From a virus, in the IMG/VR virus record IMGVR_UViG_3300025099_000012, positions 1 through 64,000 of that record: a DNA stretch of 64,000 nt; one strand, given 5' to 3'. The notes below the pieces were generated by a model, which had not been told where the DNA came from, made no database searches, and was given only the letters and a program-made list of their open reading frames with translations. A program made the position numbers and the translations under genes. This document shows, piece after piece, positions 1 to 64,000 of this stretch; the first letter of the stretch is position 1; the number at the start of each line of letters is the position of its first letter.

Positions 1-2
1 AT

Positions 3-263
3 TCAGACATTGTTACATGGCTATTTCTTGAGACACATGAATCACGCAAGAAAAAACTTACAGATCGAATCCGTAGCGGACGCCCTATCTGCGTTCAAGG
101 CTACCTCCGCGAATATCGCAAAGAAGGCGGTGACAGTCCTTATCGAGCAATTGTTGCTTCTGACTTCACTACTCGAAAGGATAAGGAGCGAACTCAACGG
201 AATCCACAAACGAACGGTTCAGCGGCGGGTTACACAGAGGTTGATCCAACGCCGGACTATTGA
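3..263 (+). CDS. SSB-like OB-fold protein, 5'-partial (runs off window start)
   Basis: Frame not in ORF track, translated by hand: SDIVTWLFLETHESRKKKLTDRIRSGRPICVQGYLREYRKEGGDSPYRAIVASDF...PTPDY*. Fits the SSB pattern TW..(K)G..V.V.G.L..Y..G..I.A. Confidence 0.55.
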   Translation, partial: SDIVTWLFLETHESRKKKLTDRIRSGRPICVQGYLREYRKEGGDSPYRAIVASDFTTRKDKERTQRNPQTNGSAAGYTEVDPTPDY

Positions 264-307
264 TCGAGAGATTCACCTAGCTAGAAATCATCCTGGCTGG
301 GATGCGT

Positions 308-712
308 CTATTTACCAATATTTCCAATAGGATAATTCTTATTCATGCGTTGCCTCTCCTCGGGTGTAATAGGTCCACCAGGAATATCAAACGTAGGATT
401 ATAGTTTCCATCAAAGTCAGCGATTCCATGCAGTCGCTGACCTTTTTGTGTTCCTGGATAGTAAGGCAACTGCATCAATCCACCATTATCCTGACCAGAG
501 TAGTAAGGCATTTTGTTTATTCCAGCTTTATCTCCAGGTCTATATAAGAGATCTGTCAATCCTCCCATTGCACTTAAACCAGGTGTTTCAATTCCTGTAG
601 CAGTTCCAAGTAATCCACCTTTATTCACCATATCTGTAAGGTCAATTCCAGTTAGGCTGCCCACTAATCCTTGACCGAGGATGTTTGCAAATCTCTTAAT
701 TAACATGCTCAA
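308..712 (-). CDS. hypothetical Gly-rich protein, isolated opposite-strand gene
   Basis: 134-aa ORF with its own TACAAT box (730-735, - strand); N-terminal KRFAN motif. Confidence 0.6.
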   Translation of the reverse strand: MSMLIKRFANILGQGLVGSLTGIDLTDMVNKGGLLGTATGIETPGLSAMGGLTDLLYRPGDKAGINKMPYYSGQDNGGLMQLPYYPGTQKGQRLHGIADFDGNYNPTFDIPGGPITPEERQRMNKNYPIGNIGK

Positions 713-769
713 TTAACTCACATTTAACTATTGTACTAACTATATTTGAAAGGTCGATATTAACTACAT

Positions 770-1513
770 ATGACCCTACAAGTACTGCCTCCTGAACTTC
801 TTGAGGCACCAAAAGAAAGAATTGAAACTAAAGAACCTCAACCTTACTGGAAACCAAGTTCACTTAAAGATGGAGAAAGCGAAGAGTTCCGACTACTCGG
901 ATGTTACGAAACAGGTCACGCCATTATGGGATGGCAATATGCATCCGAAGCGAAAGGACCAGACGGTGAACTTAAATTCAACGGCTACGTTGTTACTAGG
1001 ACTCACCCTGGCAACCCTGCTGACATTGCTCGTGAAACCGACTGGTCTAAGCCCGAGCGACCAAAAATTGATGGCTCCTACGTCAAGCCACGCAGGTTTC
1101 TAGCTTGGGTTGCAACAAGTGCATCACGAAGTCGTTTAGAGGTATTATTTATTGAACAAAAATCACTTAGAGACCAACTTACCGAAATACTCCAAGAAGC
1201 TGAAGACTACACTTGGACAGAAGACGGACTTGCTAATTTTTCAATTAAGATTACACGCAAGGGAGCCGGTCTGGAAACTTCATACAGTATTTTACCAAAA
1301 GTGCGTAAAGTCCCAGATAAGATTAAACAATCTTGGGATAAAGAGAAAGACTCTATTTGGCTCCCTAATTTCTTTGAAGGTAAAGATCCTTTCGAAGGTA
1401 AGCAGGTTGAGTCTAAGGGTCTTCCAGCTGGTGGAACCGACAAACGTGGAGCCTACGTAACGCCTCATAAAGAAACAAAACACAAAAAAGACGAACCTGA
1501 AACTGAATTTTAA
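770..1513 (+). CDS. phage ssDNA-binding/recombination protein (gp32/gp2.5-type)
   Basis: 247 aa, acidic tail ending DEPETEF, sits just before exonuclease and primase. Confidence 0.5.
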   Translation: MTLQVLPPELLEAPKERIETKEPQPYWKPSSLKDGESEEFRLLGCYETGHAIMGWQYASEAKGPDGELKFNGYVVTRTHPGNPADIARETDWSKPERPKIDGSYVKPRRFLAWVATSASRSRLEVLFIEQKSLRDQLTEILQEAEDYTWTEDGLANFSIKITRKGAGLETSYSILPKVRKVPDKIKQSWDKEKDSIWLPNFFEGKDPFEGKQVESKGLPAGGTDKRGAYVTPHKETKHKKDEPETEF

Positions 1514-1520
1514 TAATTAA

Positions 1521-1868
1521 ATGACTAATTCAAACTTCCAAAGTCTGCCACCTGAAATGCAATCACGGTTAGCAGATATCCTGCAACAAGCGAATACAAA
1601 TGCTCCAACTACTGGGTCTGATACTCCTGTTTCTAGTGACGTACAAAACGTTCCGCCTGTTACACGCCCTCCTTCCCTAATGGATCACACGATTGCACTT
1701 CGTCAAGAAGTCAATCAACTATCCCAACAGGTTTACGCAACTGGTCAAGTTGTTGAAGCAGTTGGGCAAGCTGTAGGAGAGTTATACCAACTCTTTCAAG
1801 CGCAGACCGAAACTACAAATTACAGCGCAAATTATCAAACGCAACAGGGTGTAGAGAGTGACTTCTGA
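1521..1868 (+). CDS. hypothetical coiled-coil protein
   Basis: Q-rich ORF coupled to neighbours. Confidence 0.6.
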   Translation: MTNSNFQSLPPEMQSRLADILQQANTNAPTTGSDTPVSSDVQNVPPVTRPPSLMDHTIALRQEVNQLSQQVYATGQVVEAVGQAVGELYQLFQAQTETTNYSANYQTQQGVESDF

Positions 1869-2628
1869 TCTTCCTTACAGAATACAAACCTCAGCCGGAC
1901 ATAGAAAGTATCTATGCTCCGGCATTTATATGCCGAGTGTAACAACAGTACTATCAGCCACTGAAAGCGAAAAATCAAAAGCTGGTCTAAGGAATTGGCA
2001 AAAGAATAATCCGGGTGCGCTAGAGGCAGCATCAACTCGCGGCTCGGCTATTCACTTAGGTTGTGAAAACTATCTCCGTGGTTTAGACCCAGATGTTCCT
2101 GAAGATTATCTAGATTTCTGGAATGGTATGTCTTCTTACCTTGATTGGTTTGATACAATTCATTGGTCGGAGCGTCCTTTACGTCCCGATTGGAACCATC
2201 TAAGAAGTGATGATAGAGAAGTCGCATTTGTATGGAGTACGGAGCATAAATATGCTGGATGTCCTGACCTCATTGGTGAAATCGGTGGAGTACGAGTTAT
2301 TGCTGACTTTAAAACTAGCAATGCTCCTTACTGCGCTTCTTTTCCTGATCGTGGAGATCGAATTGGATTCGGTGGTTACAGAAAATATACAAAGTGTGCG
2401 CAACAAATGGCTGCGTACAGGTATGCATTAAATGAGCGAACTGGTTTTCTCTGTGATGCTGCACTGATTATTGTTTCTACACCTGAAACAACTCAAGGCA
2501 TCTTCATTGATGGAGATCAGCTTGCTTTGCATGAATCACGTTTTTTGAAGCGTTGTCAACAATTCCATGAAATAGATAATGAAACTACGGATTGCAGTAC
2601 ACAAGAGTTGCAAGAACAAGCAGAGTAA
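1858..2628 (+). CDS. PD-(D/E)xK exonuclease (MGME1/Cas4-like phage exonuclease)
   Basis: PSVTTVL, RGSAIH, YAGCPDLIG, ADFKTS, QMAAY motifs. Confidence 0.85.
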   Translation: MTSDLPYRIQTSAGHRKYLCSGIYMPSVTTVLSATESEKSKAGLRNWQKNNPGALEAASTRGSAIHLGCENYLRGLDPDVPEDYLDFWNGMSSYLDWFDTIHWSERPLRPDWNHLRSDDREVAFVWSTEHKYAGCPDLIGEIGGVRVIADFKTSNAPYCASFPDRGDRIGFGGYRKYTKCAQQMAAYRYALNERTGFLCDAALIIVSTPETTQGIFIDGDQLALHESRFLKRCQQFHEIDNETTDCSTQELQEQAE

Positions 2629-4822
2629 ACCTGCTCGCGATTGGCAAAATATTTTAGAAGACCTTGATTGGTTGCTTGGTTGGGTAAAAAATGGTTACGG
2701 ATGGTGTGCAACTCACTTTCAAGATAGACATAGGAAGGCTGACAATTCAGCTGGCTCAAACATGGTGGTCATCGATTTTGATGGCGACACCACGCTTGCA
2801 CGCTTTTGGTCAACCGATACGGCCAGACAGTGGTGTGCAGCTACCTATACCTCAGCCAGTCATTCAGAGACTGAGCATAGGTTTAGAGCACTGTTCCCAT
2901 TAAGCAAAGAGCTTTCTTCTACTGCTGAACACCGGGGTGCATATTGGCTAATTGTTAATCGTCTACTTACTGAGCTAGAGCTTCAAGAGCTTGCTGACAA
3001 CTGTGGGCAAAAACCTGAACGCCTGTGGTTTGGAAATACTAAAGCAGAAATTCAACAAAATGCTGAGTTTGAACCGGTGCCTGAGTTCCTTCTCAATGAC
3101 ATTGCATACGAGGAATCAGTAAACTTTGTCTCCGGTGATGTAACTGATGAAGACGTTAAGCGTGCTCAGTGGTTATTAGAAAGCTTCTTAAGGCCATCTG
3201 AGGATGGTGAGTATGAGAATTACTATGTGCCTGTCATGGCTGCTTGTGCAAGCATTGGTCAGCCAGTCTTTGATTCATGGGTTGAATGGGTACTCAAAGG
3301 CCATCATGGTGAAAAACCTGAAAATATAAAACCATTTAAATGGAGAGGTCTCGGAAACTTTTCTGGTCCAACTACACTGTATTCACTTGCTAAAAGGCAA
3401 GATGCAGACTGGGCTCATAAGCTACCACCTAATCTAAGATTTGGTGCTGTAGGTGCAGCTGCTGGATATACAGAATTTGATCCTATCCAAGATATTGATC
3501 AGATCATTCAAGATAACTTTCAACAAAGGAGTAGTAGTAAATCAATGAATAATTCGAATGACTATGTTGTCCCAGAGCCATTGCCTGATACTGATCAAGT
3601 CAAAAAACGAGGAAGACCTAAAAAGACGGATGATGATTTAGCAAAGCAACGGGAGAGCGATGTCAAAAAGGTCAAGGAGATCCTGCAAGATCTACGTAAG
3701 AATGAGTTGACAGGCGCCATTGAATACACAAGACCAGGTGGTGAAGAAGTTTTTCTACAAGGTCAAGACCTAGATCTAATGACTACAAAGCTTGCTTGTG
3801 AAAACGGTGTATTCATTCCTGAACAGCGCATCAAAGCAGCTATTCAGTATGCAGCCAGTCAAAATAAATACTGCCCTATTCGTAGATATCTAGATCACTG
3901 TGCAGCAAACGCTGAACGTTATGCGGATTGGGATCGTATCGGAGAAATCTTTCTGGGTAACAAACATAAAATAACTACCACCACTATTCAGAGAATGATG
4001 ATTGGTGCTGTGGCTAGAGCATACGACCCTGGATGCACAATGTCATGGTTGCCAATTCTTGTTGGTCCACAGGGTGCTGGCAAATCAATGTTTGCTAGAA
4101 GCCTTGTACCCAAATCCCTATTTTCAGAAATTACTACTCCTCTAGATACTTTGATGCGAGAGCAGTATCGACTGCATGTTGCATGGCTATTAGAACTACC
4201 TGAAATTGATAATTACTTCAATACTCGCAATATCGAGAACTTCAAAAACCTTGTCACTACAAGGACTGACGAGGTTCGTTACCCATACGCTTCACTTCCT
4301 AGCAAGCTGTCTCGCCGGTTTGTTTTTATTGGTACTACTAATCGTAATCAGTTTCTGGTTGACAGTACCGGCAATCGTCGATTTGTCCCATTAGAACTTG
4401 GTGCTGGTTTTCAGATTCCATGGAAGGAATTAATCGAAGTGCGTGACAACCTATGGGCAGCTGCAGTTGATGCTTATAGAAATGATGAAGGATATGAGTT
4501 TACAAGTGGTGAGATTGCTGATATATTTGAGTACATCCAAGAGTTCGGTGATCCCGATCCTTGGTTTGATAAGATTTCCTCTTACGTTACTATCCGAAAG
4601 GAAGTATCCGCAGCAGATATTCTTACCAATGCTTTAGAACTTGACCCTCGTAGTCAAGGTCGTAAAGAAAGCAGACGTGTAGCAGATGTTCTCCAATCTA
4701 TGGGTTGGCGGCGATTAGTTACAACTAGAAAGGATGCCAATGGCAAACCTAAATCCATACGTATTTGGCAGCGACCTAAGAATGATCCTCTAATTGAAGA
4801 TCACAAACTTATCGACTTCTAA
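2579..4822 (+). CDS. DNA primase-helicase (primase + PriCT-like + VapE-type P-loop ATPase)
   Basis: IDFD and SASH primase-like motifs; Walker A GPQGAGKS; VapE-type FIGTTNRNQFLVDSTGNRRF; AT-hook-like KRGRPKK. Confidence 0.85.
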   Translation: MKLRIAVHKSCKNKQSKPARDWQNILEDLDWLLGWVKNGYGWCATHFQDRHRKADNSAGSNMVVIDFDGDTTLARFWSTDTARQWCAATYTSASHSETEHRFRALFPLSKELSSTAEHRGAYWLIVNRLLTELELQELADNCGQKPERLWFGNTKAEIQQNAEFEPVPEFLLNDIAYEESVNFVSGDVTDEDVKRAQWLLESFLRPSEDGEYENYYVPVMAACASIGQPVFDSWVEWVLKGHHGEKPENIKPFKWRGLGNFSGPTTLYSLAKRQDADWAHKLPPNLRFGAVGAAAGYTEFDPIQDIDQIIQDNFQQRSSSKSMNNSNDYVVPEPLPDTDQVKKRGRPKKTDDDLAKQRESDVKKVKEILQDLRKNELTGAIEYTRPGGEEVFLQGQDLDLMTTKLACENGVFIPEQRIKAAIQYAASQNKYCPIRRYLDHCAANAERYADWDRIGEIFLGNKHKITTTTIQRMMIGAVARAYDPGCTMSWLPILVGPQGAGKSMFARSLVPKSLFSEITTPLDTLMREQYRLHVAWLLELPEIDNYFNTRNIENFKNLVTTRTDEVRYPYASLPSKLSRRFVFIGTTNRNQFLVDSTGNRRFVPLELGAGFQIPWKELIEVRDNLWAAAVDAYRNDEGYEFTSGEIADIFEYIQEFGDPDPWFDKISSYVTIRKEVSAADILTNALELDPRSQGRKESRRVADVLQSMGWRRLVTTRKDANGKPKSIRIWQRPKNDPLIEDHKLIDF

Positions 4823-4861
4823 TTACACTTTAAATAAGTAAAATTATATTATTCAGATACA

Positions 4862-5098
4862 ATGAAAGCCAAAGATATCTCGATTGGTCAGCGTGTATTA
4901 GTCGCGCCTATTGATCGCATTGCTTTAGTAGTCGGTAAGCCCGAGTACTACACACCACGAGCACAACTCGTCAGAATTAAGTACGAAAATAGTACACGTT
5001 ACGAGTACAAAATTAATCACCAGCTCACTCTACTGCCTGTTGAAAGTCAGTATCCAACTCATGGTGGTCAATACGTAAAACCTGAAGGTGATTTTTAA
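4862..5098 (+). CDS. hypothetical small beta-rich protein
   Basis: 78-aa ORF coupled (TAATG) to next gene. Confidence 0.6.
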   Translation: MKAKDISIGQRVLVAPIDRIALVVGKPEYYTPRAQLVRIKYENSTRYEYKINHQLTLLPVESQYPTHGGQYVKPEGDF

Positions 5099-5898
5099 TG
5101 CCTGAATCGAAACCAAGTAAGAAAGTTGGAGGGCATACATACGGTAGGCGTAACTTAACCCTCTCCAATACAGCAGAAGAGGGGGCACTATGTCTCTATA
5201 GCGGTCACTCGATTGGTAGGTTCAGCTCTACCTCTATGCGGTATGACAGCCATCAAGCTTGTGTGCGTTGTGTCGCTGCCGCAAGAGAAGGACGCATGTC
5301 TTTCAATATTGATCGACTGCTCAAGAAAGAACGTAAGCGTGCTTTGAAGTTTTGGTCAAAGGTTGACATTGGCCAACCTGATGAATGTTGGGAGTGGCTC
5401 GGTTACAAAGGGAAAGGAAATGGCATGCCCCAGTTTCCATGGAGGCGTCCAGGCATTAGTACCAGTACTCAGCACCACCCTCAACGTGTGGCGATGTGGT
5501 ACTCGTGGGGTGATCTCGGATACACTGGAGTTAAATCAACATGCGGTAATAAGTACTGCTGTAATCCCTTTCATCTAATACCCCAGAAAATTGGGGTCTT
5601 TGTCGATTGTGATTCCTATCTAGAAAGTTTCGAACTTGCTTGTGAACTACATACGCTCAAGCAACAAATAGCTGAGTACACACTTGAACAAGCTGTAAAG
5701 GAGCAAGAGAAACTTATTTCTCAGCAAGAGCTTGAAGATAGGTCAAACTTACTGTTTGAACCTGATTCACTTTTCTCGGAAAGATTCGAGGCAGTTGTGG
5801 AGGATATGTTGAGTGGGCGTCATCCTAGTCAATCATTTAAATCTTCTACACAAAAGCCTGTTGAAGATAACGATGAAAACTCCACAGAAAATTTTTAA
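5098..5898 (+). CDS. HNH/His-Me finger endonuclease-like protein
   Basis: DECWEWLG ... CGNKYCCNPFHL, plus N-terminal C..H..CVRC Zn motif. Confidence 0.7.
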   Translation: MPESKPSKKVGGHTYGRRNLTLSNTAEEGALCLYSGHSIGRFSSTSMRYDSHQACVRCVAAAREGRMSFNIDRLLKKERKRALKFWSKVDIGQPDECWEWLGYKGKGNGMPQFPWRRPGISTSTQHHPQRVAMWYSWGDLGYTGVKSTCGNKYCCNPFHLIPQKIGVFVDCDSYLESFELACELHTLKQQIAEYTLEQAVKEQEKLISQQELEDRSNLLFEPDSLFSERFEAVVEDMLSGRHPSQSFKSSTQKPVEDNDENSTENF

Positions 5899-5930
5899 TT
5901 AATCTATCCTTAGTAAAGAGTCATTTAAAT

Positions 5931-6353
5931 ATGTCAAGACGTAGTGATCTTATTCAACAACTAATTTCATCAAAGAAATTTGGTCCCGAGAAGAAACAAG
6001 AGCAGGAGTTCCTCATGGCTACTGCGGAGTTGATTCTTTCTGATTTGATTAATATTGCACTCACAGGTGTAGAAAAAAGAGGGACTGGATCCTTAGTCAT
6101 CAATCTTTTGAATGATTCTACAACGTTCATGTGGCCTGAATCAATTGAATTTGATCTACGAACAGCTGAACGAGAAGAAGATGAGGAAATCATCGACTTC
6201 CTACGTGACCTGCTCAAACAGATTGAAACAAATGACTGGTCCAAAAATGTATTAATAACATTAATTAGTGATGCTGGAACAAGAACATTTGCAGTCGAAG
6301 CAGGTCGGTGCCAAGAAAGCCTTAGAGCGCTCGCAGAAGAATTTATCGGATAA
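5931..6353 (+). CDS. hypothetical protein
   Basis: 140-aa ORF within the operon. Confidence 0.6.
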   Translation: MSRRSDLIQQLISSKKFGPEKKQEQEFLMATAELILSDLINIALTGVEKRGTGSLVINLLNDSTTFMWPESIEFDLRTAEREEDEEIIDFLRDLLKQIETNDWSKNVLITLISDAGTRTFAVEAGRCQESLRALAEEFIG

Positions 6354-6939
6354 GCTTGCTGCCAAAGGTTTAAAGCTTCCCCTTTATCCCACCCCTCAGC
6401 TCATTGATCGAGCGAGAGCTGTTATGGGTAGCATTGACTTTGATCCCACTTCAGATCCTGTTCAACAGGTTCTTGTGGATGCCACTTCAGTACCAAGTAT
6501 TGAGGTGAACCCACTACAAGAACATTGGCACGGCAACGTTTGGGTAGCTCCAAAAGGAGCAGTACGTGACTGCCGTATTTGGCTTAATAAAACCATTAGT
6601 GAATATCGCAATGGATATATCAACAGTTTTGTATTCTTTAGCAGTGCTTCCGAGCTCCTCCGTGCAGCTCCTGTTGTATGGGACTATCCAGTATGTATTC
6701 CATTTAAAAGAGTTAAGCAGCTGCGTGCAACTTCTACAGGCTTTGAGCCTGTATCTCCGTCAACATGGAACTTGATTGTTTATGGTCCTCCAATTCATCA
6801 AGCACTTACTGACATTGATAAAGTTTCTTTGTTTTACAATAGTTTCCGTGATGTTGGGCGTGTAATTTACAGCGAGTATGCAGGCGACAATTGGGTAAAA
6901 GACCTTGAATACTACGAAGAAAACAAGGGTAATATTTGA
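6268..6939 (+). CDS. phage N6-adenine methyltransferase-like protein, degenerate catalytic motif
   Basis: YPTP..IDRARAVMGSIDFDPTS..WHGNVWV matches the phage Dam-like family, but the expected NPPY reads APKG; start codon uncertain. Confidence 0.65.
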   Translation: MMLEQEHLQSKQVGAKKALERSQKNLSDKLAAKGLKLPLYPTPQLIDRARAVMGSIDFDPTSDPVQQVLVDATSVPSIEVNPLQEHWHGNVWVAPKGAVRDCRIWLNKTISEYRNGYINSFVFFSSASELLRAAPVVWDYPVCIPFKRVKQLRATSTGFEPVSPSTWNLIVYGPPIHQALTDIDKVSLFYNSFRDVGRVIYSEYAGDNWVKDLEYYEENKGNI

Positions 6940-7352
6940 TGTCTAAGCATATCGCTCCAAATTGTTTGTACGCTTTGCCATCAGATGACAAGGTTCATCC
7001 ATGTCGTTTGATATTAAAAGATGGTACTTTAATGTGGAAGCATGCTTTGTTATATCAAGATGAATTCGTATGTATTCCCCAATCTGAAGCACACGAAAGA
7101 CACATAATAAAAACTGCTCAGCGCCTTGAGGAACTGAACAGTTGGATATCGCAAGGATTAGAGCCTTGGAACTCTTTACAAATTAAGGGGTGGTATCAAC
7201 CTTTTGTGCCTGAACTATCTGAAGGTATCTCCGCTTACTTCGTACATAACATTCGTGATCTTTCCTCTATCTATATTGAATTATTGCCTCACATTCAAGA
7301 CCACGAAACACTTGAGCTACGTAAGGATTATCTTTTCTTCCGACGTTGCTAA
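6936..7352 (+). CDS. hypothetical protein
   Basis: 138-aa ORF. Confidence 0.55.
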   Translation: MMSKHIAPNCLYALPSDDKVHPCRLILKDGTLMWKHALLYQDEFVCIPQSEAHERHIIKTAQRLEELNSWISQGLEPWNSLQIKGWYQPFVPELSEGISAYFVHNIRDLSSIYIELLPHIQDHETLELRKDYLFFRRC

Positions 7353-7359
7353 CAGCAAT

Positions 7360-7378
7360 GCCGCTTATCTGCGGCTTT
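7360..7378. terminator. hairpin between convergent genes
   Basis: GCCGC-TTATCT-GCGGC-TTT; same loop type as the 54-62 kb elements. Confidence 0.5.
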
Positions 7379-7709
7379 AATAGTTTAACGAATCAATCAA
7401 TCTATTGAGATACCATTGTGCTTTTTCAGCATCTTCTTTACTATTTGATTTGTGCCACATACGCAGCAAGTACTTCAGTACTTGAGCTTGCAAGAAACCT
7501 TGCTTACAGGTTGGAGCTTTATCAATAGCATCCTCGATTACTTCTATTGCTTCATGTCGCCCTGCTGTGTAATGAGCAGGACTGTTGACCATATCAGTGT
7601 TTACAGGATCGGAATAATCCCAAACAGATAATTTGTTATTGCTAAACCCAGAAACATAATCACCATTGCTAAAAAAGCTATTCTTTTCGTTCATGAGTTT
7701 GTCTCGCAT
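7377..7709 (-). CDS. DUF3310 family protein (T7 gp1.7-related)
   Basis: DMVNSPAHY..EAIEVI..KYLLR..K..EDAEKAQWYL. Confidence 0.8.
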   Translation of the reverse strand: MRDKLMNEKNSFFSNGDYVSGFSNNKLSVWDYSDPVNTDMVNSPAHYTAGRHEAIEVIEDAIDKAPTCKQGFLQAQVLKYLLRMWHKSNSKEDAEKAQWYLNRLIDSLNY

Positions 7710-7752
7710 ATTGTTTTTTCCTTACCTAATATAGGAGCTGGAATCGTACATT

Positions 7753-8319
7753 GTGGATATGAAAAGCCCTAAAGGTGACCCAACATATATTAAGAATAAG
7801 GAACGATTCTTTATGGATGTTGCGCTATCAATTAGCAAAGCATCAACACATCCAAAAGCACCAGGTGGATGTATTATTGTTCGTGATAGGGAGATTATTG
7901 GAGATGGTAGAAGCTTACTTACAGACAGTATGGTTGAGATCGATTGTATCTCATATGCCATTGCAGCAGCAGCTAAAGCAGGAACTCCTGCAATAGGAGC
8001 CGTAATCTATACGACGCGGTATCCATTCTCGACATCTATATTTCAAGCTCACATGATGGGAATAAAGAAGATTATTCTTTTAGCTCATGATTGGGAGCCT
8101 TACTACAAAGAAGAGTTCAGACGTTCAGCACGTTTGGCACGCGAATTAAATGTGGCAATTGAGCCACTTTTCCTAGACAAAGATCCAAGATTTACTAAAA
8201 ATTCTAATGACAGAGATATTGACGAAACTCTCTTCCCGCAAGCAAACCCGTTTGCACCAGATGAATATGATCCAAACAATGCAACAGATACCTTCGATGA
8301 AGACACAACTACTCTTTGA
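7753..8319 (+). CDS. dCMP deaminase-like protein lacking Zn ligands
   Basis: FMDVA..S..GCIIVRDREIIGDG..AI..AAKAG..GAVIYTTRYP..GIKKII fold; HAE and PCxxC replaced by DCI and PFSTS. Confidence 0.7.
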   Translation: MDMKSPKGDPTYIKNKERFFMDVALSISKASTHPKAPGGCIIVRDREIIGDGRSLLTDSMVEIDCISYAIAAAAKAGTPAIGAVIYTTRYPFSTSIFQAHMMGIKKIILLAHDWEPYYKEEFRRSARLARELNVAIEPLFLDKDPRFTKNSNDRDIDETLFPQANPFAPDEYDPNNATDTFDEDTTTL

Positions 8320-8821
8320 CCTTGAATCCACTGGATTTCTTCGACGTGGATCAACTATTCACTGTATGGTTATGCGTGATGCTGTCGATAGCAGTACTCA
8401 TGTATTTGATCATCAGCCTGAACGAGCGCTAATTCAAGGTATTAAACAACTTGAAGAAGCAGATATAATTATCGGTCACAATATTATTGGATACGATATC
8501 CCTTTGCTGAAAGAGCAGTATCCAGATTTTGAACCTAAAGGTCAAGCAATTGATACATTGGTTCTCAGTCGTTTGTTCTATCCGCATATTAAAGATAGAG
8601 ATCATGAGCGTAGACCTCTAGGTATGCCCCAACGCCTGTATGGGAGACATTCACTTGAGGCTTGGGGTTACAGACTTAAGTGTTTCAAAGGCGACTTCGG
8701 TAAGCACGACGGTAACTTTGCTGTTTATACCCCTGAGATGCTGGATTACTGCATTCAGGATACCGAGGTCACCCTCAAACTATGGCAACTTATGCAACGG
8801 AGAATGAACGACTATGCCTGA
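8297..8821 (+). CDS. DNA polymerase A 3'-5' exonuclease domain (stand-alone)
   Basis: ExoI FDLES, ExoII GHNIIGYD, HSLEAWGYRL, ExoIII YCIQD; T7 gp5-like; ATG at 8297 preferred. Confidence 0.9.
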   Translation: MKTQLLFDLESTGFLRRGSTIHCMVMRDAVDSSTHVFDHQPERALIQGIKQLEEADIIIGHNIIGYDIPLLKEQYPDFEPKGQAIDTLVLSRLFYPHIKDRDHERRPLGMPQRLYGRHSLEAWGYRLKCFKGDFGKHDGNFAVYTPEMLDYCIQDTEVTLKLWQLMQRRMNDYA

Positions 8822-9059
8822 TAAAAATGAACCACTGACTTCTGAAGAAATTACAGTGGCGGCTGATATCTTTTTTCCACTTTTTAATATTGTGAATGAA
8901 CGTATGCCGGAACGAGCTTCAACTGAAGATACTTTAAAAGTTATGGAAAGTGTAGCTAAGTTAGCTCAAAGAGAACGTTCAAAGAAACGCGAGGAAGCTG
9001 TAAAGCTCAAATTCGGATTTAATAAAACAACTAACTCTGACAAAAATGAAACTGATTGA
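8814..9059 (+). CDS. hypothetical protein between the two DNA polymerase halves
   Basis: 81 aa, overlaps both neighbours. Confidence 0.65.
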   Translation: MPDKNEPLTSEEITVAADIFFPLFNIVNERMPERASTEDTLKVMESVAKLAQRERSKKREEAVKLKFGFNKTTNSDKNETD

Positions 9060-10353
9060 TTCCGTAAAACTCGAAATGCGTATGGCCAGCATTATGGCTC
9101 AACAAGAGGCAAGTGGTTTCCGCTTTGATCTTGCCGCCGCTGAACGAGTTCGCGGTGAGTTTGAACAGGAAATGTCTGAATTACAAAATCGAATATGCCG
9201 ACGCTTTATCTATGTACCTGGTAAGGTTTACACGCCTAAGCGTCCTAACAAAACTAAAGGATATACAGCTGGTGCGCCTATGACTAAGCTGCTCGACTTC
9301 AATCCAACCAGTCGCCAGCATATTGCTTGGGCTCTACAGAACTTCAGCAGGGCTAGGTTTATAAAAGTCACTGATACGGGTAAGCCTAAAGTTGATGAAG
9401 CAACACTATCTGAACTCAGAGATACTGCATTGCAGCATGGCAATACCAAACTGCATGAAGAGTGTGAGATGTTTATCCGCCTGCTTACTTTGCAGAAGTG
9501 GATGGGACAGTTGTCTGAAGGCTCTAACTCATGGTTCAACACCATTGAAGATGACGGATCCATTCATCACAGCTGTTCTCTAGCAACAATCAGCGGTAGA
9601 AATGCGCATCGGGGTCCCAACTTGGGCCAGGTCGTAAGTGCACCATGGGCACGTCAGCTATTTATTCCACATCCTGGTCATGTAATGGTCGGCGCTGACC
9701 TCGAAGGTCTCGAACTTCGGGCACTTGGGCACTATTTAGCCGTCTTCGATGAGGGAGCCTTCGCTGATGTTGTGGTCAACGGTGATATTCACCAACAGAA
9801 CGCAGATCGCGTGGGATGCACAAGGAATGAAGTCAAAAGTCTTGTTTATGGGTTCATTTATGGGGCAGGAGATGTGAAGTTAGGTCATATTTTGCACCCT
9901 GAACTTAGTGATGCTCAAAAGAAATCTTTAGGTTCTGAGTTACGTCGTAAGTTTCTTGATGCAATTCCTGGACTCGAACCTCTAGTTAATGCAGTAAAAG
10001 AAAAAGTTCGCAGTGCTGGTCAGCTCAAAGCATTAGATGGTCGTCCAATCTTCTGCCGAGCAGAACACAGTTCACTCAACTTTTTGCTTCAGTCATGTGG
10101 GGCAATTTTGAGTAAGCGATGGTGTGTCATCGGTCAAGATTTACTTGATCAAGCTGGTCTTGCCTACGACAACGACTACACCCGCTGTGCGTACGTACAC
10201 GATGAAGTCCAACTGTCTGTAGTACCAGCAGAAGTGGACCGAGTTAAAGAGCTCTTAGTTGCTGCTGCTCCTCTAGCAGGACGCTACTACAACTTTCGTG
10301 TTCCGATTACTGCTGCTGCAGACCATGGAGATAATTGGGCAGCCACTCATTAG
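9046..10353 (+). CDS. polA: DNA polymerase family A, polymerase domain
   Basis: Motif A ADLEGLELR, motif B KSLVYGFIYGAG, motif C VHDEVQ. Confidence 0.95.
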   Translation: MKLIDSVKLEMRMASIMAQQEASGFRFDLAAAERVRGEFEQEMSELQNRICRRFIYVPGKVYTPKRPNKTKGYTAGAPMTKLLDFNPTSRQHIAWALQNFSRARFIKVTDTGKPKVDEATLSELRDTALQHGNTKLHEECEMFIRLLTLQKWMGQLSEGSNSWFNTIEDDGSIHHSCSLATISGRNAHRGPNLGQVVSAPWARQLFIPHPGHVMVGADLEGLELRALGHYLAVFDEGAFADVVVNGDIHQQNADRVGCTRNEVKSLVYGFIYGAGDVKLGHILHPELSDAQKKSLGSELRRKFLDAIPGLEPLVNAVKEKVRSAGQLKALDGRPIFCRAEHSSLNFLLQSCGAILSKRWCVIGQDLLDQAGLAYDNDYTRCAYVHDEVQLSVVPAEVDRVKELLVAAAPLAGRYYNFRVPITAAADHGDNWAATH

Positions 10354-10360
10354 ATAATTT

Positions 10361-10567
10361 GTGGTTGATACAATAGTCTCTATGGAAGATTTACATATTG
10401 CAGTTGAGTTTGATGAGCGTGCAATACGTGCGCTCCATTGTGCTGTGTCAATGACACTAGAGAAATGGACAGGGCAAGGTGAAGTAGATCAAGAGGAGCT
10501 TTTTAAACTAAAGCATTTCTTACAAGGTGCTATATTCGAATTTGACTTAAGTCGTTCGTTAAAATAA
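10361..10567 (+). CDS. hypothetical protein
   Basis: 68-aa ORF. Confidence 0.5.
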   Translation: MVDTIVSMEDLHIAVEFDERAIRALHCAVSMTLEKWTGQGEVDQEELFKLKHFLQGAIFEFDLSRSLK

Positions 10568-10591
10568 ACTATACACTAAAACTATATAGTA

Positions 10592-11485
10592 GTGAATATT
10601 AATAATCTTACCCGCTTCGCTACTGATCGTCTTGATGATTTAAAAGATGTAGCTGGTGCTATTTCTAATGAAGTTAAATATGCTGCTGGTCAATTAAGAG
10701 ATAAAGCTGTTGTGCCCGCTATTGATAATTCTATGGAAACTGGCTTGCTGCGAAGTGATGCTGGAATGTATGGACGTTATTTAACAGGAACTTCAGTTCC
10801 TCTAACAAAAGTGCCTTTAGATATTAAGCGTGACGAAGCAGCAATCGCTGAGAAATTAGGTGGATTTGAAAACAATAATAAAAGGAGGCAAGGACACACT
10901 TCACTTAGGAATAGTATTGCAAAATCAGACAATATGTCAAAAGCTTTTAATTCCGTAAAACAACTTTTTGATGAACAGCAAAAAACTGGCGTTGATATCA
11001 AAGCTCATAATATGGGGTTTGGAAAGTATTCTCCCGAACAAGTATCTAAATACAATAAAAGCGAAAGCAAAATACAACAGTTAGTCCAAAAACATGGAAG
11101 ACAAGTAGGCCCACTCAGTCAAAATAATCCTGCTCCTAACTTTAGTGATAGAGATAGATCCTATGCTGCTTCAGAGTTTAAACCTTTTGATAAAAATAAT
11201 TACACTAATCAAAATTACAAAGCCGAGTTTGGAGACCAGGGGATTGTAGGCTCTACGGCAAATACCCTTGGGCAATATACTGTAAAAGATGGAACTGTGC
11301 TTGATAGGTACGATTTCAATAGATACACCAAAGGTAATTTTGAGGCTGGCGGAGTTATTACTGGAGCATCAGATACTTCAACAAATCTCCCATATTTCTT
11401 GGCAAATTCTGCAGGAAAAATTGCTGACAAGCTTGGTATTATTAATCCTCAATCAGGATACGACGTAAGGCTCAAACTAAGATAG
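10592..11485 (+). CDS. hypothetical protein (possible virion cargo)
   Basis: 297 aa, AT-rich, upstream TACACT, N-terminal RFATD. Confidence 0.6.
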   Translation: MNINNLTRFATDRLDDLKDVAGAISNEVKYAAGQLRDKAVVPAIDNSMETGLLRSDAGMYGRYLTGTSVPLTKVPLDIKRDEAAIAEKLGGFENNNKRRQGHTSLRNSIAKSDNMSKAFNSVKQLFDEQQKTGVDIKAHNMGFGKYSPEQVSKYNKSESKIQQLVQKHGRQVGPLSQNNPAPNFSDRDRSYAASEFKPFDKNNYTNQNYKAEFGDQGIVGSTANTLGQYTVKDGTVLDRYDFNRYTKGNFEAGGVITGASDTSTNLPYFLANSAGKIADKLGIINPQSGYDVRLKLR

Positions 11486-11488
11486 AAT
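11483..11488 (+). promoter_or_regulatory. -10 box of riboswitch/DUF4278 unit
   Basis: TAGAAT 7 nt before riboswitch P1. Confidence 0.6.
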
Positions 11489-11495
11489 ATAAATA

Positions 11496-11551
11496 CGTTC
11501 ATCTCCTAACATTAGGAGACGCAAGTACCGCAAGACTGGTGGGAAGGAACG
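11496..11551 (+). ncRNA. glutamine riboswitch (glnA / downstream-peptide class)
   Basis: P1 CGTTC/GAACG, P2 TCTCCTAA/TTAGGAGA, junction CGCAAGTA and GAAGGAACG; directly upstream of DUF4278-like ORF. Confidence 0.75.
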
Positions 11552-11580
11552 GGAAACTACACCTCACTATGGAGTTTCCA

Positions 11581-11763
11581 ATGACCCAATTACAAGCTCG
11601 TGCTGTCGAAAATGCACGTAAAGAATACCGTCGTGCACAGAATGAACTGCGTGTTCATCGTCTGTCTGAAACACGGTATCGTGGTATTCCCACAATCAAA
11701 GCAACTGAAGTAAAAGAACAACACGGATGTTTTACATATCGTGGTGTTAGTTACTGTCACTAA
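11581..11763 (+). CDS. DUF4278-like small protein (IF17/GifB-related candidate)
   Basis: Two YRG(I/V) repeats; GGAG RBS at 11571-11574. Confidence 0.7.
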   Translation: MTQLQARAVENARKEYRRAQNELRVHRLSETRYRGIPTIKATEVKEQHGCFTYRGVSYCH

Positions 11764-11784
11764 TATATACAATTATATTTCTGT

Positions 11785-11813
11785 CCCTCGCTTACCAGCG
11801 GGGGTCTTTTTTT
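11785..11813 (+). terminator. intrinsic terminator
   Basis: CCCTCGCT-TACC-AGCGGGGG then T-run. Confidence 0.75.
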
Positions 11814-11879
11814 ATTTATTTGTCACATATAATTATTGAAGCGATAAGTGTTAATCGCTATACATACTAGTTATTTATT

Positions 11880-12251
11880 ATGAAATCTATTATTGCTATT
11901 GCAGCTTTGTCTGTTTTGTCTGCTCCAGTCTTTGCTGGACCATACACAAATATTGAGAACAATGCAGTCTGGTTGGGCAAAGAGTTCGAAGCTGCTTCTA
12001 CCGAAATTCATGCTGGGTATGAATTTGAAGCTGGAGAAGACGCTATCATTTATGTACAGGCAGGACCTGCTTTTATCTCCATTGAAGATGAAGATACAAA
12101 CACAGAAGTGTCTGGCAAAGTTGGAATTGTTGCTGATGTCTCAACAAACGTCGAAGTCTACGGAGAAGTTGCATTTGTCACTGCCGATCAAGAGTTTGAC
12201 TTGGATACCCTCGCATTGGGTACCAAGATTGGTGCTACCTACCGCTTCTGA
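11880..12251 (+). CDS. cyanophage outer-membrane beta-barrel (porin-like) protein
   Basis: Signal peptide ..APVFA, alternating beta strands, C-terminal KIGATYRF. Confidence 0.75.
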   Translation: MKSIIAIAALSVLSAPVFAGPYTNIENNAVWLGKEFEAASTEIHAGYEFEAGEDAIIYVQAGPAFISIEDEDTNTEVSGKVGIVADVSTNVEVYGEVAFVTADQEFDLDTLALGTKIGATYRF

Positions 12252-12280
12252 TCGCTAGATTAAGAAAGGAAGAATACTCG

Positions 12281-12309
12281 CCCTCGCTTAACAGCGGGGG
12301 TATTTTTTT
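12281..12309 (+). terminator. intrinsic terminator
   Basis: CCCTCGCT-TAAC-AGCGGGGG then T-run; near-identical to 11785 copy. Confidence 0.75.
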
Positions 12310-12344
12310 ATTTATACAATAAAGGAAGACTATGTAATAAATAG

Positions 12345-13025
12345 ATGCGATACGCGGGTGATTTATTTAGAGCTTTTGGTGAGAATTTAAGAGAACAGAA
12401 ACTAGCTACTAACCGTAGTAAACCTATTGGTGCTGGTGCTAATGGTGTTGTTTATACATCTGATACGCCAGGGAATGTAATAAAGCAAACTCAAGTTGAT
12501 GATCAGTTATATGAGCGCAGTCTTGAAAATGAAGTTAACATGCAAGCCATAGCTGCTGAATTGGGAATTGCTCCAAAGGTTGTTGGATTAGAAAGATTCC
12601 AAGGCGGAATTGGCAATCGTATTGAAATGGAAGACGTACGTAAAAACTTTGAAACGCATGGCAATTATCAAGCATTTCCTACTGGGATGGATGCTGTACG
12701 TGTCAATCAACAATTAGGTCAATTAGCTTTGAAAGGCGTTCGACTAGAAGACAGGCACAATGGCAATGTCTTGTACAACAAAATGACTGGGCGTCCGATG
12801 CAGATCGACTTTGGCATTTCTGGGAAACTGCTAGACGACTCACAAAAAGCTGCGATGTTAACTCACGTAAGTGCTGAAGGCTTTGAAGCCGCAGGTATTC
12901 CTGAACTGGGACAAATATTGCGTGCCACAGTTAATGATTACTTAGAAGGTGGCGATATTCCTCAAGCACTTGATCTAGCCAAGCAAGGATTTAGTCGCTT
13001 ACAAAAAATAAAACAGGTTGCTTAA
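12345..13025 (+). CDS. Ser/Thr protein kinase-like protein
   Basis: Gly loop GAGANGVVY, VIK, helix-C Glu (ENE), catalytic loop DRHNGN, DFG. Confidence 0.8.
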   Translation: MRYAGDLFRAFGENLREQKLATNRSKPIGAGANGVVYTSDTPGNVIKQTQVDDQLYERSLENEVNMQAIAAELGIAPKVVGLERFQGGIGNRIEMEDVRKNFETHGNYQAFPTGMDAVRVNQQLGQLALKGVRLEDRHNGNVLYNKMTGRPMQIDFGISGKLLDDSQKAAMLTHVSAEGFEAAGIPELGQILRATVNDYLEGGDIPQALDLAKQGFSRLQKIKQVA

Positions 13026-13333
13026 GAAGTAAACTCTTCATAGAGATTTCTCTTGACTTCTGTTTCTGGGCGAAAAGACTCGGCTCGTTCTTTATCATAA
13101 GCTGCTCTTTGATTCCGCATTTGCTGAGTAAACAATCCACCTTTAAATCCTCCAAACCCACCTCCAGCTGCTCCTCCATACGGTACTCCTTGTGTTCCTG
13201 GAGATTGTTCAGTTCTAAAAGGTTGTCGATTTGCATTAAATCTATATTCAGCGGCACGTTGCTTTGCTATAGCTGGCCCACGTTTGTTGGGAGTATAAGC
13301 ATCACCCTGTCGTAATCGTCGTCTATCAACCAC
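13022..13333 (-). CDS. hypothetical protein
   Basis: 103 aa, R/G-rich. Confidence 0.55.
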   Translation of the reverse strand: MVDRRRLRQGDAYTPNKRGPAIAKQRAAEYRFNANRQPFRTEQSPGTQGVPYGGAAGGGFGGFKGGLFTQQMRNQRAAYDKERAESFRPETEVKRNLYEEFTS

Positions 13334-13352
13334 TATAGATTCCTACTATTAC

Positions 13353-13535
13353 TTATCCATTATACTTCTGAAACCCAGGCTTACATTCATCTTCTGCATC
13401 AAAACACACTACCCATTCTGCATCCTTTCTCAATAGATGCTCAGGTAATTCTGATTGAAGTATTGATATAGCTGCAAGATGGTGAGGTGAATCAGTAAAT
13501 GCTTTGAAATATTTCGATAACGTTATTCTTCTCAC
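13353..13535 (-). CDS. small protein resembling the endolysin N-terminal domain
   Basis: FKAF..PHH.AAI..L..ELP..LL...AEW aligns by eye with residues ~9-48 of 20555..21304. Confidence 0.55.
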   Translation of the reverse strand: MRRITLSKYFKAFTDSPHHLAAISILQSELPEHLLRKDAEWVVCFDAEDECKPGFQKYNG

Positions 13536-13762
13536 TAATGAATGCCTACTTGCTGATTAAGCTCTTTCACTGCCTTGGCTAAAGGCACAATTGTTGCAAC
13601 AAGCTTTTTAGGTAGCTCTTTTTCTCGTTGTTCCATAGTCTTTGATACAAGCGTCATCTTCTCTTGCACTGCATCAATTTTGGTTTCCAAGCTTTTCTGT
13701 TTATAATCTGTGAACTTCATTGACAATAGCAATGTCAGTACTGGACCAATAATATATTCCAT
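13535..13762 (-). CDS. small membrane-anchored coiled-coil protein
   Basis: Hydrophobic N-terminus plus heptads. Confidence 0.55.
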   Translation of the reverse strand: MEYIIGPVLTLLLSMKFTDYKQKSLETKIDAVQEKMTLVSKTMEQREKELPKKLVATIVPLAKAVKELNQQVGIH

Positions 13763-13795
13763 TGATATCGATTAACTCAACTAAGTCTAACTCAA

Positions 13796-14128
13796 TTAAA
13801 CAAATTCGAGGCCGTCATCTTCTAAGTCGTCATCCTCCCATCCCTCGTCCATGATGTCTGTAGACATTTCCGGTTGATCTGCAGACAGTTCTAACAATTC
13901 ACAAAATGTTTCTTCAGAAATAATTTCAGGAAGACCAGATTGCTGCTCATCAATTTTGAAAACAATTCCAGATGCCATTAAAGTTTCTTGAACACCATTT
14001 TTTTGCTCCATTCTCGATTTAAGCAGTCGTAAGGCCGTTTTTTCCAGAGCTGGTCTGCTCATTCGACTGACCTCGTATCGTGCTCGTGTGAGAGCAAATC
14101 TCTGTTCGATTGTAAGCTGGTTGGTCAT
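13796..14128 (-). CDS. nblA: NblA-like phycobilisome degradation protein with acidic tail
   Basis: LTIEQRFAL..EVSRMS..L...L..RMEQKN..QETL fits the NblA consensus LSLEQQF..VxxMS. Confidence 0.65.
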   Translation of the reverse strand: MTNQLTIEQRFALTRARYEVSRMSRPALEKTALRLLKSRMEQKNGVQETLMASGIVFKIDEQQSGLPEIISEETFCELLELSADQPEMSTDIMDEGWEDDDLEDDGLEFV

Positions 14129-14471
14129 CTAATTCTGCCTCAGTAAATCTCTTGTTTGTAATCCATTCTTCAATCAATTCTTGCGCTACTTCGTTGTAGA
14201 ACGTTTGACTTTTAAACCATACTAACCAAGGCTTTGATCCTTTGGAGTGATTACACTCAAGGCAGCAAGGTAGTATGTTGCTCCTCAGGCTATTTCCACC
14301 TCTTGATTTCGGCTTGACGTGATCCAGTGTGGTTGCACGGTTGCATCTGCAATATGCGCAGAGGCCTCCCCATCCATATTTAATTGATTTTTTAAATCTT
14401 CGCTTGGCACTTTGTTTAGATAAACAAGTGAGGTCAAACAGTAGGTCCGACCAGTCTTCAGCAATACCCAT
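14019..14471 (-). CDS. HNH endonuclease
   Basis: CAYC..TLDHVKPKSRGG..N..CCLECNHSKG. Confidence 0.85.
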   Translation of the reverse strand: MGIAEDWSDLLFDLTCLSKQSAKRRFKKSIKYGWGGLCAYCRCNRATTLDHVKPKSRGGNSLRSNILPCCLECNHSKGSKPWLVWFKSQTFYNEVAQELIEEWITNKRFTEAELDDQPAYNRTEICSHTSTIRGQSNEQTSSGKNGLTTA

Positions 14472-14536
14472 TCGTTCTTATTTAAGGAACTTACTACGAA
14501 TGTAACGGAACTGCGTTCTTTGTGTGTATTTAAGTA

Positions 14537-14794
14537 TCAACGATTGCGTGTTTGAGTTAATACAAGTTCATCTAACTTATCTTCTATGCGAATCATATGA
14601 GCTTCTACTCGCTCCAATGTCGTTGCAAAGTCCACTTTTGATATATAGGAGCGGGCCATGCAAAGTTCCACTTCATCAATACGTTTGTCAACGTTATCAA
14701 TTTTACTATTTATCTTCGACGTCAGGATAAATCCACCTGTCACTACTGCTAATCCTGCACTCACAATAGATTCAATCATGACTACAAGTTTCAC
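14537..14794 (-). CDS. holin-like/TM coiled-coil protein
   Basis: N-terminal TM helix, C-terminal RIEDKLD. Confidence 0.5.
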   Translation of the reverse strand: MKLVVMIESIVSAGLAVVTGGFILTSKINSKIDNVDKRIDEVELCMARSYISKVDFATTLERVEAHMIRIEDKLDELVLTQTRNR

Positions 14795-14857
14795 TAGTCT
14801 TTTTATATATTGTATCTCACAAAATTTTTAAAAAGTTTTTAGACTAAAGCAAATCTA

Positions 14858-15271
14858 ATGATTAATATGAATCTAGAACTTGACGAACTCCATCTTAATC
14901 CTAATATCTGTATTTGTAGATCAGAGATTCATCGTTGGGGAGTATTTGCCACAAAGGATATTGCCAAGCATGATGTATTACAAGAATCACCATACTGCAC
15001 ATTTCCATATAATGAGCTTAAGAAACGAGCAGATGTAGTTGTTAGATACACCTATGACTCATCGTCTAATCCTGATACCGACGAAGTTGTTCTGGGATTT
15101 GGATTTGCTGCGCTGTACAACCATGCACCTGAAAACAATGCGGCTTACGAACTAGATACTGTTAATGAAATTATGCGTCACTATGCAGTCAAGGATATTG
15201 CGGCTGGTGAGGAAATTTTCATTGATTATGGTTATGACGAAGCCGATAATGCGGACTTTGGAGATTACTAG
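14858..15271 (+). CDS. SET-domain lysine methyltransferase-like protein
   Basis: WGVFATKDI, LYNHA, AVKDIAAGEEIFIDYG. Confidence 0.85.
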   Translation: MINMNLELDELHLNPNICICRSEIHRWGVFATKDIAKHDVLQESPYCTFPYNELKKRADVVVRYTYDSSSNPDTDEVVLGFGFAALYNHAPENNAAYELDTVNEIMRHYAVKDIAAGEEIFIDYGYDEADNADFGDY

Positions 15272-15640
15272 TTACGTTTTTTTTGACTTATGGCTGTAAG
15301 AAATTGTCCAGCCATCTTGCCCAAACTCTCCAACCTCTTCAAATTTCCAATCCAACTCAGGATCTGGTTCTGGTGTTGAACGCTTGAAATCCTCCACCGC
15401 AGTATCTAGTTTGTGCGGCAGAGTTGTATAAAATTTTCTTTCTTGTATCTTCCGTCTGACAGTTTCCAGTGGACTCCGACTATTGAACTGATATATCCAT
15501 TTCCCGTCTGACGGTATGTTGCTCAGGCCTTTTTTCCAGGCTTGATTGCATTGATTGCAGAAAGCACGAGCTGCACAACTGAGTTGCTTTTCAGTGGAGT
15601 CAGTGCAATGATTTCGCTTGCAGCAGCAATAACAATCCAA
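15272..15640 (-). CDS. hypothetical protein
   Basis: 122-aa ORF, start uncertain. Confidence 0.45.
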   Translation of the reverse strand: MDCYCCCKRNHCTDSTEKQLSCAARAFCNQCNQAWKKGLSNIPSDGKWIYQFNSRSPLETVRRKIQERKFYTTLPHKLDTAVEDFKRSTPEPDPELDWKFEEVGEFGQDGWTISYSHKSKKT

Positions 15641-15870
15641 AAAATTGGAGACTCAATAATACCCATGGTTATATATCTAAGTTGATTTTATTCTAACTAC
15701 TTTGCTACGCAAACTACGGGATTTTCTATATACCTATAGTGTTAATGCTGCGTAGCTCCTATACATCTATTATTTATAAACAGTATATAGGAGCCAGCGT
15801 GGTTGGTGTAGTTTTTGCAGCTTTTCTCCTTTAGCTCTATGCTTAGTAAGCGCAGATGTATATATACATT

Positions 15871-16149
15871 ATGGAATTTTCGACAGAGCAGCAATTGTTC
15901 CTGGCGATTCGCAGCCTCGACACAAAGCTCGACAGCGTGCTTCGTCGTCTCAACTCAGAAGAACAAGCAGAGTGGCTAGACACTAAAGACACTTGCTCGA
16001 TGCTTGGTTGCACCGACCGTCACCTCCGCAACTTGATGGCAGAGGGCACCATCGCTGGTGACTGCATCCGTAATGTCGGCACCATCAAACGTGCTCGTTA
16101 CAAGTTTCACCGCAGCAAGGTTATGAGTCAGTACCTCAAGCGCGTTTGA
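15871..16149 (+). CDS. xis: excisionase-like HTH protein
   Basis: EWLDTKDTCSMLGCTDRHLRNL (MerR/HTH_17-like), convergent with integrase. Confidence 0.65.
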   Translation: MEFSTEQQLFLAIRSLDTKLDSVLRRLNSEEQAEWLDTKDTCSMLGCTDRHLRNLMAEGTIAGDCIRNVGTIKRARYKFHRSKVMSQYLKRV

Positions 16150-17245
16150 ACTTGTCGCGCTGCTTTTCCCTCAGTGCACGCATGTTTTTCTTGTTGATCC
16201 ACAGGTGGTAGTGCTTTCTGTGTGTCGTTTCTGAGTGACCCATCAGCCTTGCAGCAGTGCTGATCTCTATCCCCTGCACTAGCGATCGAATCGCATAAGC
16301 GTGACGCAGGTTGTACAGCGGCCTGTGCTTGAGATTGTTACGTTCCATGTAATCGGAGTACTGCCTGGAAACGTTCAAGCGGTGGCAGGTGGGCTTGTGT
16401 ATCTCACATAGGTTCAGCTCCTTGATCCATTCTTCTGGCAACGCCCAAGCTTCACGCGAGTAAGGCTTGCCCTTGGTTTTGTAAGTCATCAGATTGATTA
16501 CGTCATCCTCGAACTCGACGCTCAGTAATTCGCTGGGCCTGGTGCCAAAGGCCATGCTCATGCCATGCACCCATTTCCAACGTGGATCTTCGATGCTGCT
16601 CCAAATCGCTAGCAATTCCTCATCACTAGGAATGTCCCGCTCAGTGAGCTGAGAAATTGTGTAGCCCTTCATCGCGTCGAACAGTGGCTGCTTATCCCAC
16701 TTCAATCCCATGTGATTAAGGGTGACTGAGACGATCGAACCGAAGTTTTTCCGACTGCTAGGCGACTCAATGTCCTTAATCACCTGGCAGATCGCCTCTA
16801 GATCAGCAGATTCATAGAACTTGCTGAACAGGCTGATCGTCGGTTTGTACTTAGCGGTGTAGATGCCCGCGCCTGTCTTGGGCTTGTCTGGGTAATAGGC
16901 ATCGAAGCGTGCCTCGATTGCCTGGCACAGCTCTGAAAACAGGATCGAATCACGTTGAGCACTGGTTTTCTTTGCAGTGATCTTGTCTTTGCTCCAGTTG
17001 CTCCAGCTGAAAGTGCCCATCGAAAGCTCCTCGTCCAAGCGGAACGCCAGCTCTTTGGCCTTATCAGGTGTACTTAAATCGCTGGCCCTCAGACCTGTCG
17101 GAATTTGCTGCTGTTTACGCTTGCTCGGCTCCGTTTTGCAGGGCAGTGTGGCGACTAAGTACACAGCCTGTCGATCAGGCAGGGTTTTGATAGCGCAACG
17201 GTCCAGCTTCTTATTGAGGAACGTGACCCAATTTCTGTCCATCAC
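16136..17245 (-). CDS. int: tyrosine integrase
   Basis: GTRPSEL, LRHAYAIR, LMGHS, HRKHY catalytic residues. Confidence 0.92.
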   Translation of the reverse strand: MMDRNWVTFLNKKLDRCAIKTLPDRQAVYLVATLPCKTEPSKRKQQQIPTGLRASDLSTPDKAKELAFRLDEELSMGTFSWSNWSKDKITAKKTSAQRDSILFSELCQAIEARFDAYYPDKPKTGAGIYTAKYKPTISLFSKFYESADLEAICQVIKDIESPSSRKNFGSIVSVTLNHMGLKWDKQPLFDAMKGYTISQLTERDIPSDEELLAIWSSIEDPRWKWVHGMSMAFGTRPSELLSVEFEDDVINLMTYKTKGKPYSREAWALPEEWIKELNLCEIHKPTCHRLNVSRQYSDYMERNNLKHRPLYNLRHAYAIRSLVQGIEISTAARLMGHSETTHRKHYHLWINKKNMRALREKQRDKFKRA

Positions 17246-17358
17246 TGACTTCTCGGCTGATCCGAGTATGCCCCAAACTCACTGATCCTGTGTACTTAAA
17301 AACCGTCTTAAATCCCTGGTTTTGGTGCCGGAACAGACCGGAACACAGGTGAACCAAT

Positions 17359-17383
17359 AAAAAAGGGACCCTTTCGGATCCCC
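17359..17383 (-). terminator. terminator downstream of tRNA fragment
   Basis: On - strand GGGGATCCGAAAGGGTCCC-TTTTTT. Confidence 0.75.
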
Positions 17384-17415
17384 TGGTATGACTGGTATTT
17401 CAGCCGTTGACTGAA

Positions 17416-17459
17416 TCGGAGCGGCGGGATTTGAACCCACGACCCCTACTACCCCAAAG
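17416..17459 (-). mobile_element. attP core = 3' half of tRNA-Pro(GGG)
   Basis: Reverse complement CTTTGGGGTAGTAGGGGTCGTGGGTTCAAATCCCGCCGCTCCGA: anticodon loop, T-arm, acceptor 3' strand; no 5' half; adjacent to int. Confidence 0.85.
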
Positions 17460-17540
17460 AGGTAATAATTCTTTATAAACCCGCTGTATGACTGGCTCTT
17501 GAGTCGTCAAATTTTTAAATGTGCTTAATTTTGTGCTTAA

Positions 17541-17837
17541 TCACTGAGGTGGTTTGCCACTCAGCAGTCCTCTAGAAGCACCTTCTTCAGGGAAATCTCT
17601 TGGCCTTGATTCGATGCTGCTTTTTCCACCCGACACCCGTTCATGTGCTTGAAAGGTCGCTCGTTTGTAGCGGTTCTGGAAAATGTCTGGGATCCAGTGG
17701 GTCTCAACCCAATTGATCGTTGGATTTAATTCGATATGCCGCTCTACCGAATGGCACATGGCACCCATTTGTATATAGCCATCATGAGAGACGCAGGTGT
17801 TGTCGCCTGTTCTATGCAGATAAAGAATTTTGCTCAC
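17541..17837 (-). CDS. hypothetical protein
   Basis: 98-aa ORF. Confidence 0.55.
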   Translation of the reverse strand: MSKILYLHRTGDNTCVSHDGYIQMGAMCHSVERHIELNPTINWVETHWIPDIFQNRYKRATFQAHERVSGGKSSIESRPRDFPEEGASRGLLSGKPPQ

Positions 17838-18214
17838 TAGCTAACTGCTGTAATAGCCGCACCACGCAGAGGCACTCTGTAGTCAGTTCCTACTTTTAAA
17901 GCAGCATCTGAAGTTACAAAGATTCGATCAACGTATTTTCGTTTGTCATCACTGTCAAATGTGTAGTTCGTGCCATCCCACTCAACTTTTAAGTGAGGGT
18001 TAGAGTCTGAAACAGAGATGTAGACCGACTGACTGTTGTCACTATTGTCAACGCGCACGCAGCTTTCATAGATCGTGTTATCTCCGTTCCACCACCATCT
18101 AGGAACATTAAAGTAATTAACTGGACGATCCGTAGTTCTAGGACTTACAAATGTTAGATCTCCTGATTGATCTTCAAATGAATGTAGTCCTGTAATTGTA
18201 ATTGCACCAGCCAT
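17837..18214 (-). CDS. hypothetical protein, paralog of 34781..35269
   Basis: Shared G..G.L..P..WW.G.N..Y..C..D..Q.V...L..DG pattern. Confidence 0.55.
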   Translation of the reverse strand: MAGAITITGLHSFEDQSGDLTFVSPRTTDRPVNYFNVPRWWWNGDNTIYESCVRVDNSDNSQSVYISVSDSNPHLKVEWDGTNYTFDSDDKRKYVDRIFVTSDAALKVGTDYRVPLRGAAITAVS

Positions 18215-18450
18215 CAGTCTTTATTGATAATGTTTTTATAGAAGGTTGCCTTCTTCTTCATTTTAGGTGATGCACTTGGATCTTTTAGTACAGAATTGGC
18301 GTACGACATACGACCTTCTGGAGTATCTGGATATCCAGCTTTTGTTGCCGCAGCAGTAAAAGTCCCTTTTGTTCCACCCTTTTTGCCGTGAGACATTTTT
18401 TTAAATGCCGTGGCTAACCCTTTTGCTTGCTTGCGAGTTTCCTTTGACAT
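18214..18450 (-). CDS. small basic protein
   Basis: K-rich, KGTFTAAATKAG. Confidence 0.6.
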   Translation of the reverse strand: MSKETRKQAKGLATAFKKMSHGKKGGTKGTFTAAATKAGYPDTPEGRMSYANSVLKDPSASPKMKKKATFYKNIINKD

Positions 18451-18719
18451 TACGAGCGATGCTTTGCGGCTTCATCTGCAACATCCTTAGGCTGCTTGCT
18501 GTACTGTTCTCCCTTTCGAATAGACGCACGTTTCTTAGCATTTGACCTAGCCTTTTGACTATTAGTTAATGCTTCTCTAGCTCCTTTAGGACGATAACGT
18601 TCACCCGTTGCATCCTTTCCTTGAGTACTATTTTTACCTGAGTCTGTACCCCAATCTTCTTTAGTCCAACTATCTAGAGAATTTTGTGATTTTGCTTTAG
18701 CCATTGTTAAAATGCCCAT
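18450..18719 (-). CDS. DUF5872-like protein (C-terminal half)
   Basis: QNSLDSWTKEDWGT..TGERYRPK..KKR..GEQYSKQP. Confidence 0.6.
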   Translation of the reverse strand: MGILTMAKAKSQNSLDSWTKEDWGTDSGKNSTQGKDATGERYRPKGAREALTNSQKARSNAKKRASIRKGEQYSKQPKDVADEAAKHRS

Positions 18720-19084
18720 GGTGGTACACGCACATCACCAGACATTGTGGTTCCTTCTATGAATCCTTCGCGTAAACTTTTTCCTGTAGTTTCTTTAGCG
18801 ATTACATCGCCTAAACCTAACAAAGGATGAGCTGCTCTTATTGCTGTATCAACTCCAGATTCACCGGTAAATGGTTTCTTTTGTATGAGATGTTTTCTAA
18901 TTAGATCAGCGGCACCTATAACTGCAGATCCTAATGGACTGCCAGAAATAATCTTTGGAATTTGTAAGGCTTGAGTAGCCATACGAATACCCGATCCTTT
19001 AGCTTTGCCGAAAAGGATGTCAGCGTTTTCAGCTGCATTTTTAGCGTAGTTATACTTATACCCGGTCTTTGAGAAAGGAGTCAT
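18707..19084 (-). CDS. hypothetical protein
   Basis: 125-aa ORF between the DUF5872-like halves. Confidence 0.55.
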   Translation of the reverse strand: MTPFSKTGYKYNYAKNAAENADILFGKAKGSGIRMATQALQIPKIISGSPLGSAVIGAADLIRKHLIQKKPFTGESGVDTAIRAAHPLLGLGDVIAKETTGKSLREGFIEGTTMSGDVRVPPWAF

Positions 19085-19263
19085 GACTTATACCCACCGC
19101 CTTTAGCTTTATATTGTTTGGCTAACATCTGTGCTTTACGGGCAGACCACTGACCAGGCTTTCCGCCCTTACCGCTTGCTTTAATTTGAGCGAATAGTTT
19201 CCTACGCATACCTGGCATTGTGTAATTGCCAGCCTCATTGACTTTAGATTTTTTTTCAGCCAT
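19081..19263 (-). CDS. DUF5872-like protein (N-terminal half)
   Basis: NYT..GGKPGQWSARKAQMLAKQYKAKGGGY. Confidence 0.65.
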   Translation of the reverse strand: MAEKKSKVNEAGNYTMPGMRRKLFAQIKASGKGGKPGQWSARKAQMLAKQYKAKGGGYKS

Positions 19264-19783
19264 CAGTTTGATCTACCATGTATTCATCTGACCCTTCTTT
19301 ATTATATTCTTTTTTAGGCATACATTCATCAGTAATCGGGCCTCCATGAACCCAAGCATCACAGGTACGATCCCCTGCACATTTAAATTTAAATAGCTGA
19401 CAATAACCAATGTTTGCTTTCACGATGACCTTACGTGGGTCTACATATGGCTCTTCATCTGTGCCAATACCTTTGCCAATACAGCACATGATTTTCCATG
19501 TCTGATCAAATGCAGCGCAGTTGCCACAACGTGTGGACTTTGCTTCTTCTATAGATGTATGAAAGATGTCTGCTTTTTTCTCCCAGAACTCATCGTTAGG
19601 GAAATCAGGATTCATAGGACCATAACCGAAATTATCAATTGTCCAATCCCTATTCTTCGTATTTTCGTGAATATCTTGAGTTGCTTTTGGGCAGCAAGAT
19701 TGATGATATGTGACGTGTTTACCTAAGTTGGCTTGGGCCTTGCGTCCTTGATAATCCATTACCATTTCACCTTGTGTGACCAA
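19256..19783 (-). CDS. Cys-rich conserved marine phage protein
   Basis: CPKATQD..YGPMNP..RCGNCAAF..GYC..FKCAGDRTCDAW. Confidence 0.6.
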   Translation of the reverse strand: MVTQGEMVMDYQGRKAQANLGKHVTYHQSCCPKATQDIHENTKNRDWTIDNFGYGPMNPDFPNDEFWEKKADIFHTSIEEAKSTRCGNCAAFDQTWKIMCCIGKGIGTDEEPYVDPRKVIVKANIGYCQLFKFKCAGDRTCDAWVHGGPITDECMPKKEYNKEGSDEYMVDQTDG

Positions 19784-20067
19784 TAACGTGCGCTAAAAAT
19801 ATCTGGCTTACTATCTTGTGCATTATGCCTAGCGTAGTAAGACTTCTTACGAGCTTTATCTTTTGCAGACTTAGGATTTTTACCAGCACCGGTCACGCCT
19901 TGCTGACCAAAACGGATGATTTTCTCTTTACCTTCTTTACAGGCTTTTACAACGTGAGATTTTGTTGCGTGGCCTTTTGTACGCATTGGTTTATTGCACT
20001 TAAGTTTATCTTTGTCTAAGTGAGACTTAGCTTTTGATTTAGCTTTAGCACGAGCAGATGTTGCCAT
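19759..20067 (-). CDS. basic protein (DUF6321-like)
   Basis: KIIRFGQQG..ARKKSYYARH..SARYWS..KW; family recalled, not searched. Confidence 0.6.
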   Translation of the reverse strand: MATSARAKAKSKAKSHLDKDKLKCNKPMRTKGHATKSHVVKACKEGKEKIIRFGQQGVTGAGKNPKSAKDKARKKSYYARHNAQDSKPDIFSARYWSHKVKW

Positions 20068-20088
20068 GTTATCTACATTATCCCTCTA

Positions 20089-20226
20089 TTATTTTAACGG
20101 TTCTAAAGGATCTGATTTACCATCAACGATTGCACAAGCACGTTTATAAAAGAAATTATCTGTAGTACCTTTCTCTTCCATAGCTTCCTTAATTTTTAGC
20201 CAATTGGCTTTTTCTTCGTCACTCAT
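20089..20226 (-). CDS. small cyanophage protein (45 aa)
   Basis: Not in track: MSDEEKANWLKIKEAMEEKGTTDNFFYKRACAIVDGKSDPLEPLK, coupled to 20223 ORF. Confidence 0.6.
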   Translation of the reverse strand: MSDEEKANWLKIKEAMEEKGTTDNFFYKRACAIVDGKSDPLEPLK

Positions 20227-20495
20227 TGGTTAGCTGCAATGTGATCCATCTCTGCGTGCATCAGGTCACTAAGATTTGACACCTGTGCACAGCAGCTCAT
20301 AATTAATCCACGTTGATTAGGAGTGAGATTGTCTGCATCAATGGCATCTTCTGATAGCACTATTGCTACATCTCCTAATGCCATGATGATTGCAGGCATT
20401 CCCCATTTTTCAACCAAACCAGACATAACAGATAAAAGAGGATTATCTCCACTTTCAACTGATTTCCAGAATTGTTTGCGTTCTTCCGCTGTCAT
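20223..20495 (-). CDS. hypothetical protein
   Basis: 90-aa ORF. Confidence 0.55.
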   Translation of the reverse strand: MTAEERKQFWKSVESGDNPLLSVMSGLVEKWGMPAIIMALGDVAIVLSEDAIDADNLTPNQRGLIMSCCAQVSNLSDLMHAEMDHIAANQ

Positions 20496-20554
20496 AATTA
20501 TAGCCCTAAGTATTACTATTGTAGATAGAATACCTGAAGAGACATGTAGACATT

Positions 20555-21304
20555 ATGGCACAGATATCCGTAGAAGGTTTCAAGAATTTTTTTAAATATT
20601 ACGTAGAGGAATCACATCAACAATTAGGTATTGAAAAGCTATATCAATTAATTCCATTGGATGCGCTTGATGATAACTCTGAGTGGATGCTTCAGTATCG
20701 TAATCAGTTGAAAGATCAAACAAACAAAATCACGCAACAACCAATTACCAAGGTCCAAATGGGACTCATCATGAATTGCAGTCCTGAAAGTCTGCCTGAC
20801 TCACTGATGGCCGACTTTGCACGATGCGTAGATCTATATCAAATGGATCGCATTAGCATTGCATATTTCCTAGGACAATGTGGACATGAATCAGCTGGAC
20901 TTAGGTATCCTGTCGAAATTGCCTCAGGAATAAATTACGAAAACAGGGGAGACTTAGGCAATATTTATCCTGGTGATGGTGTCAAATTCGCGGGTACTGG
21001 CTGGATCCAAGTGACTGGGCGCTATTGGCATCAGCAATACTCAGACTATCTTCAGAAGAATGGAACATTTGATGAGAAGATTATGGAGGTAGGAAAGACA
21101 CATACAAGTGAAAAGTATCCGTGGTCAATAAGCGGATACTGGTGGTATGCAAATAATATGAATGATTTCTGCAAAATAAAACCACCCGTCGATCAAGTAG
21201 GTCAACGAGTGAATGGTAAGTATTTGCCTAATGGGTATGAAGACAGACGTCTGTATTCTAAAAAAGCTTTTGAAGTATTAGGTCTACCGTATCCTGGTAA
21301 TTAA
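20555..21304 (+). CDS. endolysin, GH19 chitinase-like
   Basis: FLGQCGHESAGL, YENRGDLGN..GDG..GTGWIQVTGR, NG.EDR. Confidence 0.85.
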   Translation: MAQISVEGFKNFFKYYVEESHQQLGIEKLYQLIPLDALDDNSEWMLQYRNQLKDQTNKITQQPITKVQMGLIMNCSPESLPDSLMADFARCVDLYQMDRISIAYFLGQCGHESAGLRYPVEIASGINYENRGDLGNIYPGDGVKFAGTGWIQVTGRYWHQQYSDYLQKNGTFDEKIMEVGKTHTSEKYPWSISGYWWYANNMNDFCKIKPPVDQVGQRVNGKYLPNGYEDRRLYSKKAFEVLGLPYPGN

Positions 21305-21810
21305 TCAAAGCTGATTAAACTATCAATGACACTATCTGATGTTACGCCTTCAGGTGTTGGCTCAGGTGTTGGCTCAGGTGTTGGTGCAGGTGGTTCCCAC
21401 TGAGAATAAGCAGCGGATGTAATATATGCAGCTAGCTCATCAGTCGTTGTTGTTGCACTGATGGCTTCACAGTAAGTACGAATCTCACCACGACGATCAA
21501 GCACATCTTGAGGAACTGCTACTTCAGTTTCTTGCTTACGAATAACATACCAATCACTAGGAGCAAGCAATGTATATGCTGTTTGATTGGTGTTATCAAT
21601 CCAAAGAGTAACTAGACCTTCGTGATCTTTTGGAAGATCTGGACCCCAGTAGAAACGTTGGTCGTACCAAGGTGCATCAGGAACTTCTGTAATTCCAATT
21701 GCTGTTTTCTCTTCATATGAAGACAACCTCAGCCAATTGGCTGGATACTGAATACCTGCATGTGTGAATGCACGATCGTAAGATAGTGGGCGTCCGTCTA
21801 AGATAAGCAT
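21301..21810 (-). CDS. tail fibre assembly/associated protein
   Basis: GIQYPANWLRL..YDQRFYW..LAPSDWYVIR; follows tail fibre. Confidence 0.6.
   Translation of the reverse strand: MLILDGRPLSYDRAFTHAGIQYPANWLRLSSYEEKTAIGITEVPDAPWYDQRFYWGPDLPKDHEGLVTLWIDNTNQTAYTLLAPSDWYVIRKQETEVAVPQDVLDRRGEIRTYCEAISATTTTDELAAYITSAAYSQWEPPAPTPEPTPEPTPEGVTSDSVIDSLISFD
21350..21385. repeat. 12-bp tandem repeat x3 (TPEP linker)
   Basis: TCAGGTGTTGG(C/T) three times. Confidence 0.85.
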
Positions 21811-21860
21811 GACAATTTCTCTGATGTTACTATTTTAGCTTTTTAAAATTGATTAGTTAA

Positions 21861-23936
21861 TCAACGCCCACGTGCAGTTTTAAAGGGATGCTCAGCTACG
21901 GCGTAATATACATAAGTGACACCAGATTGGTTAAACCTAGCATTAGTATTTCTCACCTTAAATCCATTTGAAAGAATGTCAGTATTGTATGCACTGTTAG
22001 TAAATTCTTCTTGGCTTGTATTAGCCTTGATAAGAAGGCTGCTTACATTAAAGGCTGCTCGTGCTGTGTCAAGGATGACCCAATCTTCACCAGAAATGCT
22101 AGATGCTTTTAATAAAATAAATGCGGGACGAAAATTTGTATTTACAAAAACGCCGTCGCTCGATCCATTGCCGATGTACGAACCCACTGCTGAATATGAA
22201 TTTACGGGGGCGATGCAGTAATTAATAAATGTCATACCATTGTCCATATAATGACCATGGTAAAGGCTAAAAGTAGTGCTATTTACCGAATAGTAATCAG
22301 TAGCAGATGCCCCAGTTACTGCAGCACTTGTATCATCTAAAACAAGTTTTATAATGGCACCTGTGGCATTAGTATGAGTCAACCAGCTGCCAGTGCCGTC
22401 TCTTCTTTTTGTAATCACTAATGAAGGTGTGGTGTTAAGTCCATGTCCAATACTTTGCATTCCATAAGAACCGCCAGCCGTAAATGAAACAATCGAGAAC
22501 CCAGCACTTGGGTTGGCTCTTACGCTTGAAGCAATGCTGCCGTCGTTGTTAGTTACCGTCGATGTTCCGGCGTCCCACGCCCAACCAACGTATGACTGCC
22601 CAGAAGCATTTGTCTGATTAGCTGACCCTGTTAACGTAAAACCATTAGAGTCAAAAGACCCAATTGCAGGATCATTGGTCTTTTCAGCACCAGTATTGCT
22701 TGATTCCAGTGCTTTTGTAACACCTCTTATTTCATCAAATAAAGCATGTGCATTGGCGTCATTACGTCGTTTCAACCATAAAAAATCTGGCGAGAATCCA
22801 AGCCCCGTTTGTGCATTAGTTCCACTATTGCCCGTATATAACTTCGTATCAAAATACTGACTGCCATCCGCAATCGTTGGGGTCGGTAAGTTTGCGGTGC
22901 ATACGGCCTTGTGTCCAGTGTTTGGAGTGCCGCTGAATGGTCGCTGTCCAAAATTATATGAGCCTGCAGCACTTGTAAAATTCGCTGCTGTCCCATCCCA
23001 GTTATAACCAGTCGTACCAATTTCGTAATACCATTGGCCAGATCCTGGAATAATTGTTGGCAGATCACTGCTGCCACTCGCATCTAGATTCCCATTCGTC
23101 AACGTAGAATGACCAGCGTGCAATGGGTTTAACGTTGCAAAATTGTTAGTTGGGGTGTCAGTTAAGCTGTCGTTGCCTACACCTGCAGTAATACTAAGAT
23201 TGTTAGGAGTAAAATTGTTGCTATTTCCAGAAGTATCTTTTCCTAATGTTGTTGCAGTTGCAGCGCTGTTATCTGCAAACAAAAGTCTAAAACCATTTGT
23301 TCCGAACGTTAGGCTAGCAGTATCAATAGCTTGCCACACACCGTTATCGTCAGTCTCACCAAAATCTGTGGGTGCTAATGCTTGACCATCGATGAAGTGG
23401 GTATCAGCTAAGTAAAAACTACTGTAACTATATGCAGGACTATATGCAAATGTATGAGGGACCGTACTGTTGACTAAACTGTCAAGATTTTGACTTGGAT
23501 AGGTTGACGTACTAAAATTAGTATGTTGAACACCATTGACATAAATTTTAATTCGGTCTGCACTAGTAGATTGCGTCGAATCAAATGATACTAAAAAATG
23601 ATACCAAGCAGAAGGGTCTCTGAATAATGCTGTAGTTTTTACTCGCCATACCCAAGATCCTGTATATGATTGCACCCACAATTCACCATCATTAATTCTA
23701 ATAGAAAAATCGTTTGATCCGCTTGTGCCTCCATTAAATATATTAGCTTCTGTATCATCTACGATTTTTACCCAACCACTCCATGTCCACGTCTTGCGAT
23801 TACCTGCAGAACTTGGGGTTCTATTTAAGTACGCAGAATCTCCTGAGTTAAACCTAAGACTACGTGCGATCTCGTAGACACCAGCGCCTCCTTGTCCAGA
23901 GGCACCAGCAAGTATATTACTTCCTACAAAACTCAT
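21861..23936 (-). CDS. tail fibre/receptor-binding protein with LamG-like lectin domain
   Basis: SLRFNSGDSAYL..WTWSGWVK..FRDPSAWYH; YTGN and GFSIV repeats typical of marine phage fibres. Confidence 0.75.
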   Translation of the reverse strand: MSFVGSNILAGASGQGGAGVYEIARSLRFNSGDSAYLNRTPSSAGNRKTWTWSGWVKIVDDTEANIFNGGTSGSNDFSIRINDGELWVQSYTGSWVWRVKTTALFRDPSAWYHFLVSFDSTQSTSADRIKIYVNGVQHTNFSTSTYPSQNLDSLVNSTVPHTFAYSPAYSYSSFYLADTHFIDGQALAPTDFGETDDNGVWQAIDTASLTFGTNGFRLLFADNSAATATTLGKDTSGNSNNFTPNNLSITAGVGNDSLTDTPTNNFATLNPLHAGHSTLTNGNLDASGSSDLPTIIPGSGQWYYEIGTTGYNWDGTAANFTSAAGSYNFGQRPFSGTPNTGHKAVCTANLPTPTIADGSQYFDTKLYTGNSGTNAQTGLGFSPDFLWLKRRNDANAHALFDEIRGVTKALESSNTGAEKTNDPAIGSFDSNGFTLTGSANQTNASGQSYVGWAWDAGTSTVTNNDGSIASSVRANPSAGFSIVSFTAGGSYGMQSIGHGLNTTPSLVITKRRDGTGSWLTHTNATGAIIKLVLDDTSAAVTGASATDYYSVNSTTFSLYHGHYMDNGMTFINYCIAPVNSYSAVGSYIGNGSSDGVFVNTNFRPAFILLKASSISGEDWVILDTARAAFNVSSLLIKANTSQEEFTNSAYNTDILSNGFKVRNTNARFNQSGVTYVYYAVAEHPFKTARGR

Positions 23937-24373
23937 GAGTAATTAAGGGTAGCGACGGCTTGAATAGATGTAGAGCTACGAACGATGTAATCAATACGAT
24001 CTGTCTCATTAGCTCCAGTTGAAAGTGTGGGTGCGCTTCCGCCTATCCAATCCCAATAAGAACCCCACGCGGCTGTACGACTGCCTGTCCCATCCTGTGT
24101 AATAAAAATCGAACCTGATTGACCAGCAGTAATGTTTGTTGGATTTGCAATTGTACGATTGCCACCAAGAACTACGACGTAATTATTCGAGTCGTTTAAG
24201 TTGGGAGTAATTGTTGCTCCGTCCGTCAATGTTGTAATTTCTGCACGCTGTCCAGCTGTCCATGTGTTTGCAGTTGACAGTGACACACCTGAAATAGTAG
24301 AAACAGATAGCTCTACATCACTACCACTATTGTCATAAACTAAGGTATCAACTTTAATTTTCCCGTAAGCCAT
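23933..24373 (-). CDS. tail fibre-associated protein
   Basis: NTWTAGQR..GQSGSIFITQDGTGSRT..APTLST. Confidence 0.65.
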   Translation of the reverse strand: MAYGKIKVDTLVYDNSGSDVELSVSTISGVSLSTANTWTAGQRAEITTLTDGATITPNLNDSNNYVVVLGGNRTIANPTNITAGQSGSIFITQDGTGSRTAAWGSYWDWIGGSAPTLSTGANETDRIDYIVRSSTSIQAVATLNYS

Positions 24374-24444
24374 AATTAACCACTAGGCATCATATCTCTA
24401 AACCTATTGTAGTAGATATAGTTTGCAATATAGTTTAGGTGAAA

Positions 24445-24714
24445 TTACAGAATACGGAAGGTCGAACTTGATGGAACTGTTACTACAACACCTGAATCAA
24501 TTGCGAGATCACCTACAGCGCCTGTGTTGGTATTAGCAGCGATGACCTTATTAATAGTAAGTACTGTTGGTGTCTCAAGGAATTGACCTTCAGTTCCTAC
24601 TGTTGATGTTCCAAGTGTTTTCCACTTTTCTCCATCATATGTATAGCGAATTCCGTTTCCAGCAACGAAAAGATCACCTGCACTTGGATTATTAGGAAAC
24701 TGAATGGCGGCCAT
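24445..24714 (-). CDS. short tail-fibre-like protein
   Basis: FPNNPSAGD..YTYDGEKW. Confidence 0.55.
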   Translation of the reverse strand: MAAIQFPNNPSAGDLFVAGNGIRYTYDGEKWKTLGTSTVGTEGQFLETPTVLTINKVIAANTNTGAVGDLAIDSGVVVTVPSSSTFRIL

Positions 24715-24773
24715 TATTGCACTCCCTGCAGGTCGATGACTTCATCAATGTATCTTTAGTATATCGAAATTTC

Positions 24774-24971
24774 TTACTCCCCTATATCTTTCGAGTCACT
24801 ATCTTCTGTGATTTGAACGCTTGCCGAAACTTTATCATCCTCAAACTCAATAGTATCTAGCAAGCTTTGTACAAGATTGACACTGAAAGCTAGAAGGGTG
24901 TTGTCACCACTTGCTCTAGCGGCGCCGAATGAATTAATAGCAGATATTAAATCTGTTTTTTTGCAAGGCAT
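24774..24971 (-). CDS. hypothetical protein
   Basis: 65-aa ORF. Confidence 0.5.
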   Translation of the reverse strand: MPCKKTDLISAINSFGAARASGDNTLLAFSVNLVQSLLDTIEFEDDKVSASVQITEDSDSKDIGE

Positions 24972-25013
24972 TTATATTATTCAACTATTGTGATTCTACC
25001 CTATTTGCTTTGA

Positions 25014-27458
25014 TTAGACTGCAGCGACTGTCAGACTTCCTGCGTTACTAACAGTGATCCGATAGCGCGTACTATTTGGGGATCTGATAATAATTCCAGC
25101 ACCATCCCCATGGATTTCCAGCTTGTCCCCTGGTGTGGTCGTACCAATACCAAGGTTGCCTGACGTATCCCAGTTCGGACCACCAGTACTTAAGTAGTCT
25201 GGCGTCACAGATCCAACAGGGATGCCACCATTCCAACTGGGATTCCCCTCTACCCATTGGCTTGAGTCTGTATCTACGTAATAGATGTACGTTCTTCCTT
25301 CATCTGAGTCATACCATTGATCGCCTTCATTCGCTGATGACGGTGCAGAGGTGCCTACAAATGTTTGGCGGCTACCAACTGTTATCCAACTTCCGTCAGC
25401 TCGTAAGAATTTCTGTGTTCCCCCACCGGACGAGGGTACTAGTCCTTTCTCGCTTGAGGTGAATGTAGGCAACGCAACGCCAGTACCTGTACTAGATGTA
25501 ATCGTAGAAGTACTAGAGGTAAACCCTAGATTAGTTGCGGTTCCAGGTGGAGTGGCCCACGTGCCGTCTGCTCGTAGATAATTTGTAGTACCACCACCAG
25601 AAGCGCCAGTTAGTCCAGCAACGCTACTACTGAACAAAGGAAGTGTGGCATCTGTTCCAGTATCTGATTGAACCGTACGAGTAGAAGTGTTGTAAGAAAG
25701 GTTTGTTACTCCAGTAAAGGAAGCACTGGTATTAATAGTGATATCAGCTGAGCCGTCAAAACTTGCTGAACCTGTCAAGTCTCCTGTAAGTGATATCGTT
25801 CTTGCTGTTTCAAGTGTTGTTGCTGTTGACGCATTTCCAATTAATGCAGCAGTGATATTACGAGCTATAAAATCCCCCGACGCATCACGTGAAACAATTG
25901 CACTAGCAGAGTTTAAGTTCGTCGCTGTTGTTGCAGAGTTTGCAACCTTACCTGCTGTTGTAAGTGTTGCAAGATACGTATCTACAATCTGTGTTCCTTG
26001 CCAAACACCTGTACTAATTGTTCCTAGTCCAGTCAAGCTAGACCCAGTAACTCCACTTCCTAGAGACGAAGTGCTTAATACTTCTGTACCATTTATATAA
26101 AATGCTTTGCCAGATACCAAATTGAAGTGCTCACTCGATGTCCACGCATCTGTACTATCCACCCATAGCAAGGTTTTGTCCGTAGTACCTTTTAACGTAA
26201 TTCCACCATTATTTGCAGTTACATCCGTTGGTGAGCTGACCACACCTAATTGAATATTTCCGTCCTTGATGGTGACGATGTTTGCATCAAGCGATACTGT
26301 TGAACCTGTTACAGTCAAGTTACCTGCAACATTTACATTGGCATCAAATGTACTTATACCAGTGACATCTAAGGTTCCAGGTATATCTATATTTGATGAC
26401 CACTCGACACCAGTGCCTCCTGCATCTGTTTGCAGCAACTGATTTGAGCTTCCATCAGCTAGTTTACTAACAGCAATTTCAGCCGATCCACTAATATCTG
26501 CGTTGACAATACTACCATCAATAATATTGCTGGAGTTAACGGTGACATTACTTGGCAAGGCACCTGCAGCAATGTCAGTTGTGGCTACACCTCCCGCAAT
26601 TCCAGAGGAAGTAATTGTTATACCAGCAGGGAGTGCGCCAGTTCCAAGCTTGGTTAATGTTATAGCCGCTGTTGAACTTATGTCTGCATCGGCAATTGTC
26701 CCATCAACAATATTTGCACTAGCCACTGTAATTCCAGTAGGCAGAGCACCTGTGGCTAACTTTGATAAACCAATTGCAGCACTGCTATTAATATCTGAGT
26801 TTTGAATGGTGCCATCAGCGATCATCGCTCCTGTGATTGTTCCTGAATCACCAGTGCTCACCAAAGTACCAGTCGTATCAGGCAGTGACAGAACTCTATC
26901 AGCTGTTGGTTCAATAACAGTTAAACGAATCTCATGTGCGTTTGCATTAGCACCTTCAAAAACAACCTTACCGTTATTCAAATAGATGTCGGATGCGTTT
27001 AGGTTTACACCTGCATTCAGGATAAGATTTCCTGTCATCGTGTCACCGTTTGAATTCACATAACGGTCATCTAATGTTCCACTTTGATGATTTAGGTTAG
27101 ATGGATCAGGAATTAAACTTGTATCGAATTTTTCTGTACTTGCATCTACCCACTGTGTAGTACTGCCGTTGTTGTAGTAATAGTACAGACGGTTGTCGTC
27201 AGTATCAAAATATAGATTCCCTGCTACTAGTCCAGAGGGTGGTGTTGAGGCAGCTTGAATAGCCGCTTCATACCCAGTAAACGATAAGTTGGCTTTTCCT
27301 GCAATGCGTACAATATTTCCGGCACTATCTTTAATGAAAATTGCGGGGTCTGATGAATTGAAGTTTACAGCAATTTCACCGTCCAGCATATTGGCAGATG
27401 TAGGCTGCTTAGCTGCACCACTGTCTAAAACATTAGAGTGCTTTAATTGAATTTTCAT
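25014..27458 (-). CDS. tail fibre protein
   Basis: 814 aa G/S/T-rich; IADGTI repeats, YLRADGTW repeats, GNLGIGTTTP. Confidence 0.8.
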   Translation of the reverse strand: MKIQLKHSNVLDSGAAKQPTSANMLDGEIAVNFNSSDPAIFIKDSAGNIVRIAGKANLSFTGYEAAIQAASTPPSGLVAGNLYFDTDDNRLYYYYNNGSTTQWVDASTEKFDTSLIPDPSNLNHQSGTLDDRYVNSNGDTMTGNLILNAGVNLNASDIYLNNGKVVFEGANANAHEIRLTVIEPTADRVLSLPDTTGTLVSTGDSGTITGAMIADGTIQNSDINSSAAIGLSKLATGALPTGITVASANIVDGTIADADISSTAAITLTKLGTGALPAGITITSSGIAGGVATTDIAAGALPSNVTVNSSNIIDGSIVNADISGSAEIAVSKLADGSSNQLLQTDAGGTGVEWSSNIDIPGTLDVTGISTFDANVNVAGNLTVTGSTVSLDANIVTIKDGNIQLGVVSSPTDVTANNGGITLKGTTDKTLLWVDSTDAWTSSEHFNLVSGKAFYINGTEVLSTSSLGSGVTGSSLTGLGTISTGVWQGTQIVDTYLATLTTAGKVANSATTATNLNSASAIVSRDASGDFIARNITAALIGNASTATTLETARTISLTGDLTGSASFDGSADITINTSASFTGVTNLSYNTSTRTVQSDTGTDATLPLFSSSVAGLTGASGGGTTNYLRADGTWATPPGTATNLGFTSSTSTITSSTGTGVALPTFTSSEKGLVPSSGGGTQKFLRADGSWITVGSRQTFVGTSAPSSANEGDQWYDSDEGRTYIYYVDTDSSQWVEGNPSWNGGIPVGSVTPDYLSTGGPNWDTSGNLGIGTTTPGDKLEIHGDGAGIIIRSPNSTRYRITVSNAGSLTVAAV

Positions 27459-27496
27459 CGATAAACGCCCTAGACTATCTTCTTGATATATCTATT

Positions 27497-27727
27497 TTAG
27501 CTATTATCCCCTGTTGTTTCTTCTTTAATCATTTGACTTAAATTTGCATGGATCTGTTCTTTCAAAATAGTTCCTAGCAAATGTTGATATGTCATGAGTA
27601 ATCGTGTTGTTTCCTTCAAGCTCGTTTGCAATGATTTCACATCACTGCATGAATCAATCTCATCAGTAATTACACGTAAACTTAGCACCTTCTCTAGTGG
27701 TAATGCATAGTCTTCCGGCTTGAACAT
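27497..27727 (-). CDS. second NblA-like protein
   Basis: LPLEKVLSLRVI..EI..C.DV..L...L...LM.YQ.L helical hairpin pattern. Confidence 0.45.
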   Translation of the reverse strand: MFKPEDYALPLEKVLSLRVITDEIDSCSDVKSLQTSLKETTRLLMTYQHLLGTILKEQIHANLSQMIKEETTGDNS

Positions 27728-27776
27728 AGACTATCCCTATTTATAATCTTCCTCTTTAGATTAGCGTACTATAAAA

Positions 27777-29663
27777 TTACTTGCTGTCAAACACCATATA
27801 TGCGGTCTTCGTTGAATCTAGATTTAATCCCTTTGATAGTGAGAATACAATCTCTGATATTGATATTCCGGTTCTTGTATATGATTTATTAAAGTTTGCA
27901 TAGGAAGCGTCAATCTCCTTCTCTAGTTTCTCGTCAAACAATGCCCTGACTTCAGCAGTCGGATATTTATTAGGTTCTTTAACTCTGATGTCATCATTGA
28001 ACATTGAAGCAACAGCGTGTTTGCATAGCTTGAAACTTAATCGATGTGATTCTGATTCCCAGCTGCTAACCTTACCTGCTGCCTGTGACTGACCTGATAT
28101 TCCATAATCATCTTGGCCTTGCGCTGTGGGTAGTGGATAGCGCAACTGTCTATTAGTTTTACGTTTACTTGGATCTTGATTTGACTGAGGCATCGACAAT
28201 AATGCCTGAGAATGATTAGGGCAACTGCAGGTATATGAGTTTGCTGGTGTTAACGCTGTACCTAAACCGAACACCTCATCCATCCATGGATCCACATCGG
28301 TATCAAGGTTTGTCCACTTAGTGTCTGTTGTAAATGTCTTTGCAAAACTATTGTCGGAGAATACCAATATTGATCCATCCAGCAGGTCAGGGTATAAGTT
28401 TATTTCTGCAGCATATGGGACTGCTTCATAGATCAAATTATTATTGACTATGTCAGCCTTACGAATTACAAAAGGAAGTATTGAATATGATATATTCTGC
28501 ACTTTTGGGGCTATAAAATCTCCTGTAATATAGATGCCTGGAAAATACTTTTGATAATCCGACTTTCTAAATGCATACGATCCTTTTACGGTATATGTAG
28601 CATTAGAGGTTGTAAAAATAGTTGGAAGGGATGTAAGATCGAGCATTGCTGGGGGCAATTCGTTTACGCCTTGATCTAGTGCCACTAATGACTTAGCCGA
28701 TTCCTGCTCTTCTATTGTTAACTCAAAGAAGTAATCATCGTCCAGATACACTGCTGAATCTAGATTTGAAATAGCTTTTTCTATAAAGAAATTAGTTATG
28801 TAAGTAATCTTGCCGTCTAGTAAGCTTGGGTTATTTAGTATGTCAAGTGTTTCTGCTTGTCTCGTTTGTGAGTTAATTCCTTGGTTAGGTACGAATGTTC
28901 CTGAGTTCTGAGTAACTGCTACATCACTTACAGGTATGCTCACTGATACTGTTGTGAGATTTCGAGTTAAATTGATCGCATTCGACAGTTCCCTTGTTAA
29001 TGTTTTTCCATTAAAAATACTTGGCAACCCGCTTGACGTTAGTACGTTTTTAAGTGTGGCTTCAGTTCTACCATTTTGTGTCAACGGTCCGTCAGAAATT
29101 CGTTCCCCAATCAGCTGTGGTAAAAGAAATTTATTTGTTGCGTCAGGAGTGATGACTACGTGTATTTCTCTATTTGCTTTATTTACTGGATAAGCAACAA
29201 CATCATTCTGAACCGATGTTATGGATCCTAAGTTTTTATACTCCTGAATTTTCTTTATGACATAGTACGTGTTTGTGTCAGCGTTAGCCGTTGGGTATTC
29301 GTATCCTGTGTATGTATTGTCAATTTCATAGCTCTTACCTTTGAACAAGGTAGAAGTAATTACTGCCTTTTTAAATGGCTGATTCGTAGAGCTTTTAGGT
29401 AGACCGGGGTCATACGACGTATCTTTGACCTTAAGGTCGTTCCATCCAGCATTGCTATATATCTCAAACCCCTTACGCCACTTCACCCAGTCACTATCTA
29501 AGTTCCACTTCTCAATTACTGATCGTTGGACCACTGAGCCGAACTGGCGATCACCTGGATAATATCCAGCAGCACCTGTTCCCTTACCTTTATCCAGTCG
29601 TCCAAATCCTTTAAACGCAAATGACTCTGTCGTACCAAAGCCATTCTGCTTCCTAGGCATCAA
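27777..29663 (-). CDS. probable structural protein with C-terminal SWIM-type Zn finger
   Basis: YTCSCPNH ... LCKHAVA. Confidence 0.55.
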   Translation of the reverse strand: MMPRKQNGFGTTESFAFKGFGRLDKGKGTGAAGYYPGDRQFGSVVQRSVIEKWNLDSDWVKWRKGFEIYSNAGWNDLKVKDTSYDPGLPKSSTNQPFKKAVITSTLFKGKSYEIDNTYTGYEYPTANADTNTYYVIKKIQEYKNLGSITSVQNDVVAYPVNKANREIHVVITPDATNKFLLPQLIGERISDGPLTQNGRTEATLKNVLTSSGLPSIFNGKTLTRELSNAINLTRNLTTVSVSIPVSDVAVTQNSGTFVPNQGINSQTRQAETLDILNNPSLLDGKITYITNFFIEKAISNLDSAVYLDDDYFFELTIEEQESAKSLVALDQGVNELPPAMLDLTSLPTIFTTSNATYTVKGSYAFRKSDYQKYFPGIYITGDFIAPKVQNISYSILPFVIRKADIVNNNLIYEAVPYAAEINLYPDLLDGSILVFSDNSFAKTFTTDTKWTNLDTDVDPWMDEVFGLGTALTPANSYTCSCPNHSQALLSMPQSNQDPSKRKTNRQLRYPLPTAQGQDDYGISGQSQAAGKVSSWESESHRLSFKLCKHAVASMFNDDIRVKEPNKYPTAEVRALFDEKLEKEIDASYANFNKSYTRTGISISEIVFSLSKGLNLDSTKTAYMVFDSK

Positions 29664-30169
29664 TAGAATCCGCCGTGCACCCCAAGCAATGGTGCCGCTG
29701 TAGCTGTGTCATTAGCACTTTGCTTCTTGACTGCTGCCCACAGAGCCTTGCCCTTAGGAATGTATAAGGCTTGGAATTGAGTTCCAATTACAATACTTGA
29801 GTCTGTAGAACCAACCCCTGGTACTGGATTCAATACAAACGGCATTCCTCCATACACAGTTTTTGATCCTTCTGTAGTAGCTCCATTGAAGGTGCCCAGG
29901 AAGGCTGCTTGAGATGGAATCAAGATATCCCTAGCAGTAGATAAATACATGTTGACTGTATATGCAGTATTGGTCTGCCTTGCCAATGTATAGATCTCAC
30001 CAATGATGGCCCCGTCATTTGTAGTGCAGTCAACGATTAGCTTGGCTCCGTTCGAACCACCAATAGAGATAACAGATGTCTGCTCAACTGTTGCACCGGC
30101 AAGGTCAACAATATTATGCAGTACGTTATCAACTAGTAGCGGTTGCTTATTAGTAGATGTAGAAGCCAT
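29660..30169 (-). CDS. probable virion structural protein
   Basis: Beta-rich, in late operon. Confidence 0.5.
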   Translation of the reverse strand: MASTSTNKQPLLVDNVLHNIVDLAGATVEQTSVISIGGSNGAKLIVDCTTNDGAIIGEIYTLARQTNTAYTVNMYLSTARDILIPSQAAFLGTFNGATTEGSKTVYGGMPFVLNPVPGVGSTDSSIVIGTQFQALYIPKGKALWAAVKKQSANDTATAAPLLGVHGGFY

Positions 30170-30660
30170 TATGCATTACCTTTGTTTGATTTACCTTTCT
30201 TGGCAATTGTAGTTTTAGTGCTGCCAGGAACCATTGCCATTGGATCAGGCATCATTGCTGGTTGACCAGTTAGTCCCATAGCGCTCTGTGGTTTACCCGT
30301 CATCGCAGGATGTGAATTGATTCCCACTGTGGCCAAATAATCTTGTGGTGCAAACATTGTTTGGTTATTTTTCAATGGCTTCACTTCTGTGCGACTTACC
30401 AATGTGGGGTCAATTGCATTTGCACCTAGTTGAGGTGCATTGACAAGACCCTTGTCTTGATACGTAAATTTATTGACAGTCATTGCATTTGGACCCTGAG
30501 GCATAGCACTAAACTGTGGTCCAAAGCTAACAACATTGTCTGGGTTGTTATTCTGTGTTGTTGGATCCCCAGGTGTCACTGACATGTTCATTGACAACAT
30601 TGCCCGTTTTGGGTCCAGGTTAATTGAGTTCTGTTGTGCTTTACTTAGAGCCATTATCAA
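30169..30660 (-). CDS. hypothetical M/P/Q-rich protein
   Basis: 163-aa ORF. Confidence 0.55.
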   Translation of the reverse strand: MIMALSKAQQNSINLDPKRAMLSMNMSVTPGDPTTQNNNPDNVVSFGPQFSAMPQGPNAMTVNKFTYQDKGLVNAPQLGANAIDPTLVSRTEVKPLKNNQTMFAPQDYLATVGINSHPAMTGKPQSAMGLTGQPAMMPDPMAMVPGSTKTTIAKKGKSNKGNA

Positions 30661-30962
30661 ATCCTCGTTGTTTGTTGACGATCATTGTTGCCATCATCTG
30701 AATTACCAACAGCATTCCGATACATAGCAAGCTTCCTGTCTAGAGCATCTGAAGCCATATCATTTTGTTCCTGAGCTTCAGGTTGAGGTTTTTCAAACCT
30801 TGCGTCAGGCATGGGTTCTCCAGTGTTGATTTCTGGTTGTACTCCACCAACAAAGGGGTTACCATCTGCTTGCGCACGAGCTTGCTTAAGTCTCATCTGA
30901 TAGTCATCTTCCTGACTATTCATGGTAATTTTAGGAGCACCGTGTGTATTTACGGCATGCAT
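30657..30962 (-). CDS. hypothetical protein
   Basis: 101-aa ORF. Confidence 0.55.
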   Translation of the reverse strand: MHAVNTHGAPKITMNSQEDDYQMRLKQARAQADGNPFVGGVQPEINTGEPMPDARFEKPQPEAQEQNDMASDALDRKLAMYRNAVGNSDDGNNDRQQTTRI

Positions 30963-30997
30963 AGTTTTATGGTTTAAATCCTAAGACTATTCTACAC

Positions 30998-31495
30998 TTA
31001 ACACCAACTTGTGCTTAGCATCATTCGAGTTCCCACTGCTGTATCTGCTGGACCTGGAACTGCCAAGATAAACTCTGCACCAGCACGTTCAAATGCATAA
31101 CGACGTACTTCTGGTCTCCGGTAGTTTGGAACGTATAAACTCTCAGCTAATCGATCGATTTCTCGTAGATAGATTTCACGGAAATAATCGTCACCTTTTA
31201 AGGGATCTGATGTTTGAATTGTACGTTCAACATCACCTGAAATAATTTCTTGTCTTGACGGATTTAGCGTCCGGCTGCCGCCTGCATCGAAGTAGTCATC
31301 TGGAATGGCTGCACTTGCACGCCACGCAATGTCACACCGTTTAATGTGATAGACAATTTGCTCATACCAGTAGTTGTCTGGAATAAGAGCCATGGCCTCT
31401 TCTAGGCGTGACCGATCTCCAGCAGGAATCTGTGCACCAGCATTGAACCCAAGATGAAATCTAGTTTTGGACTTTAGATAATCGTCTAGTTCCAT
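30998..31495 (-). CDS. head-tail adaptor-like protein
   Basis: Helical 165 aa with early RFHLG, downstream of capsid genes. Confidence 0.45.
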   Translation of the reverse strand: MELDDYLKSKTRFHLGFNAGAQIPAGDRSRLEEAMALIPDNYWYEQIVYHIKRCDIAWRASAAIPDDYFDAGGSRTLNPSRQEIISGDVERTIQTSDPLKGDDYFREIYLREIDRLAESLYVPNYRRPEVRRYAFERAGAEFILAVPGPADTAVGTRMMLSTSWC

Positions 31496-31944
31496 TACGC
31501 AGCTCCAGTGATATTGCTGTAAGTGTCAGCTAACACTGATTGCAGTTGATATGTTTCTGAAGGGCTTAATGCTCCTTCAGTTTGTAGCTTTGCCAATAGT
31601 ATGGCTGCTGGATTGTCTTGCATAGCTTCTTGCTGGATACCCGCACCTAAAGCTCCACCTAGAATTGCTCCTACTAAGCCTCCAGCAAAACGAGGCCCTG
31701 GTTTAACTGCGGCACGCACACCCTGCAATCCAGTTTTTGAAACTGGAGTTAATCCTTTCCCTGCCGCCAAACGATCTTTCAGATTGTTAATGAATAGTCC
31801 ACCTTGATGTGGTAATTCACCTGCGACTGCACCAAGGAGAGCACCACCTCCACCTCCTAGTAGAGCAGCAGTGCCAGTACCCATTTGATTCTGTTGATCT
31901 TGCTGCGCTTTAGCTAGTAACGCTTCTTCAATACTAATTGCCAT
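31495..31944 (-). CDS. glycine-zipper protein
   Basis: GGGGALLGAVAG, GGLVGAILGGALG. Confidence 0.55.
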   Translation of the reverse strand: MAISIEEALLAKAQQDQQNQMGTGTAALLGGGGGALLGAVAGELPHQGGLFINNLKDRLAAGKGLTPVSKTGLQGVRAAVKPGPRFAGGLVGAILGGALGAGIQQEAMQDNPAAILLAKLQTEGALSPSETYQLQSVLADTYSNITGAA

Positions 31945-31973
31945 TACTATACTTTGACTTTAATATTACTAGT

Positions 31974-32408
31974 TTAACTAATAAAGATTAAGTCCTCTTC
32001 AATTAATTGATCCCAATTAACCCGTGGGATGTTCTCAAGCTGCTTGAGATTAGCAAACCTCTCACCACTCAGAGACATACGTAGTTCAACTATCTTTTTG
32101 GCTGTAGCAAAACCTACACCTGGTAACCGTTTTGCAATCTGTTCTGCTTGAGCTGCATTCAAATTCAATCGCATATCTTCAATAGGAACAATCGGATCAG
32201 GCAATGGCTCTTCAGGAAGCTCTTGCTCAAGCTGTGCAATCTTAACCATTCGACCTTTTTCACGGTCATACGGAACAAGTTGATCCAATGTCATGAATGT
32301 GACGTTACCTCCAGCATCTTTTACCATCGCAAATTCTTTATCGTGAGTACTGATAAACTCAACTAGTTTGCCAGTCTTACTATCTTGAAATAACTTTTGA
32401 TCGGACAT
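31974..32408 (-). CDS. helix-hairpin-helix (ComEA-like) DNA-binding protein
   Basis: LNLNAAQAEQIAKRLPGVGFATAKKIVELR..F..L; likely start MSDQK at 32408. Confidence 0.7.
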   Translation of the reverse strand: MSDQKLFQDSKTGKLVEFISTHDKEFAMVKDAGGNVTFMTLDQLVPYDREKGRMVKIAQLEQELPEEPLPDPIVPIEDMRLNLNAAQAEQIAKRLPGVGFATAKKIVELRMSLSGERFANLKQLENIPRVNWDQLIEEDLIFIS

Positions 32409-32443
32409 ATTTTTTGGGGTATTCCTTTTCATATTATAAGCAC

Positions 32444-32471
32444 AAAAAAAGCGCCTCATAAGAGACGCTTT
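32444..32471 (-). terminator. terminator after capsid genes
   Basis: - strand AAAGCGTCTCTTATGAGGCGCTTTTTTT. Confidence 0.75.
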
Positions 32472-32490
32472 GGTTATCTGATTGTTATTA

Positions 32491-33132
32491 TCAGGTGCCT
32501 TGACCAGCTTCAATTCCGTAAGGAATGTGAGCATCGCTAGCGTCAGGAGCCGGAGCAGGACGGTAGTAGCAGATCTCGACCAGAATGGCGGAGGGGCTCT
32601 TACGGTCTGCACCCACAGAAGGGTTCTGCTCAGCAGTGCAGTTTGCAGAAGTAATGACCTGAACGGTGGTATCAGCAGAAGTGCTAATAGCAGTTCCGTT
32701 GACAATGCCCAACATTGCGGAGGCAGCGCCATCAGCAGGGAAGAACTTGTCAGCAGCTGCAGTCAGTGTTACTTCACTGCCAGTGTCACCAGGAGCGTTA
32801 CCACCAAGAGCAACAATCTTGATGGTGTTACCAGATGCAGTAGCTTTAACGCCAGGTGCATTCAATGCGGTGCGATAAACAACGGAATTCTTAGGAATCA
32901 CGAATGCTTTATCGGTACGTGGCTTGTCATCCTGACGAAGATCAGGTGACAGAACCTTCAAGCTATAGGTGCCAGCAGACAGGACACCACCGGAAAGAGT
33001 TCCAGCGTTGTCAGGATCTAAAACGAGAGCACCGACGATACGGTAGAACTCAACACCTGGGAGAGCCTCAACACCCTGTTCGCGATATGCGTTCAGGTGG
33101 GCTACATAATTACCGGGAAAAATTACGGACAT
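32491..33132 (-). CDS. capsid decoration/minor capsid protein
   Basis: Follows MCP, shares its codon style, ends at terminator. Confidence 0.55.
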   Translation of the reverse strand: MSVIFPGNYVAHLNAYREQGVEALPGVEFYRIVGALVLDPDNAGTLSGGVLSAGTYSLKVLSPDLRQDDKPRTDKAFVIPKNSVVYRTALNAPGVKATASGNTIKIVALGGNAPGDTGSEVTLTAAADKFFPADGAASAMLGIVNGTAISTSADTTVQVITSANCTAEQNPSVGADRKSPSAILVEICYYRPAPAPDASDAHIPYGIEAGQGT

Positions 33133-33148
33133 AGTTAGTTAGCTCCTA

Positions 33149-34297
33149 TCAATAAACGAAAGAGTAACCAACCGTAATGAAATCGCGGTTAAGCGTTTCA
33201 AAACCGGCAAACAGCGACCAGATCATGATGATGAAACGGCTGAAGTCATCGTTGTTATTCAACAAAATCTGAGCGTTGTTACCACCAATACCCACGCCAA
33301 CAGCCTGAGGGCCGAAGAAGACAAGTTGAGATGCTGTGTAATCAGCAGCTCCTGCAGCTTCGTCAGCAACAATCAAGTTGTATGTGGTTTCGGGCAGGTT
33401 GGTGGACTCAAACCAACGGACACCCTCAAAGAGGAAGCCAGTAGGCATAACGGGTTGACCGGCAACAAAGCCAGCTTGGCCGTAAGCAGGTCCCATGCCT
33501 TGGTAGAAGTTGGCGTTGGGAGCCTCAGCAGGGTTCATAGGATTAACAATCCCTTGACCCGGATAACGAGCGATCTCGCGGAAGTCTGCGTTCTGACGCA
33601 GATGCATCATTGCGGTTGGATCGACGATGCAACGGTAGTAACCATCAGCGAAGGTAGGAACGTTGCGCTTACGCATGTCCTTAACCACTTCGAGGAGGTC
33701 AGTCTTTACATCAAATTTGGCGGACTCACCAGCGGCGTACGTCACACCCAAGGTTCCACCAGCACCGCCTTTAGGCTTGCCACCTGGCAGGTAGTAACCA
33801 CCTTGATCTTTGCTGGCTTGACCAGCAGCTTCTGCCTTCAGCAGTTCGTTTGCGAAGACACGATCACGCCAACGACGATAGTCATCCAGCAGGGTCAAAG
33901 AACCGATGCTTTGGTGGAAGACATTCAGGTTGCCAGTATCAAGTAGCAGACGCTGAGCAGTAATCAGGGTTTCACGAGCCACCTTAAAAGTAGAAGGCTG
34001 TGAAGCATCGCGGGAATCAGCGGGACCGGTGTACTCGCGGAGAGTAACCAGTACTTTGTCCTTGACGATGTTGCGTGCGGAGGCGGATCCAAGTGTTTGA
34101 TCGGCAGTCCGCTCACGGGACTCCTTAGTGCCAGGTTTGCCCCAGAAGCGATACCGGTCTAACTGAACAGTTTGACCAGGTTGCTTGGAGAAATCATGAA
34201 CGACCACAGGTTCAACGGCCATCTCAATGATGTATGCCGGATGCGGACGATATAGTTCAGCACCAAGAAGCTTCGGAAAATCATTATCAATCCACAT
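33149..34297 (-). CDS. major capsid protein
   Basis: 382 aa, PGQTVQL..TLREY..YRCIVDP..L..FEGVRWFESTN (N4 gp56-like pattern), high-expression codon bias. Confidence 0.8.
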   Translation of the reverse strand: MWIDNDFPKLLGAELYRPHPAYIIEMAVEPVVVHDFSKQPGQTVQLDRYRFWGKPGTKESRERTADQTLGSASARNIVKDKVLVTLREYTGPADSRDASQPSTFKVARETLITAQRLLLDTGNLNVFHQSIGSLTLLDDYRRWRDRVFANELLKAEAAGQASKDQGGYYLPGGKPKGGAGGTLGVTYAAGESAKFDVKTDLLEVVKDMRKRNVPTFADGYYRCIVDPTAMMHLRQNADFREIARYPGQGIVNPMNPAEAPNANFYQGMGPAYGQAGFVAGQPVMPTGFLFEGVRWFESTNLPETTYNLIVADEAAGAADYTASQLVFFGPQAVGVGIGGNNAQILLNNNDDFSRFIIMIWSLFAGFETLNRDFITVGYSFVY

Positions 34298-34404
34298 AGG
34301 ATCGTAACTCCGTAAGCTAAAAAGTTATAAGTGACTTCGACTTAGTCACATATAATGATAGTACTTGTTATTGCTATACTTTTAACTATATACCCCAATA
34401 TTTT

Positions 34405-34788
34405 GTGGTTATGGAATTTATAGATGATAAAATTTGGACGCCTATTCATACCTTGCCTGGATATGAATGCTGCATCGAATACTACATAAACTCAATCGGT
34501 GATATCAAAAGTACTAAAGGTCGATCTGAAAAGCTTTTGAAGCAGCGTAAAAATAAAAATGGATATATGCAGGTCAACCTCACGCAACGCATTGGTAGAA
34601 AACGTACTGTTACCGTTACTGTTCATAAGCTTGTTGCACTTGCATTTCTAAAGCCTCCATTAACAATGCCCGGAAGGACTAAAGCTTGCAGCCGAGTAGC
34701 ACATGTAGATGGTCATAAAAACAATAACTCTGCTTCAAATCTTAAATGGACTAAAATAGAAGAAAGTTGTAATAGCAAAAATGGCTGA
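34405..34788 (+). CDS. NUMOD4-HNH homing endonuclease-like protein
   Basis: W..I.GYE..Y.INSIGDIKS..GYMQVNL..VHKLVALAFL..HVDGHKNNNSASNLKW. Confidence 0.8.
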   Translation: MVMEFIDDKIWTPIHTLPGYECCIEYYINSIGDIKSTKGRSEKLLKQRKNKNGYMQVNLTQRIGRKRTVTVTVHKLVALAFLKPPLTMPGRTKACSRVAHVDGHKNNNSASNLKWTKIEESCNSKNG

Positions 34789-35269
34789 TAGTCTTATTCT
34801 TTCTGGTGTTAAAGGTGTATCTAAGCACACTGGTAAAGAACTGCTGCTGACTCGTCCAAAGCGTGGTGGCGATACACATAAACTTAAGGAATGGTGGCAC
34901 GGTACTAATGGTGCACAGTATGTAAATTGCACAATTTTTGATGTCACTGCTAATGGACAAACAGTTAAATTAGCTGTCGCAACAGGGGACTCTTCGTTCT
35001 TGCGTATTGATCATGATGGTAAATTGAATTTTGCTTTCTATGGTGCACGTGGCGTTACTCGTGCGGCACTCTTTAGCTCTGATCTAAAGCTTATTGAGCA
35101 CTATGTCTTGCCGAGTATTAGTAAAGGTAAAGTCATGACTGTCAAACCACATGGCTCTGAAGAGAAGCCCTCCTCTATAGTCAAGCCTGAGCCGAGACCT
35201 CTCGCACCTAAGCCTGCTAAGAAAGTAGCAAAGAAGACTATTAAAGCGTTAATTAAAGACGAAGACTAG
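34781..35269 (+). CDS. hypothetical protein with basic tail
   Basis: Paralog of 17837..18214; PKPAKKVAKK tail. Confidence 0.55.
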   Translation: MADSLILSGVKGVSKHTGKELLLTRPKRGGDTHKLKEWWHGTNGAQYVNCTIFDVTANGQTVKLAVATGDSSFLRIDHDGKLNFAFYGARGVTRAALFSSDLKLIEHYVLPSISKGKVMTVKPHGSEEKPSSIVKPEPRPLAPKPAKKVAKKTIKALIKDED

Positions 35270-35955
35270 AAGCTCGGACGGTCTGCAAGTCGCATGATGT
35301 AGCTTTTGTCTTCAATTGACTCAAGCGACTTGTATTCGTTGCCAACATCAATCTGAATTTTATAAGGAAGGCGTTTAGTGTTTCTAGCATGGATGCCTAC
35401 GTAGAAGAAGTCTCGTGGCTTGATATACATCTTGTCGTAGGGATGTTCTTCATTCTCACTTGTATATAGTCGAACATCAAGATAGCTGTTGTTATAGATA
35501 TTTGATGCTTTAAGATTTTCAAGATCTACACTCAGGTATGAATCTGATCCAATTGCCGGAAGAGTAAGTGGAGGCGTAGCAGCTGACGAATAGCCTGGAT
35601 CTGATTCGGCACCCGCTTGATCGAGACTACTGGTTACATAACCTGTGTCGTCTTCTTCGCTGTAGAAATCAATATCTGCTTTGATATAACCAGGCTCCAG
35701 ATATTCCTTAAGAACAATGTCGCCAATAATATTCAGCTTTACTTTGATGAAATGATTTTCTACACCAAATAAACCTACTGCATCTTCATACTGCAGTGAG
35801 AATGGTACAACATTGACCTCCGCTACTTCAGCTTTGGATATACTCGCACCAGTCGCATAGTTGAGAGATTTACTTGATGAATACCGATCTGGATTAGTGT
35901 TGTCACTAGCAGAATATGTATTGTTTTGCCTCAGTATTTCTGTAGTGACATTCAT
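35266..35955 (-). CDS. hypothetical protein
   Basis: 229-aa ORF. Confidence 0.6.
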   Translation of the reverse strand: MNVTTEILRQNNTYSASDNTNPDRYSSSKSLNYATGASISKAEVAEVNVVPFSLQYEDAVGLFGVENHFIKVKLNIIGDIVLKEYLEPGYIKADIDFYSEEDDTGYVTSSLDQAGAESDPGYSSAATPPLTLPAIGSDSYLSVDLENLKASNIYNNSYLDVRLYTSENEEHPYDKMYIKPRDFFYVGIHARNTKRLPYKIQIDVGNEYKSLESIEDKSYIMRLADRPSF

Positions 35956-35984
35956 GTCTGCATTTATTCAATAACTCTATTGTA

Positions 35985-36926
35985 TTAAAGATACTCGCTT
36001 ACACTATTGGACTGTTCTCGTAGATTTTTAAGAGCTTTATTTTCTAGAGTTCTGACTCGATCACGGCTCATGTTCAACATTTGTCCAATTGCAGTCATGG
36101 ACATTGGTTCTAGTATTTCTTCCCCAATCCCATATCGCATACTAATTACTGCAGCCTGCATTTCAGGTAGATCTTGAATGAGCTCACGAATGTCTTCCTT
36201 AATGAATTGTTGTTCTAGCAGCATCTCAGGTAATTGTGTTTTATCTTCTAGTAGATCTATTAGAGCGGTATCTCGGTTCTCTCCAATTTTTATTTCAAGT
36301 GATGTTGGTTGCCGAGCTTTACACATCAAATCTTTAATGTCATCAACAGACAGGTTGAGGTATTCAGACAACTCAAATACGTTTGGTAGTTGACCATTGA
36401 TTTGACTTAGTTCACGCTGGGCTTTCTTAAGTTTGTTGAGGTTCTCAGTAACATGGATCGGTAAACGAATCGCCCTCGATTTTTCAGCGATAGCGCGAGT
36501 GATCCCTTGACGGATCCACCAGTAGGCGTAAGTAGAAAACTTGTAACCACGACCAGGATCAAACTTCTCCACGCCACGGACCAAGCCAATGGTACCTTCC
36601 TGGATAATATCCAATAGGTCCATGTTGCGCTTAGTATATTTTTTGGCGACTGAAACAACAAGCCGGAGGTTTGCTGTAACCATTTTGTCTTTTGCCTTTT
36701 CACCATCTCTAATTTGCTTACGAAGTTCCTTGTAAGGAATGTCCATTACTTGAGAAAGATCTTTTGTATCGTCTAGTGCTAACTCTTCTTTGATCGCTTT
36801 AATTTCCATTAGACGTTGTACATTTCTACCTAGCAGGATTTCTTCGTCATGCTGAAGTAAGGGAATTCTTCCAATGTCACGAAGATATGCACGGACAGAA
36901 TCTCCAGTACTCTTTGTAGATGCCAT
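35985..36926 (-). CDS. RpoD-family (group 2-like) RNA polymerase sigma factor
   Basis: DSVRAYLRDIGRIPLL, ANLRLVVSVAKKY, FSTYAYWWIRQGITR, region 4 HTH; no region 1.1. Confidence 0.95.
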   Translation of the reverse strand: MASTKSTGDSVRAYLRDIGRIPLLQHDEEILLGRNVQRLMEIKAIKEELALDDTKDLSQVMDIPYKELRKQIRDGEKAKDKMVTANLRLVVSVAKKYTKRNMDLLDIIQEGTIGLVRGVEKFDPGRGYKFSTYAYWWIRQGITRAIAEKSRAIRLPIHVTENLNKLKKAQRELSQINGQLPNVFELSEYLNLSVDDIKDLMCKARQPTSLEIKIGENRDTALIDLLEDKTQLPEMLLEQQFIKEDIRELIQDLPEMQAAVISMRYGIGEEILEPMSMTAIGQMLNMSRDRVRTLENKALKNLREQSNSVSEYL

Positions 36927-36973
36927 ATTTCCTTTTTGCTTATATTTAATTCTATCAGCCTATTTGATATTTA

Positions 36974-37264
36974 TCAACCATATATTCGTGCAAATCTTGT
37001 ATTTTCTCCTGGGTTTTCGCCAGACTCAAGTGACTCAACCGCCATTGCTTGGGCAGCATGCTCGTTAAACCCTTTCTCCTTATAATTGTTCAAGTTCCTT
37101 TCATACTGCTCTATTGAGCTTTCAAAGTCTTCGCCGTGGTGAATCATCTCAGCTGCCATTTGATTTGCAGCTTGATCCTCTACTCCATCTGATTTTAGAT
37201 GTTTCCATATTGCCTGAAAAATCTCAGGATCATTTGCATAATCACCCGCTTTTCTGTTATTCAC
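36974..37264 (-). CDS. hypothetical protein with internal repeat
   Basis: K.DG..DQAANQMAAE / KEKG..EHAAQAMAVE; N-terminal RKAGD. Confidence 0.55.
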   Translation of the reverse strand: MNNRKAGDYANDPEIFQAIWKHLKSDGVEDQAANQMAAEMIHHGEDFESSIEQYERNLNNYKEKGFNEHAAQAMAVESLESGENPGENTRFARIYG

Positions 37265-37305
37265 TTGGCAACACTTTGAATCTCTATTTATTCTATCAAT
37301 TACTA

Positions 37306-37629
37306 TTAAGCGAATCCTTTAAGGCGTTCCCGTAGTAAAGCTTGTTCGGGCACAGATGCCATTTTAAAAGCAGCATAGTTTGGGTCTGCCATTCTTGCCG
37401 TTTCACTGTCATTACCTTTAGCTGCCAAAATTGCCATTGCAACATGACCTGACTTCTGCTGGTTAGCTATTTGTGCGGCACTAAGACCAGCAACACGTTC
37501 CATGCCTTCCCTGGCTGCAAGTCCTTGAGTTTCATTAGTAATTGCCTGTTGTCCGGCATTACTGGCTAGTAGCTGACCTTGAATTTTTTGTTGGTATGAA
37601 TTTGCATCCATATCGTTGGAGTACATCAT
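37306..37629 (-). CDS. hypothetical protein
   Basis: 107-aa A/Q-rich ORF. Confidence 0.55.
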   Translation of the reverse strand: MMYSNDMDANSYQQKIQGQLLASNAGQQAITNETQGLAAREGMERVAGLSAAQIANQQKSGHVAMAILAAKGNDSETARMADPNYAAFKMASVPEQALLRERLKGFA

Positions 37630-37671
37630 TTCTACAATTAGCTTAATTCTGTTACTTATATTGTACGTAAA

Positions 37672-38046
37672 TTAAATACGTCCTTGTTCGGGACCATCTA
37701 CGTAATCAACTGCTGCTAATAGACCAGCTAGTCCACCAGCTCCGGCTAGCACTTCACCCGCCATTCGCTTTTTAATTTCTTGTTTGAGGGCGTGTTTGCC
37801 ACCCTCTTTAAGTAATTCTCTTACAAGAGTGTCAAGGTTTTTGTTTTCAGGACGTGAGGCAATCTCAAGTGCTGCAGCTACATCCTCTGGCGTTGGATTA
37901 CGACCTAAGATCTTTTTGAGAGTTTCAGGTGTGAGATCCTTCTGATCGTGAAATACATATTCCAAGTCAGGATTAGAAGGCAACGACCCCGAAGAGCCGA
38001 TGCCTAGTTCTCTCGCTCGTCTGCCAGAGTTGTAGTAACTCATCAC
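37672..38046 (-). CDS. hypothetical protein
   Basis: 124-aa ORF, RMAGE near C-terminus. Confidence 0.55.
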   Translation of the reverse strand: MMSYYNSGRRARELGIGSSGSLPSNPDLEYVFHDQKDLTPETLKKILGRNPTPEDVAAALEIASRPENKNLDTLVRELLKEGGKHALKQEIKKRMAGEVLAGAGGLAGLLAAVDYVDGPEQGRI

Positions 38047-39032
38047 ATGTCTTGGATAAGAGCCTTAGCTTGCAGAGCACCTTGAGGAGCCTGTGAGAGA
38101 TAACGCCATGCGTTCTCAGGGGAGCTGTCCATCATTTCGCTGAAGGAGCCCCAGAAATCATTTGCCTGGTTGACCTGACGGCCGGGAGTAGGCATATCCA
38201 TTTGAGGACGCTGGAAGTTCTGTGGAACTTGTCCTTGCTCTTGAGCTTGGATCTCAGCTTCGAACTGAGCACGAGCTTCTTGTTGCTGACGTACTTGTGT
38301 TTCGTCAGGGGTCTCAGTGGGATAAGGACCTTGAGGACCGAAGAACTCATTGACGTAATCAGCCAACACATCAGGGTTGGTGAGCATCAGGTTCATTGCA
38401 CCGTTCTCCTCGTTGGAAGCTTCGAATGCACTGAGGACATTGTTGCCACGCTGAACCTGCTCGATCAGTGCATCTTCAACTGCACATGCGTAGGTGTTTA
38501 GGAGAGCAGGAGCTTCAGCACCAAAGTGCTCAAGAACCTCAAGACTTTCTCCGCTGATTCCGCTTAGGTACTGATCCTGAGCCTGACTTGCTCCGTGCTG
38601 CACCGCTTGCTGCACCAGGCTGCTGACGTCGGATTCCGTATAGCTCTGGGTTGAAGCTTGGGGCTGCGAAATCTGCTGAACCTGTGGGGCCATTGAAGCC
38701 CAACTGGGCTGAGTAGTTGCCTGAGGCGTCGGTGTTGTCTGGTATGCCGAGGGTGAAACCTGGGCCGGGGAGGGGCTGGACGTATTCAGGCTTGCGCTGA
38801 GCGCCTGGAACGCCTGCTGCCATGGATTGCCCTGAGTTGCTGCCGAACCCTGCGGGGCCTGGGCCGATGCCTGGTAAACCGGTGCCTGCGGTGCCACTGG
38901 TTGTCCCATTGATGCCGGGGAGGTTGGGGACTGGCTCGTCGCGTACTGGCTCGCCGCGCTGGGCACGTAGTTGGTCGGCGTTGCTGAGCTCGTCGGGGAT
39001 ACTTGTTGCGCTGGCTGGCTTGTAACTTCCAC
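38043..39032 (-). CDS. scaffolding-like protein
   Basis: Q/A/S/P-rich 329 aa after portal; AAGGAG 10 nt before GTG start. Confidence 0.55.
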   Translation of the reverse strand: MEVTSQPAQQVSPTSSATPTNYVPSAASQYATSQSPTSPASMGQPVAPQAPVYQASAQAPQGSAATQGNPWQQAFQALSASLNTSSPSPAQVSPSAYQTTPTPQATTQPSWASMAPQVQQISQPQASTQSYTESDVSSLVQQAVQHGASQAQDQYLSGISGESLEVLEHFGAEAPALLNTYACAVEDALIEQVQRGNNVLSAFEASNEENGAMNLMLTNPDVLADYVNEFFGPQGPYPTETPDETQVRQQQEARAQFEAEIQAQEQGQVPQNFQRPQMDMPTPGRQVNQANDFWGSFSEMMDSSPENAWRYLSQAPQGALQAKALIQDM

Positions 39033-40800
39033 TGTAACTTAACTCCTTACGTAAGAATTCTAAAGATCGATATAGGAACCCTGTCATGTCAAGGTTCGGG
39101 TCAGAAGCCAAAGGCATGTCTGGCATCTGTGGATGAGGCAATTGATAGAACTGCCCAAGTAAACTAATAAAACTGTTAATACTACTTTGTGTTTGCTGGA
39201 CCATTCTGAAGGGGAATCCGCTTAACATTGCAGCCCGTTCTTCATCAGTTTTACCAGGGAATAGATATTTGAGAGCTTCAATAGAATCAACTCCCAATTC
39301 TTGAAGGTTGCGAACGACGATGCTGTTGTTGAGCAGATCTTCAGTGCTTTCTTCAAAAACTTCTCCCATCCAACGCCAACTGACTTTTAATGCCCCATCA
39401 GGGACAAGACCAGTTACACCAGGGGGTATTTCACCTGCGTCTAGTTTAGCACGCATCTCTTTATTACGTTTTTCAAGGAACTTTTGGTATTCCTTTTCAT
39501 ACTTATTAAATGCCCTTTCATATTCTTTCTCATCTTGAAAATCTTCGGGTAACGGCAAATCAGGTTCCGTTAAATTGATTGCTTGGCTAAACGAATCATT
39601 GAAATTACGCTCTTCTGCATAAATCATCATTGAGAACAACGAGCACAGCCCATAAGTAAATAGAGCTCTTGCTTTTTTCTCTGCTGTTGCGGCTACACGT
39701 CCATATAGTGTTTTAATTTCATATGCTGTGGCAGCCGTTCTGATTTCAATGTCATCAACGCCTCCAAGTGCAAGCCGGATTTCTGAACGATACTGTTTTA
39801 CGTATAAGTTCTGATCTCCTGAAACACTATCCGGTGTCATATATCCAACACGATCAGTTGGTTCTAGGTTTGCAATTACTCGTGGAACTTTGATCTGACC
39901 ATCCAAAGTACCAGCACCGAATGGTTGGCTAACACGAGTACTTGCTCTACCTGAACCACCAATTGGAGCAAACCCCGCCTGAGAGCTGATAGTAGGGCGG
40001 AAACTATTGTCATCACCACTATCAAGAATGTCATGACGTGGACGACTTGATATAAGTGTGGGGTTTCCAAAGAACTTCATGTTCTTTCGGATATTTCTTA
40101 CAAGTTCATCGTGATAGAGGATCTGATTAGCTAACCAATCGAATTCTCCGTTACCTGTTGCTTCACCTGTACAGTCCATGTGATTAAACACTTCGACTGC
40201 AGGAATGAACCCAAGGCTATTAGTCAGTACCTCTGTTTGACCGGGCATCTTGAAGGGCATTGCACCCATTTGGTTTGAAAACTCAATTTTCTCGTCTGAA
40301 ATCGTTTGCTCAATGCGATCTTTGTAGACTTTTAATTGAATCCATTTCTTTTTTCCATTTGACCCATTAGCTCCTGGCAAATTGTCTGCTAAGCCAATTG
40401 TCTGCTGGACATTAAATGAATAGACAAGGACTAATGACTCAAGATCACCAGCTTGGTCCCTATATGCTCGATAACTATCCTTTGGGAAGTAAAGAACTTG
40501 ATAACTTTCACCAGCAGGGCGGAAATAAAATAGACCTTGACCGTCACAAAGGAAATAATCAACAATACTTTCGAATTTCATCTCCAGCATGTTCTCTTCG
40601 CAGATCTTGGCTAGGAACTCACGTCGTTTACCAAAAGAATCCTGCTCTGCATAAAATTCAATTCCTCTCCGAAGCATAAACGTACGCATTTGGGCGAGAT
40701 GTGAAGACACAATCATTGTGTCTACAGATAAATCACCTCGTCGCTCTTTAGCTGCTAGTAGTATTTGCTGAAATTCACTATTGATTGAATTCATTGCCAT
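38539..40800 (-). CDS. portal protein
   Basis: 753 aa, downstream of terminase; NSLGFIPAV..G.GEF pattern of SPP1-like portals. Confidence 0.7.
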   Translation of the reverse strand: MAMNSINSEFQQILLAAKERRGDLSVDTMIVSSHLAQMRTFMLRRGIEFYAEQDSFGKRREFLAKICEENMLEMKFESIVDYFLCDGQGLFYFRPAGESYQVLYFPKDSYRAYRDQAGDLESLVLVYSFNVQQTIGLADNLPGANGSNGKKKWIQLKVYKDRIEQTISDEKIEFSNQMGAMPFKMPGQTEVLTNSLGFIPAVEVFNHMDCTGEATGNGEFDWLANQILYHDELVRNIRKNMKFFGNPTLISSRPRHDILDSGDDNSFRPTISSQAGFAPIGGSGRASTRVSQPFGAGTLDGQIKVPRVIANLEPTDRVGYMTPDSVSGDQNLYVKQYRSEIRLALGGVDDIEIRTAATAYEIKTLYGRVAATAEKKARALFTYGLCSLFSMMIYAEERNFNDSFSQAINLTEPDLPLPEDFQDEKEYERAFNKYEKEYQKFLEKRNKEMRAKLDAGEIPPGVTGLVPDGALKVSWRWMGEVFEESTEDLLNNSIVVRNLQELGVDSIEALKYLFPGKTDEERAAMLSGFPFRMVQQTQSSINSFISLLGQFYQLPHPQMPDMPLASDPNLDMTGFLYRSLEFLRKELSYSGSYKPASATSIPDELSNADQLRAQRGEPVRDEPVPNLPGINGTTSGTAGTGLPGIGPGPAGFGSNSGQSMAAGVPGAQRKPEYVQPLPGPGFTLGIPDNTDASGNYSAQLGFNGPTGSADFAAPSFNPELYGIRRQQPGAASGAARSKSGSGSVPKRNQRRKS

Positions 40801-40825
40801 ATTTATCTCTTTTTATAGTTCAATA

Positions 40826-41761
40826 CTAATCCATTTCCTCTCGGGCTTCCCTATAAATCTCTTCTGCATTTGAAGTAATTTCCTCAGGAGGTTCAGGAGG
40901 TGTATATTCAAAGTTAAAAGCACCACTATCACCGTACATATTCCTTCTCAGAGTATTAGAACGATTACGGGAGCGTTGGATCCCTTCTTCTAATTCATTA
41001 TTTAGTCCTCTGATTCGTGATGGATTAGTCGGACTATTGTCTGTAGTTCTGTTTCGCTCAAACTGACGGCGTAGGTCTCGTTGACCTCTTATAGCTGAGT
41101 CAGTGTACATACTCATAAACCTATTAGCAGCAGCAGGGCTGTCATCTGTGTCGTAGTACCCACCCATTGTGGCTCTAGAAGTAGGTGAATCATAAAGACT
41201 ACTTTCACCACGACCGCCGTTGTAATTAAAGGTACGGCTACTACCACCATAGGAACGTCGTGAGTAGTCCCTATTGTCTCGGCTATTATCAACCCTGTTA
41301 TCTACTGTTTGTCTAATTGAATTATCTTGATTAACTCGGTTATTATTACCATCAATGCCTATACGATTGCGTTGCGAAATTGGCGATGAGATTGAATTAT
41401 CTCCAGCTTCCGAACCACCTGATCGTGAATTACGATCATCCGTATTTGGATTAGGAGAAGGATTCGGCTCAGGATTAGGATTAGGATCTGGCTCATCGGC
41501 AAAACCCTGGAGTGTATCTAGAGCTCTCCGTGTAGAACTCCCATGTTTAGTAGTATCTTTGATTCGATCAAAATAATCTAATACTGCTCGCGCACCGTCC
41601 CGCCGAGAAACACCCTCACCACGATTCTGGAAAACATGGTTAACGTCTAATCCACTAAACCTGGAAGTACCTCTATCAGACCCAGCACCTCTTGCAGTTA
41701 AGTCATAATCTGCAAGATAGTCATTAAAGCTTCTTAGAGCTTCTCCTGCCATTCGAGCCAT
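40826..41761 (-). CDS. R/N/S-rich probable virion protein
   Basis: Low complexity, NP repeat, N-terminal RMAGE. Confidence 0.55.
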   Translation of the reverse strand: MARMAGEALRSFNDYLADYDLTARGAGSDRGTSRFSGLDVNHVFQNRGEGVSRRDGARAVLDYFDRIKDTTKHGSSTRRALDTLQGFADEPDPNPNPEPNPSPNPNTDDRNSRSGGSEAGDNSISSPISQRNRIGIDGNNNRVNQDNSIRQTVDNRVDNSRDNRDYSRRSYGGSSRTFNYNGGRGESSLYDSPTSRATMGGYYDTDDSPAAANRFMSMYTDSAIRGQRDLRRQFERNRTTDNSPTNPSRIRGLNNELEEGIQRSRNRSNTLRRNMYGDSGAFNFEYTPPEPPEEITSNAEEIYREAREEMD

Positions 41762-41769
41762 CTTATTAT

Positions 41770-43308
41770 TTATAAATTAAAGCTGTCACTATTGTAGTCC
41801 ATCTGTAAACTACCTCTTCTAAGTAGTCCACCCATAGTTAATACCATTGAGTCCACAGCGTCATCATGTGGTGAATGTCCAAAGTTCAGTAGTTCTTCTT
41901 CAAGTACATCCCACTTACGCCATTTATTCCAGACAACTTTTTTATGTTCATATAAACCAAGCACGCCTCTTAGTCTTGCAAGCTTATCTCCTTTGAAACC
42001 TTTTACTGGAGAAACTGAAAGATTATAAAGTGCACGTTGCTCTAGGATTATTCTTTTGAAATCTCCTTCAAAAGAGTTTTGATAAGCAACCGCTTCAGGC
42101 CATATGATGCATGGGGACATTGTTGGAAAGAAGTCACCCTCGTCATTTTCAAGAACAATATTCCAATCAGCAAGCATTTGACAGAGTAAATCCATCTTGT
42201 CGAGATTTCCCATTGTCCGGGCACGACGTTGATCAATCATGAATAGCTTGCCATCTTTAATCCCACCTAGGGTCATGACTGTCCAGTCATTCTTTTCCTT
42301 TAGTCCAGCACTTAAGTCAATACCCACACCAAGGCAGTCGTAATCCTCTGGCACTTCACCTTTAATGATTAATTCCGGTGATATCCCAACATCCGTTGAC
42401 TTAACAGCTGTATTTAAATACTGATATGCAAATGCAACTCTATCTTCTGTCTTTCGTTCATTCAGATATTTCATTGACCAGAACTCTGGCCAGTATGAAC
42501 GTTGTTTACCATCTTGGTCAGTTATGACTGCTCGCTGAACAATCTGTTTCCATTTGTTCTTTGGAACGAATAACGTGGCGTGAATGTCGTCATAGTGGAA
42601 GCGGGTTCCCAAACAAATAGCCCGTGCACCTTGAAACATCGTTGGTGCGATAACGTTAGACCACGTCTGCTCCATCTCACGGCGAATGTCTGGGTTGTTG
42701 ATTGAAATGGCAGATTTGATAGGGTCATCAATAAGCACCAACTGCGATCGTTTAGAGGTGATTGCACCTTTGAGACCACCACACGCAATTGTGAAAGCTT
42801 CTTCACCCGCTGTGTCAATTCCTGCAAACTCATAATCAATAGACCAGTATTCATCTGAACGTTTTATTTTTGAGAGCCTTACCATTGGGAAGATCTCTCT
42901 GTATTTATTACTTGTAAGTATCCCTTTGATTGTTGCCGATTTCGCTCGGCTTATGTCTACCATGTAGGCGATGTACAGAATACGTAGCATCTTCTTGGCA
43001 GCTGCATGTCGTCCAATCATCCAGGCTGCAAACAAACCAAGGACAGTACTTTTTGCAGAACCACGTGGTGCGAGGATCGATGTATTTGGACCTGCGATTC
43101 CAATCAGGCATTCACTATCTTCTCCAGTACATAACTCTGTATGCCACTCCAGCATATGTTTTGCAGGAGCTTTTCCCATGAACTTACAAAAGTCTTGGAA
43201 GCTGTCTCTTGCTTTTAGAACATCTTCACTTGGTGGTTTGACAGTTACCTTTGTAGCTGTCATCAGTGCTATTCGTCTGTACGCTAATGATGCGCTAGGT
43301 ATTGCCAT
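41770..43308 (-). CDS. terL: terminase large subunit
   Basis: Walker A APRGSAKS, Walker B LIDDP, GTRFH, nuclease GIDLSAG and HDDAVDS. Confidence 0.92.
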   Translation of the reverse strand: MAIPSASLAYRRIALMTATKVTVKPPSEDVLKARDSFQDFCKFMGKAPAKHMLEWHTELCTGEDSECLIGIAGPNTSILAPRGSAKSTVLGLFAAWMIGRHAAAKKMLRILYIAYMVDISRAKSATIKGILTSNKYREIFPMVRLSKIKRSDEYWSIDYEFAGIDTAGEEAFTIACGGLKGAITSKRSQLVLIDDPIKSAISINNPDIRREMEQTWSNVIAPTMFQGARAICLGTRFHYDDIHATLFVPKNKWKQIVQRAVITDQDGKQRSYWPEFWSMKYLNERKTEDRVAFAYQYLNTAVKSTDVGISPELIIKGEVPEDYDCLGVGIDLSAGLKEKNDWTVMTLGGIKDGKLFMIDQRRARTMGNLDKMDLLCQMLADWNIVLENDEGDFFPTMSPCIIWPEAVAYQNSFEGDFKRIILEQRALYNLSVSPVKGFKGDKLARLRGVLGLYEHKKVVWNKWRKWDVLEEELLNFGHSPHDDAVDSMVLTMGGLLRRGSLQMDYNSDSFNL

Positions 43309-43345
43309 AAGTTAGCCTTTCCTAAAGTCTAACTAATAATTAGTT

Positions 43346-43627
43346 TCATGCTAGGCCAAAAGCTTTGGCTTGTTTATCAGCAGCTCTGCCTTTCATACGA
43401 CTAATAGCTCTACTTCTTGCTTCCCTTAGTTTACTTTCTCTGAATGATATTCCCATATCTCGTAGAAAGATAGCGGCTTCTTCTGCACGCCCCTTTGAAC
43501 CAGAACTACCATCTGGCATTTTTGGTAAAGCCTTTGGCAGAGTTCCTTGCAGCCGTAATCCAGAAGACTTTGCATCCTCAATTGCTGGAAGTTCAGGAAG
43601 TTCAGGAACAGGGGGTAGATAGCTCAT
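43346..43627 (-). CDS. hypothetical protein
   Basis: 93-aa ORF. Confidence 0.5.
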   Translation of the reverse strand: MSYLPPVPELPELPAIEDAKSSGLRLQGTLPKALPKMPDGSSGSKGRAEEAAIFLRDMGISFRESKLREARSRAISRMKGRAADKQAKAFGLA

Positions 43628-44166
43628 TAACTTAGTTCACTATAAATCTTTGCAAATACTGCATTGATAGCATTATCAATTGGCTCAGCAAGATGTGGAT
43701 CATCTTTGAAGATAGAGGTCATCTCACGCATTACACGATCTGCACCAGCAAGGATCAAACCTCTTTTGTCTGTTGTACGGTTCATCCGATCAGACGTCTC
43801 AATGTGCGAACGTAACTCCTTTTCAAGCGAAGCAAGACGTGCCGCACCATCCGAACCTTTGATCTCTCCCGAGGTAATGGCCATTCGTAGGTCCTGTATA
43901 TCGGAGTGGAGAGCAGCAATTTCGCTATTGAGTATTTCACGGCGATTAAGCTTTTTATATTTCATTTTGACCCAACGGGCCATATCATTGAATGTACCTG
44001 GATATTTTAAAATTCCTGCATATACCCAAATTTCAATGATTGATGGAGTGACTTCAGCAAATTCTTTGAACTCTTCTGACTCAGATGCTGGTAAAGTATC
44101 TAACCACTGATCAACATAGGTAACATAAACTTTACCGGTCTGAGTATTTTTTGTACCGACAGTCAT
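43627..44166 (-). CDS. possible terminase small subunit
   Basis: Helical 179 aa two genes upstream of terL; position-based only. Confidence 0.35.
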   Translation of the reverse strand: MTVGTKNTQTGKVYVTYVDQWLDTLPASESEEFKEFAEVTPSIIEIWVYAGILKYPGTFNDMARWVKMKYKKLNRREILNSEIAALHSDIQDLRMAITSGEIKGSDGAARLASLEKELRSHIETSDRMNRTTDKRGLILAGADRVMREMTSIFKDDPHLAEPIDNAINAVFAKIYSELS

Positions 44167-44861
44167 CAGAAGCTTCTCGATAGTTGATTAGCCCGACGAC
44201 GATTACGTTCTTCCCCACGAGCTGTAAGCATGTCGCTATGTTCGTTAGTCTTACGTGTCTGATCACCTGTGGCTGCTGTTCCTAATCGATCCTGTTCACC
44301 TTCAGTAATTGTTTGAAGACGATTCTCTACACCTTGTGCTCTATAGTTTCGTCTAGTCTGATCATTTGTTGCTTGTATATCTGTTATTCTCCTTCCTAAC
44401 TGACGGTTTTGATATTCATCCTGTAGTTCAAACTGCCTGTCTAGATTACGCATTCCATATCCAAATTCATCAGCGCGGTTCTCCATATTATTACGGAGTT
44501 CTAAATTTGCAGCAAAACGTGCATTTCCTCTAAACAACCCGGACTGTTCCTGAGCTTGTTGACTTGAACGTTGAGCATCCATGCTCTTATCTATTTGACT
44601 TGCCATGATGCTGTCCTGTAAACCAGAACGCCTAGTTTCTTCTCTACTTGCAGGACTAAAAAAGCTGCTAAGGTTATTTCTAAAATTAGTCATACCTTGT
44701 AGAATTCGCTGAGTATCATTATTACTATTACTGCTATCACGTCGCCTACGATCACGTTGGTTACTATTTCGATTATTCCTGCCGTCTTGATCTTGCTGAC
44801 TGTCATCAATACCGTCTCTATTTGTATCACGAAATGAACTTGGCATTACTTTTCTGATCAC
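44166..44861 (-). CDS. R/Q/N-rich probable internal virion protein
   Basis: Low-complexity helical 231 aa. Confidence 0.5.
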   Translation of the reverse strand: MIRKVMPSSFRDTNRDGIDDSQQDQDGRNNRNSNQRDRRRRDSSNSNNDTQRILQGMTNFRNNLSSFFSPASREETRRSGLQDSIMASQIDKSMDAQRSSQQAQEQSGLFRGNARFAANLELRNNMENRADEFGYGMRNLDRQFELQDEYQNRQLGRRITDIQATNDQTRRNYRAQGVENRLQTITEGEQDRLGTAATGDQTRKTNEHSDMLTARGEERNRRRANQLSRSF

Positions 44862-44916
44862 TAATATAAATATTGTATCTAACTAGAATAGATGTATATA
44901 GGAAAGTAAACGTGCC

Positions 44917-45849
44917 ATGGCATTAACATCTAGTAATTCTAGTAACTACTTAGCAGGTGCTGCTGAAGTAAATAATATCTCCAGTAATCTCTACAATGTT
45001 GCCAGACAGACCGGTGTCAATACTAACCAATTAGTTGAGGCTGAGATTAAAACAAGGGCAAATCGATTCAAGGCTAAAACTGATGCTGAAGAAAAAGTTG
45101 GTAAGCAAGATCTGAAGATCAACTCTATTCTTAAGTCAAATGAAATTGATGCTAAAGCTAAAAAAGACGTAGAGAAGATCATGAAGCCAGCCCAAATGGC
45201 AGGAGCTTTAGCCCAAACTGTCGACTTAGGCAATATGGGATTGATAATGCATCAAGATAAGAAGCGCCTTGATATGGAAAATGCTGAAACTAAACGTATT
45301 CAAGCTGAAGAAGATTTAAAACAAGAAGAGCGTGATAGAAAAACAGCAGAGTTGTATAGGAAAATTAACGAATCACTGACTTCTGGTGATAAACCTACTT
45401 CTAGTACAGGAGGTACTCCAGAAAAGACCGAGGGTACATCTTCTACTACGTCCACTAATACGACTTCAACAACCTTGAAGCCTTTGGCTGGTTCTACTAA
45501 ATTACCTAAAAGTTCTATTCGTCAATTAGCCATTGACCAAGGATTTACTCCTGAAGATGCCGGGATTGTTGTTGGCATAGCTGGTGGCGAGAGTGGGTAT
45601 GATCCAACTAATAGTACTATTCGCTCTGGCCTTTATAAAAGGGAAGGTGAAGATAGTGTTGGCTTAATGCAAATTAATTGGGGATTTCACAAAGATAGTG
45701 GTTGGTTACAAAGTTTAGGTATTAACAAGCGAGAAGACTTATTTGATCCAGTCAAAAATATGAAGGCAGCAAAATATCTACATTCGGGAAGTGGTGGTTT
45801 CAGTGATTGGACTGTTTATGATAAGGGAATTTATAAGGATTACATGTAA
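44917..45849 (+). CDS. virion-associated lytic transglycosylase (SLT-like C-terminal domain)
   Basis: IAGGESGYDP..SVGLMQIN..LFDPVKNMKAAKYL..W. Confidence 0.75.
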   Translation: MALTSSNSSNYLAGAAEVNNISSNLYNVARQTGVNTNQLVEAEIKTRANRFKAKTDAEEKVGKQDLKINSILKSNEIDAKAKKDVEKIMKPAQMAGALAQTVDLGNMGLIMHQDKKRLDMENAETKRIQAEEDLKQEERDRKTAELYRKINESLTSGDKPTSSTGGTPEKTEGTSSTTSTNTTSTTLKPLAGSTKLPKSSIRQLAIDQGFTPEDAGIVVGIAGGESGYDPTNSTIRSGLYKREGEDSVGLMQINWGFHKDSGWLQSLGINKREDLFDPVKNMKAAKYLHSGSGGFSDWTVYDKGIYKDYM

Positions 45850-45870
45850 TCTTATTCGTGGCTGCTACTC

Positions 45871-46575
45871 TTAAAATCCTTGACCAATATTCTGTAATCC
45901 TCCCATAATCATCATTAGCATTTCACGTTGAGCTTTACGTGCATCTCTAGCTTCTTGAAGATCTAACCTACGATTATCCATACGTCTCTGTGAGGCACGT
46001 TCAGCTGCTGCATTTTCAAATTGCAGCATTTGTAGATTATTTTGATTCGCTAGAAGGGTTTGTGCATCTGTCCTTGCTTGGTCGGCTTGTGCACGATTGT
46101 GTCTTAAAACTTCGATTCTTCCACCGAATTCTTTTTCCTTTGTAGTACGTTTATCATTTTTGTAATCATTAAAATTTTTCAATTTTTGTTGATAGGTGGA
46201 AGCTGGATCAGGAATAAAGCCCTCTTTCGCCATATCCAAATTAAGGCTTTGATTTATCTTTAAATCCTGTGCGTGTTCTTCAATTAACTTGTCTAAGTCA
46301 ATTCTGCTTTTGTCTTTTGTAAGTTCTGCTTCCTCGTCGCTTATTAGATTATACTTTCTTAGTTCTTTGAGTCTGTTTCCATACTTATCTTTCAGATCTT
46401 GTACGTATGCACTTTCTGTTGCTTTGTCAAGAGTTTCACCTTGCCATGTAAATAGATCTCCTACATGATCTCCAATTTCTTTCTGCCTACCACCTAATCG
46501 GGGATCATACGTCTTCATTTCACGTTGTGCGTGTTGAGCCGTTGAACCACCAAAAAGAACATCTGTAAACGACAT
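45871..46575 (-). CDS. probable internal virion protein
   Basis: Coiled-coil, Q/R-rich. Confidence 0.5.
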   Translation of the reverse strand: MSFTDVLFGGSTAQHAQREMKTYDPRLGGRQKEIGDHVGDLFTWQGETLDKATESAYVQDLKDKYGNRLKELRKYNLISDEEAELTKDKSRIDLDKLIEEHAQDLKINQSLNLDMAKEGFIPDPASTYQQKLKNFNDYKNDKRTTKEKEFGGRIEVLRHNRAQADQARTDAQTLLANQNNLQMLQFENAAAERASQRRMDNRRLDLQEARDARKAQREMLMMIMGGLQNIGQGF

Positions 46576-46588
46576 TAAACTAACCCTC

Positions 46589-46746
46589 GCTGTTGTAGTA
46601 ACTTAAGCGCTTCTTCTATATTACTAGTTTCAAACATCATCCCATTCCACCTAGTATTGCACCAGGCAATCCACCAACTGATCCTGCTAATGCTCCACCA
46701 ACATTAAACCGTTGTTGCTGTTGTAGTAACTTAAGTGCTTCTTCTA
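46589..46746. repeat. 30-bp direct repeat (46589-46618 / 46717-46746)
   Basis: GCTGTTGTAGTAACTTAAG(C/T)GCTTCTTCTA, one mismatch. Confidence 0.9.
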
Positions 46747-47245
46747 GCTTACGCTCTTCTGCAGACTTTCCTCCGCCAAATAAGAACTGAAGTCCATCAC
46801 TAGCAGCCTTGCCTACAGAGGCACCACCTGCAATCATTAGTGGATTGCCCATTCCAAGCACTCCACCAATCGTTCCACCAATACCCATACCTGCTGTGTC
46901 CATTACTTTATTGCCAAGACTGTCGTCACCCGTAAGAATATCTCCAACATCTCCTACAGCTTGGACTGCACCAAGCACAGGTAGAGCTCTTCCTGCAAAA
47001 CGCATAGGAGCGGATCTAACAATACCCATTGCTCCTTGACGAAGACCTTTAGGTAAAGCTTTTACTCCAGCTGCTACTAGCTTATCTCCTTCCATAATTC
47101 TGTTGGCATCATCAGCCATATTGCCAATGCCACTTAAGGTTTGTCCACCTAAGTTCCTTAGTAACTTGCCTTGTACAGCACCCCTCATGAACTCTGGATT
47201 GTTTTGAATGGCTTTTAGAAGTAGATCTCTTTCTAGTGGAGTCAT
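46637..47245 (-). CDS. glycine-zipper probable ejection/pilot protein
   Basis: GIGGTIGGVLG, GGALAGSVGG. Confidence 0.5.
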   Translation of the reverse strand: MTPLERDLLLKAIQNNPEFMRGAVQGKLLRNLGGQTLSGIGNMADDANRIMEGDKLVAAGVKALPKGLRQGAMGIVRSAPMRFAGRALPVLGAVQAVGDVGDILTGDDSLGNKVMDTAGMGIGGTIGGVLGMGNPLMIAGGASVGKAASDGLQFLFGGGKSAEERKLEEALKLLQQQQRFNVGGALAGSVGGLPGAILGGMG

Positions 47246-47267
47246 GACATTGTATTTAATAGTTTAA

Positions 47268-47711
47268 TTAACCGATTGCACTACCAAGTGCTTTGCCACC
47301 TTGTGCAGCAGCCAGCCCCACTATTGGTCCACCAAGAATTGTTCCGCCGATACCTGCGACAGCACCAAGTGCAGAACCCATGATGCCCTTACGAGCTTGT
47401 TTTTTGGCAGCTTTTTTTATAGCTTTAGCTTTTTTCTCTGCTTGATTGACCATTCCAATAGCACCTAAGCTTGAAGCATATGCATTGGCATCAGCCTGGT
47501 AGGCTGCGCTTTGCTTATATGCTTCACTCGCTAGATCAGTGGCTGTAAAAGATGCTGGATCAAATGCTCCAGTTCTATTGTTTGACCAAATCTTACTAAG
47601 GTCTACAGCATTACCATACGCAGCCGCATTAGAAGTTCCACCAGAAAATGATGGTTCTGTAAAAACTAATCCAGATGGAGATGATTTAAAACTAGTAGCC
47701 ATATTTTTCAA
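47268..47711 (-). CDS. glycine-zipper probable ejection/pilot protein
   Basis: KKAAKKQ followed by Gly zipper. Confidence 0.5.
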   Translation of the reverse strand: MKNMATSFKSSPSGLVFTEPSFSGGTSNAAAYGNAVDLSKIWSNNRTGAFDPASFTATDLASEAYKQSAAYQADANAYASSLGAIGMVNQAEKKAKAIKKAAKKQARKGIMGSALGAVAGIGGTILGGPIVGLAAAQGGKALGSAIG

Positions 47712-47744
47712 TTAGCCTTTATTAAGTGTATCAATATTAAAGTA

Positions 47745-48167
47745 TTAATTTTGAGGAATTCCATAATTTGGGCCTAATGTTCCTACAGTTTCTTTTCCAA
47801 AAAGTCCAAACTTTGGCAATGTGCCTCCTCCAGCACCAATTGGAGTACTTCCAAAAATATTATTCATAAAAGTTTTGCTGGGATCAAAGCCTCCCGCAGC
47901 ACCAAATGATCCTATGCTTCCAGCAAGGCTGATTGCTCCCCCAATTGCGGATGCAGTATTCATTGTTGATTGTGCTGATTTTTGAGCAGAATTTAATATG
48001 TTTCCCGCTTTATCTTGAGCGAATGTTCCCAATGCTTGTCCTCCTAGATTTGAATCACTTAAAAATGCTTGACCGCGTAATTTAGCCTGTTCTCTATTGT
48101 CAGCCCCTGAGACTGCCCCTACATTCAGAGGATCATTAAAATTACTTGGACCAAAACTCATTGCCAT
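47745..48167 (-). CDS. Gly/Ala-rich probable virion protein
   Basis: 140-aa ORF. Confidence 0.5.
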   Translation of the reverse strand: MAMSFGPSNFNDPLNVGAVSGADNREQAKLRGQAFLSDSNLGGQALGTFAQDKAGNILNSAQKSAQSTMNTASAIGGAISLAGSIGSFGAAGGFDPSKTFMNNIFGSTPIGAGGGTLPKFGLFGKETVGTLGPNYGIPQN

Positions 48168-48172
48168 TTTAA

Positions 48173-49408
48173 TTACCCTAAATATTGTTCAGCGCTACCG
48201 CCTTGCATTTGATTCTCCAGAGAATTTCTGCGACGACGCTCATCTTCAATTATATTACCTCCAACTTGACCTGCGGCTAATCCAGCCATCCCGCCAATTA
48301 GTCCACTAATTGCAGCACGTTTGTCCCTTACTCCATACTTTGCTCCAGCCAATCCACCAGCTAATGCCGTTGCAAAAGGAATAACTCCTGTTGTAACTGG
48401 CAGACCTCTTCCCAAAAACTGAACCTCAGGTCCGTGAATACCTTCATCTGTAAACTTAAGTGCACCTGCTCCAATAGTCACATCGCCATCTAGTGGGTTG
48501 TAGTCTTCGCGCTTGTCATACTTAAATGCTTGGTAGCGGTTGTAATCCTCACGACTTACATCTGGTCTTACTTTCTTAAACTCTTCATAAGGAAGTAATT
48601 GACCGGTCCTACCCATTAAATACTTAAGACCAATTTCACCAATAATGTTTGCGCTTTTTGTTGGATCCTCTTCTGAAGGAATTGCCGCTTTATATCCCTC
48701 AGCACCTCCAAATGGGCTCATAAGCCCTAGTCCGGTATTAATTGCAATGCCAGTAGGTATTGCTAATGCTTGGACCATCCCAGGGCTGTAATTACGCTTT
48801 TGTAAATCACCTGAATCATCAAAGCTGTATCCACGAGCTGCTGTTAATTTGTCATCTATATACTTTGCTTTTTTACTATCCACCATTTCTTTGATGGAGT
48901 CCTTATCTTGTATATTCAAATATCTTGGAACATTGCCCTCTGGTGTAGACCTGAATGGAATCTCAGAGCTTTGTACACGAGACTTTTTATAAAGCTCTGG
49001 GACAACACGAGACAATGCTTGCTCATTAATTACTTCACCTGTTGCCTGTAGTGCGTTGAGTAGCCAGTACACACTACGGGTGGTGTCCTGAGTCAAGTCA
49101 TTAGCAACACTTCCCATTATTTGTCCAGACTTTCGAGCATTACTGCCTTTCAGCTGCATGTCTAGCTCTTCAAGCGCTTGACGTTTTTCAGGCCTCAGGT
49201 TTCCTGTAAGTTCTTGTATTCGAAATGCGGCAGGGTGGGTTCCCATAAGAGAATCCCATTTAGTTGATTCTTCAGTTTGACCGCTTAGCTTCCGATCTCG
49301 AAGCATTGCATTTCTACGATCCTCACGTCCTAGCGAATAGTCATCTTTAAAGCCTTCACCAAAGTCGCTGAGGATATTCCGAATCATCTGCATCCGATCT
49401 TTTGCCAT
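48173..49408 (-). CDS. probable internal virion protein
   Basis: 411 aa with C-terminal Gly-zipper helices. Confidence 0.5.
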   Translation of the reverse strand: MAKDRMQMIRNILSDFGEGFKDDYSLGREDRRNAMLRDRKLSGQTEESTKWDSLMGTHPAAFRIQELTGNLRPEKRQALEELDMQLKGSNARKSGQIMGSVANDLTQDTTRSVYWLLNALQATGEVINEQALSRVVPELYKKSRVQSSEIPFRSTPEGNVPRYLNIQDKDSIKEMVDSKKAKYIDDKLTAARGYSFDDSGDLQKRNYSPGMVQALAIPTGIAINTGLGLMSPFGGAEGYKAAIPSEEDPTKSANIIGEIGLKYLMGRTGQLLPYEEFKKVRPDVSREDYNRYQAFKYDKREDYNPLDGDVTIGAGALKFTDEGIHGPEVQFLGRGLPVTTGVIPFATALAGGLAGAKYGVRDKRAAISGLIGGMAGLAAGQVGGNIIEDERRRRNSLENQMQGGSAEQYLG

Positions 49409-49914
49409 TAACCAATACCTTGGTTGTCGTATAGATAGCTTTGTGTAGATCCTGGTAGCAGTCCTAATTCAGCTAACAGCTTTCCTGTTTGATCCTGTCG
49501 GATCATGTTCTCTAGTGCTTCACGATCCTGTGCACTTAGCTTTTCATAAGGTGTCTGACCTTTTCCACCCATAGCAAGATCTTTACCTTGTTGTAGTTTT
49601 TCAGCAACTACTCGGCCACCCATATCTCCACCAATCGAACCTGCCATATCTAGCATCCTTGCTAGGTTTACATTTGTTCCACCAAGTCTTCCTAAAGCTA
49701 ATCCACCTAAACCACCACCTACTACTGTTGAACCACCAGCAATTAATTTATCTCCAATATCTCCAGGTGTCAGTGCCATTTCTATGCCACCATAAAACAC
49801 TTCTGGAAGAAGACGTTCTCCAAGCGCCATGTTACCCATATATTTTTTTGTAGCAGGATCCCTGAATAAACCTTTGACAGCACTACCTGCAAATCTTCCT
49901 ACTTTACCAATCAT
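49408..49914 (-). CDS. glycine-zipper probable virion protein
   Basis: N-terminal RFAGS; GGGLGGLALG. Confidence 0.5.
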   Translation of the reverse strand: MIGKVGRFAGSAVKGLFRDPATKKYMGNMALGERLLPEVFYGGIEMALTPGDIGDKLIAGGSTVVGGGLGGLALGRLGGTNVNLARMLDMAGSIGGDMGGRVVAEKLQQGKDLAMGGKGQTPYEKLSAQDREALENMIRQDQTGKLLAELGLLPGSTQSYLYDNQGIG

Positions 49915-49954
49915 TATTCCTTACGCAGATTAATAGTTATCAATATTATATCTT

Positions 49955-50242
49955 TTAGGTAACCTCTTGACCAAATTGTGGATTGTTGAAGTTATCCATC
50001 CAGTTATCTGTTATTTTTGCGTTCTTTGGATCTTCCATATACTGCTGAACTCTGAATCTTGCTTCTGTTCTAGTATTTTCTGGACGACTAAAGTTTTCTG
50101 GATGTTTTACATCTGGCACCCCTGCACTGTATCCAATGATGCTTGGTGCAAACATTTTATCTTCTTGTGTCCTTTTCCCCTGTGCAATTTCATTACGGTT
50201 TTGCAGATCTACACGGGCTAAATTTCTCTTGTTAAAACTCAT
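49955..50242 (-). CDS. hypothetical protein
   Basis: 95-aa ORF. Confidence 0.5.
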   Translation of the reverse strand: MSFNKRNLARVDLQNRNEIAQGKRTQEDKMFAPSIIGYSAGVPDVKHPENFSRPENTRTEARFRVQQYMEDPKNAKITDNWMDNFNNPQFGQEVT

Positions 50243-50244
50243 GA

Positions 50245-52386
50245 TCAGGCTCGGGGGAAACGTGAACGACGGCCTACTGGAGGCAGTTGGGAAATAATTG
50301 AACTCATTGCATCTGCACGACGAGTGAGGTCCTCATCTGCTCTGCGTTGTACAGCTTGTGCACCAATGATGTTGGATTTATTGCGCTTACGGCGAATAGC
50401 CGCATCTGCTCTGGATTCAGGTCTCTTTTTCTTTTCTGCAGCTGCTTGGGCACGACCCTCACTCAGCTGTTTAAGATTTGATCGAATCGCGGCAGGGTCT
50501 GATTCACCAGTGTTGTTATAGACCAGTTGCTGACCAAACGTAGACAGTGGGTTGGTTGAGCGCTGCGCGGGCATCCCAATATATGGCTTTTGCGCTCCTG
50601 ATGTTTCTAGCTTGCCGAACCGCTTTTTAATGTCTTCTTCTGCACCTCTTCCTGAACCTAATTCACCGCGAGTACCAATTGGTGCTCTAGTGCCTCCTTT
50701 CTGTTGAGCAATTTGAATGCTTCCAAATCCTTCTGAGGGTGAATCAAATACAACACCGCCACGCTTACGGCGTTCATTCTCTACTAGTGCTTGAGCGGTA
50801 CCACCACTGACACCTTTATAGCTTTCAGGTGATAAGGAGATTTGAGGTTGTTCAATGGGAGTGTTTGTTCTCCCCAAGTAAGTGCCTGTTGGGTTTTGAT
50901 TAACTGATGAACGACGGGCAGCGTCTAGTTGGAACAATGAGTTAGCCAATCGCTGTTCATCTCCACTTCCCAGGTCCAATTTGTTCATTAATCCGCTAAC
51001 AACCTGTGTTCCAGCTGGAATATTATTTTCAAATTGATCTTTAATATACAGTGTGTTTCCTTTACGCTTCAGCTCTTGATTTACAAACGTTGCAGCTTTC
51101 TCAAGCTCATCAATTGACCGGATATTTCCTGATATCTGCTGTAGAGCGGGATTTTTCATACGAACACCCAGTGCACGCAGTTTATTTGCGAAATTTGATG
51201 TCTCTTTAGAGATATTTGCCTGTGGGTAACGGGGAGGAGTGCTTCCTGTGTCCTGAACCATGGCAGGGAGGTTGCTTGCAACCCACTCACGCGCAGTTTG
51301 TGGATTCTGTGGAGCATTCATCATCTGAGCAGTGTCAGGTGTGTTAGCTCCTTGGGTTGAAAGGCTGATACCTAAAGCAGGGTCCAAAGCAATAGGAGCC
51401 TTGGTCACTGGATCTGCATATCCCACAATCCGTCCAGTGTTATCAACGATCTCTTCTGCATTAGGGAAGGTTCCCTGTGGACCTTGGCGAATGACCTGTG
51501 TTTGTTCCATACCTCCAAGGGAGCCTGCGGCTCCGAGGCGGCGAATTTCACCAATACGGCCAATAGCTTCATCAGCCATGGCACCTGGTCCGTTAACTGT
51601 GTAACCCAACCGTGCATAAGTATCCGCTAGATGACCCACAGCTTCATCATTCTCTGCTCTCATCTGTGGGCTAAAGCGAGCACTGTCACCTCGTACTGTT
51701 GCTCGTCCAACTCGTGCATCAGCTACCCTTTCATTCCCTAAATAGACGTTGAGAGCGTCCATTGCTGTCTTTGTTTCGCTATCAACCCCAGATCCACCGA
51801 ATACACGGGCAATAGATCCACCAATTCCACTCTGTTGCCGTTCAGCAGAACGTTGTAGATCACTCAAAGCATCACTAAGCACCGATTTAGGAGCATTGGC
51901 ACCTATATATCCCAGTGGTTCTATAAATGTTTGCTTTCCTACAAAGGCTTTGCCATCTTTTTTGCGCTTTCTACGGCGTAATCCTTCGAATTCGCCATAT
52001 TCAAGAGGCTTTTGCTCTTCTAAAGTCTCTCTACGAACTAATCCAGTCTCTTCATCCTCCGTAAAACCTCGATCATACGCTCTATATGTCTGCTCATCGT
52101 CCTGCATTTGGCCAAAAGCAGCAATTAATTCATCATCATCAAGATATTTAAGATCATCTAACTCTTGACGACCTACTTCAGCCCTAGTTGTCTTCTCTGA
52201 CTGTGCAATCTCACGTAGATATTGTTCTGGATCAAACTGTTGGTCAGCCCTAGCCTGTCGACGTCGCTTACGAGACACAGCTTCAAGCATCTGTTCTTGC
52301 GTCAACCCAAGGGTTTGACGTGCGGCCTGAAATTGTGCACTCTCTATTAATGCATTGTTTAGGGCTTGTTTAGCTTCTAGTGACAC
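50245..52386 (-). CDS. large probable internal virion protein
   Basis: 713 aa; own TACAAT box at 52413-52418. Confidence 0.55.
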   Translation of the reverse strand: MSLEAKQALNNALIESAQFQAARQTLGLTQEQMLEAVSRKRRRQARADQQFDPEQYLREIAQSEKTTRAEVGRQELDDLKYLDDDELIAAFGQMQDDEQTYRAYDRGFTEDEETGLVRRETLEEQKPLEYGEFEGLRRRKRKKDGKAFVGKQTFIEPLGYIGANAPKSVLSDALSDLQRSAERQQSGIGGSIARVFGGSGVDSETKTAMDALNVYLGNERVADARVGRATVRGDSARFSPQMRAENDEAVGHLADTYARLGYTVNGPGAMADEAIGRIGEIRRLGAAGSLGGMEQTQVIRQGPQGTFPNAEEIVDNTGRIVGYADPVTKAPIALDPALGISLSTQGANTPDTAQMMNAPQNPQTAREWVASNLPAMVQDTGSTPPRYPQANISKETSNFANKLRALGVRMKNPALQQISGNIRSIDELEKAATFVNQELKRKGNTLYIKDQFENNIPAGTQVVSGLMNKLDLGSGDEQRLANSLFQLDAARRSSVNQNPTGTYLGRTNTPIEQPQISLSPESYKGVSGGTAQALVENERRKRGGVVFDSPSEGFGSIQIAQQKGGTRAPIGTRGELGSGRGAEEDIKKRFGKLETSGAQKPYIGMPAQRSTNPLSTFGQQLVYNNTGESDPAAIRSNLKQLSEGRAQAAAEKKKRPESRADAAIRRKRNKSNIIGAQAVQRRADEDLTRRADAMSSIISQLPPVGRRSRFPRA

Positions 52387-52435
52387 TATTTCTACTGCGT
52401 AAACCTACAACTATTGTAGATAATTTAAATATCTT

Positions 52436-53479
52436 TTATATTCCCAATAACCGTGTAAAGTAATTGCTGTTTATATCACTCTTGATAGGTACTCCCGTTA
52501 TGTTTTCTGCTAGCTGTTGCATTGCACTATTATTCATTAAAGCTTTGTAGTCAATAGGATCGGACTGATTAAATGCATCTGCATAGTTTGTTGTAGACGG
52601 AGCAGGCATATCTTTGATTATTGGTTTTATGTTGGGATTTTTGTAAGAATTGATTACTGCGTTTGTTGCTTCATCTTTAAATTCCTGTGCTTGTGGAATG
52701 ATACGCACATCTGGTTCGCCTGATCCATCTACATCTACTTCTACACTTCCACCTTTGTTCCCATGAATTGCATCAAACTTTGCTGGATTGAAATCCTCAC
52801 CCTTGCTAACATCTTGATTCATTACTCTGTAGTCGCTCATTAGGTCCCTTCGATCTTGAGCTTTTTCTTTTGCAACACCTTTTGTATATTCTTTGTATGC
52901 CAAAGCAGGGTTTTGTTGTGCCCATATTGCTAGATTCTCTCCATTCTTTTGACCTTTGAAATAGTCTTGCATTGCATCTTTGTTTGCTTCACCCGCTTTA
53001 AAGTTAGATGCATATTGCTCAGTAGCGTTTGGGTCTAACCGAGGACCTTTCGATAGAGGAGGTGCATCATTTAGATCTGGATCTGGATCTGGATCTGGAT
53101 CTGGATCTGGTGTGTCAACCGTTGTTTTAAAACTCTTCATCAGTGGAGTTATTGTCTTTGGCGTGAACACTGCATTGTTCCCTTGCTCTAACCCATACCA
53201 CGTGGTACCGCCTAATTGAATGGTGTTAGGTACATAGCCTTCTTTTTCCAAAAAATAATTGTCAGCATCTTGGAATTTTACATCTTTAACTAAAACTGCT
53301 GGCTTATTGTTCAAAACTGTTGAGGTTCCATCAAACCTGCCTCCAGTTTGCCCCTGCAATCCCGTAAATTTTGATCCAGGTGTCATTAATTTAGCAGTAA
53401 CCGCTTTTTGTAAAGCAACCTGTGCTTTTTTCCGAGCACTATTTGCACTTGTTGTTCTTCTTCTATTACTTGCGGGCAT
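52436..53479 (-). CDS. hypothetical protein with PD-repeat linker
   Basis: 347 aa, first gene of the minus-strand block. Confidence 0.6.
   Translation of the reverse strand: MPASNRRRTTSANSARKKAQVALQKAVTAKLMTPGSKFTGLQGQTGGRFDGTSTVLNNKPAVLVKDVKFQDADNYFLEKEGYVPNTIQLGGTTWYGLEQGNNAVFTPKTITPLMKSFKTTVDTPDPDPDPDPDPDLNDAPPLSKGPRLDPNATEQYASNFKAGEANKDAMQDYFKGQKNGENLAIWAQQNPALAYKEYTKGVAKEKAQDRRDLMSDYRVMNQDVSKGEDFNPAKFDAIHGNKGGSVEVDVDGSGEPDVRIIPQAQEFKDEATNAVINSYKNPNIKPIIKDMPAPSTTNYADAFNQSDPIDYKALMNNSAMQQLAENITGVPIKSDINSNYFTRLLGI
53075..53110. repeat. hexanucleotide tandem repeat (ATCTGG)6
   Basis: Encodes Pro-Asp repeat on - strand. Confidence 0.9.
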
Positions 53480-53879
53480 ATCTAATTTGCAAATATCTTT
53501 AATTTTACCTAATTCAAAAACTACTCTTGCTACGCTATTTCCCTATATTGTTTATTTGAAAATGATAGGAGGAGGAGAGTAGCTAGGAATTAACAAGGGA
53601 TATATACAAAACAAGCGTATTTTGCGTAGTTCGTAGTTTCGATTCAAACAAAGCAGCGCTGCATCGTGATATCAGTAATTGTCAACGTCCGCTAACACAG
53701 CCATATTTAGTTTGTACCCGAAAATAAAGACCATATACCCAAATATTCTTGGGTCAGAGTCAGCTAAATTGACATATGGCACAAAAAGATCCCCTATAGG
53801 ACCCTAAATTAGTTAGAAAATTTTCGACACGTCTAATCCCTTCTGTACCCCGGTAACCGGTGGAACAAAAAAAATAGTC

Positions 53880-54060
53880 ACAAGTTTTACATGTGATTTT
53901 TCTTTTGATTTAACTTCTGTTAAACAGAAGGATTCAACTCAAGTTAACAACAGTTAATTTTACACAAGATGTTTCACATTTGTTTAACTTATGTTGTAAC
54001 AGTTGAGTTCTTACACATGTAACGTTCACTTAACAGAAGTATAACTTTCGTTTATACATC
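53880..54060. other. AT-rich non-coding region with palindromes (candidate origin/terminus)
   Basis: CTTCTGTT-A-AACAGAAG 53914-53930; ACTTCTGTTAA vs TTAACAGAAGT (54030); TTACACATGTAA; at divergence of - and + gene blocks. Confidence 0.4.
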
Positions 54061-54181
54061 TGTCGTTGACGTATGTGTATTCATTGATGACTCATGTCTC
54101 ACCTCGTAGAGATGTCATCATTCCCCCTCAATTCAATTACCGAACACACTCACTCACGCCTATCGGCGTGTCTATTAGTTA

Positions 54182-54415
54182 GTGTTCTTTGCTCGTTCTG
54201 TCGTGCTCGCTGTTTTCTCCGCCTCGTTCCTCGTTGGCTTTGGCTTGGCTTTCGCTCCTCGTCGCTCCGTCTTCTGTGAGGCTCCCTCTGGTACCCCTGG
54301 CGTCTGCGCTTCTCGCGTGGCTTTGCCTCTGCTTCCGTTCGTCTTCGCCTTTTGGTGGCTGCGTCTTGCTCCTCGCGGTTGCTCGGTGTTCGTTCTTTGA
54401 GGGCTTTGCCCTCTG
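54182..54415 (+). other. adenine-depleted tract
   Basis: 234 nt with A only at 54279, 54293, 54400. Confidence 0.95.
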
Positions 54416-54475
54416 AACACATTTAACTCGCTGACTCGCGAGTCTATTCATTAGTGTTCTTTTTATATAACAGCC

Positions 54476-54619
54476 ATGTTCACGATCGTTGATCTTCTCA
54501 CAATGAAGGAACTTGCTACCTTCTCCTGTCACTACAAAGCTTCCTGTCGTGTAGCAGAGATGGAAGAAGAGTTAGATGCCAAAGGAATCAAACATGAGTT
54601 CCTGATTTGGCCTGAGTAA
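54476..54619 (+). CDS. small cassette protein (47 aa)
   Basis: MFTIVDLLTMKELATFSCHYKASCRVAEMEEELDAKGIKHEFLIWPE; fills space between elements. Confidence 0.6.
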   Translation: MFTIVDLLTMKELATFSCHYKASCRVAEMEEELDAKGIKHEFLIWPE

Positions 54620-54682
54620 GGCAACACATGAGCCCGTCTATCGACGGGTCTATTTCACTGTGTTCTTTATGAGTATGCACTC

Positions 54683-54844
54683 ATGTCCATTCGTAATTGG
54701 GAAGCCCACCTTGAAATCCAAGGGTGCCATATCGCATCCTTCAAGTTGTCTAACCCAAACGAACTTGCGGACAAGGTGACACTGGATGACCTCCAGTTCT
54801 GCGACAAGATCACACTTGTCCCTGTCCGCTTGCCTCGTGACTGA
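54683..54844 (+). CDS. small cassette protein (53 aa)
   Basis: MSIRNWEAHLEIQG...VRLPRD; stop TGA overlaps TGAACAC. Confidence 0.6.
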   Translation: MSIRNWEAHLEIQGCHIASFKLSNPNELADKVTLDDLQFCDKITLVPVRLPRD

Positions 54845-54902
54845 ACACAAGTGCAGGCGTCTATCGACGTCTGTATTTTTTCGTGTTCTTTACATCAAAC
54901 AG

Positions 54903-55073
54903 ATGTACACAGTTTCCTACTTCGAAGTTCACTGTGATGACGGTATCCCTGAAGCTACTCGCCAGTACTTCAATACCTACCACGAAGCACAGGCTTACGC
55001 TAAGTCCTTCGATGACTGGGACGACGTTCGCGTTGATTACCTCCAGGTAAACACAGAACCTCTCCCCTTCTGA
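54903..55073 (+). CDS. small cassette protein (56 aa)
   Basis: MYTVSYFEV...TEPLPF; stop overlaps TGAACAC. Confidence 0.65.
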   Translation: MYTVSYFEVHCDDGIPEATRQYFNTYHEAQAYAKSFDDWDDVRVDYLQVNTEPLPF

Positions 55074-55130
55074 ACACACATGGCCCGTCAATTGACGGGT
55101 CTATTTCACTGTGTTCTTTTAATCAATCTC

Positions 55131-55259
55131 ATGATTACTATCAAATTCAACGCTCCTTACACTGGTGCACTCCGCACTCAGTCGTTCTCATCACTTGCAG
55201 AAGCTCAATCAATGATTGACTTCTATGCATCATGTGGAACTAGAGCTTGGTTTGCATAA
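55131..55259 (+). CDS. small cassette protein (42 aa)
   Basis: MITIKFNAPYTGALRTQSFSSLAEAQSMIDFYASCGTRAWFA. Confidence 0.65.
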   Translation: MITIKFNAPYTGALRTQSFSSLAEAQSMIDFYASCGTRAWFA

Positions 55260-55320
55260 CCATTGAAGGCAGTCTATCGACTGCTTTCTTTCACTGTGTT
55301 CTTTATATCTAATTCACACT

Positions 55321-55500
55321 ATGAGTAATCCTTACATCACGCAAATCTGTCAACAGACTGGCGCTACTGAGCGCGAAGTCGTCCGTGACATGATGCCTAC
55401 ATTTCGTCCTATGACTTTCCCTTGTGAAATCCATGGACGTCATTTCGAGTCACACGATGACTACATGAATGAGTTACACGAGTTCATAGCTGGTATGTAA
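55321..55500 (+). CDS. small cassette protein (59 aa)
   Basis: MSNPYITQ...ELHEFIAGM; stop overlaps TAACAC. Confidence 0.6.
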   Translation: MSNPYITQICQQTGATEREVVRDMMPTFRPMTFPCEIHGRHFESHDDYMNELHEFIAGM

Positions 55501-55558
55501 CACAATGGCGTCAATTGACGCCTCTATTTCATTGTGTTCTTTCGATACTAAGTATCTC

Positions 55559-55879
55559 ATGCGTAAACTCGCAACCCTTACCAAGATGACTGCTAAAGGC
55601 TTGTCAACTTGGACATTCGCTCAATGTGACAGTGTCTACGTTGCATTCGGTGGTACTACTAACCGATGCATCGTTCTACAGACTAAACGTCACTTAGAGG
55701 ACCTTATGTCTCAATTTGTGTCCTCTTATGGTTACGAGAGACCACGTCCTAAAGCAATTAGCTTGGACGGTGTAAATCTCAAACCTATTAAGCGTGTACC
55801 CCCTTCTATGCAGAAGGAGCTTGCTCTATTAGCAGCAACTCCCTCCCCTGCAGAAGAAGAGTTGGTACCACTCTTTTGA
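55559..55879 (+). CDS. cassette protein (106 aa)
   Basis: ATG after element (MRKLATL); track start lies inside the hairpin. Confidence 0.6.
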   Translation: MRKLATLTKMTAKGLSTWTFAQCDSVYVAFGGTTNRCIVLQTKRHLEDLMSQFVSSYGYERPRPKAISLDGVNLKPIKRVPPSMQKELALLAATPSPAEEELVPLF

Positions 55880-55957
55880 GCAATAAGAGTCTTGGCGTCT
55901 ATCGACGCCTTTCTCCTTCTATGCCCTATTGGGCTTATTCACTTATCCGTTACACGT

Positions 55958-56206
55958 ATGCTCATCAAAGTTCCTGGTCAAGATCTCAATCTTCGTTTCT
56001 TCGAAAAAGTTGAGACTGTTGACGACCAGTACAACATCTACGACATTGGCGTAGAGCAGCCTGGAGAAGATGGCAAGACCATCATCGACAGCATCTGTGT
56101 CGGTGGATCTTTCTCCTATGCCAAGTCATTGGTGAAATCCATTGATGACAAAGCTGCGGCTAAGAAAGCTGATGCTTCTGACGCGTCCTCCGCCGCTGCG
56201 GCTTAG
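55958..56206 (+). CDS. cassette protein (82 aa)
   Basis: MLIKVPGQD...; ATG after element. Confidence 0.6.
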   Translation: MLIKVPGQDLNLRFFEKVETVDDQYNIYDIGVEQPGEDGKTIIDSICVGGSFSYAKSLVKSIDDKAAAKKADASDASSAAAA

Positions 56207-56266
56207 CTTGACGCCTGTCCCCGCTACTGCGGGGGCTTATTTTACTGTTATCCGCTAATCTGACTT

Positions 56267-56473
56267 ATGCGTATTGAAGCTCCTTTCGATCTCCCTGTAG
56301 AAGCTCTCATCGGAGCAGTCATTACAAGTGACGATGGCGCTGAACTAGGAGTTATAGCCGACGTCAGAGTGGACATTACTAATCACGAGTTTATTCTCAC
56401 TCTTGATGATGGCATTGGTCTACTCTGGAGTAATTTGAAAGACTATTCAATCAAATTCCAAGGCTCTATCTAA
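56267..56473 (+). CDS. small protein (PRC-barrel-like)
   Basis: LIGAVITSDDGAELGVIADVRVD. Confidence 0.5.
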   Translation: MRIEAPFDLPVEALIGAVITSDDGAELGVIADVRVDITNHEFILTLDDGIGLLWSNLKDYSIKFQGSI

Positions 56474-57020
56474 ACCCTCTAGTACTTACTTCCGTAATTT
56501 TATTTACTGGAATATTTGCCACGTCCATCCTTCTCTTTACCGAAGGTATGGCAAACGCTGCTCCTGTTAAAGCTGCTATACCTATTGAACTAGGTGTTAT
56601 GGACAACTGTCCAGGCTCCTGTTCATCTGCGGGTCCTCCGAATCCAGCAGCGATATCCATAACTCCACGACCTGCTAAGGCTACGCCTGCGGCCGGAATT
56701 ACGTATTTGGGCACTGCATTTACTACTGGCAAACCATACTCAACAACCTGACGTTGTTTCTGTCCCATATACGTTTCAGGACCATATCTACCAATTGGTC
56801 TACCCATTTTATCCCTAACTATAGGGTTATCTGTAAATGGTGAAAGCGTTGCTTTACGTAAGCTTGGGAGTCCACCTCCTATGCCTGTGCCAAGAGTACG
56901 TACAACTGGATTAGCATCCTTGTACATATCTCTGATACGTAGACTGTATCTATCATCAACGTCTTGAAGACTCTCAATGATTTGCCTAAGCATATCTCCA
57001 GCCTTACGTCTTACTTCCAT
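56466..57020 (-). CDS. hypothetical protein inserted antisense in the early array
   Basis: N-terminal RKAGD; TACAAT box at 57044-57049. Confidence 0.6.
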   Translation of the reverse strand: MEVRRKAGDMLRQIIESLQDVDDRYSLRIRDMYKDANPVVRTLGTGIGGGLPSLRKATLSPFTDNPIVRDKMGRPIGRYGPETYMGQKQRQVVEYGLPVVNAVPKYVIPAAGVALAGRGVMDIAAGFGGPADEQEPGQLSITPSSIGIAALTGAAFAIPSVKRRMDVANIPVNKITEVSTRGFR

Positions 57021-57286
57021 AACACTATCTTTATTTATACCTTATTGTACCTACTATTGAATTGAGACTTATATCTACCGATGGCTATTACCTACGTCAT
57101 AATCTTAGGTACCTGGGGCATAGCCTCAATCGCACTTCTACTACTTAAACTTCTATAGTTTATTGAGAACAATTATCAACTATATAGATATAGAGCGGGT
57201 ATTTACTACACCCATTACCGTATATACCGTGACCTGTCCTATGAATTACGTAGGTAAATTAGGGGAGCGGTATATATAAATAAGCA

Positions 57287-57526
57287 ATGTCCGTATTTGA
57301 CCTTATGAGCCCATTCGAACCATGGCTGACTTCACGAAGTCCGTCCGTTTATGTTATATCTGATTCAGAAATGAAGGCATATAAACAGAAACAGGCAGTC
57401 GCGGAGATCGCGGAACTGCAACGGCTAGTCGATAGTCACAAGAGTTCTATTGAACGCCTTGAGGCTCACATCAGCCAACTCGAAACAGAGCTTCCAAAGC
57501 TCACCGAAACATCTAATGCCGCATAA
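57287..57526 (+). CDS. small coiled-coil protein
   Basis: VYVISDSEM then heptads. Confidence 0.55.
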   Translation: MSVFDLMSPFEPWLTSRSPSVYVISDSEMKAYKQKQAVAEIAELQRLVDSHKSSIERLEAHISQLETELPKLTETSNAA

Positions 57527-57733
57527 CTGCGGCTGTAGATATAAATGCTCCATATATAGAAACAAGCAATGATCGTATTTGATCAAACTACCATCATCCT
57601 CGCAATCATTGGCATGATTGGGCTCCTCTCCACAGGAGTTGTCCTTACAACTGCCTTCAAGCGTAGACCTTTGAGTTAGCAACACTGGCGCTTATCAGCG
57701 CCTGTATTTATTTATGTCCTTTGGATATTTTCC

Positions 57734-57967
57734 ATGACTATGCAACCAGTAACTCTTAACAATGCACTCGATATTGCTGAAGAGCGTGCTTATGCACAAT
57801 CTCGTCCGAGCTTTCCCCCTGTAACAGACACAATTGTCTGGATCAAGCAGGTGGATTGGGCGGACGTACGCAACCGATGCCGTGGTGGAGTTCACAACGT
57901 AGGGCTTGTCCTTGCTGTGACTGGTGAAAAGATCCATGACCTTGGCGCTTGGTTAGCTGAGGTCTGA
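57734..57967 (+). CDS. cassette protein
   Basis: 77 aa after element. Confidence 0.6.
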   Translation: MTMQPVTLNNALDIAEERAYAQSRPSFPPVTDTIVWIKQVDWADVRNRCRGGVHNVGLVLAVTGEKIHDLGAWLAEV

Positions 57968-58088
57968 TCTATCTGGGGATAACAGTGTGGGAGCTCTGCA
58001 TTTCGCAGACGAGGCATGACAACCCCAGAGTGAACAAGATTGCCGCTTAATCGCGGCTTTCTTTTTACATGTTCATCACCATATAAAC

Positions 58089-58277
58089 ATGGCACCTTTT
58101 AACAACGCTGTGTACCTTCAAAATGGTTTTTACAACCGTGAAGAGTACCTTGCATCATTGAAAGAAGAGTATGGAGCGGAGATTGTAGAAGCACTGACTT
58201 CTATTCTTCCAGCGTCTGAAGACTTCGATGGCTTAGTCACCGAACTTGAAGACTACGAGTCCACCACACTGATGTAA
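58089..58277 (+). CDS. small acidic cassette protein
   Basis: Y..NG..NREEYL.SL.EEYG..L..SEDFDGLVT.LED. Confidence 0.65.
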   Translation: MAPFNNAVYLQNGFYNREEYLASLKEEYGAEIVEALTSILPASEDFDGLVTELEDYESTTLM

Positions 58278-58310
58278 ACAAGATTGGCGCTTAACTGCGC
58301 CTTTCTTTTT

Positions 58311-58850
58311 ATGTACTCTTTGCAAGATTACATGAACGCTATTGCATCAACTCACTACGTAGGAATACACCGTACGTCCCCATCTAAACAACGCATCGTA
58401 CATGCGTTTGACTTGGACGACACTATTACGATCAAACCGGATCACTTCAACAACTTAGGGCTTACCAAAGACGAGTTCTTTGATGCCTCCAGGTCATTCG
58501 AACCAGATGACCGTGTTGTTGATTTACTACGGATGATGTATCAGTGGGGCGATTCAATCGCTATATGCACTGCCCGTCCATCGGACAGGCTCACTGAATC
58601 CTATAACTGGCTTCGCAAGTGGTCTATTCCATTCGATTGCATACTTGTGTCCACTGGTGTGGACAACAGCGGTAATACGAAGCAGCACATGCTTCAGTAT
58701 TTACGCAAGCAATATCGAATGGTTGGCACACTTATCGATGACAGCCCTTACAACATTGAAGGTGCACGCCTTCAGAGGATCAAGCGTATCCATGTCCTCA
58801 AAAATTGTGAGTACTGGGACTCTCATCCCGAAGTTGTAACCAAGATCTAA
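58311..58850 (+). CDS. HAD-family phosphatase (PNKP/5'-nucleotidase-like)
   Basis: FDLDDT, CTARP, K, IDDSPYN; start 58311 or 58332. Confidence 0.8.
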   Translation: MYSLQDYMNAIASTHYVGIHRTSPSKQRIVHAFDLDDTITIKPDHFNNLGLTKDEFFDASRSFEPDDRVVDLLRMMYQWGDSIAICTARPSDRLTESYNWLRKWSIPFDCILVSTGVDNSGNTKQHMLQYLRKQYRMVGTLIDDSPYNIEGARLQRIKRIHVLKNCEYWDSHPEVVTKI

Positions 58851-59030
58851 TCTTTATCATGCTTAAACTACTTATTCAACAGCATTCTGCTCCACGAACC
58901 CGTTTCACTGTCAAGTTTAACGGTAAGCATCTTGCTTTCAATACCTTTACTGAAGTTAAAACCTTCATTCTCAACAACCAATAGCCGCTGACTCGCGGCT
59001 TTCTTTTCTCGTGTCCAATGAATTGTCACT

Positions 59031-59153
59031 ATGACTGATGTACAACTTCGTGCTGCTGCTCGACTTAAGGCTGAACTCCTACGTCAGACCAAAGAGCGAG
59101 TACGTGACGCCTATTACCTGCGTAAAGCAGGGGTCATGACAGCCATCGTGTGA
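59031..59153 (+). CDS. small cassette protein (40 aa)
   Basis: MTDVQLRAAARLKAELLRQTKERVRDAYYLRKAGVMTAIV; stop overlaps TGAACAC. Confidence 0.55.
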   Translation: MTDVQLRAAARLKAELLRQTKERVRDAYYLRKAGVMTAIV

Positions 59154-59213
59154 ACACTTGAGGGTCGCTGACTCGCGACTCTCTTTTTTAGTGTTCTTCA
59201 AATCGAATGCTTA

Positions 59214-59423
59214 ATGGCAATCACCTACGACTTCACCATTGTTGATACCAACATCACTGGTTTGTCTAAGGTGGTTCCTCAGAACGAAGCTGCGTTCTGC
59301 TATCTCGTAGATGAGACCGATTACACCGTTTTTGCTGACGGTTCCACTGCTCTATTCGAAGAGCGTGTCGGTGACTTCATCTCCGATGCAGGCCACGCAC
59401 ACATGTGCTGCGATATCGCTTGA
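59214..59423 (+). CDS. cassette protein
   Basis: 69 aa after element. Confidence 0.6.
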   Translation: MAITYDFTIVDTNITGLSKVVPQNEAAFCYLVDETDYTVFADGSTALFEERVGDFISDAGHAHMCCDIA

Positions 59424-59483
59424 GTTAACCACCATTGGCGCAAATTTGCGCCTTTCTCATTTTTTGTAATTTATGAGGTCTAT

Positions 59484-59876
59484 TTGACACAATCGTTTAA
59501 CGTTCCAGATGGCATCTCTATGGATGAGCTTAAATCTCATCTAAATGATGCGAGAAATGAATCAGATATTCACGAAGATTGCACCTGTGAACGTGCAGAT
59601 GCGACAGAAGATTTAATGGAGCTTGCTTCAGAGCAAATCGCATTAACTGGACGTATGACAGACGATCCTGTTGCATTTCACAAAATCATGATGGTCATGA
59701 TTGTATCCAATATGATCGACTTTCACATGAATGTTGCAACTAAAGCAGGTGGAATGGACGATGGTACGTCTCATGCATGGATTCGTGATGCTGGCAAATT
59801 ACAAGCAGTCATGAACATTCTTACGTCTATTTCATGTGGTCCTGATGACCCATATGTAACAGTATCGGGCAACTGA
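59484..59876 (+). CDS. hypothetical protein
   Basis: 130 aa, GAGG upstream of TTG. Confidence 0.55.
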   Translation: MTQSFNVPDGISMDELKSHLNDARNESDIHEDCTCERADATEDLMELASEQIALTGRMTDDPVAFHKIMMVMIVSNMIDFHMNVATKAGGMDDGTSHAWIRDAGKLQAVMNILTSISCGPDDPYVTVSGN

Positions 59877-59937
59877 TTGCCTCAATAGCCGCTTATCAGC
59901 GGCTTTCTTTTTACATGTTCTTTATCAAAGTTTTCCT

Positions 59938-60423
59938 TTGAACAACACTTCAAAACGCTACGCTCAGTTCAACGCTCTTACCGTCACCGGTCGCATCTTC
60001 AATGCTGAGATCGTAGACAACAAAGGCAACAAGTTCTTGAGTGTATCCGTAATCAGCACTGCCTCCAAGGATGGCGCTGACTTGGTCTACACCTTCAACA
60101 ACTCCAATGGCTTGATGAGCCTCTTTGAGAAGGGTTTCTTCTGCAGAGGACGTCAAGTGACTATCACTGGACACATTCACAACGTTTCTGAGGTTTACAC
60201 CACACGAACAGGTGAAGTCACTCTGCGTAAGCGCCCTGAGATCCATCTCACAGGCGTAAACGTACTTGATGGTGGCCTTGGTCCTATGCCTGCCGCAGAA
60301 GGACAAGCACAGCGCTCCTCAATAGGCTCTGTCATCACTCAAGTAGGAACACCTGAGGTGGATGAAACTCCATCTATGGAGCCTGTTGAAGAAGCAGAAG
60401 AAAAGGTTGAAGCTCTTTTTTGA
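59938..60423 (+). CDS. SSB-like OB-fold protein
   Basis: NALTVTGRI..RGRQVTITG..Y..G..EI; acidic tail ending EALF. Confidence 0.6.
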   Translation: MNNTSKRYAQFNALTVTGRIFNAEIVDNKGNKFLSVSVISTASKDGADLVYTFNNSNGLMSLFEKGFFCRGRQVTITGHIHNVSEVYTTRTGEVTLRKRPEIHLTGVNVLDGGLGPMPAAEGQAQRSSIGSVITQVGTPEVDETPSMEPVEEAEEKVEALF

Positions 60424-60431
60424 TAACAACT

Positions 60432-60462
60432 CCCGGCCGTGTATCCCACGGCTGGGTTTTTT
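60432..60462 (+). terminator. intrinsic terminator
   Basis: CCCGGCCGTG-TATCC-CACGGCTGGG then T6. Confidence 0.7.
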
Positions 60463-60503
60463 CATTTTTTAAACTATGGACATCGCAATCTATCTAACTA
60501 TCT

Positions 60504-60752
60504 ATGCCACGTTCGCAATCTACTGCTACGTCCTCACGAAAGTCCAAGAGAACTGATTGGACATACACTTTAACCAAAAGCAGGTATGGGTTATACACAT
60601 CTATTCTTACTGATGGAACTCGAATGGTTACTGGAATGACAGAGGAAGGTGTTCGTGAAGTCACGGACACTATTCACATCCCTGTCATGAAAGGTGAGTT
60701 CGATGGATACACATCAATACCACGTAAGGGTGTAGTGGATGGGAAGCTTTAG
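60504..60752 (+). CDS. hypothetical protein
   Basis: 82 aa ending VVDGKL. Confidence 0.55.
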   Translation: MPRSQSTATSSRKSKRTDWTYTLTKSRYGLYTSILTDGTRMVTGMTEEGVREVTDTIHIPVMKGEFDGYTSIPRKGVVDGKL

Positions 60753-61762
60753 TGCTTGCCGTTCTTACCGTTACCGTTGATCGCCTTATTCATATAGACC
60801 TTGTCTGCAATGACAGTGACTGCCTTACCTTGGTCAGATGTATTGATATCACCGTCAAGTGCTTGACGATAAGCACTTAAAACTGAATCATCTGCAAATC
60901 TTTTGCCTAGCATGTTATTTACTTTAGAATTTAATTCCATTTTAAGTTCTTTATTCTTTTGACGAGTTTCTTTTTGTTTCTGTAATTTACGTAAATACTG
61001 TATTTCTTTAATTTCAGCAAGGTTTTGTGTTAAATCATCTGCATTAGTAACGTAACGTCTACCTTGCAATTGATCTAAAACCGCCAAAGCCATTTCTGAA
61101 CCTTCAGCATTTTGTAAAATTTGATTTAAATGACCTCCTTGTAGTCTTAAATCTTCTTTTAAGTGGGTTAAAACATCACTTTCAGAGTTAGGAACAATAT
61201 GACCTTGATTTGGTTTTTGATGCGTTATTAAATCTTTATATACACGATCATATCCCAAACCTAAATCATAAGCATATTGTGCCATTACTCCTGGTTGTTC
61301 GGCAACATTACGAGCTCCTTCATGCATTCCATGCCTACCACCAAACTTTGCTAACGTTTTTGCTGACATCAATGCTTTTACTGCTTGTTCAAGTTCAGCA
61401 ATTAATTTTGGATTAGTATCCATAGGCAGTGAAGGCATATCACCTCCTGATAGTTCACTTACTAAATATCGCTGAAGTGAGTCATTTTGTTGATTGTGAG
61501 TTAATACTGGATCGCTTTCCTTGTATTTAGACAACGTCCATTTATCTGGTCTTTCTGGATCAGGAATAATATCGTGATAATCTCCTATTTCAGCTCTTAA
61601 AACTTCCCTTTGGGATAACTCTTTAAGAAGCTTATATATCTCTGGGTCATCTTTAAGATTGAATCCATCTGCAATTTCATCAAAGTCTAAATCTCTAGTA
61701 TCCGTATTTAAACGTGATACATCTTGCCTAATTTTTGCTTTACGTAAATTTTCAGATAGCAC
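60749..61762 (-). CDS. hypothetical protein inserted antisense in the early array
   Basis: 337 aa, AT-rich, TACAAT box at 61821-61826. Confidence 0.6.
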   Translation of the reverse strand: MLSENLRKAKIRQDVSRLNTDTRDLDFDEIADGFNLKDDPEIYKLLKELSQREVLRAEIGDYHDIIPDPERPDKWTLSKYKESDPVLTHNQQNDSLQRYLVSELSGGDMPSLPMDTNPKLIAELEQAVKALMSAKTLAKFGGRHGMHEGARNVAEQPGVMAQYAYDLGLGYDRVYKDLITHQKPNQGHIVPNSESDVLTHLKEDLRLQGGHLNQILQNAEGSEMALAVLDQLQGRRYVTNADDLTQNLAEIKEIQYLRKLQKQKETRQKNKELKMELNSKVNNMLGKRFADDSVLSAYRQALDGDINTSDQGKAVTVIADKVYMNKAINGNGKNGKH

Positions 61763-61897
61763 CCATATCTATATACCTATGTGTTGTTTATTGATTACAT
61801 AAGTAACATCTCCTTTAAATATTGTATTTAATTTCTATATCTAACTTGCCGCTGACTCGCGGCTCTATGTTTTAGTGTCCTTTGACACTTAGATCTA

Positions 61898-62118
61898 TGG
61901 AACAACAAATGATCCTGATTTCTAAACCAGAAGTTGAAAGACTTTTATGCAAACTTCAGCGTGCAGAGGGTTATTGCCGTAATGCACGTTCGCCTATTCC
62001 TTTCAACCCTGAAACGGACATCCATGCAGAACCGTGGGAGTTCTTTGTCGGATCCTCTGGATTCGCAGGAATGACTATGCGTGATGTAATCCAATCACTC
62101 GAATCACATCTGAACTAA
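61898..62118 (+). CDS. cassette protein
   Basis: MEQQMILISK.. after last element. Confidence 0.55.
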
Positions 62119-62549
62119 TGGGAACTCGATCTGCTATCGGCTATCTACAACCGTCCGGTCGCGTCCGTGCGGTTTATTGCCATTGGGATGGCTACCCAGA
62201 AAATCAACTCCCGATACTGAAGTCGAAGTACAACACTCTCGCCAAAGTAAGAGCTCTGATTAAACCTGGGTTTATGTCATGCCTGGAAACTACCCACACC
62301 TGGGAATCTGAATACCAGCGCGATGACAATGGTAAAGCGTTATTCGATTTACCTCGGACAAATCTTCGTGACCCGCAGCCTCTTTATCACGCAGAGCGTG
62401 GGCACGGTGAAAAACCCAAAACCAGTAGCAAACCATATGACTACTGGCGCGATATGGATTGTGAATACTTGTATGTGTTCAATGGTACTTGGTGGATTAC
62501 ATATTCACTAACTGATAACCCACATACACGTATGCATATCCATGATTAA
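62118..62549 (+). CDS. conserved phage protein
   Basis: MGTRSAIG..VYCHWDGYP..EYLYVF. Confidence 0.7.
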   Translation: MGTRSAIGYLQPSGRVRAVYCHWDGYPENQLPILKSKYNTLAKVRALIKPGFMSCLETTHTWESEYQRDDNGKALFDLPRTNLRDPQPLYHAERGHGEKPKTSSKPYDYWRDMDCEYLYVFNGTWWITYSLTDNPHTRMHIHD

Positions 62550-62736
62550 ACCTAACCCATCTAAGTACATTTTTACTTAGTATGGACCTGTACTCCCGCA
62601 GAAGAACAGCGTCAGGGAGGCCAATTAGGTTGTAGACATTTTTGCTGTTTCTGTCTACTTAATTAATCGGATCGCCATTTAACCGGTGGTCCGATCCCTC
62701 ACTTGTTGACTTATATACTTTCTAACTTCATTCACC

Positions 62737-63030
62737 ATGGCTAATTACACAATCGAAGTCACTACTGAAGATGGTGGCAACTTTACTTTTCCTTGTGATA
62801 GTGAACAGTACATCATTGAAGCAGCTGAAGAAGCAGGCGTTGAACTTAACTATTCATGCCGTGCTGGTGCATGCTCAACCTGTGTAAGCAAGCTTGTGTC
62901 TGGCACTGTTGATCAATCAGATCAAAGCTATTTGGACGATGACCAACAAGCAGAAGGTTTTTTTATGTCCTGTGTTGCTTATCCAACCTCAAACGTAAAA
63001 ATGATCTCTGATGTTGAAGACCAACTGTAA
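62737..63030 (+). CDS. petF: plant-type [2Fe-2S] ferredoxin
   Basis: YSCRAGACSTC ... DQSDQSYLDDDQ ... CVAYPTS. Confidence 0.95.
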   Translation: MANYTIEVTTEDGGNFTFPCDSEQYIIEAAEEAGVELNYSCRAGACSTCVSKLVSGTVDQSDQSYLDDDQQAEGFFMSCVAYPTSNVKMISDVEDQL

Positions 63031-63210
63031 ATCATTTAATTTCCATGTTTACTACTTCTTGCGTCACATTAATCTGTCTATCATCCTTTTTCAATTCACC
63101 TACTACATTCAAAAGGATTGATAACAAGATATACGAAGTTAGAACTATGGGTGCTATTTATCGATGTGCAAAAAATCAACAAGATGCCTTTGTCTGCATC
63201 TCATTAAATT

Positions 63211-63831
63211 CTAATTAATGGATGGTTTTTTGTACCAATTGGGATTAGCCTTCACACGCCTCTCATGAATTTGATCTAATTGATTTTTCAAAAATACTTG
63301 AGCAGCAGTCTCTTGAGGACTCTCTGCTTGAGATTTTGGTTTATCTAATCCATCGATATAGATTTCATTAGGCACTGGTGTATTACCAACGCCTCCATGT
63401 CTAAATCCAACTTGAGCTCCAAAGTTTCCTTTTTGATATGGATTTACTGTCATATTTACTGATGTTTTACGATCATCAGTTGTATAACTTCCACCAATTC
63501 CACCTTGATTTAAATTAAAGCCGATATTCGGACCCTGAATACTAAGCCCTGAACCTACAGTAACGCTACCGCCTTCACCATCAAATGTAATTGGTGCACC
63601 TGTCACGGCATTGATTAATGGATTTATAGCTGAATGATGCCCCTGGCCACTATTAGCACTTTCCTTAAACCCAGCGTCAATCAGCTGTTGAGGGCTATAT
63701 CGCATCGGTTGAGGACTATTTCGAACCTTAGGTCCATTCCCCTTAAATATTTCAGAAGATACTTCTGATGGAGATGGATCGTAATAAGGGTCTAAATAGT
63801 TCTCTGATGGAGTTTGACCTAAATAGCTCAT
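63211..63831 (-). CDS. hypothetical protein
   Basis: 206 aa, isolated antisense gene. Confidence 0.55.
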   Translation of the reverse strand: MSYLGQTPSENYLDPYYDPSPSEVSSEIFKGNGPKVRNSPQPMRYSPQQLIDAGFKESANSGQGHHSAINPLINAVTGAPITFDGEGGSVTVGSGLSIQGPNIGFNLNQGGIGGSYTTDDRKTSVNMTVNPYQKGNFGAQVGFRHGGVGNTPVPNEIYIDGLDKPKSQAESPQETAAQVFLKNQLDQIHERRVKANPNWYKKPSIN

Positions 63832-64000
63832 TTTAATATATATTCGTTTATATTTAGTATAAACAACGTAATTGTACTCACCTAATCTACCTATTCAATG
63901 GATGAACACATTGGCTTCTTCCCCTTCGACGACATCGAAGAACTGGAACGTGAAGAAGATGAATTGCCTGCCATTCCTGAATGGCCTTCTATCTTCGAAT

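Follow-up and report, generated by a model that had tools for sequence, protein, structure and literature searches.

Phage N4 carries a gene for a giant virion RNA polymerase and, at one end of its genome, three promoters with a 3-nt hairpin loop, from which transcription starts 11 nt past the loop centre. In the early mRNA of T7, each early gene is flanked by RNase III sites, and such a site also lies ahead of the first gene. In T4-like phages, promoter-early stem-loops (PeSLs) consist of a stem-loop, then a promoter and then a start codon (PMC4122927; PMC2839356).

Here, we describe an array of intergenic elements in a phage genome of 82,299 bp that is rated complete, seen mainly through a window of 64,000 nucleotides, the whole stretch of DNA analysed. 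The phage fits a published lineage of uncultured marine Synechococcus phages with a split DNA polymerase, and the preprint on that lineage is silent on promoters, terminators and sigma factors (10.1101/325100). Nearly every small gene of the region is set apart by a common linker of about 45-60 nt in direct orientation, and these modules are where related ocean-metagenome phages acquire or drop single genes, exchange them and shift them to other places.

The array and its extent

Each unit runs from a 16-nt GC hairpin through an 11-nt pyrimidine-rich spacer to the box, NTGTYC-TTT(A) (Table 1). An unbiased scan for GC-rich hairpins on both strands of the whole genome returned 17 + strand hairpins with RTGYYC exactly 21 nt past the start of the central four loop bases and none on the - strand; by our own estimate from base frequencies, about 0.1 such match would be expected among 66 hairpins. 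The element at 54862 fell outside the scan result because of one stem mismatch. In all, the + strand of the window holds 17 copies (54153-61885), including variants at 58284 and 59435, and two more follow at 65762 and 73207. The degenerate box of element 15 has a proper counterpart, ATGTTC, in the orthologous element of relative L084.

Table 1. Elements and boxless hairpins in the window; numbers beside motifs are their positions
Feature	Coordinates	Strand	Stem	Loop	Box	Start codon	Remarks
Element 1	54153..54192	+	CACGCC/GGCGTG	TATC	GTGTTC 54182		upstream GAACAC 54142-54147; model score 45.5 bits
Element 2	54425..54464	+	ACTCGC/GCGAGT	TGACTC	GTGTTC 54454	ATG 54476	upstream GAACAC 54415
Element 3	54631..54670	+	CCCGTC/GACGGG	TATC	GTGTTC 54660	ATG 54683	AACACA upstream
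Element 4	54854..54893	+	GGCGTC/GACGTC	TATC	GTGTTC 54883	ATG 54903	one mismatch, outer pairs extend; upstream GAACAC 54843
Element 5	55082..55121	+	CCCGTC/GACGGG	AATT	GTGTTC 55111	ATG 55131	upstream GAACACA 55072
Element 6	55267..55306	+	GCAGTC/GACTGC	TATC	GTGTTC 55296	ATG 55321	
Element 7	55505..55544	+	GGCGTC/GACGCC	AATT	GTGTTC 55534	ATG 55559	upstream AACACAAT pairs with ATTGTGTT
Element 8	55892..55931	+	GGCGTC/GACGCC	TATC	ATGCCC 55921	ATG 55958	
Element 9	57516..57555	+	GCCGCA/TGCGGC	TAAC	ATGCTC 57545	ATG 57569	
Element 10	57685..57724	+	GGCGCT/AGCGCC	TATC	ATGTCC 57714	ATG 57734	
Element 11	58040..58079	+	GCCGC/GCGGC	TTAATC	ATGTTC 58069	ATG 58089	upstream TGAACA pairs with TGTTCA
Element 12 (variant)	58284..58323	+	GGCGC/GCGCC	TTAACT	ATGTAC 58311	ATG 58332	box 2 nt nearer hairpin; 33.8 bits
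Element 13	58982..59021	+	AGCCGC/GCGGCT	TGACTC	GTGTCC 59011	ATG 59031	
Element 14	59162..59201	+	GTCGC/GCGAC	TGACTC	GTGTTC 59191	ATG 59214	upstream GAACACT pairs with AGTGTTC
Element 15 (degenerate box)	59435..59474	+	GGCGCA/TGCGCC	AATT	TTGTAA 59464	TTG 59484	27.4 bits
Element 16	59886..59925	+	AGCCGCT/AGCGGCT	TATC	ATGTTC 59915	TTG 59938	50.8 bits
Element 17	61846..61885	+	GCCGC/GCGGC	TGACTC	GTGTCC 61875	ATG 61897	
Boxless terminator-like hairpin	56217..56246	+	CCCCGC/GCGGGG	TACT			T-rich tail
Boxless strong terminator-like hairpin	60432..60466	+	10 pairs				long T run follows

Complete elements stand at two window sites, 54153 and 61846, that open a + strand block with no co-directional gene upstream, the second of them in a divergent intergenic region past a reversed gene. 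At the remaining two restarts past reversed genes (57287 and 64054), a TATAAATA-type motif takes the place of the element. No gene has the box ahead of it unless the hairpin is there too, and Rfam gave no match to the element.

The array occupies one 8-kb ORFan region plus two outliers rather than the genome at large. This restriction, and the tight coupling of one element per gene to the next start codon, which points to gene expression, leave it barely credible that the elements are single-strand initiation signals for the phage primase-helicase, made of a hairpin and a GTG/GTC/GTT-type trinucleotide at a fixed distance. Such signals would explain why a short invariant motif keeps its distance from a hairpin and why the elements are strictly strand-specific, and the phage does encode an AEP-type primase fused to a helicase. 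The comparisons here are ssiA and ssiB of RSF1010, the GTG requirement of pRN1 and the GTGTC site of T7.

Constraint on stem, loop and spacing

Stem covariation was assessed on an ungapped alignment of the 17 copies with 500 shuffles. Pairing holds in 95% of the stem cells, five of the six stem pairs show compensatory changes, and none of the shuffles equalled the observed score; when the partner was slid by 1-3 columns, only 24-54% of cells paired. There are 37 distinct stems among 138 distinct copies. The consensus is a 6+4+6 stem-loop with the loop T-A-N-C, in which the second base is A in every window copy and in 98% of 213 distinct copies in relatives.

Relatives were fetched with the conserved 161-aa gene that starts at 59938, downstream of element 16, and the element is conserved in a widespread clade of marine phages. 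Across 67 related ocean-metagenome loci, a single element definition gave 281 matches at the native spacing, 0-4 when the spacer was made 1-6 nt shorter or longer, and none on the opposite strand. Measured in relatives from the hairpin centre, the box lies at 19.0 nt in 169 distinct hairpins, 0.5 nt to either side of this in 10 and at 18 nt in 1, and the distance is kept where the neighbouring protein is merely 34-40% identical. These figures support strong constraint on the hairpin-to-box distance.

Past the stem, the tail reads T-y-T-m-T-T-T, with T at stem+1 in 96% and at stem+3 in 94%. The TG of the box is nearly invariant, its first base is N, and its purines are about the only ones in a 20-nt pyrimidine tract. 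Of the 16 window copies with a downstream gene, 15 have their start codon 20-25 nt past the box start, and one has it 37 nt away. Among 174 copies, 106 have the ATG 20-22 nt past the box start and 143 have it within 18-27 nt, with a sharp lower bound at 20 nt; at the usual 20-22 nt, leaders would be very short.

The preliminary description had drawn on at least 14 elements, and the larger sets bear out its covarying stems and its loop A; every stem and loop that it quoted is found in the sequence. Its fixed 21-nt spacing is kept in the window, element 12 excepted, and almost without exception in relatives. Its RTGYYC box describes most copies but is too narrow, since the first base can be T and element 15 is degenerate. 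It was also right that two similar hairpins, at 11787 and 12283, lack the box (they match only the hairpin part of the element model) and that the box and its fixed distance set the elements apart from plain terminators. Four features were absent from that description: the upstream GAACAC copy, the loop A of boxless hairpins, the sigma-70-family gene and T as the first base of the box.

Possible transcription signals and the reading of the box

Intrinsic-terminator-like sites number 25, against 5.8 expected, and boxless hairpins of the same type and with the same loop A stand at the ends of + strand transcription blocks; the one at 56217..56246 marks the junction of such a block with a reversed gene. 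As loop A recurs in 77 of 91 boxless terminators, it does not go with the box alone. The region has fewer sigma-70-like sites than expected (11 versus 18.9). The promoter scan of the region found no canonical sigma-70-like site inside any element, and no separate upstream promoter within 80-450 nt for the elements at 54153 and 61846; TAnnnT occurs between box and ATG in only 23 of 163 elements. Sigma-70-family factors (sigma region 2.3) require an A at the -10 position that they read. If the box were a sigma-70 -10 element, its invariant G would fall just where that A is needed; the box is not a sigma-70-type promoter. A sigma-70-family gene is present at 35985-36926, and no sigma factor was found besides this canonical, group-2-like one. 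Aligned to the solved cyanobacterial SigA, its product keeps the canonical residues that read the -10 element, so it would not be an obvious reader of the box.

We give about even chances to a composite terminator and restart module that doubles as a homology patch for one-gene cassette shuffling. The linker would end one single-gene expression unit and begin the next. Its hairpin and T tract are built like an intrinsic terminator and probably end or attenuate the upstream transcript, which would be left with a protective 3' hairpin. The box N-T-G-T-Y-C with T-T-T-(A), exactly 11 nt past the stem, would mark the start of the next unit, most likely as a non-canonical, clade-specific start signal at which the host RNA polymerase would act together with a putative specificity determinant. 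Transcription could start at one of three places: on box bases 0-2, near +13, or on the ATG itself, near +20. Hints of 5' ends come from assembled contigs, not raw reads: an RNA-library contig (run X19) starts at 58324, which is the box start + 13 of element 12, and in two RNA-library runs of one sample, one of them X19, the + strand abuts an Illumina read-2 adapter at 61888, the box start + 13 of element 17.

The sharp ends at box + 13 could also be cleavage sites, as the main rival, an RNA-level processing or translation signal, would have it. On that account, which we consider possible but doubtful, long polycistronic RNAs from few upstream promoters carry an intercistronic module; the hairpin would be a weak terminator or a 3' stabiliser, and the box, at its measured distance, would determine an endonuclease cut (by host RNase E, RNase III or a phage factor) or ribosome loading on messages without a Shine-Dalgarno sequence. 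The outcome would be stable single-gene mRNAs with leaders of 7-9 nt. The lack of canonical promoters in the elements, the pyrimidine-rich, G-poor leader with no Shine-Dalgarno sequence, the narrow box-to-AUG distance and the precedent of the T7 early RNase III sites all suit it, as do RNA-library contigs that cross many elements (one of 3,091 nt spans 57198-60233). These bridging contigs mean that termination is partial at best, or that DNA is present in those libraries. In about one third to one half of copies, the box can pair with a sequence of GAACAC type that lies at the stop codon upstream, which would suit an RNA signal too; about one third of elements have a box-complementary GAACAC copy upstream, some of the helices include G-U pairs, and one reaches 11 bp in two relatives. 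This outer helix is, however, missing from many copies, and its whole-fold test (36 of 51, versus 33.6 in the swap control) was not significant. A 6-bp hairpin by itself is too short for RNase III, a stabiliser alone needs no conserved proximal U tract, and each of the elements at 54153 and 61846 would require an upstream promoter of its own, where the scan found none.

The preliminary description had looked instead to the hairpin promoters of the N4 virion RNA polymerase, an analogy that we do not retain. It is improbable that a dedicated phage RNA polymerase or a polymerase-retargeting factor reads an extruded DNA hairpin and the box together, with a start at the box purines two helical turns past the loop. 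The invariant spacing, the covarying stems, the near-constant loop A and box TG, the box that never stands alone and its isolated purines are what such a promoter would predict, and the two longest A-free runs of the genome (97 and 106 nt) both start exactly where the box of element 1 begins. Yet loop A is shared with boxless terminators, the tail past the stem resembles a terminator U tract, and the N4 geometry (a 3-nt loop centred at -11) differs. As to the enzyme, several large proteins have no family assignment, but the earlier observation that the window holds no phage RNA polymerase gene extends to the complete genome, where a family search gave no match to the T7/N4 type; the only D-x-D-G-D of catalytic type with a known role, in a long reading frame, lies in the primase-helicase, and the sole sigma factor found is canonical.

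Cassette exchange and comparison with known systems

Where the window and relative L003 differ by insertions or deletions, the alignments overlap by 33-52 nt within elements; the small gene next after the 56217..56246 hairpin is missing from L003, and gene order is rearranged in L084. In RNA-library contigs, cassettes are joined or replaced exactly at elements. Of 30 cassette families in about 50 contigs, 14 are followed by at least two different successors, and one family occupies at least five different slots. Whole cassettes are thus inserted, deleted, replaced and transposed at elements, as the suggestion of a cassette system had anticipated, and the comparisons support units that act as cassettes with breakpoints within the elements. 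Because the same sequence is directly repeated between small genes, homologous recombination can shuffle single cassettes. In the composite module that we favour, direct repeats of 33-52 nt between almost all small genes would let recombination between copies delete, insert, replace or transpose single cassettes and leave their neighbours undisturbed, as in PeSLs.

Cassettes in one orientation that are gained, lost, replaced and moved singly could also reflect site-specific recombination at integron attC-like sites, where the folded element, an imperfect inverted repeat with an asymmetric internal loop, and its GAACAC/GTGTTC outer repeat would be the recombinase substrate. We consider this very improbable. 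The crossover zones spread over the whole element (upstream AACACA, hairpin-spacer and box) with 33-52 nt of homology, as homologous recombination predicts; inspection of the sequence found no match to the attC cores RYYYAAC/GTTRRRY, and an invariant box-to-ATG distance is foreign to attC. A weak tyrosine-recombinase-like ORF exists (16136-17245, motif LRHAYA...GHS...HY), but two relatives that carry the array lack it and in a third it is interrupted, and the integrase of the related published lineage has been linked to lysogeny (10.1101/325100).

The likeness to N4 lies in a short GC hairpin conserved in structure more than in sequence, and in conserved bases of loop and flank at constant spacing; here, in contrast, there is no such polymerase, the copies number about 19, with a 4-nt loop and a box 19 nt past the centre, and a terminator-like T tract follows the stem. 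With attC sites, the elements share single-gene cassettes in one orientation that are gained, lost and reordered, and imperfect inverted repeats that keep their structure while their sequence varies. They differ in having no array-conserved IntI-type integrase, no such cores and no attI or Pc, in crossovers spread over the element and in their tight coupling to the next start codon. As with the T7 RNase III sites, a structured site stands ahead of each early gene, the first included, some copies fold into a helix of two tiers around an asymmetric internal loop, and the upstream mRNA would keep the hairpin; but the outer helix occurs in only about one third to one half of copies, the inner stem has only 6 bp, and the conserved box and fixed spacing have no T7 counterpart.

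The elements had been proposed as undescribed, which is not so of their architecture, since this is PeSL-like (PMC2839356, PMC4122927). In both, a stem-loop terminator lies directly upstream of a restart signal with the start codon next, one per small ORFan, in a hyperplastic region where the indels and replacements that distinguish close relatives have their breakpoints within elements, and stem sequences vary between phage pairs while the architecture stays. What sets the present elements apart is the box with its strict geometry, which matches no known promoter class. PeSL promoters are of the sigma-70 type (-35, N17, -10) with a Shine-Dalgarno sequence, whereas here, in an unrelated uncultured marine cyanophage of about 80 kb whose host is a cyanobacterium, neither is present, and a conserved NTGTYC-TTT box stands a constant 11 nt past the stem with the start codon 20-22 nt later.

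The hairpin-box array and its conservation

The array of hairpins and boxes is confirmed and spans a whole clade of marine phages. Its elements are best supported as composite modules of terminator and restart that double as recombination linkers and carry a non-canonical start signal, in the manner of the promoter-early stem-loops (PeSLs) of T4-like phages. Each element combines a 16-nt GC hairpin, an 11-nt pyrimidine-rich spacer and a box, NTGTYC-TTT(A). A genome-wide hairpin scan located 17 GC hairpins on the + strand with RTGYYC exactly 21 nt past the loop start, and none with RTGYYC at that distance on the - strand, so the fixed geometry claimed in the preliminary description holds on one strand alone. 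With a copy that has a mismatch and two variant copies included, the window contains 17 and the remainder of the genome two more, at 65762 and 73207. The 17 canonical copies (15 from the window and the two beyond it) align without gaps, with compensatory changes in five of the six stem pairs and 95% of cells paired. None of 500 shuffles equalled this pairing and shifting the 3' partner abolishes it, in agreement with the stem covariation described earlier. Stem pairs other than Watson-Crick are too few for G-T versus A-C pairs to tell the strand on which the hairpin forms. A search of Rfam over 53400-62600 gave no match up to E = 1.

A covariance model trained on the window copies was run on the sequences of relatives, and it recovered these arrays both in two close relatives and in a more distant one, L084. 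The latter came from a 16-base pattern scan of viral contigs, the other matches of which were mostly due to chance, and its proteins in the region share 35-65% identity with those of the window. At orthologous genes its stems are wholly different (for example, GGACCC-TAAT-GGGTCC versus GCCGCT-TATC-AGCGGC), and the elements retain A in the loop, as well as the box with its 11-nt spacer. We also retrieved 67 metagenome loci with the conserved 161-aa protein of the region, at identities from 93% down to 34%. On these the model gave 367 matches, and all 300 of those listed were on the gene strand. There are 37 distinct stems in 138 copies. The isolate Synechococcus phage S-EIVl gave no covariance-model matches and no comparable hairpins.

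The spacing was rechecked in the relatives by two scans that did not depend on the model. In the first, the box lies 19.0 nt from the hairpin centre in 169 distinct hairpins, is displaced by 0.5 nt either way in 10 and lies at 18 nt in one. The second found 281 matches when the spacer had its canonical length, between 0 and 4 for each length that was 1-6 nt off in either direction, and none on the opposite strand; at least one canonical match was present in 64 of the 67 loci. The spacing that had been proposed as invariant is thus kept among relatives. Across 213 distinct copies the loop reads T (79%), A (98%), N, C (65%), which upholds the A reported at its second position. The stem is followed by T (96%), y, T (94%), A or C, and T-T-T, and in the box TG is invariant and T-T-T (78-91%) and A (60%) come next; its first base may be A, G or T. 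Conservation of the box is stricter than that of the proteins encoded around it. The ATG comes 20-22 nt from the box start in 106 of 174 copies; the distribution cuts off sharply at 20 and tails toward longer values. The upstream stop codon mostly ends 6-11 nt ahead of the stem.

About one-third of copies also carry an upstream sequence complementary to the box, GAACAC, which overlaps or follows the upstream stop codon at a variable 13-15 nt from the hairpin centre. Compared with a control in which upstream flanks were exchanged among elements, the longest-run test found six or more pairs in 31 of 51 copies versus 22 (control maximum 30), and the whole-fold test was not significant (36 versus 33.6). 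An outer GAACAC/GTGTTC helix was therefore rejected as a general requirement, although it is genuine in some copies; one element in two relatives has an 11-bp outer helix with a changed box. We take the GAACAC copy as an optional structural extension, not as a defining part.

The 82,299-bp viral contig, of which the window is the first 64 kb, is complete according to CheckV (100%). Its gene set in the window (table below), including the split polymerase, matches an uncultured marine cyanophage lineage of ~80 kb with a split DNA polymerase, integrase, talC, psbA and RNR, which Flores-Uribe et al. tied to a relic prophage of Synechococcus WH8016 (10.1101/325100). The words 'promoter', 'terminator' and 'sigma' do not occur in the text of that paper. 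An HNH endonuclease gene (5098-5898) lies near the split polymerase genes. The sole isolate relative is S-EIVl, with 44% identity in one virion protein; megablast of the phage collection gave no match, and a search of bacterial genomes for relatives of an array-neighbouring protein found none. The phage or its close relatives are represented by DNA in numerous marine metagenomes and in some metatranscriptomes, and with related loci on 67 contigs from many projects the clade is widespread in ocean metagenomes. The source record of the relative L003 has 106,357 bases, and its model matches at 14-24 kb reappear in the same order at 95-105 kb, which suggests a ~81-kb genome whose assembly includes a long terminal duplication.

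Features of the phage genome, with positions in the window unless marked as genome
Feature	Position	Strand	Remarks
psbA, transaldolase, both ribonucleotide reductase subunits			encoded in window
Exonuclease, primase-helicase, two-gene DNA polymerase			encoded in window
Split DNA polymerase	8207-8821 and 9046-10353		exonuclease gene and polymerase gene
Tyrosine-recombinase-like ORF, divergent	16136-17245	-	LRHAYA...GHS...HY motif
Group-2-like sigma factor (cyanobacterial RpoD/SigA family), full-length	35985-36926	-	395.7 bits against TIGR02997 (cut-off 384.5)
TATAAATA sites	57275, 44865; genome 64038		
TATAAATA sites	57039, 41774, 27745	-	
Boxless hairpins	56217, 60432		where + strand blocks end or meet reversed genes
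Further boxless hairpins	7365, 11787, 12283; genome 72814		elsewhere in genome
Reversed AT-rich genes	56466-57020, 60749-61762; genome 63211-63831	-	no family assignment; break the + strand array
Segments present in window or L003, absent in the other	54190-54413, 54669-54840, 55137-55272, 56245-56469, 58066-58278		single genes

Cassette exchange at the elements

Comparison of the window with L003 shows five single-gene segments that are present in one and absent in the other. In four of these, the flanking alignments overlap by 33-52 nt within elements, and in the fifth, 56245-56469, the break falls at the boxless hairpin at 56217. An element of L003, at 9107, is a hybrid that follows element 3 of the window up to the box and element 4 downstream. 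Contigs assembled from RNA libraries (metatranscriptomes) of other samples link 54625 with 55500 and 55119 with 55310. In such contigs 243 unrelated letters also take the place of the gene between 58074 and 58286, and 148 unrelated letters that of 58818-58979. About 50 contigs were divided into cassettes, and clustering of the encoded proteins gave 30 families, 14 of which have at least two different successors. One slot carries families 4, 12 or 18 as alternatives, and family 5 occurs in at least five different positions. The cassette behaviour of the units, raised as a candidate in the preliminary description, is well supported by these gains, losses and replacements.

Exchange of this kind brings to mind the attC sites of integrons, and the genome does contain a divergent tyrosine-recombinase-like ORF. 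It scores 18-26 bits, far under curated cut-offs, lies 38 kb from the array, is absent in two array-bearing relatives and is interrupted by TGA in a third. Integrons differ from the array, which has no conserved IntI-type tyrosine recombinase tied to it. The core consensus of attC (R''/R') is RYYYAAC ... GTTRRRY, whereas the outer repeat here is GAACAC ... GTGTTC followed by TTT, with pyrimidines after GTT. An attC-like recombination site is thus an unlikely reading. The recombinase-like ORF is not kept in these relatives, and crossover zones are scattered across the element; homologous recombination between repeats suffices, as has been proposed for PeSLs (PMC2839356). The elements offer a concrete mechanism for the exchange of small accessory genes among these phages. 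Each gene moves with its own insulated stop and start signals, which makes ORFan turnover in marine cyanophages traceable through population data.

Several neighbouring sequences deserve a record. The reversed AT-rich genes are variable or replaced among relatives, and no fewer than two (56466-57020 and 63211-63831) carry their own TATA-type motifs. Between divergent gene blocks lies a 660-nt non-coding stretch (53480-54140), better conserved than its flanks (85% to L003), with repeats of ~74 nt period (TTTTACA..., TTTAACTTxTGTT) and several inverted repeats based on TTAACAGAAGT; its role may be that of a control region or of an origin. After the first box comes a unit (54182-54415) with only three A in 234 nt, and its A-free runs of 97 and 106 nt are the two longest in the genome, the next-longest being 31 nt. 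The first run begins at the first base of the element 1 box, and a 72-codon frame from the GTG of that box would yield a hydrophobic peptide. Since A is absent from third codon positions too, the constraint looks nucleotide-level. This unit is missing from the relatives L003 and L006. Finally, the 17-nt leader TTTATGAGTATGCACTC (54666-54682, ahead of the ATG at 54683) is identical in L084, around 9974, and contains a small palindrome, GAGT-ATGC-ACTC, that abuts the start codon.

Proposed stop and start signals

A scan of 9.2 kb for terminator-like sites returned 25, versus 5.8 in shuffles, and called most elements. In its anatomy the hairpin looks like an intrinsic terminator, with a GC-rich stem-loop followed by a U-rich tract, U-y-U-m-U-U-U; as this tract is interrupted, termination efficiency may be partial. 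RNA-library contigs span many elements, so either termination is at best partial or the libraries contain DNA. Boxless hairpins of the same type have the loop A in 77 of 91 cases, which makes this base a trait of the hairpins of the phage, not one linked to the box.

No sigma-70-type promoter-like site was found in any element, and the region is depleted in such sites (11 versus 18.9 expected). A canonical promoter after the box was rejected as a general feature, with TAnnnT between box and ATG in just 23 of 163 copies and the would-be T at -7 being T in 15%. The loop region has the right spacing for a TTGACA-like -35 element, but its invariant A stands where G is expected, and this candidate is not supported. 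Reading the box NTG as the start codon of a coupled mini-ORF fails as well, the in-frame stops having no consistent relation to the main ATG. By-eye comparison with the consensuses for LexA, NtcA, HLR1, an extended -10 and 16S-pairing gave none that fitted the variation of the box.

Although non-standard as a promoter, the box behaves like a start signal. No gene is preceded by a box without a hairpin. Full elements stand at both + strand block starts that lack a co-directional upstream gene (54153 and 61846), and the two other restarts that follow reversed genes have a TATAAATA-type motif near the ATG (57275 and 64038). The main rival to the terminator-and-restart reading holds that the elements are RNA-level processing or translation modules on polycistronic messages; the contigs that bridge elements would suit it, and against it stand the full elements at 54153 and 61846. 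Leaders lack a Shine-Dalgarno sequence and are G-poor, and the cyanobacterial hosts are themselves largely without such sequences.

Assembled contigs served as the RNA evidence, with depth, coverage gaps and most contig ends left aside. In two runs of a single sample an Illumina read-2 adapter is fused to the + strand at 61888, and a contig from one of these runs begins at 58324; both positions are box start + 13. If these hints mark true starts, the distances would be those of sigma-70 (loop region, 17 nt, TGTYCT, 6 nt, start), with non-canonical hexamers, since an invariant G occupies a position that requires A, and the invariant loop A one at which G is expected. Other possible start positions are the box purines, nearly the sole purines of a 20-nt pyrimidine tract and, in element 1, the point where the long A-free runs set in, and the ATG itself, in which case the mRNA would be leaderless and the abrupt minimum of the distance from box to ATG would be accounted for. 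We see a low but real chance that hairpin and box together represent a novel type of structure-dependent transcription start signal among marine cyanophages. In such a signal the -35 element would be replaced by the terminator hairpin, acting in extruded form or by way of the loop, and the -10 element by the NTGTYC box. The reading would fall either to a phage polymerase as yet unrecognised or to the host RNA polymerase, redirected by an injected or early factor of the phage.

The sigma factor gene, which sits within the structural-gene block, shows 81-93% identity across all three array-bearing relatives and is absent from S-EIVl, which is also without the array. The sigma factor is very common in marine metagenomes; several relatives are on contigs of ~80 kb, and one was seen on 82 contigs. 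Aligned to a solved cyanobacterial SigA, its residues for reading the -10 and extended -10 are canonical, and the one region to differ is 4.2, with SRDRVRT in place of TRERIRQ (E to D, Q to T). Judged from these residues, it is an unlikely reader of the box and fits better with the TATAAATA motif class. This second class, found 12-19 nt ahead of the ATG of stand-alone and reversed genes, resembles T4-type late promoters, and its distance from the ATG implies leaders that are very short or absent. Beyond the window, downstream of the main array and ~5 kb past its last window copy, an ORF at genome 66827-67558 (4527-5258 in the relative L004) weakly matches ADP-ribosyltransferases, with an E of 2.8e-4 that falls short of the cut-off. 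Were the match genuine, the product would be a candidate for modifying the host RNA polymerase, a role played by Alt and ModA in T4.

The reader of the box, once found, would bring to light either a novel means of steering the RNA polymerase of cyanobacteria or an RNA-processing or translation signal of a new kind. Additionally, the 45-nt terminator-plus-start module would be a useful part for engineering marine Synechococcus.

Comparison with known systems

The preliminary description saw the closest analogy in the hairpin promoters of N4, which are read by a virion RNA polymerase with a T7-like catalytic domain, and saw no phage polymerase in the window. Widening the search to the genome, rated 100% complete, still gave no match to a T7/N4-type RNA polymerase (PF00940); the largest ORF has 814 aa, and the only D-x-D-G-D motif with a known role belongs to the primase. 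Both systems share a short GC hairpin, yet N4 has a 5-7 bp stem, a 3-nt loop and a start ~11 nt past the loop centre, whereas the loop here is of 4 (or 6) nt and the box starts 19 nt past the centre. An N4-like promoter is thus unlikely, and the analogy was not sustained. Although a primase is encoded, we likewise regard the elements as unlikely to be primase signals.

PeSLs (PMC2839356, PMC4122927) differ in carrying a sigma-70-type early promoter (-35, N17, -10), absent from the elements here, and in ending in a Shine-Dalgarno sequence and start codon, whereas here the start codon lies at a set distance without a Shine-Dalgarno sequence. The likeness lies in a stem-loop of terminator anatomy right upstream of a restart signal, with terminator activity predicted in our case, and in the siting of both between small ORFans of a plastic region, where the breakpoints of indels and replacements fall inside the elements.

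Follow-up and report, generated by a model that had tools for sequence, protein, structure and literature searches.

We find that an adenine-poor tract of 234 nt at the head of the early region of a viral genome is almost certainly a conserved 65-codon gene for a small membrane protein, which sits within an early cassette (the first one here) and is under purifying selection at both the protein and the nucleotide level. Selection acts against adenine throughout the sense strand of the unit, and it does so independently of the selection on the protein.

The stretch of DNA that we analyzed (the window, 64,000 nt) covers the first 64 kb of a viral record of 82.3 kb, which encodes terminase, virion proteins, DNA polymerase I, and a primase-helicase, as well as psbA, transaldolase (talC), part of ribonucleotide reductase (RNR), MazG, and ThyX. 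Since psbA and talC are carried, the virus is, judging from its gene content, a marine cyanophage related to Synechococcus phage S-EIVl, the nearest isolate (44% identity over a 753-aa virion protein); the sequencing runs that hold the phage are marine. Neither a base-depleted tract nor a homologue of the gene was found in S-EIVl (KJ410740), and a nucleotide search of a phage collection with the 3 kb around the tract gave no match.

The adenine-poor tract and its gene

Between positions 54182 and 54415 we count 92 T, 76 C, 63 G, and 3 A, the adenines being at 54279, 54293, and 54400, in exact agreement with the counts and coordinates of the preliminary description of this DNA. A 234-nt segment of the genome contains 63 A on average, and the next-lowest value away from the tract is 23; the corresponding minima for C, G, and T are 23, 23, and 42, with no A-like trough for these bases. 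The chance of finding 3 A in 234 nt is ~1e-27 per segment by a binomial estimate (pA = 0.27). The share of T is 39% in the tract versus 31% in the genome, and that of C in the tract is 32%. The only repeat reported by Tandem Repeats Finder is a 23-nt TTGGCT micro-repeat (54234 to 54256), on which basis a simple-repeat reading was rejected, and ATG is absent from 54182 to 54415. The tract had been described as a nonrepetitive, ATG-free sequence placed between two junction elements, and this was borne out in all respects.

The tract is not peculiar to one assembly. A DNA contig from run X1 (which may be the source sample) is identical to positions 54179 to 54462 with zero differences, and the gene occurs with equal composition in 28 other contigs from several studies; an assembly artifact was rejected on these two grounds. 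A contig from metatranscriptome run X19 spans 54148 to 54309, which is weak evidence for an effect at the RNA level, coming from the assembled contigs of one metatranscriptome library. In 427 kb of related phage DNA, strongly base-depleted tracts were confined to this gene family and a remodeled cassette in locus L009. The composition is kept in relatives: full-length relatives contain 2 to 5 A per ~200 nt, while their flanks contain 22 to 27% A. An ordinary conserved protein with normal A content had been named as the finding that would speak against a special composition; the relatives do encode a conserved protein, but the depletion is conserved along with it.

The many open frames in the tract are, as had been proposed, a by-product of its composition, because one strand lacks A and the other lacks T. 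Which of them is coding could be deduced from comparison with relatives. A back-translated search retrieved a homologue in viral contig L007, bracketed by hairpin-plus-GTGTTC elements. The two sequences differ at 38 of 198 nt, distributed 9/9/20 over the codon positions, and dN/dS is 0.26 in the sense frame and ~2 in the other two frames of that strand. When pN/pS was pooled over 13 distinct full-length sequences, the sense frame gave 0.29, the antisense frame that shares its wobble positions 0.41, and the other four frames at least 1.39 and up to ~1.8. The frame of TTG 54189, one of two put forward as coding in the preliminary description, has a pN/pS of 1.76 and was abandoned. The other, running from GTG 54182, is open to the TGA at 54398 to 54400 and specifies two hydrophobic segments joined by a loop; this frame is the correct one, but its start has to be moved to the GTG at 54203 in that frame, opposite which relatives have ATG or TTG. 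Because this column reads GTG in eight, ATG in three, and TTG in two of the 13 sequences, GTG 54203 is the start codon and the product has 65 residues. The TGA stop falls in one column in all full-length members. The coordinates of the gene and its surroundings are collected in Table 1.

Table 1. Features of the tract and the adjoining region (positions in the window)
Feature	Position	Strand	Description and basis
Last gene of leftward virion cluster	52436-53479	-	
Divergent control region	53880..54142	.	Separates leftward virion cluster from rightward early cassettes; AT-rich, TTAAC-type repeats; from sequence and ORF map
Junction element 1	54143..54191	+	AACAC box, GC hairpin 54155-54170 (CACGCC tatc GGCGTG), 11-nt spacer, GTGTTCTTT box; repeat family D1/D3/D6, hairpin-plus-box scan, terminator-like match
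A-free 5' leader	54182..54202	+	GTGTTC box to start codon
Coding sequence	54203..54400	+	65 codons plus TGA; start GTG 54203, stop TGA 54398-54400; two predicted hydrophobic helices
Stop-codon hairpin	54399..54413	+	GAGGGC ttt GCCCTC; overlaps stop codon; read from sequence
Junction element 2	54414..54461	+	TGAACAC box, hairpin, GTGTTCTT box; heads next early gene (ATG 54476)

We considered whether the plus-strand ORF could itself be a by-product, with the real gene on the minus strand (a T-free sequence for a protein rich in Arg, Lys, and Glu) or the product a structured noncoding RNA (ncRNA), and regard this as extremely improbable. All minus-strand frames are open, and the ORF starting at ATG 54422 would encode a 90-aa basic protein; however, this frame has a dN/dS of 1.66 in the comparison with L007 and a pooled pN/pS of 1.56, and the Arg-rich ORF, which is not conserved, was rejected. 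The low value of the wobble-sharing antisense frame could be cited in its favor, but that frame has no possible start codon inside, since the strand is T-free, and it scores worse than the sense frame, which in addition has start codon covariation, a conserved stop, and the orientation of its neighbors. As for an RNA, the plus strand folds somewhat better than shuffled sequences (z = -2.9), but the tract has no match in Rfam even at E <= 10, and its RNAalifold consensus of -16.4 kcal/mol includes a covariation term of just -1.1, with 2 of 35 pairs compensatory. Given the lack of an Rfam match, the weak consensus fold, the lack of conserved structure, and clear codon-phase selection, the U/C/G-rich ncRNA suggested earlier was discarded.

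The conserved core of the protein reads SVFAE.PSG.PGVCASRV.LPL.PFVFAFWWLRL.PRGCSVF, with Glu26, Cys35, and Cys60 invariant; the first hydrophobic segment is missing in some relatives, and L013 and L032 have a short form of the gene. AlphaFold2 places helices at residues 2 to 17 and 43 to 55 with low confidence (pLDDT 55). The family is small: a protein search returned eight homologous metagenome proteins of 82 to 91% identity, a search with the homologue alignment added 28 further loci (2 viral and 26 from marine metagenomes), and a profile search hit only 7 clusters among 1.84 billion representatives. Ten family members had no match in Pfam (best E value, 0.64), and no PHROG match was found. 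The superinfection-exclusion proteins of the T4 Imm type are early small membrane proteins of phages. The predicted product resembles them in being short, in its early placement at the start of the early region, and in having two hydrophobic segments; in Pfam and PHROGs, however, it showed no similarity to Imm, holins, or any other family. Our guess is that it acts at the envelope, perhaps in superinfection exclusion.

The hairpin that overlaps the stop codon is kept in L014, L015, L016, L018, L019, L022, and L023 and in the remodeled cassette of L009. Its role may be to shield the message at its 3' end or to terminate transcription.

Adenine avoidance at the nucleotide level

The only adenines of the coding sequence are those in GAG (Glu26), ACC (Thr31), and the TGA stop. 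Given the codon usage of the phage itself, an avoidable A would be expected in 20.3 of the 64 codons, and we observed none (P ~10^-11.8). The pooled pS of 0.46 implies that silent sites have been turned over and are near saturation; at the 56 synonymously variable positions, T, C, G, and A occupy the third base 52, 44, 30, and 2 times, respectively. Those adenines that remain across the family are demanded by the protein or by the stop (GAG, ACC, CAT, GAC, and TGA). Most retained adenines stand in a GA dinucleotide (GAG, TGA, GAC, and GGA). Glu is always encoded by GAG and never by GAA, while the phage uses GAA in 66% of its Glu codons.

Avoidance extends to the choice of residues and beyond the coding sequence. 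Ten amino acids can be encoded without A, and they make up 62 of 64 residues versus 54% of the phage proteome: Leu, Val, and Phe are used in place of Ile and Met, Arg in place of Lys, and Ser in place of Thr. The start codon is GTG or TTG in 10 of the 13 sequences, and five neighboring cassettes in the window start with ATG. The 21-nt untranslated leader contains no A, versus 4 to 6 in the same stretch of five other cassettes, and it varies among relatives only by exchange of T, C, and G. Codon-level explanations alone fail, because depletion runs through the whole unit, starting at the GTGTTC box and ending at the stop-codon hairpin.

The composition could in principle follow from the protein, and two comparisons address this. 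Divergent family members contain 7 to 15 A and use Ile, Met, Lys, Thr, His, Asn, and Tyr, which implies that the protein tolerates residues that require A; and elsewhere in this early region, a gene for a predicted membrane peptide (57569 to 57679) has 24% A. It follows that neither hydrophobicity nor protein function forces the composition. Together with the counts above, this demonstrates that adenine is kept off the sense strand of the unit by selection that is independent of the selection on the protein.

A phage or bacterial gene from which one base has been purged was not found in the literature, nor was any prokaryotic counterpart of the unit. The nearest published case is that of the no-A tracts in the signal sequence coding regions of vertebrate secretory mRNAs. 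In those tracts, A is depleted through hydrophobic residues, a preference for Leu over Ile and for Arg over Lys, and A-free synonyms (PMC2100149), a pattern that the authors attribute to a demand on the nucleotide sequence; silent mutations to A abolish function (Palazzo et al. 2007, PMC2100149). The tract described here is likewise a hydrophobic coding region depleted of A by both amino acid and synonymous choice. [quoted passage not shown]

Here, then, one base is kept out of a whole gene of a bacterial virus, leader, start, and stop included, across lineages whose silent sites are saturated. Such a purge implies that some cellular process tells this message (or its template) from others at the level of single adenines. 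The cost signals how strong the pressure is: the protein is held to about 10 amino acids and its start codon is mostly a weak one. The unit is also an unusually clean test object, because it is only ~220 nt long and residues that require A are tolerated in the divergent forms of its protein.

Candidate causes of the adenine exclusion

We tentatively favor an account that joins the gene and the purge to a mechanism acting on RNA. Its causal element, RNA-level avoidance of targets for A-dependent enzymes, is possible though doubtful when taken as the reason for the purge. The constraint would act on the RNA, where each A in a U-rich message would present a target to an enzyme that depends on A. 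The most concrete candidate would be host RNase E, with its A/U clamp, and defense RNases that require A would be further candidates. Cyanobacterial RNase E has a cleavage signature of A at -3/-4 and U at +2 (PMC8682795); the enzyme has single-stranded RNA rich in A and U as its substrate and is transcribed more strongly in cyanophage infection (PMC3113571; PMC9692554). Having structured ends and lacking internal sites, the first early message might stay translatable throughout infection, and the surviving message would supply the small membrane protein.

Several features of the tract bear on RNA-level target avoidance. The motif ANNNT occurs once, versus a mean of 17.5 per 234 nt, and ACA does not occur. 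In offering no ACA and a single ANNNT, the tract is comparable to messages free of cleavage sites, such as the MazF-resistant ACA-less mRNAs; those are for the most part engineered, and what they lack is a trinucleotide rather than a whole base. Avoidance this absolute is more in keeping with a one-hit target than with a graded composition signal. Among the A-free synonyms, those ending in T, C, and G number 26, 26, and 9, versus 35, 16, and 10 expected from the phage norm, and this shift from T to C fits the avoidance of A/U-rich sites, not a maximizing of U. Against this reading, the A of the invariant GAG is retained in an A-N-N-N-U context, and the message is still 39% U. Neighboring early genes have normal A content, so any benefit must be specific to the product of this gene. 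In cyanophage infection, the known protection of some messages from RNase E works via long antisense RNAs, not via composition (PMC3113571); if RNA protection is the correct reading, the tract would represent a composition-based route beside the antisense one.

A related reading, which we consider rather unlikely, is that an adenine-less first message is a form of counter-defense, by which host enzymes that act on A in RNA (decay endonucleases, toxin RNases, and A-modifying or editing enzymes) are evaded before any protein of the invader has been made; T in the transcribed strand could be the target instead. If it holds, this cyanophage family would be a compact instance, of 65 codons and in a photosynthetic host.

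Two other causes appear to us improbable, one no more so than the other. In one, the A-poor and U-rich composition acts as a zip code that targets the message to the membrane without translation: a 65-residue protein is too short for cotranslational capture by SRP and would in this way be made at the translocon immediately after infection. The product is a predicted small membrane protein, T is enriched relative to the genome, and the three-level signature is shared with the adenine-poor signal sequence regions of vertebrates, where silent A mutations destroy an RNA-level function (PMC2100149). In E. coli, membrane binding of the mRNA for the small membrane protein YohP increases with U content and decreases with added A or C (PMC10066597); yet the silent sites of the phage gene favor C over T relative to the phage norm, and C stands at 32%. 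A graded signal would also predict depletion, not near-total exclusion over saturated silent sites; the phage's other membrane peptide gene has a normal A content, and no such depletion is reported for bacterial signal sequences (PMC2100149). In the other, what matters is the template strand, which, being T-free, would escape thymine-directed damage or modification (UV dipyrimidine lesions or thymidine ADP-ribosylation) and so keep the first gene always transcribable. A single template lesion is enough to stop RNA polymerase, the phage infects cyanobacteria in sunlit water, T-containing dipyrimidine steps in the template number 4 versus a genome mean of 46 per 234 nt, and the depleted zone takes in untranslated parts. 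However, template CC (sense GG) is not avoided (13 versus 16.7 +/- 3 expected), and dipyrimidine steps in the sense strand reach the highest count of the genome (120, versus a maximum of 115 in the sampled segments). Proofing 200 nt of 82 kb against lesions would be useful only if the product had to precede repair, and nothing suggests so. Nor does anything point to modified T or A, because the thymidylate pathway is ordinary (ThyX and dCMP deaminase) and PurZ is lacking: PF00709, used to look for a PurZ-type adenylosuccinate synthetase, had no match in the 82-kb record and matched 14 of 14 control genomes. A modified-base (Z-genome) cause was rejected on this evidence.

Still less credence is due to an effect on transcription itself, in which a first transcript that needs almost no ATP, or one that avoids sigma-dependent pausing at -10-like TAnnnT sequences, would be completed fast or in dark cells. 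No other cassette lies between the unit and the control region, an A-free sense strand rules out TAnnnT on both strands, and the phage uses the host RNA polymerase with its own sigma factor; a search for a T7-type RNA polymerase, run without a positive control, found none in the phage. But three A remain and ATP is still needed, translation uses ATP and GTP regardless, and cellular ATP is far above the requirement of elongation; near-total exclusion along 200 nt, and not just near the promoter, would be left unexplained. Avoidance of restriction sites, which had been raised as a driver, is unsupported because 234 nt cannot protect an 82-kb genome and a GGTACC palindrome is present at 54290 to 54295. 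This hexamer is the only A/T-containing palindrome of the tract and arose via a lineage-specific Thr codon, ACC, where relatives have Cys (TGC). The remaining probability falls to a cause other than the readings considered here.

The early region and the movement of the cassette

Virion genes run leftward from ~53.5 kb and small early genes rightward from 54.1 kb, and the control region between them (53880 to 54142) is colinear and conserved in relatives L006 and L009. Its sigma-70-like matches are weak and confined to the minus strand. From 53880 to 54060, it is AT-rich and contains repeated TTAAC/GTTAA motifs that are conserved in L006 and could be operators or a replication origin. A complete sigma-70-family factor (regions 1.2, 2, 3, and 4) is encoded on the minus strand at 35985 to 36926, within the leftward virion gene cluster, an arrangement suggestive of a role in redirecting the host RNA polymerase to late transcription.

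A hairpin and a GTGTTCTTT box precede each early gene, and a (T)GAACAC box often follows the gene. Approximately 15 junction elements lie between 54143 and 61884 and are built to one plan, with a (T)GAACAC box, then a GC hairpin, a spacer of 11 to 12 nt, and a GTGTTCTTT box. The hairpins vary in sequence while their pairing is kept, and the TGA of the TGAACAC box often ends the reading frame of the gene upstream. Being reverse complements, the outer boxes could form a lower stem, by analogy with an RNase III site of phage T7. In the elements we found no consistent -35/-10 match and no recognizable sigma-70 promoter.

The gene is the first to third cassette past the divergence point in all 10 long loci examined: first in the window, L014, L025, L029, and L030 and second or third in L007/L012 and L013/L034. 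It is bracketed by junction elements in the window, in L007, and in other loci. Within the region examined in relative L006, the gene is missing, so it appears to be dispensable; a single element there replaces element 1, the gene, and element 2, and the insertion or deletion that separates L006 from the window extends from one GAACAC box to the next. We conclude with high confidence that the gene is carried as a mobile early cassette.

This arrangement is reminiscent of the PeSL cassettes of T4-like phages, small early ORFs flanked by a stem-loop and a motif that are gained and lost at the motifs (Arbiol 2010, PMC2839356; Comeau 2014, PMC4122927). Here too, the cassette is present in the window, absent from L006, remodeled in L009, and second in L007, with breakpoints at GAACAC boxes. 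On the other hand, the lineage is S-EIVl-like, the motif is another one, there is no recognizable sigma-70 promoter, and PeSLs have no base depletion. By analogy, the likeness would explain how the gene moves, not its composition.

The remodeled cassette of L009 (positions 7500 to 7650, minus strand of the locus) occupies the first-cassette position and contains an A-poor ORF of 39 codons. Its leader, TGA, and GGGCTTTGCCC hairpin are the same as in the window, whereas the middle differs, retaining only an RWWRL motif. The cassette has the look of a copy that is decaying or has been rearranged internally.

Some further observations were made elsewhere in the record. The psbA gene, for the D1 protein of photosystem II, lies at genome positions 68766 to 69848 (L040 4766 to 5848), and the transaldolase gene lies at 70532 to 71200 (L040 6532 to 7200). 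A 243-aa ORF at 66827 to 67558 (L040 2827 to 3558) has a subthreshold match to the ADP-ribosyltransferase exoenzyme family PF03496 (E value, 2.8e-4; 20.7 bits, with a cutoff of 23.4) and no PHROG match. On the minus strand at 16136 to 17245, a locally GC-rich ORF of 369 aa gave a weak, subthreshold match to phage integrase (E value, 0.0018). Finally, the 347-aa gene that ends the leftward cluster contains a short tandem (ATCTGG)n array at 53069 to 53110.
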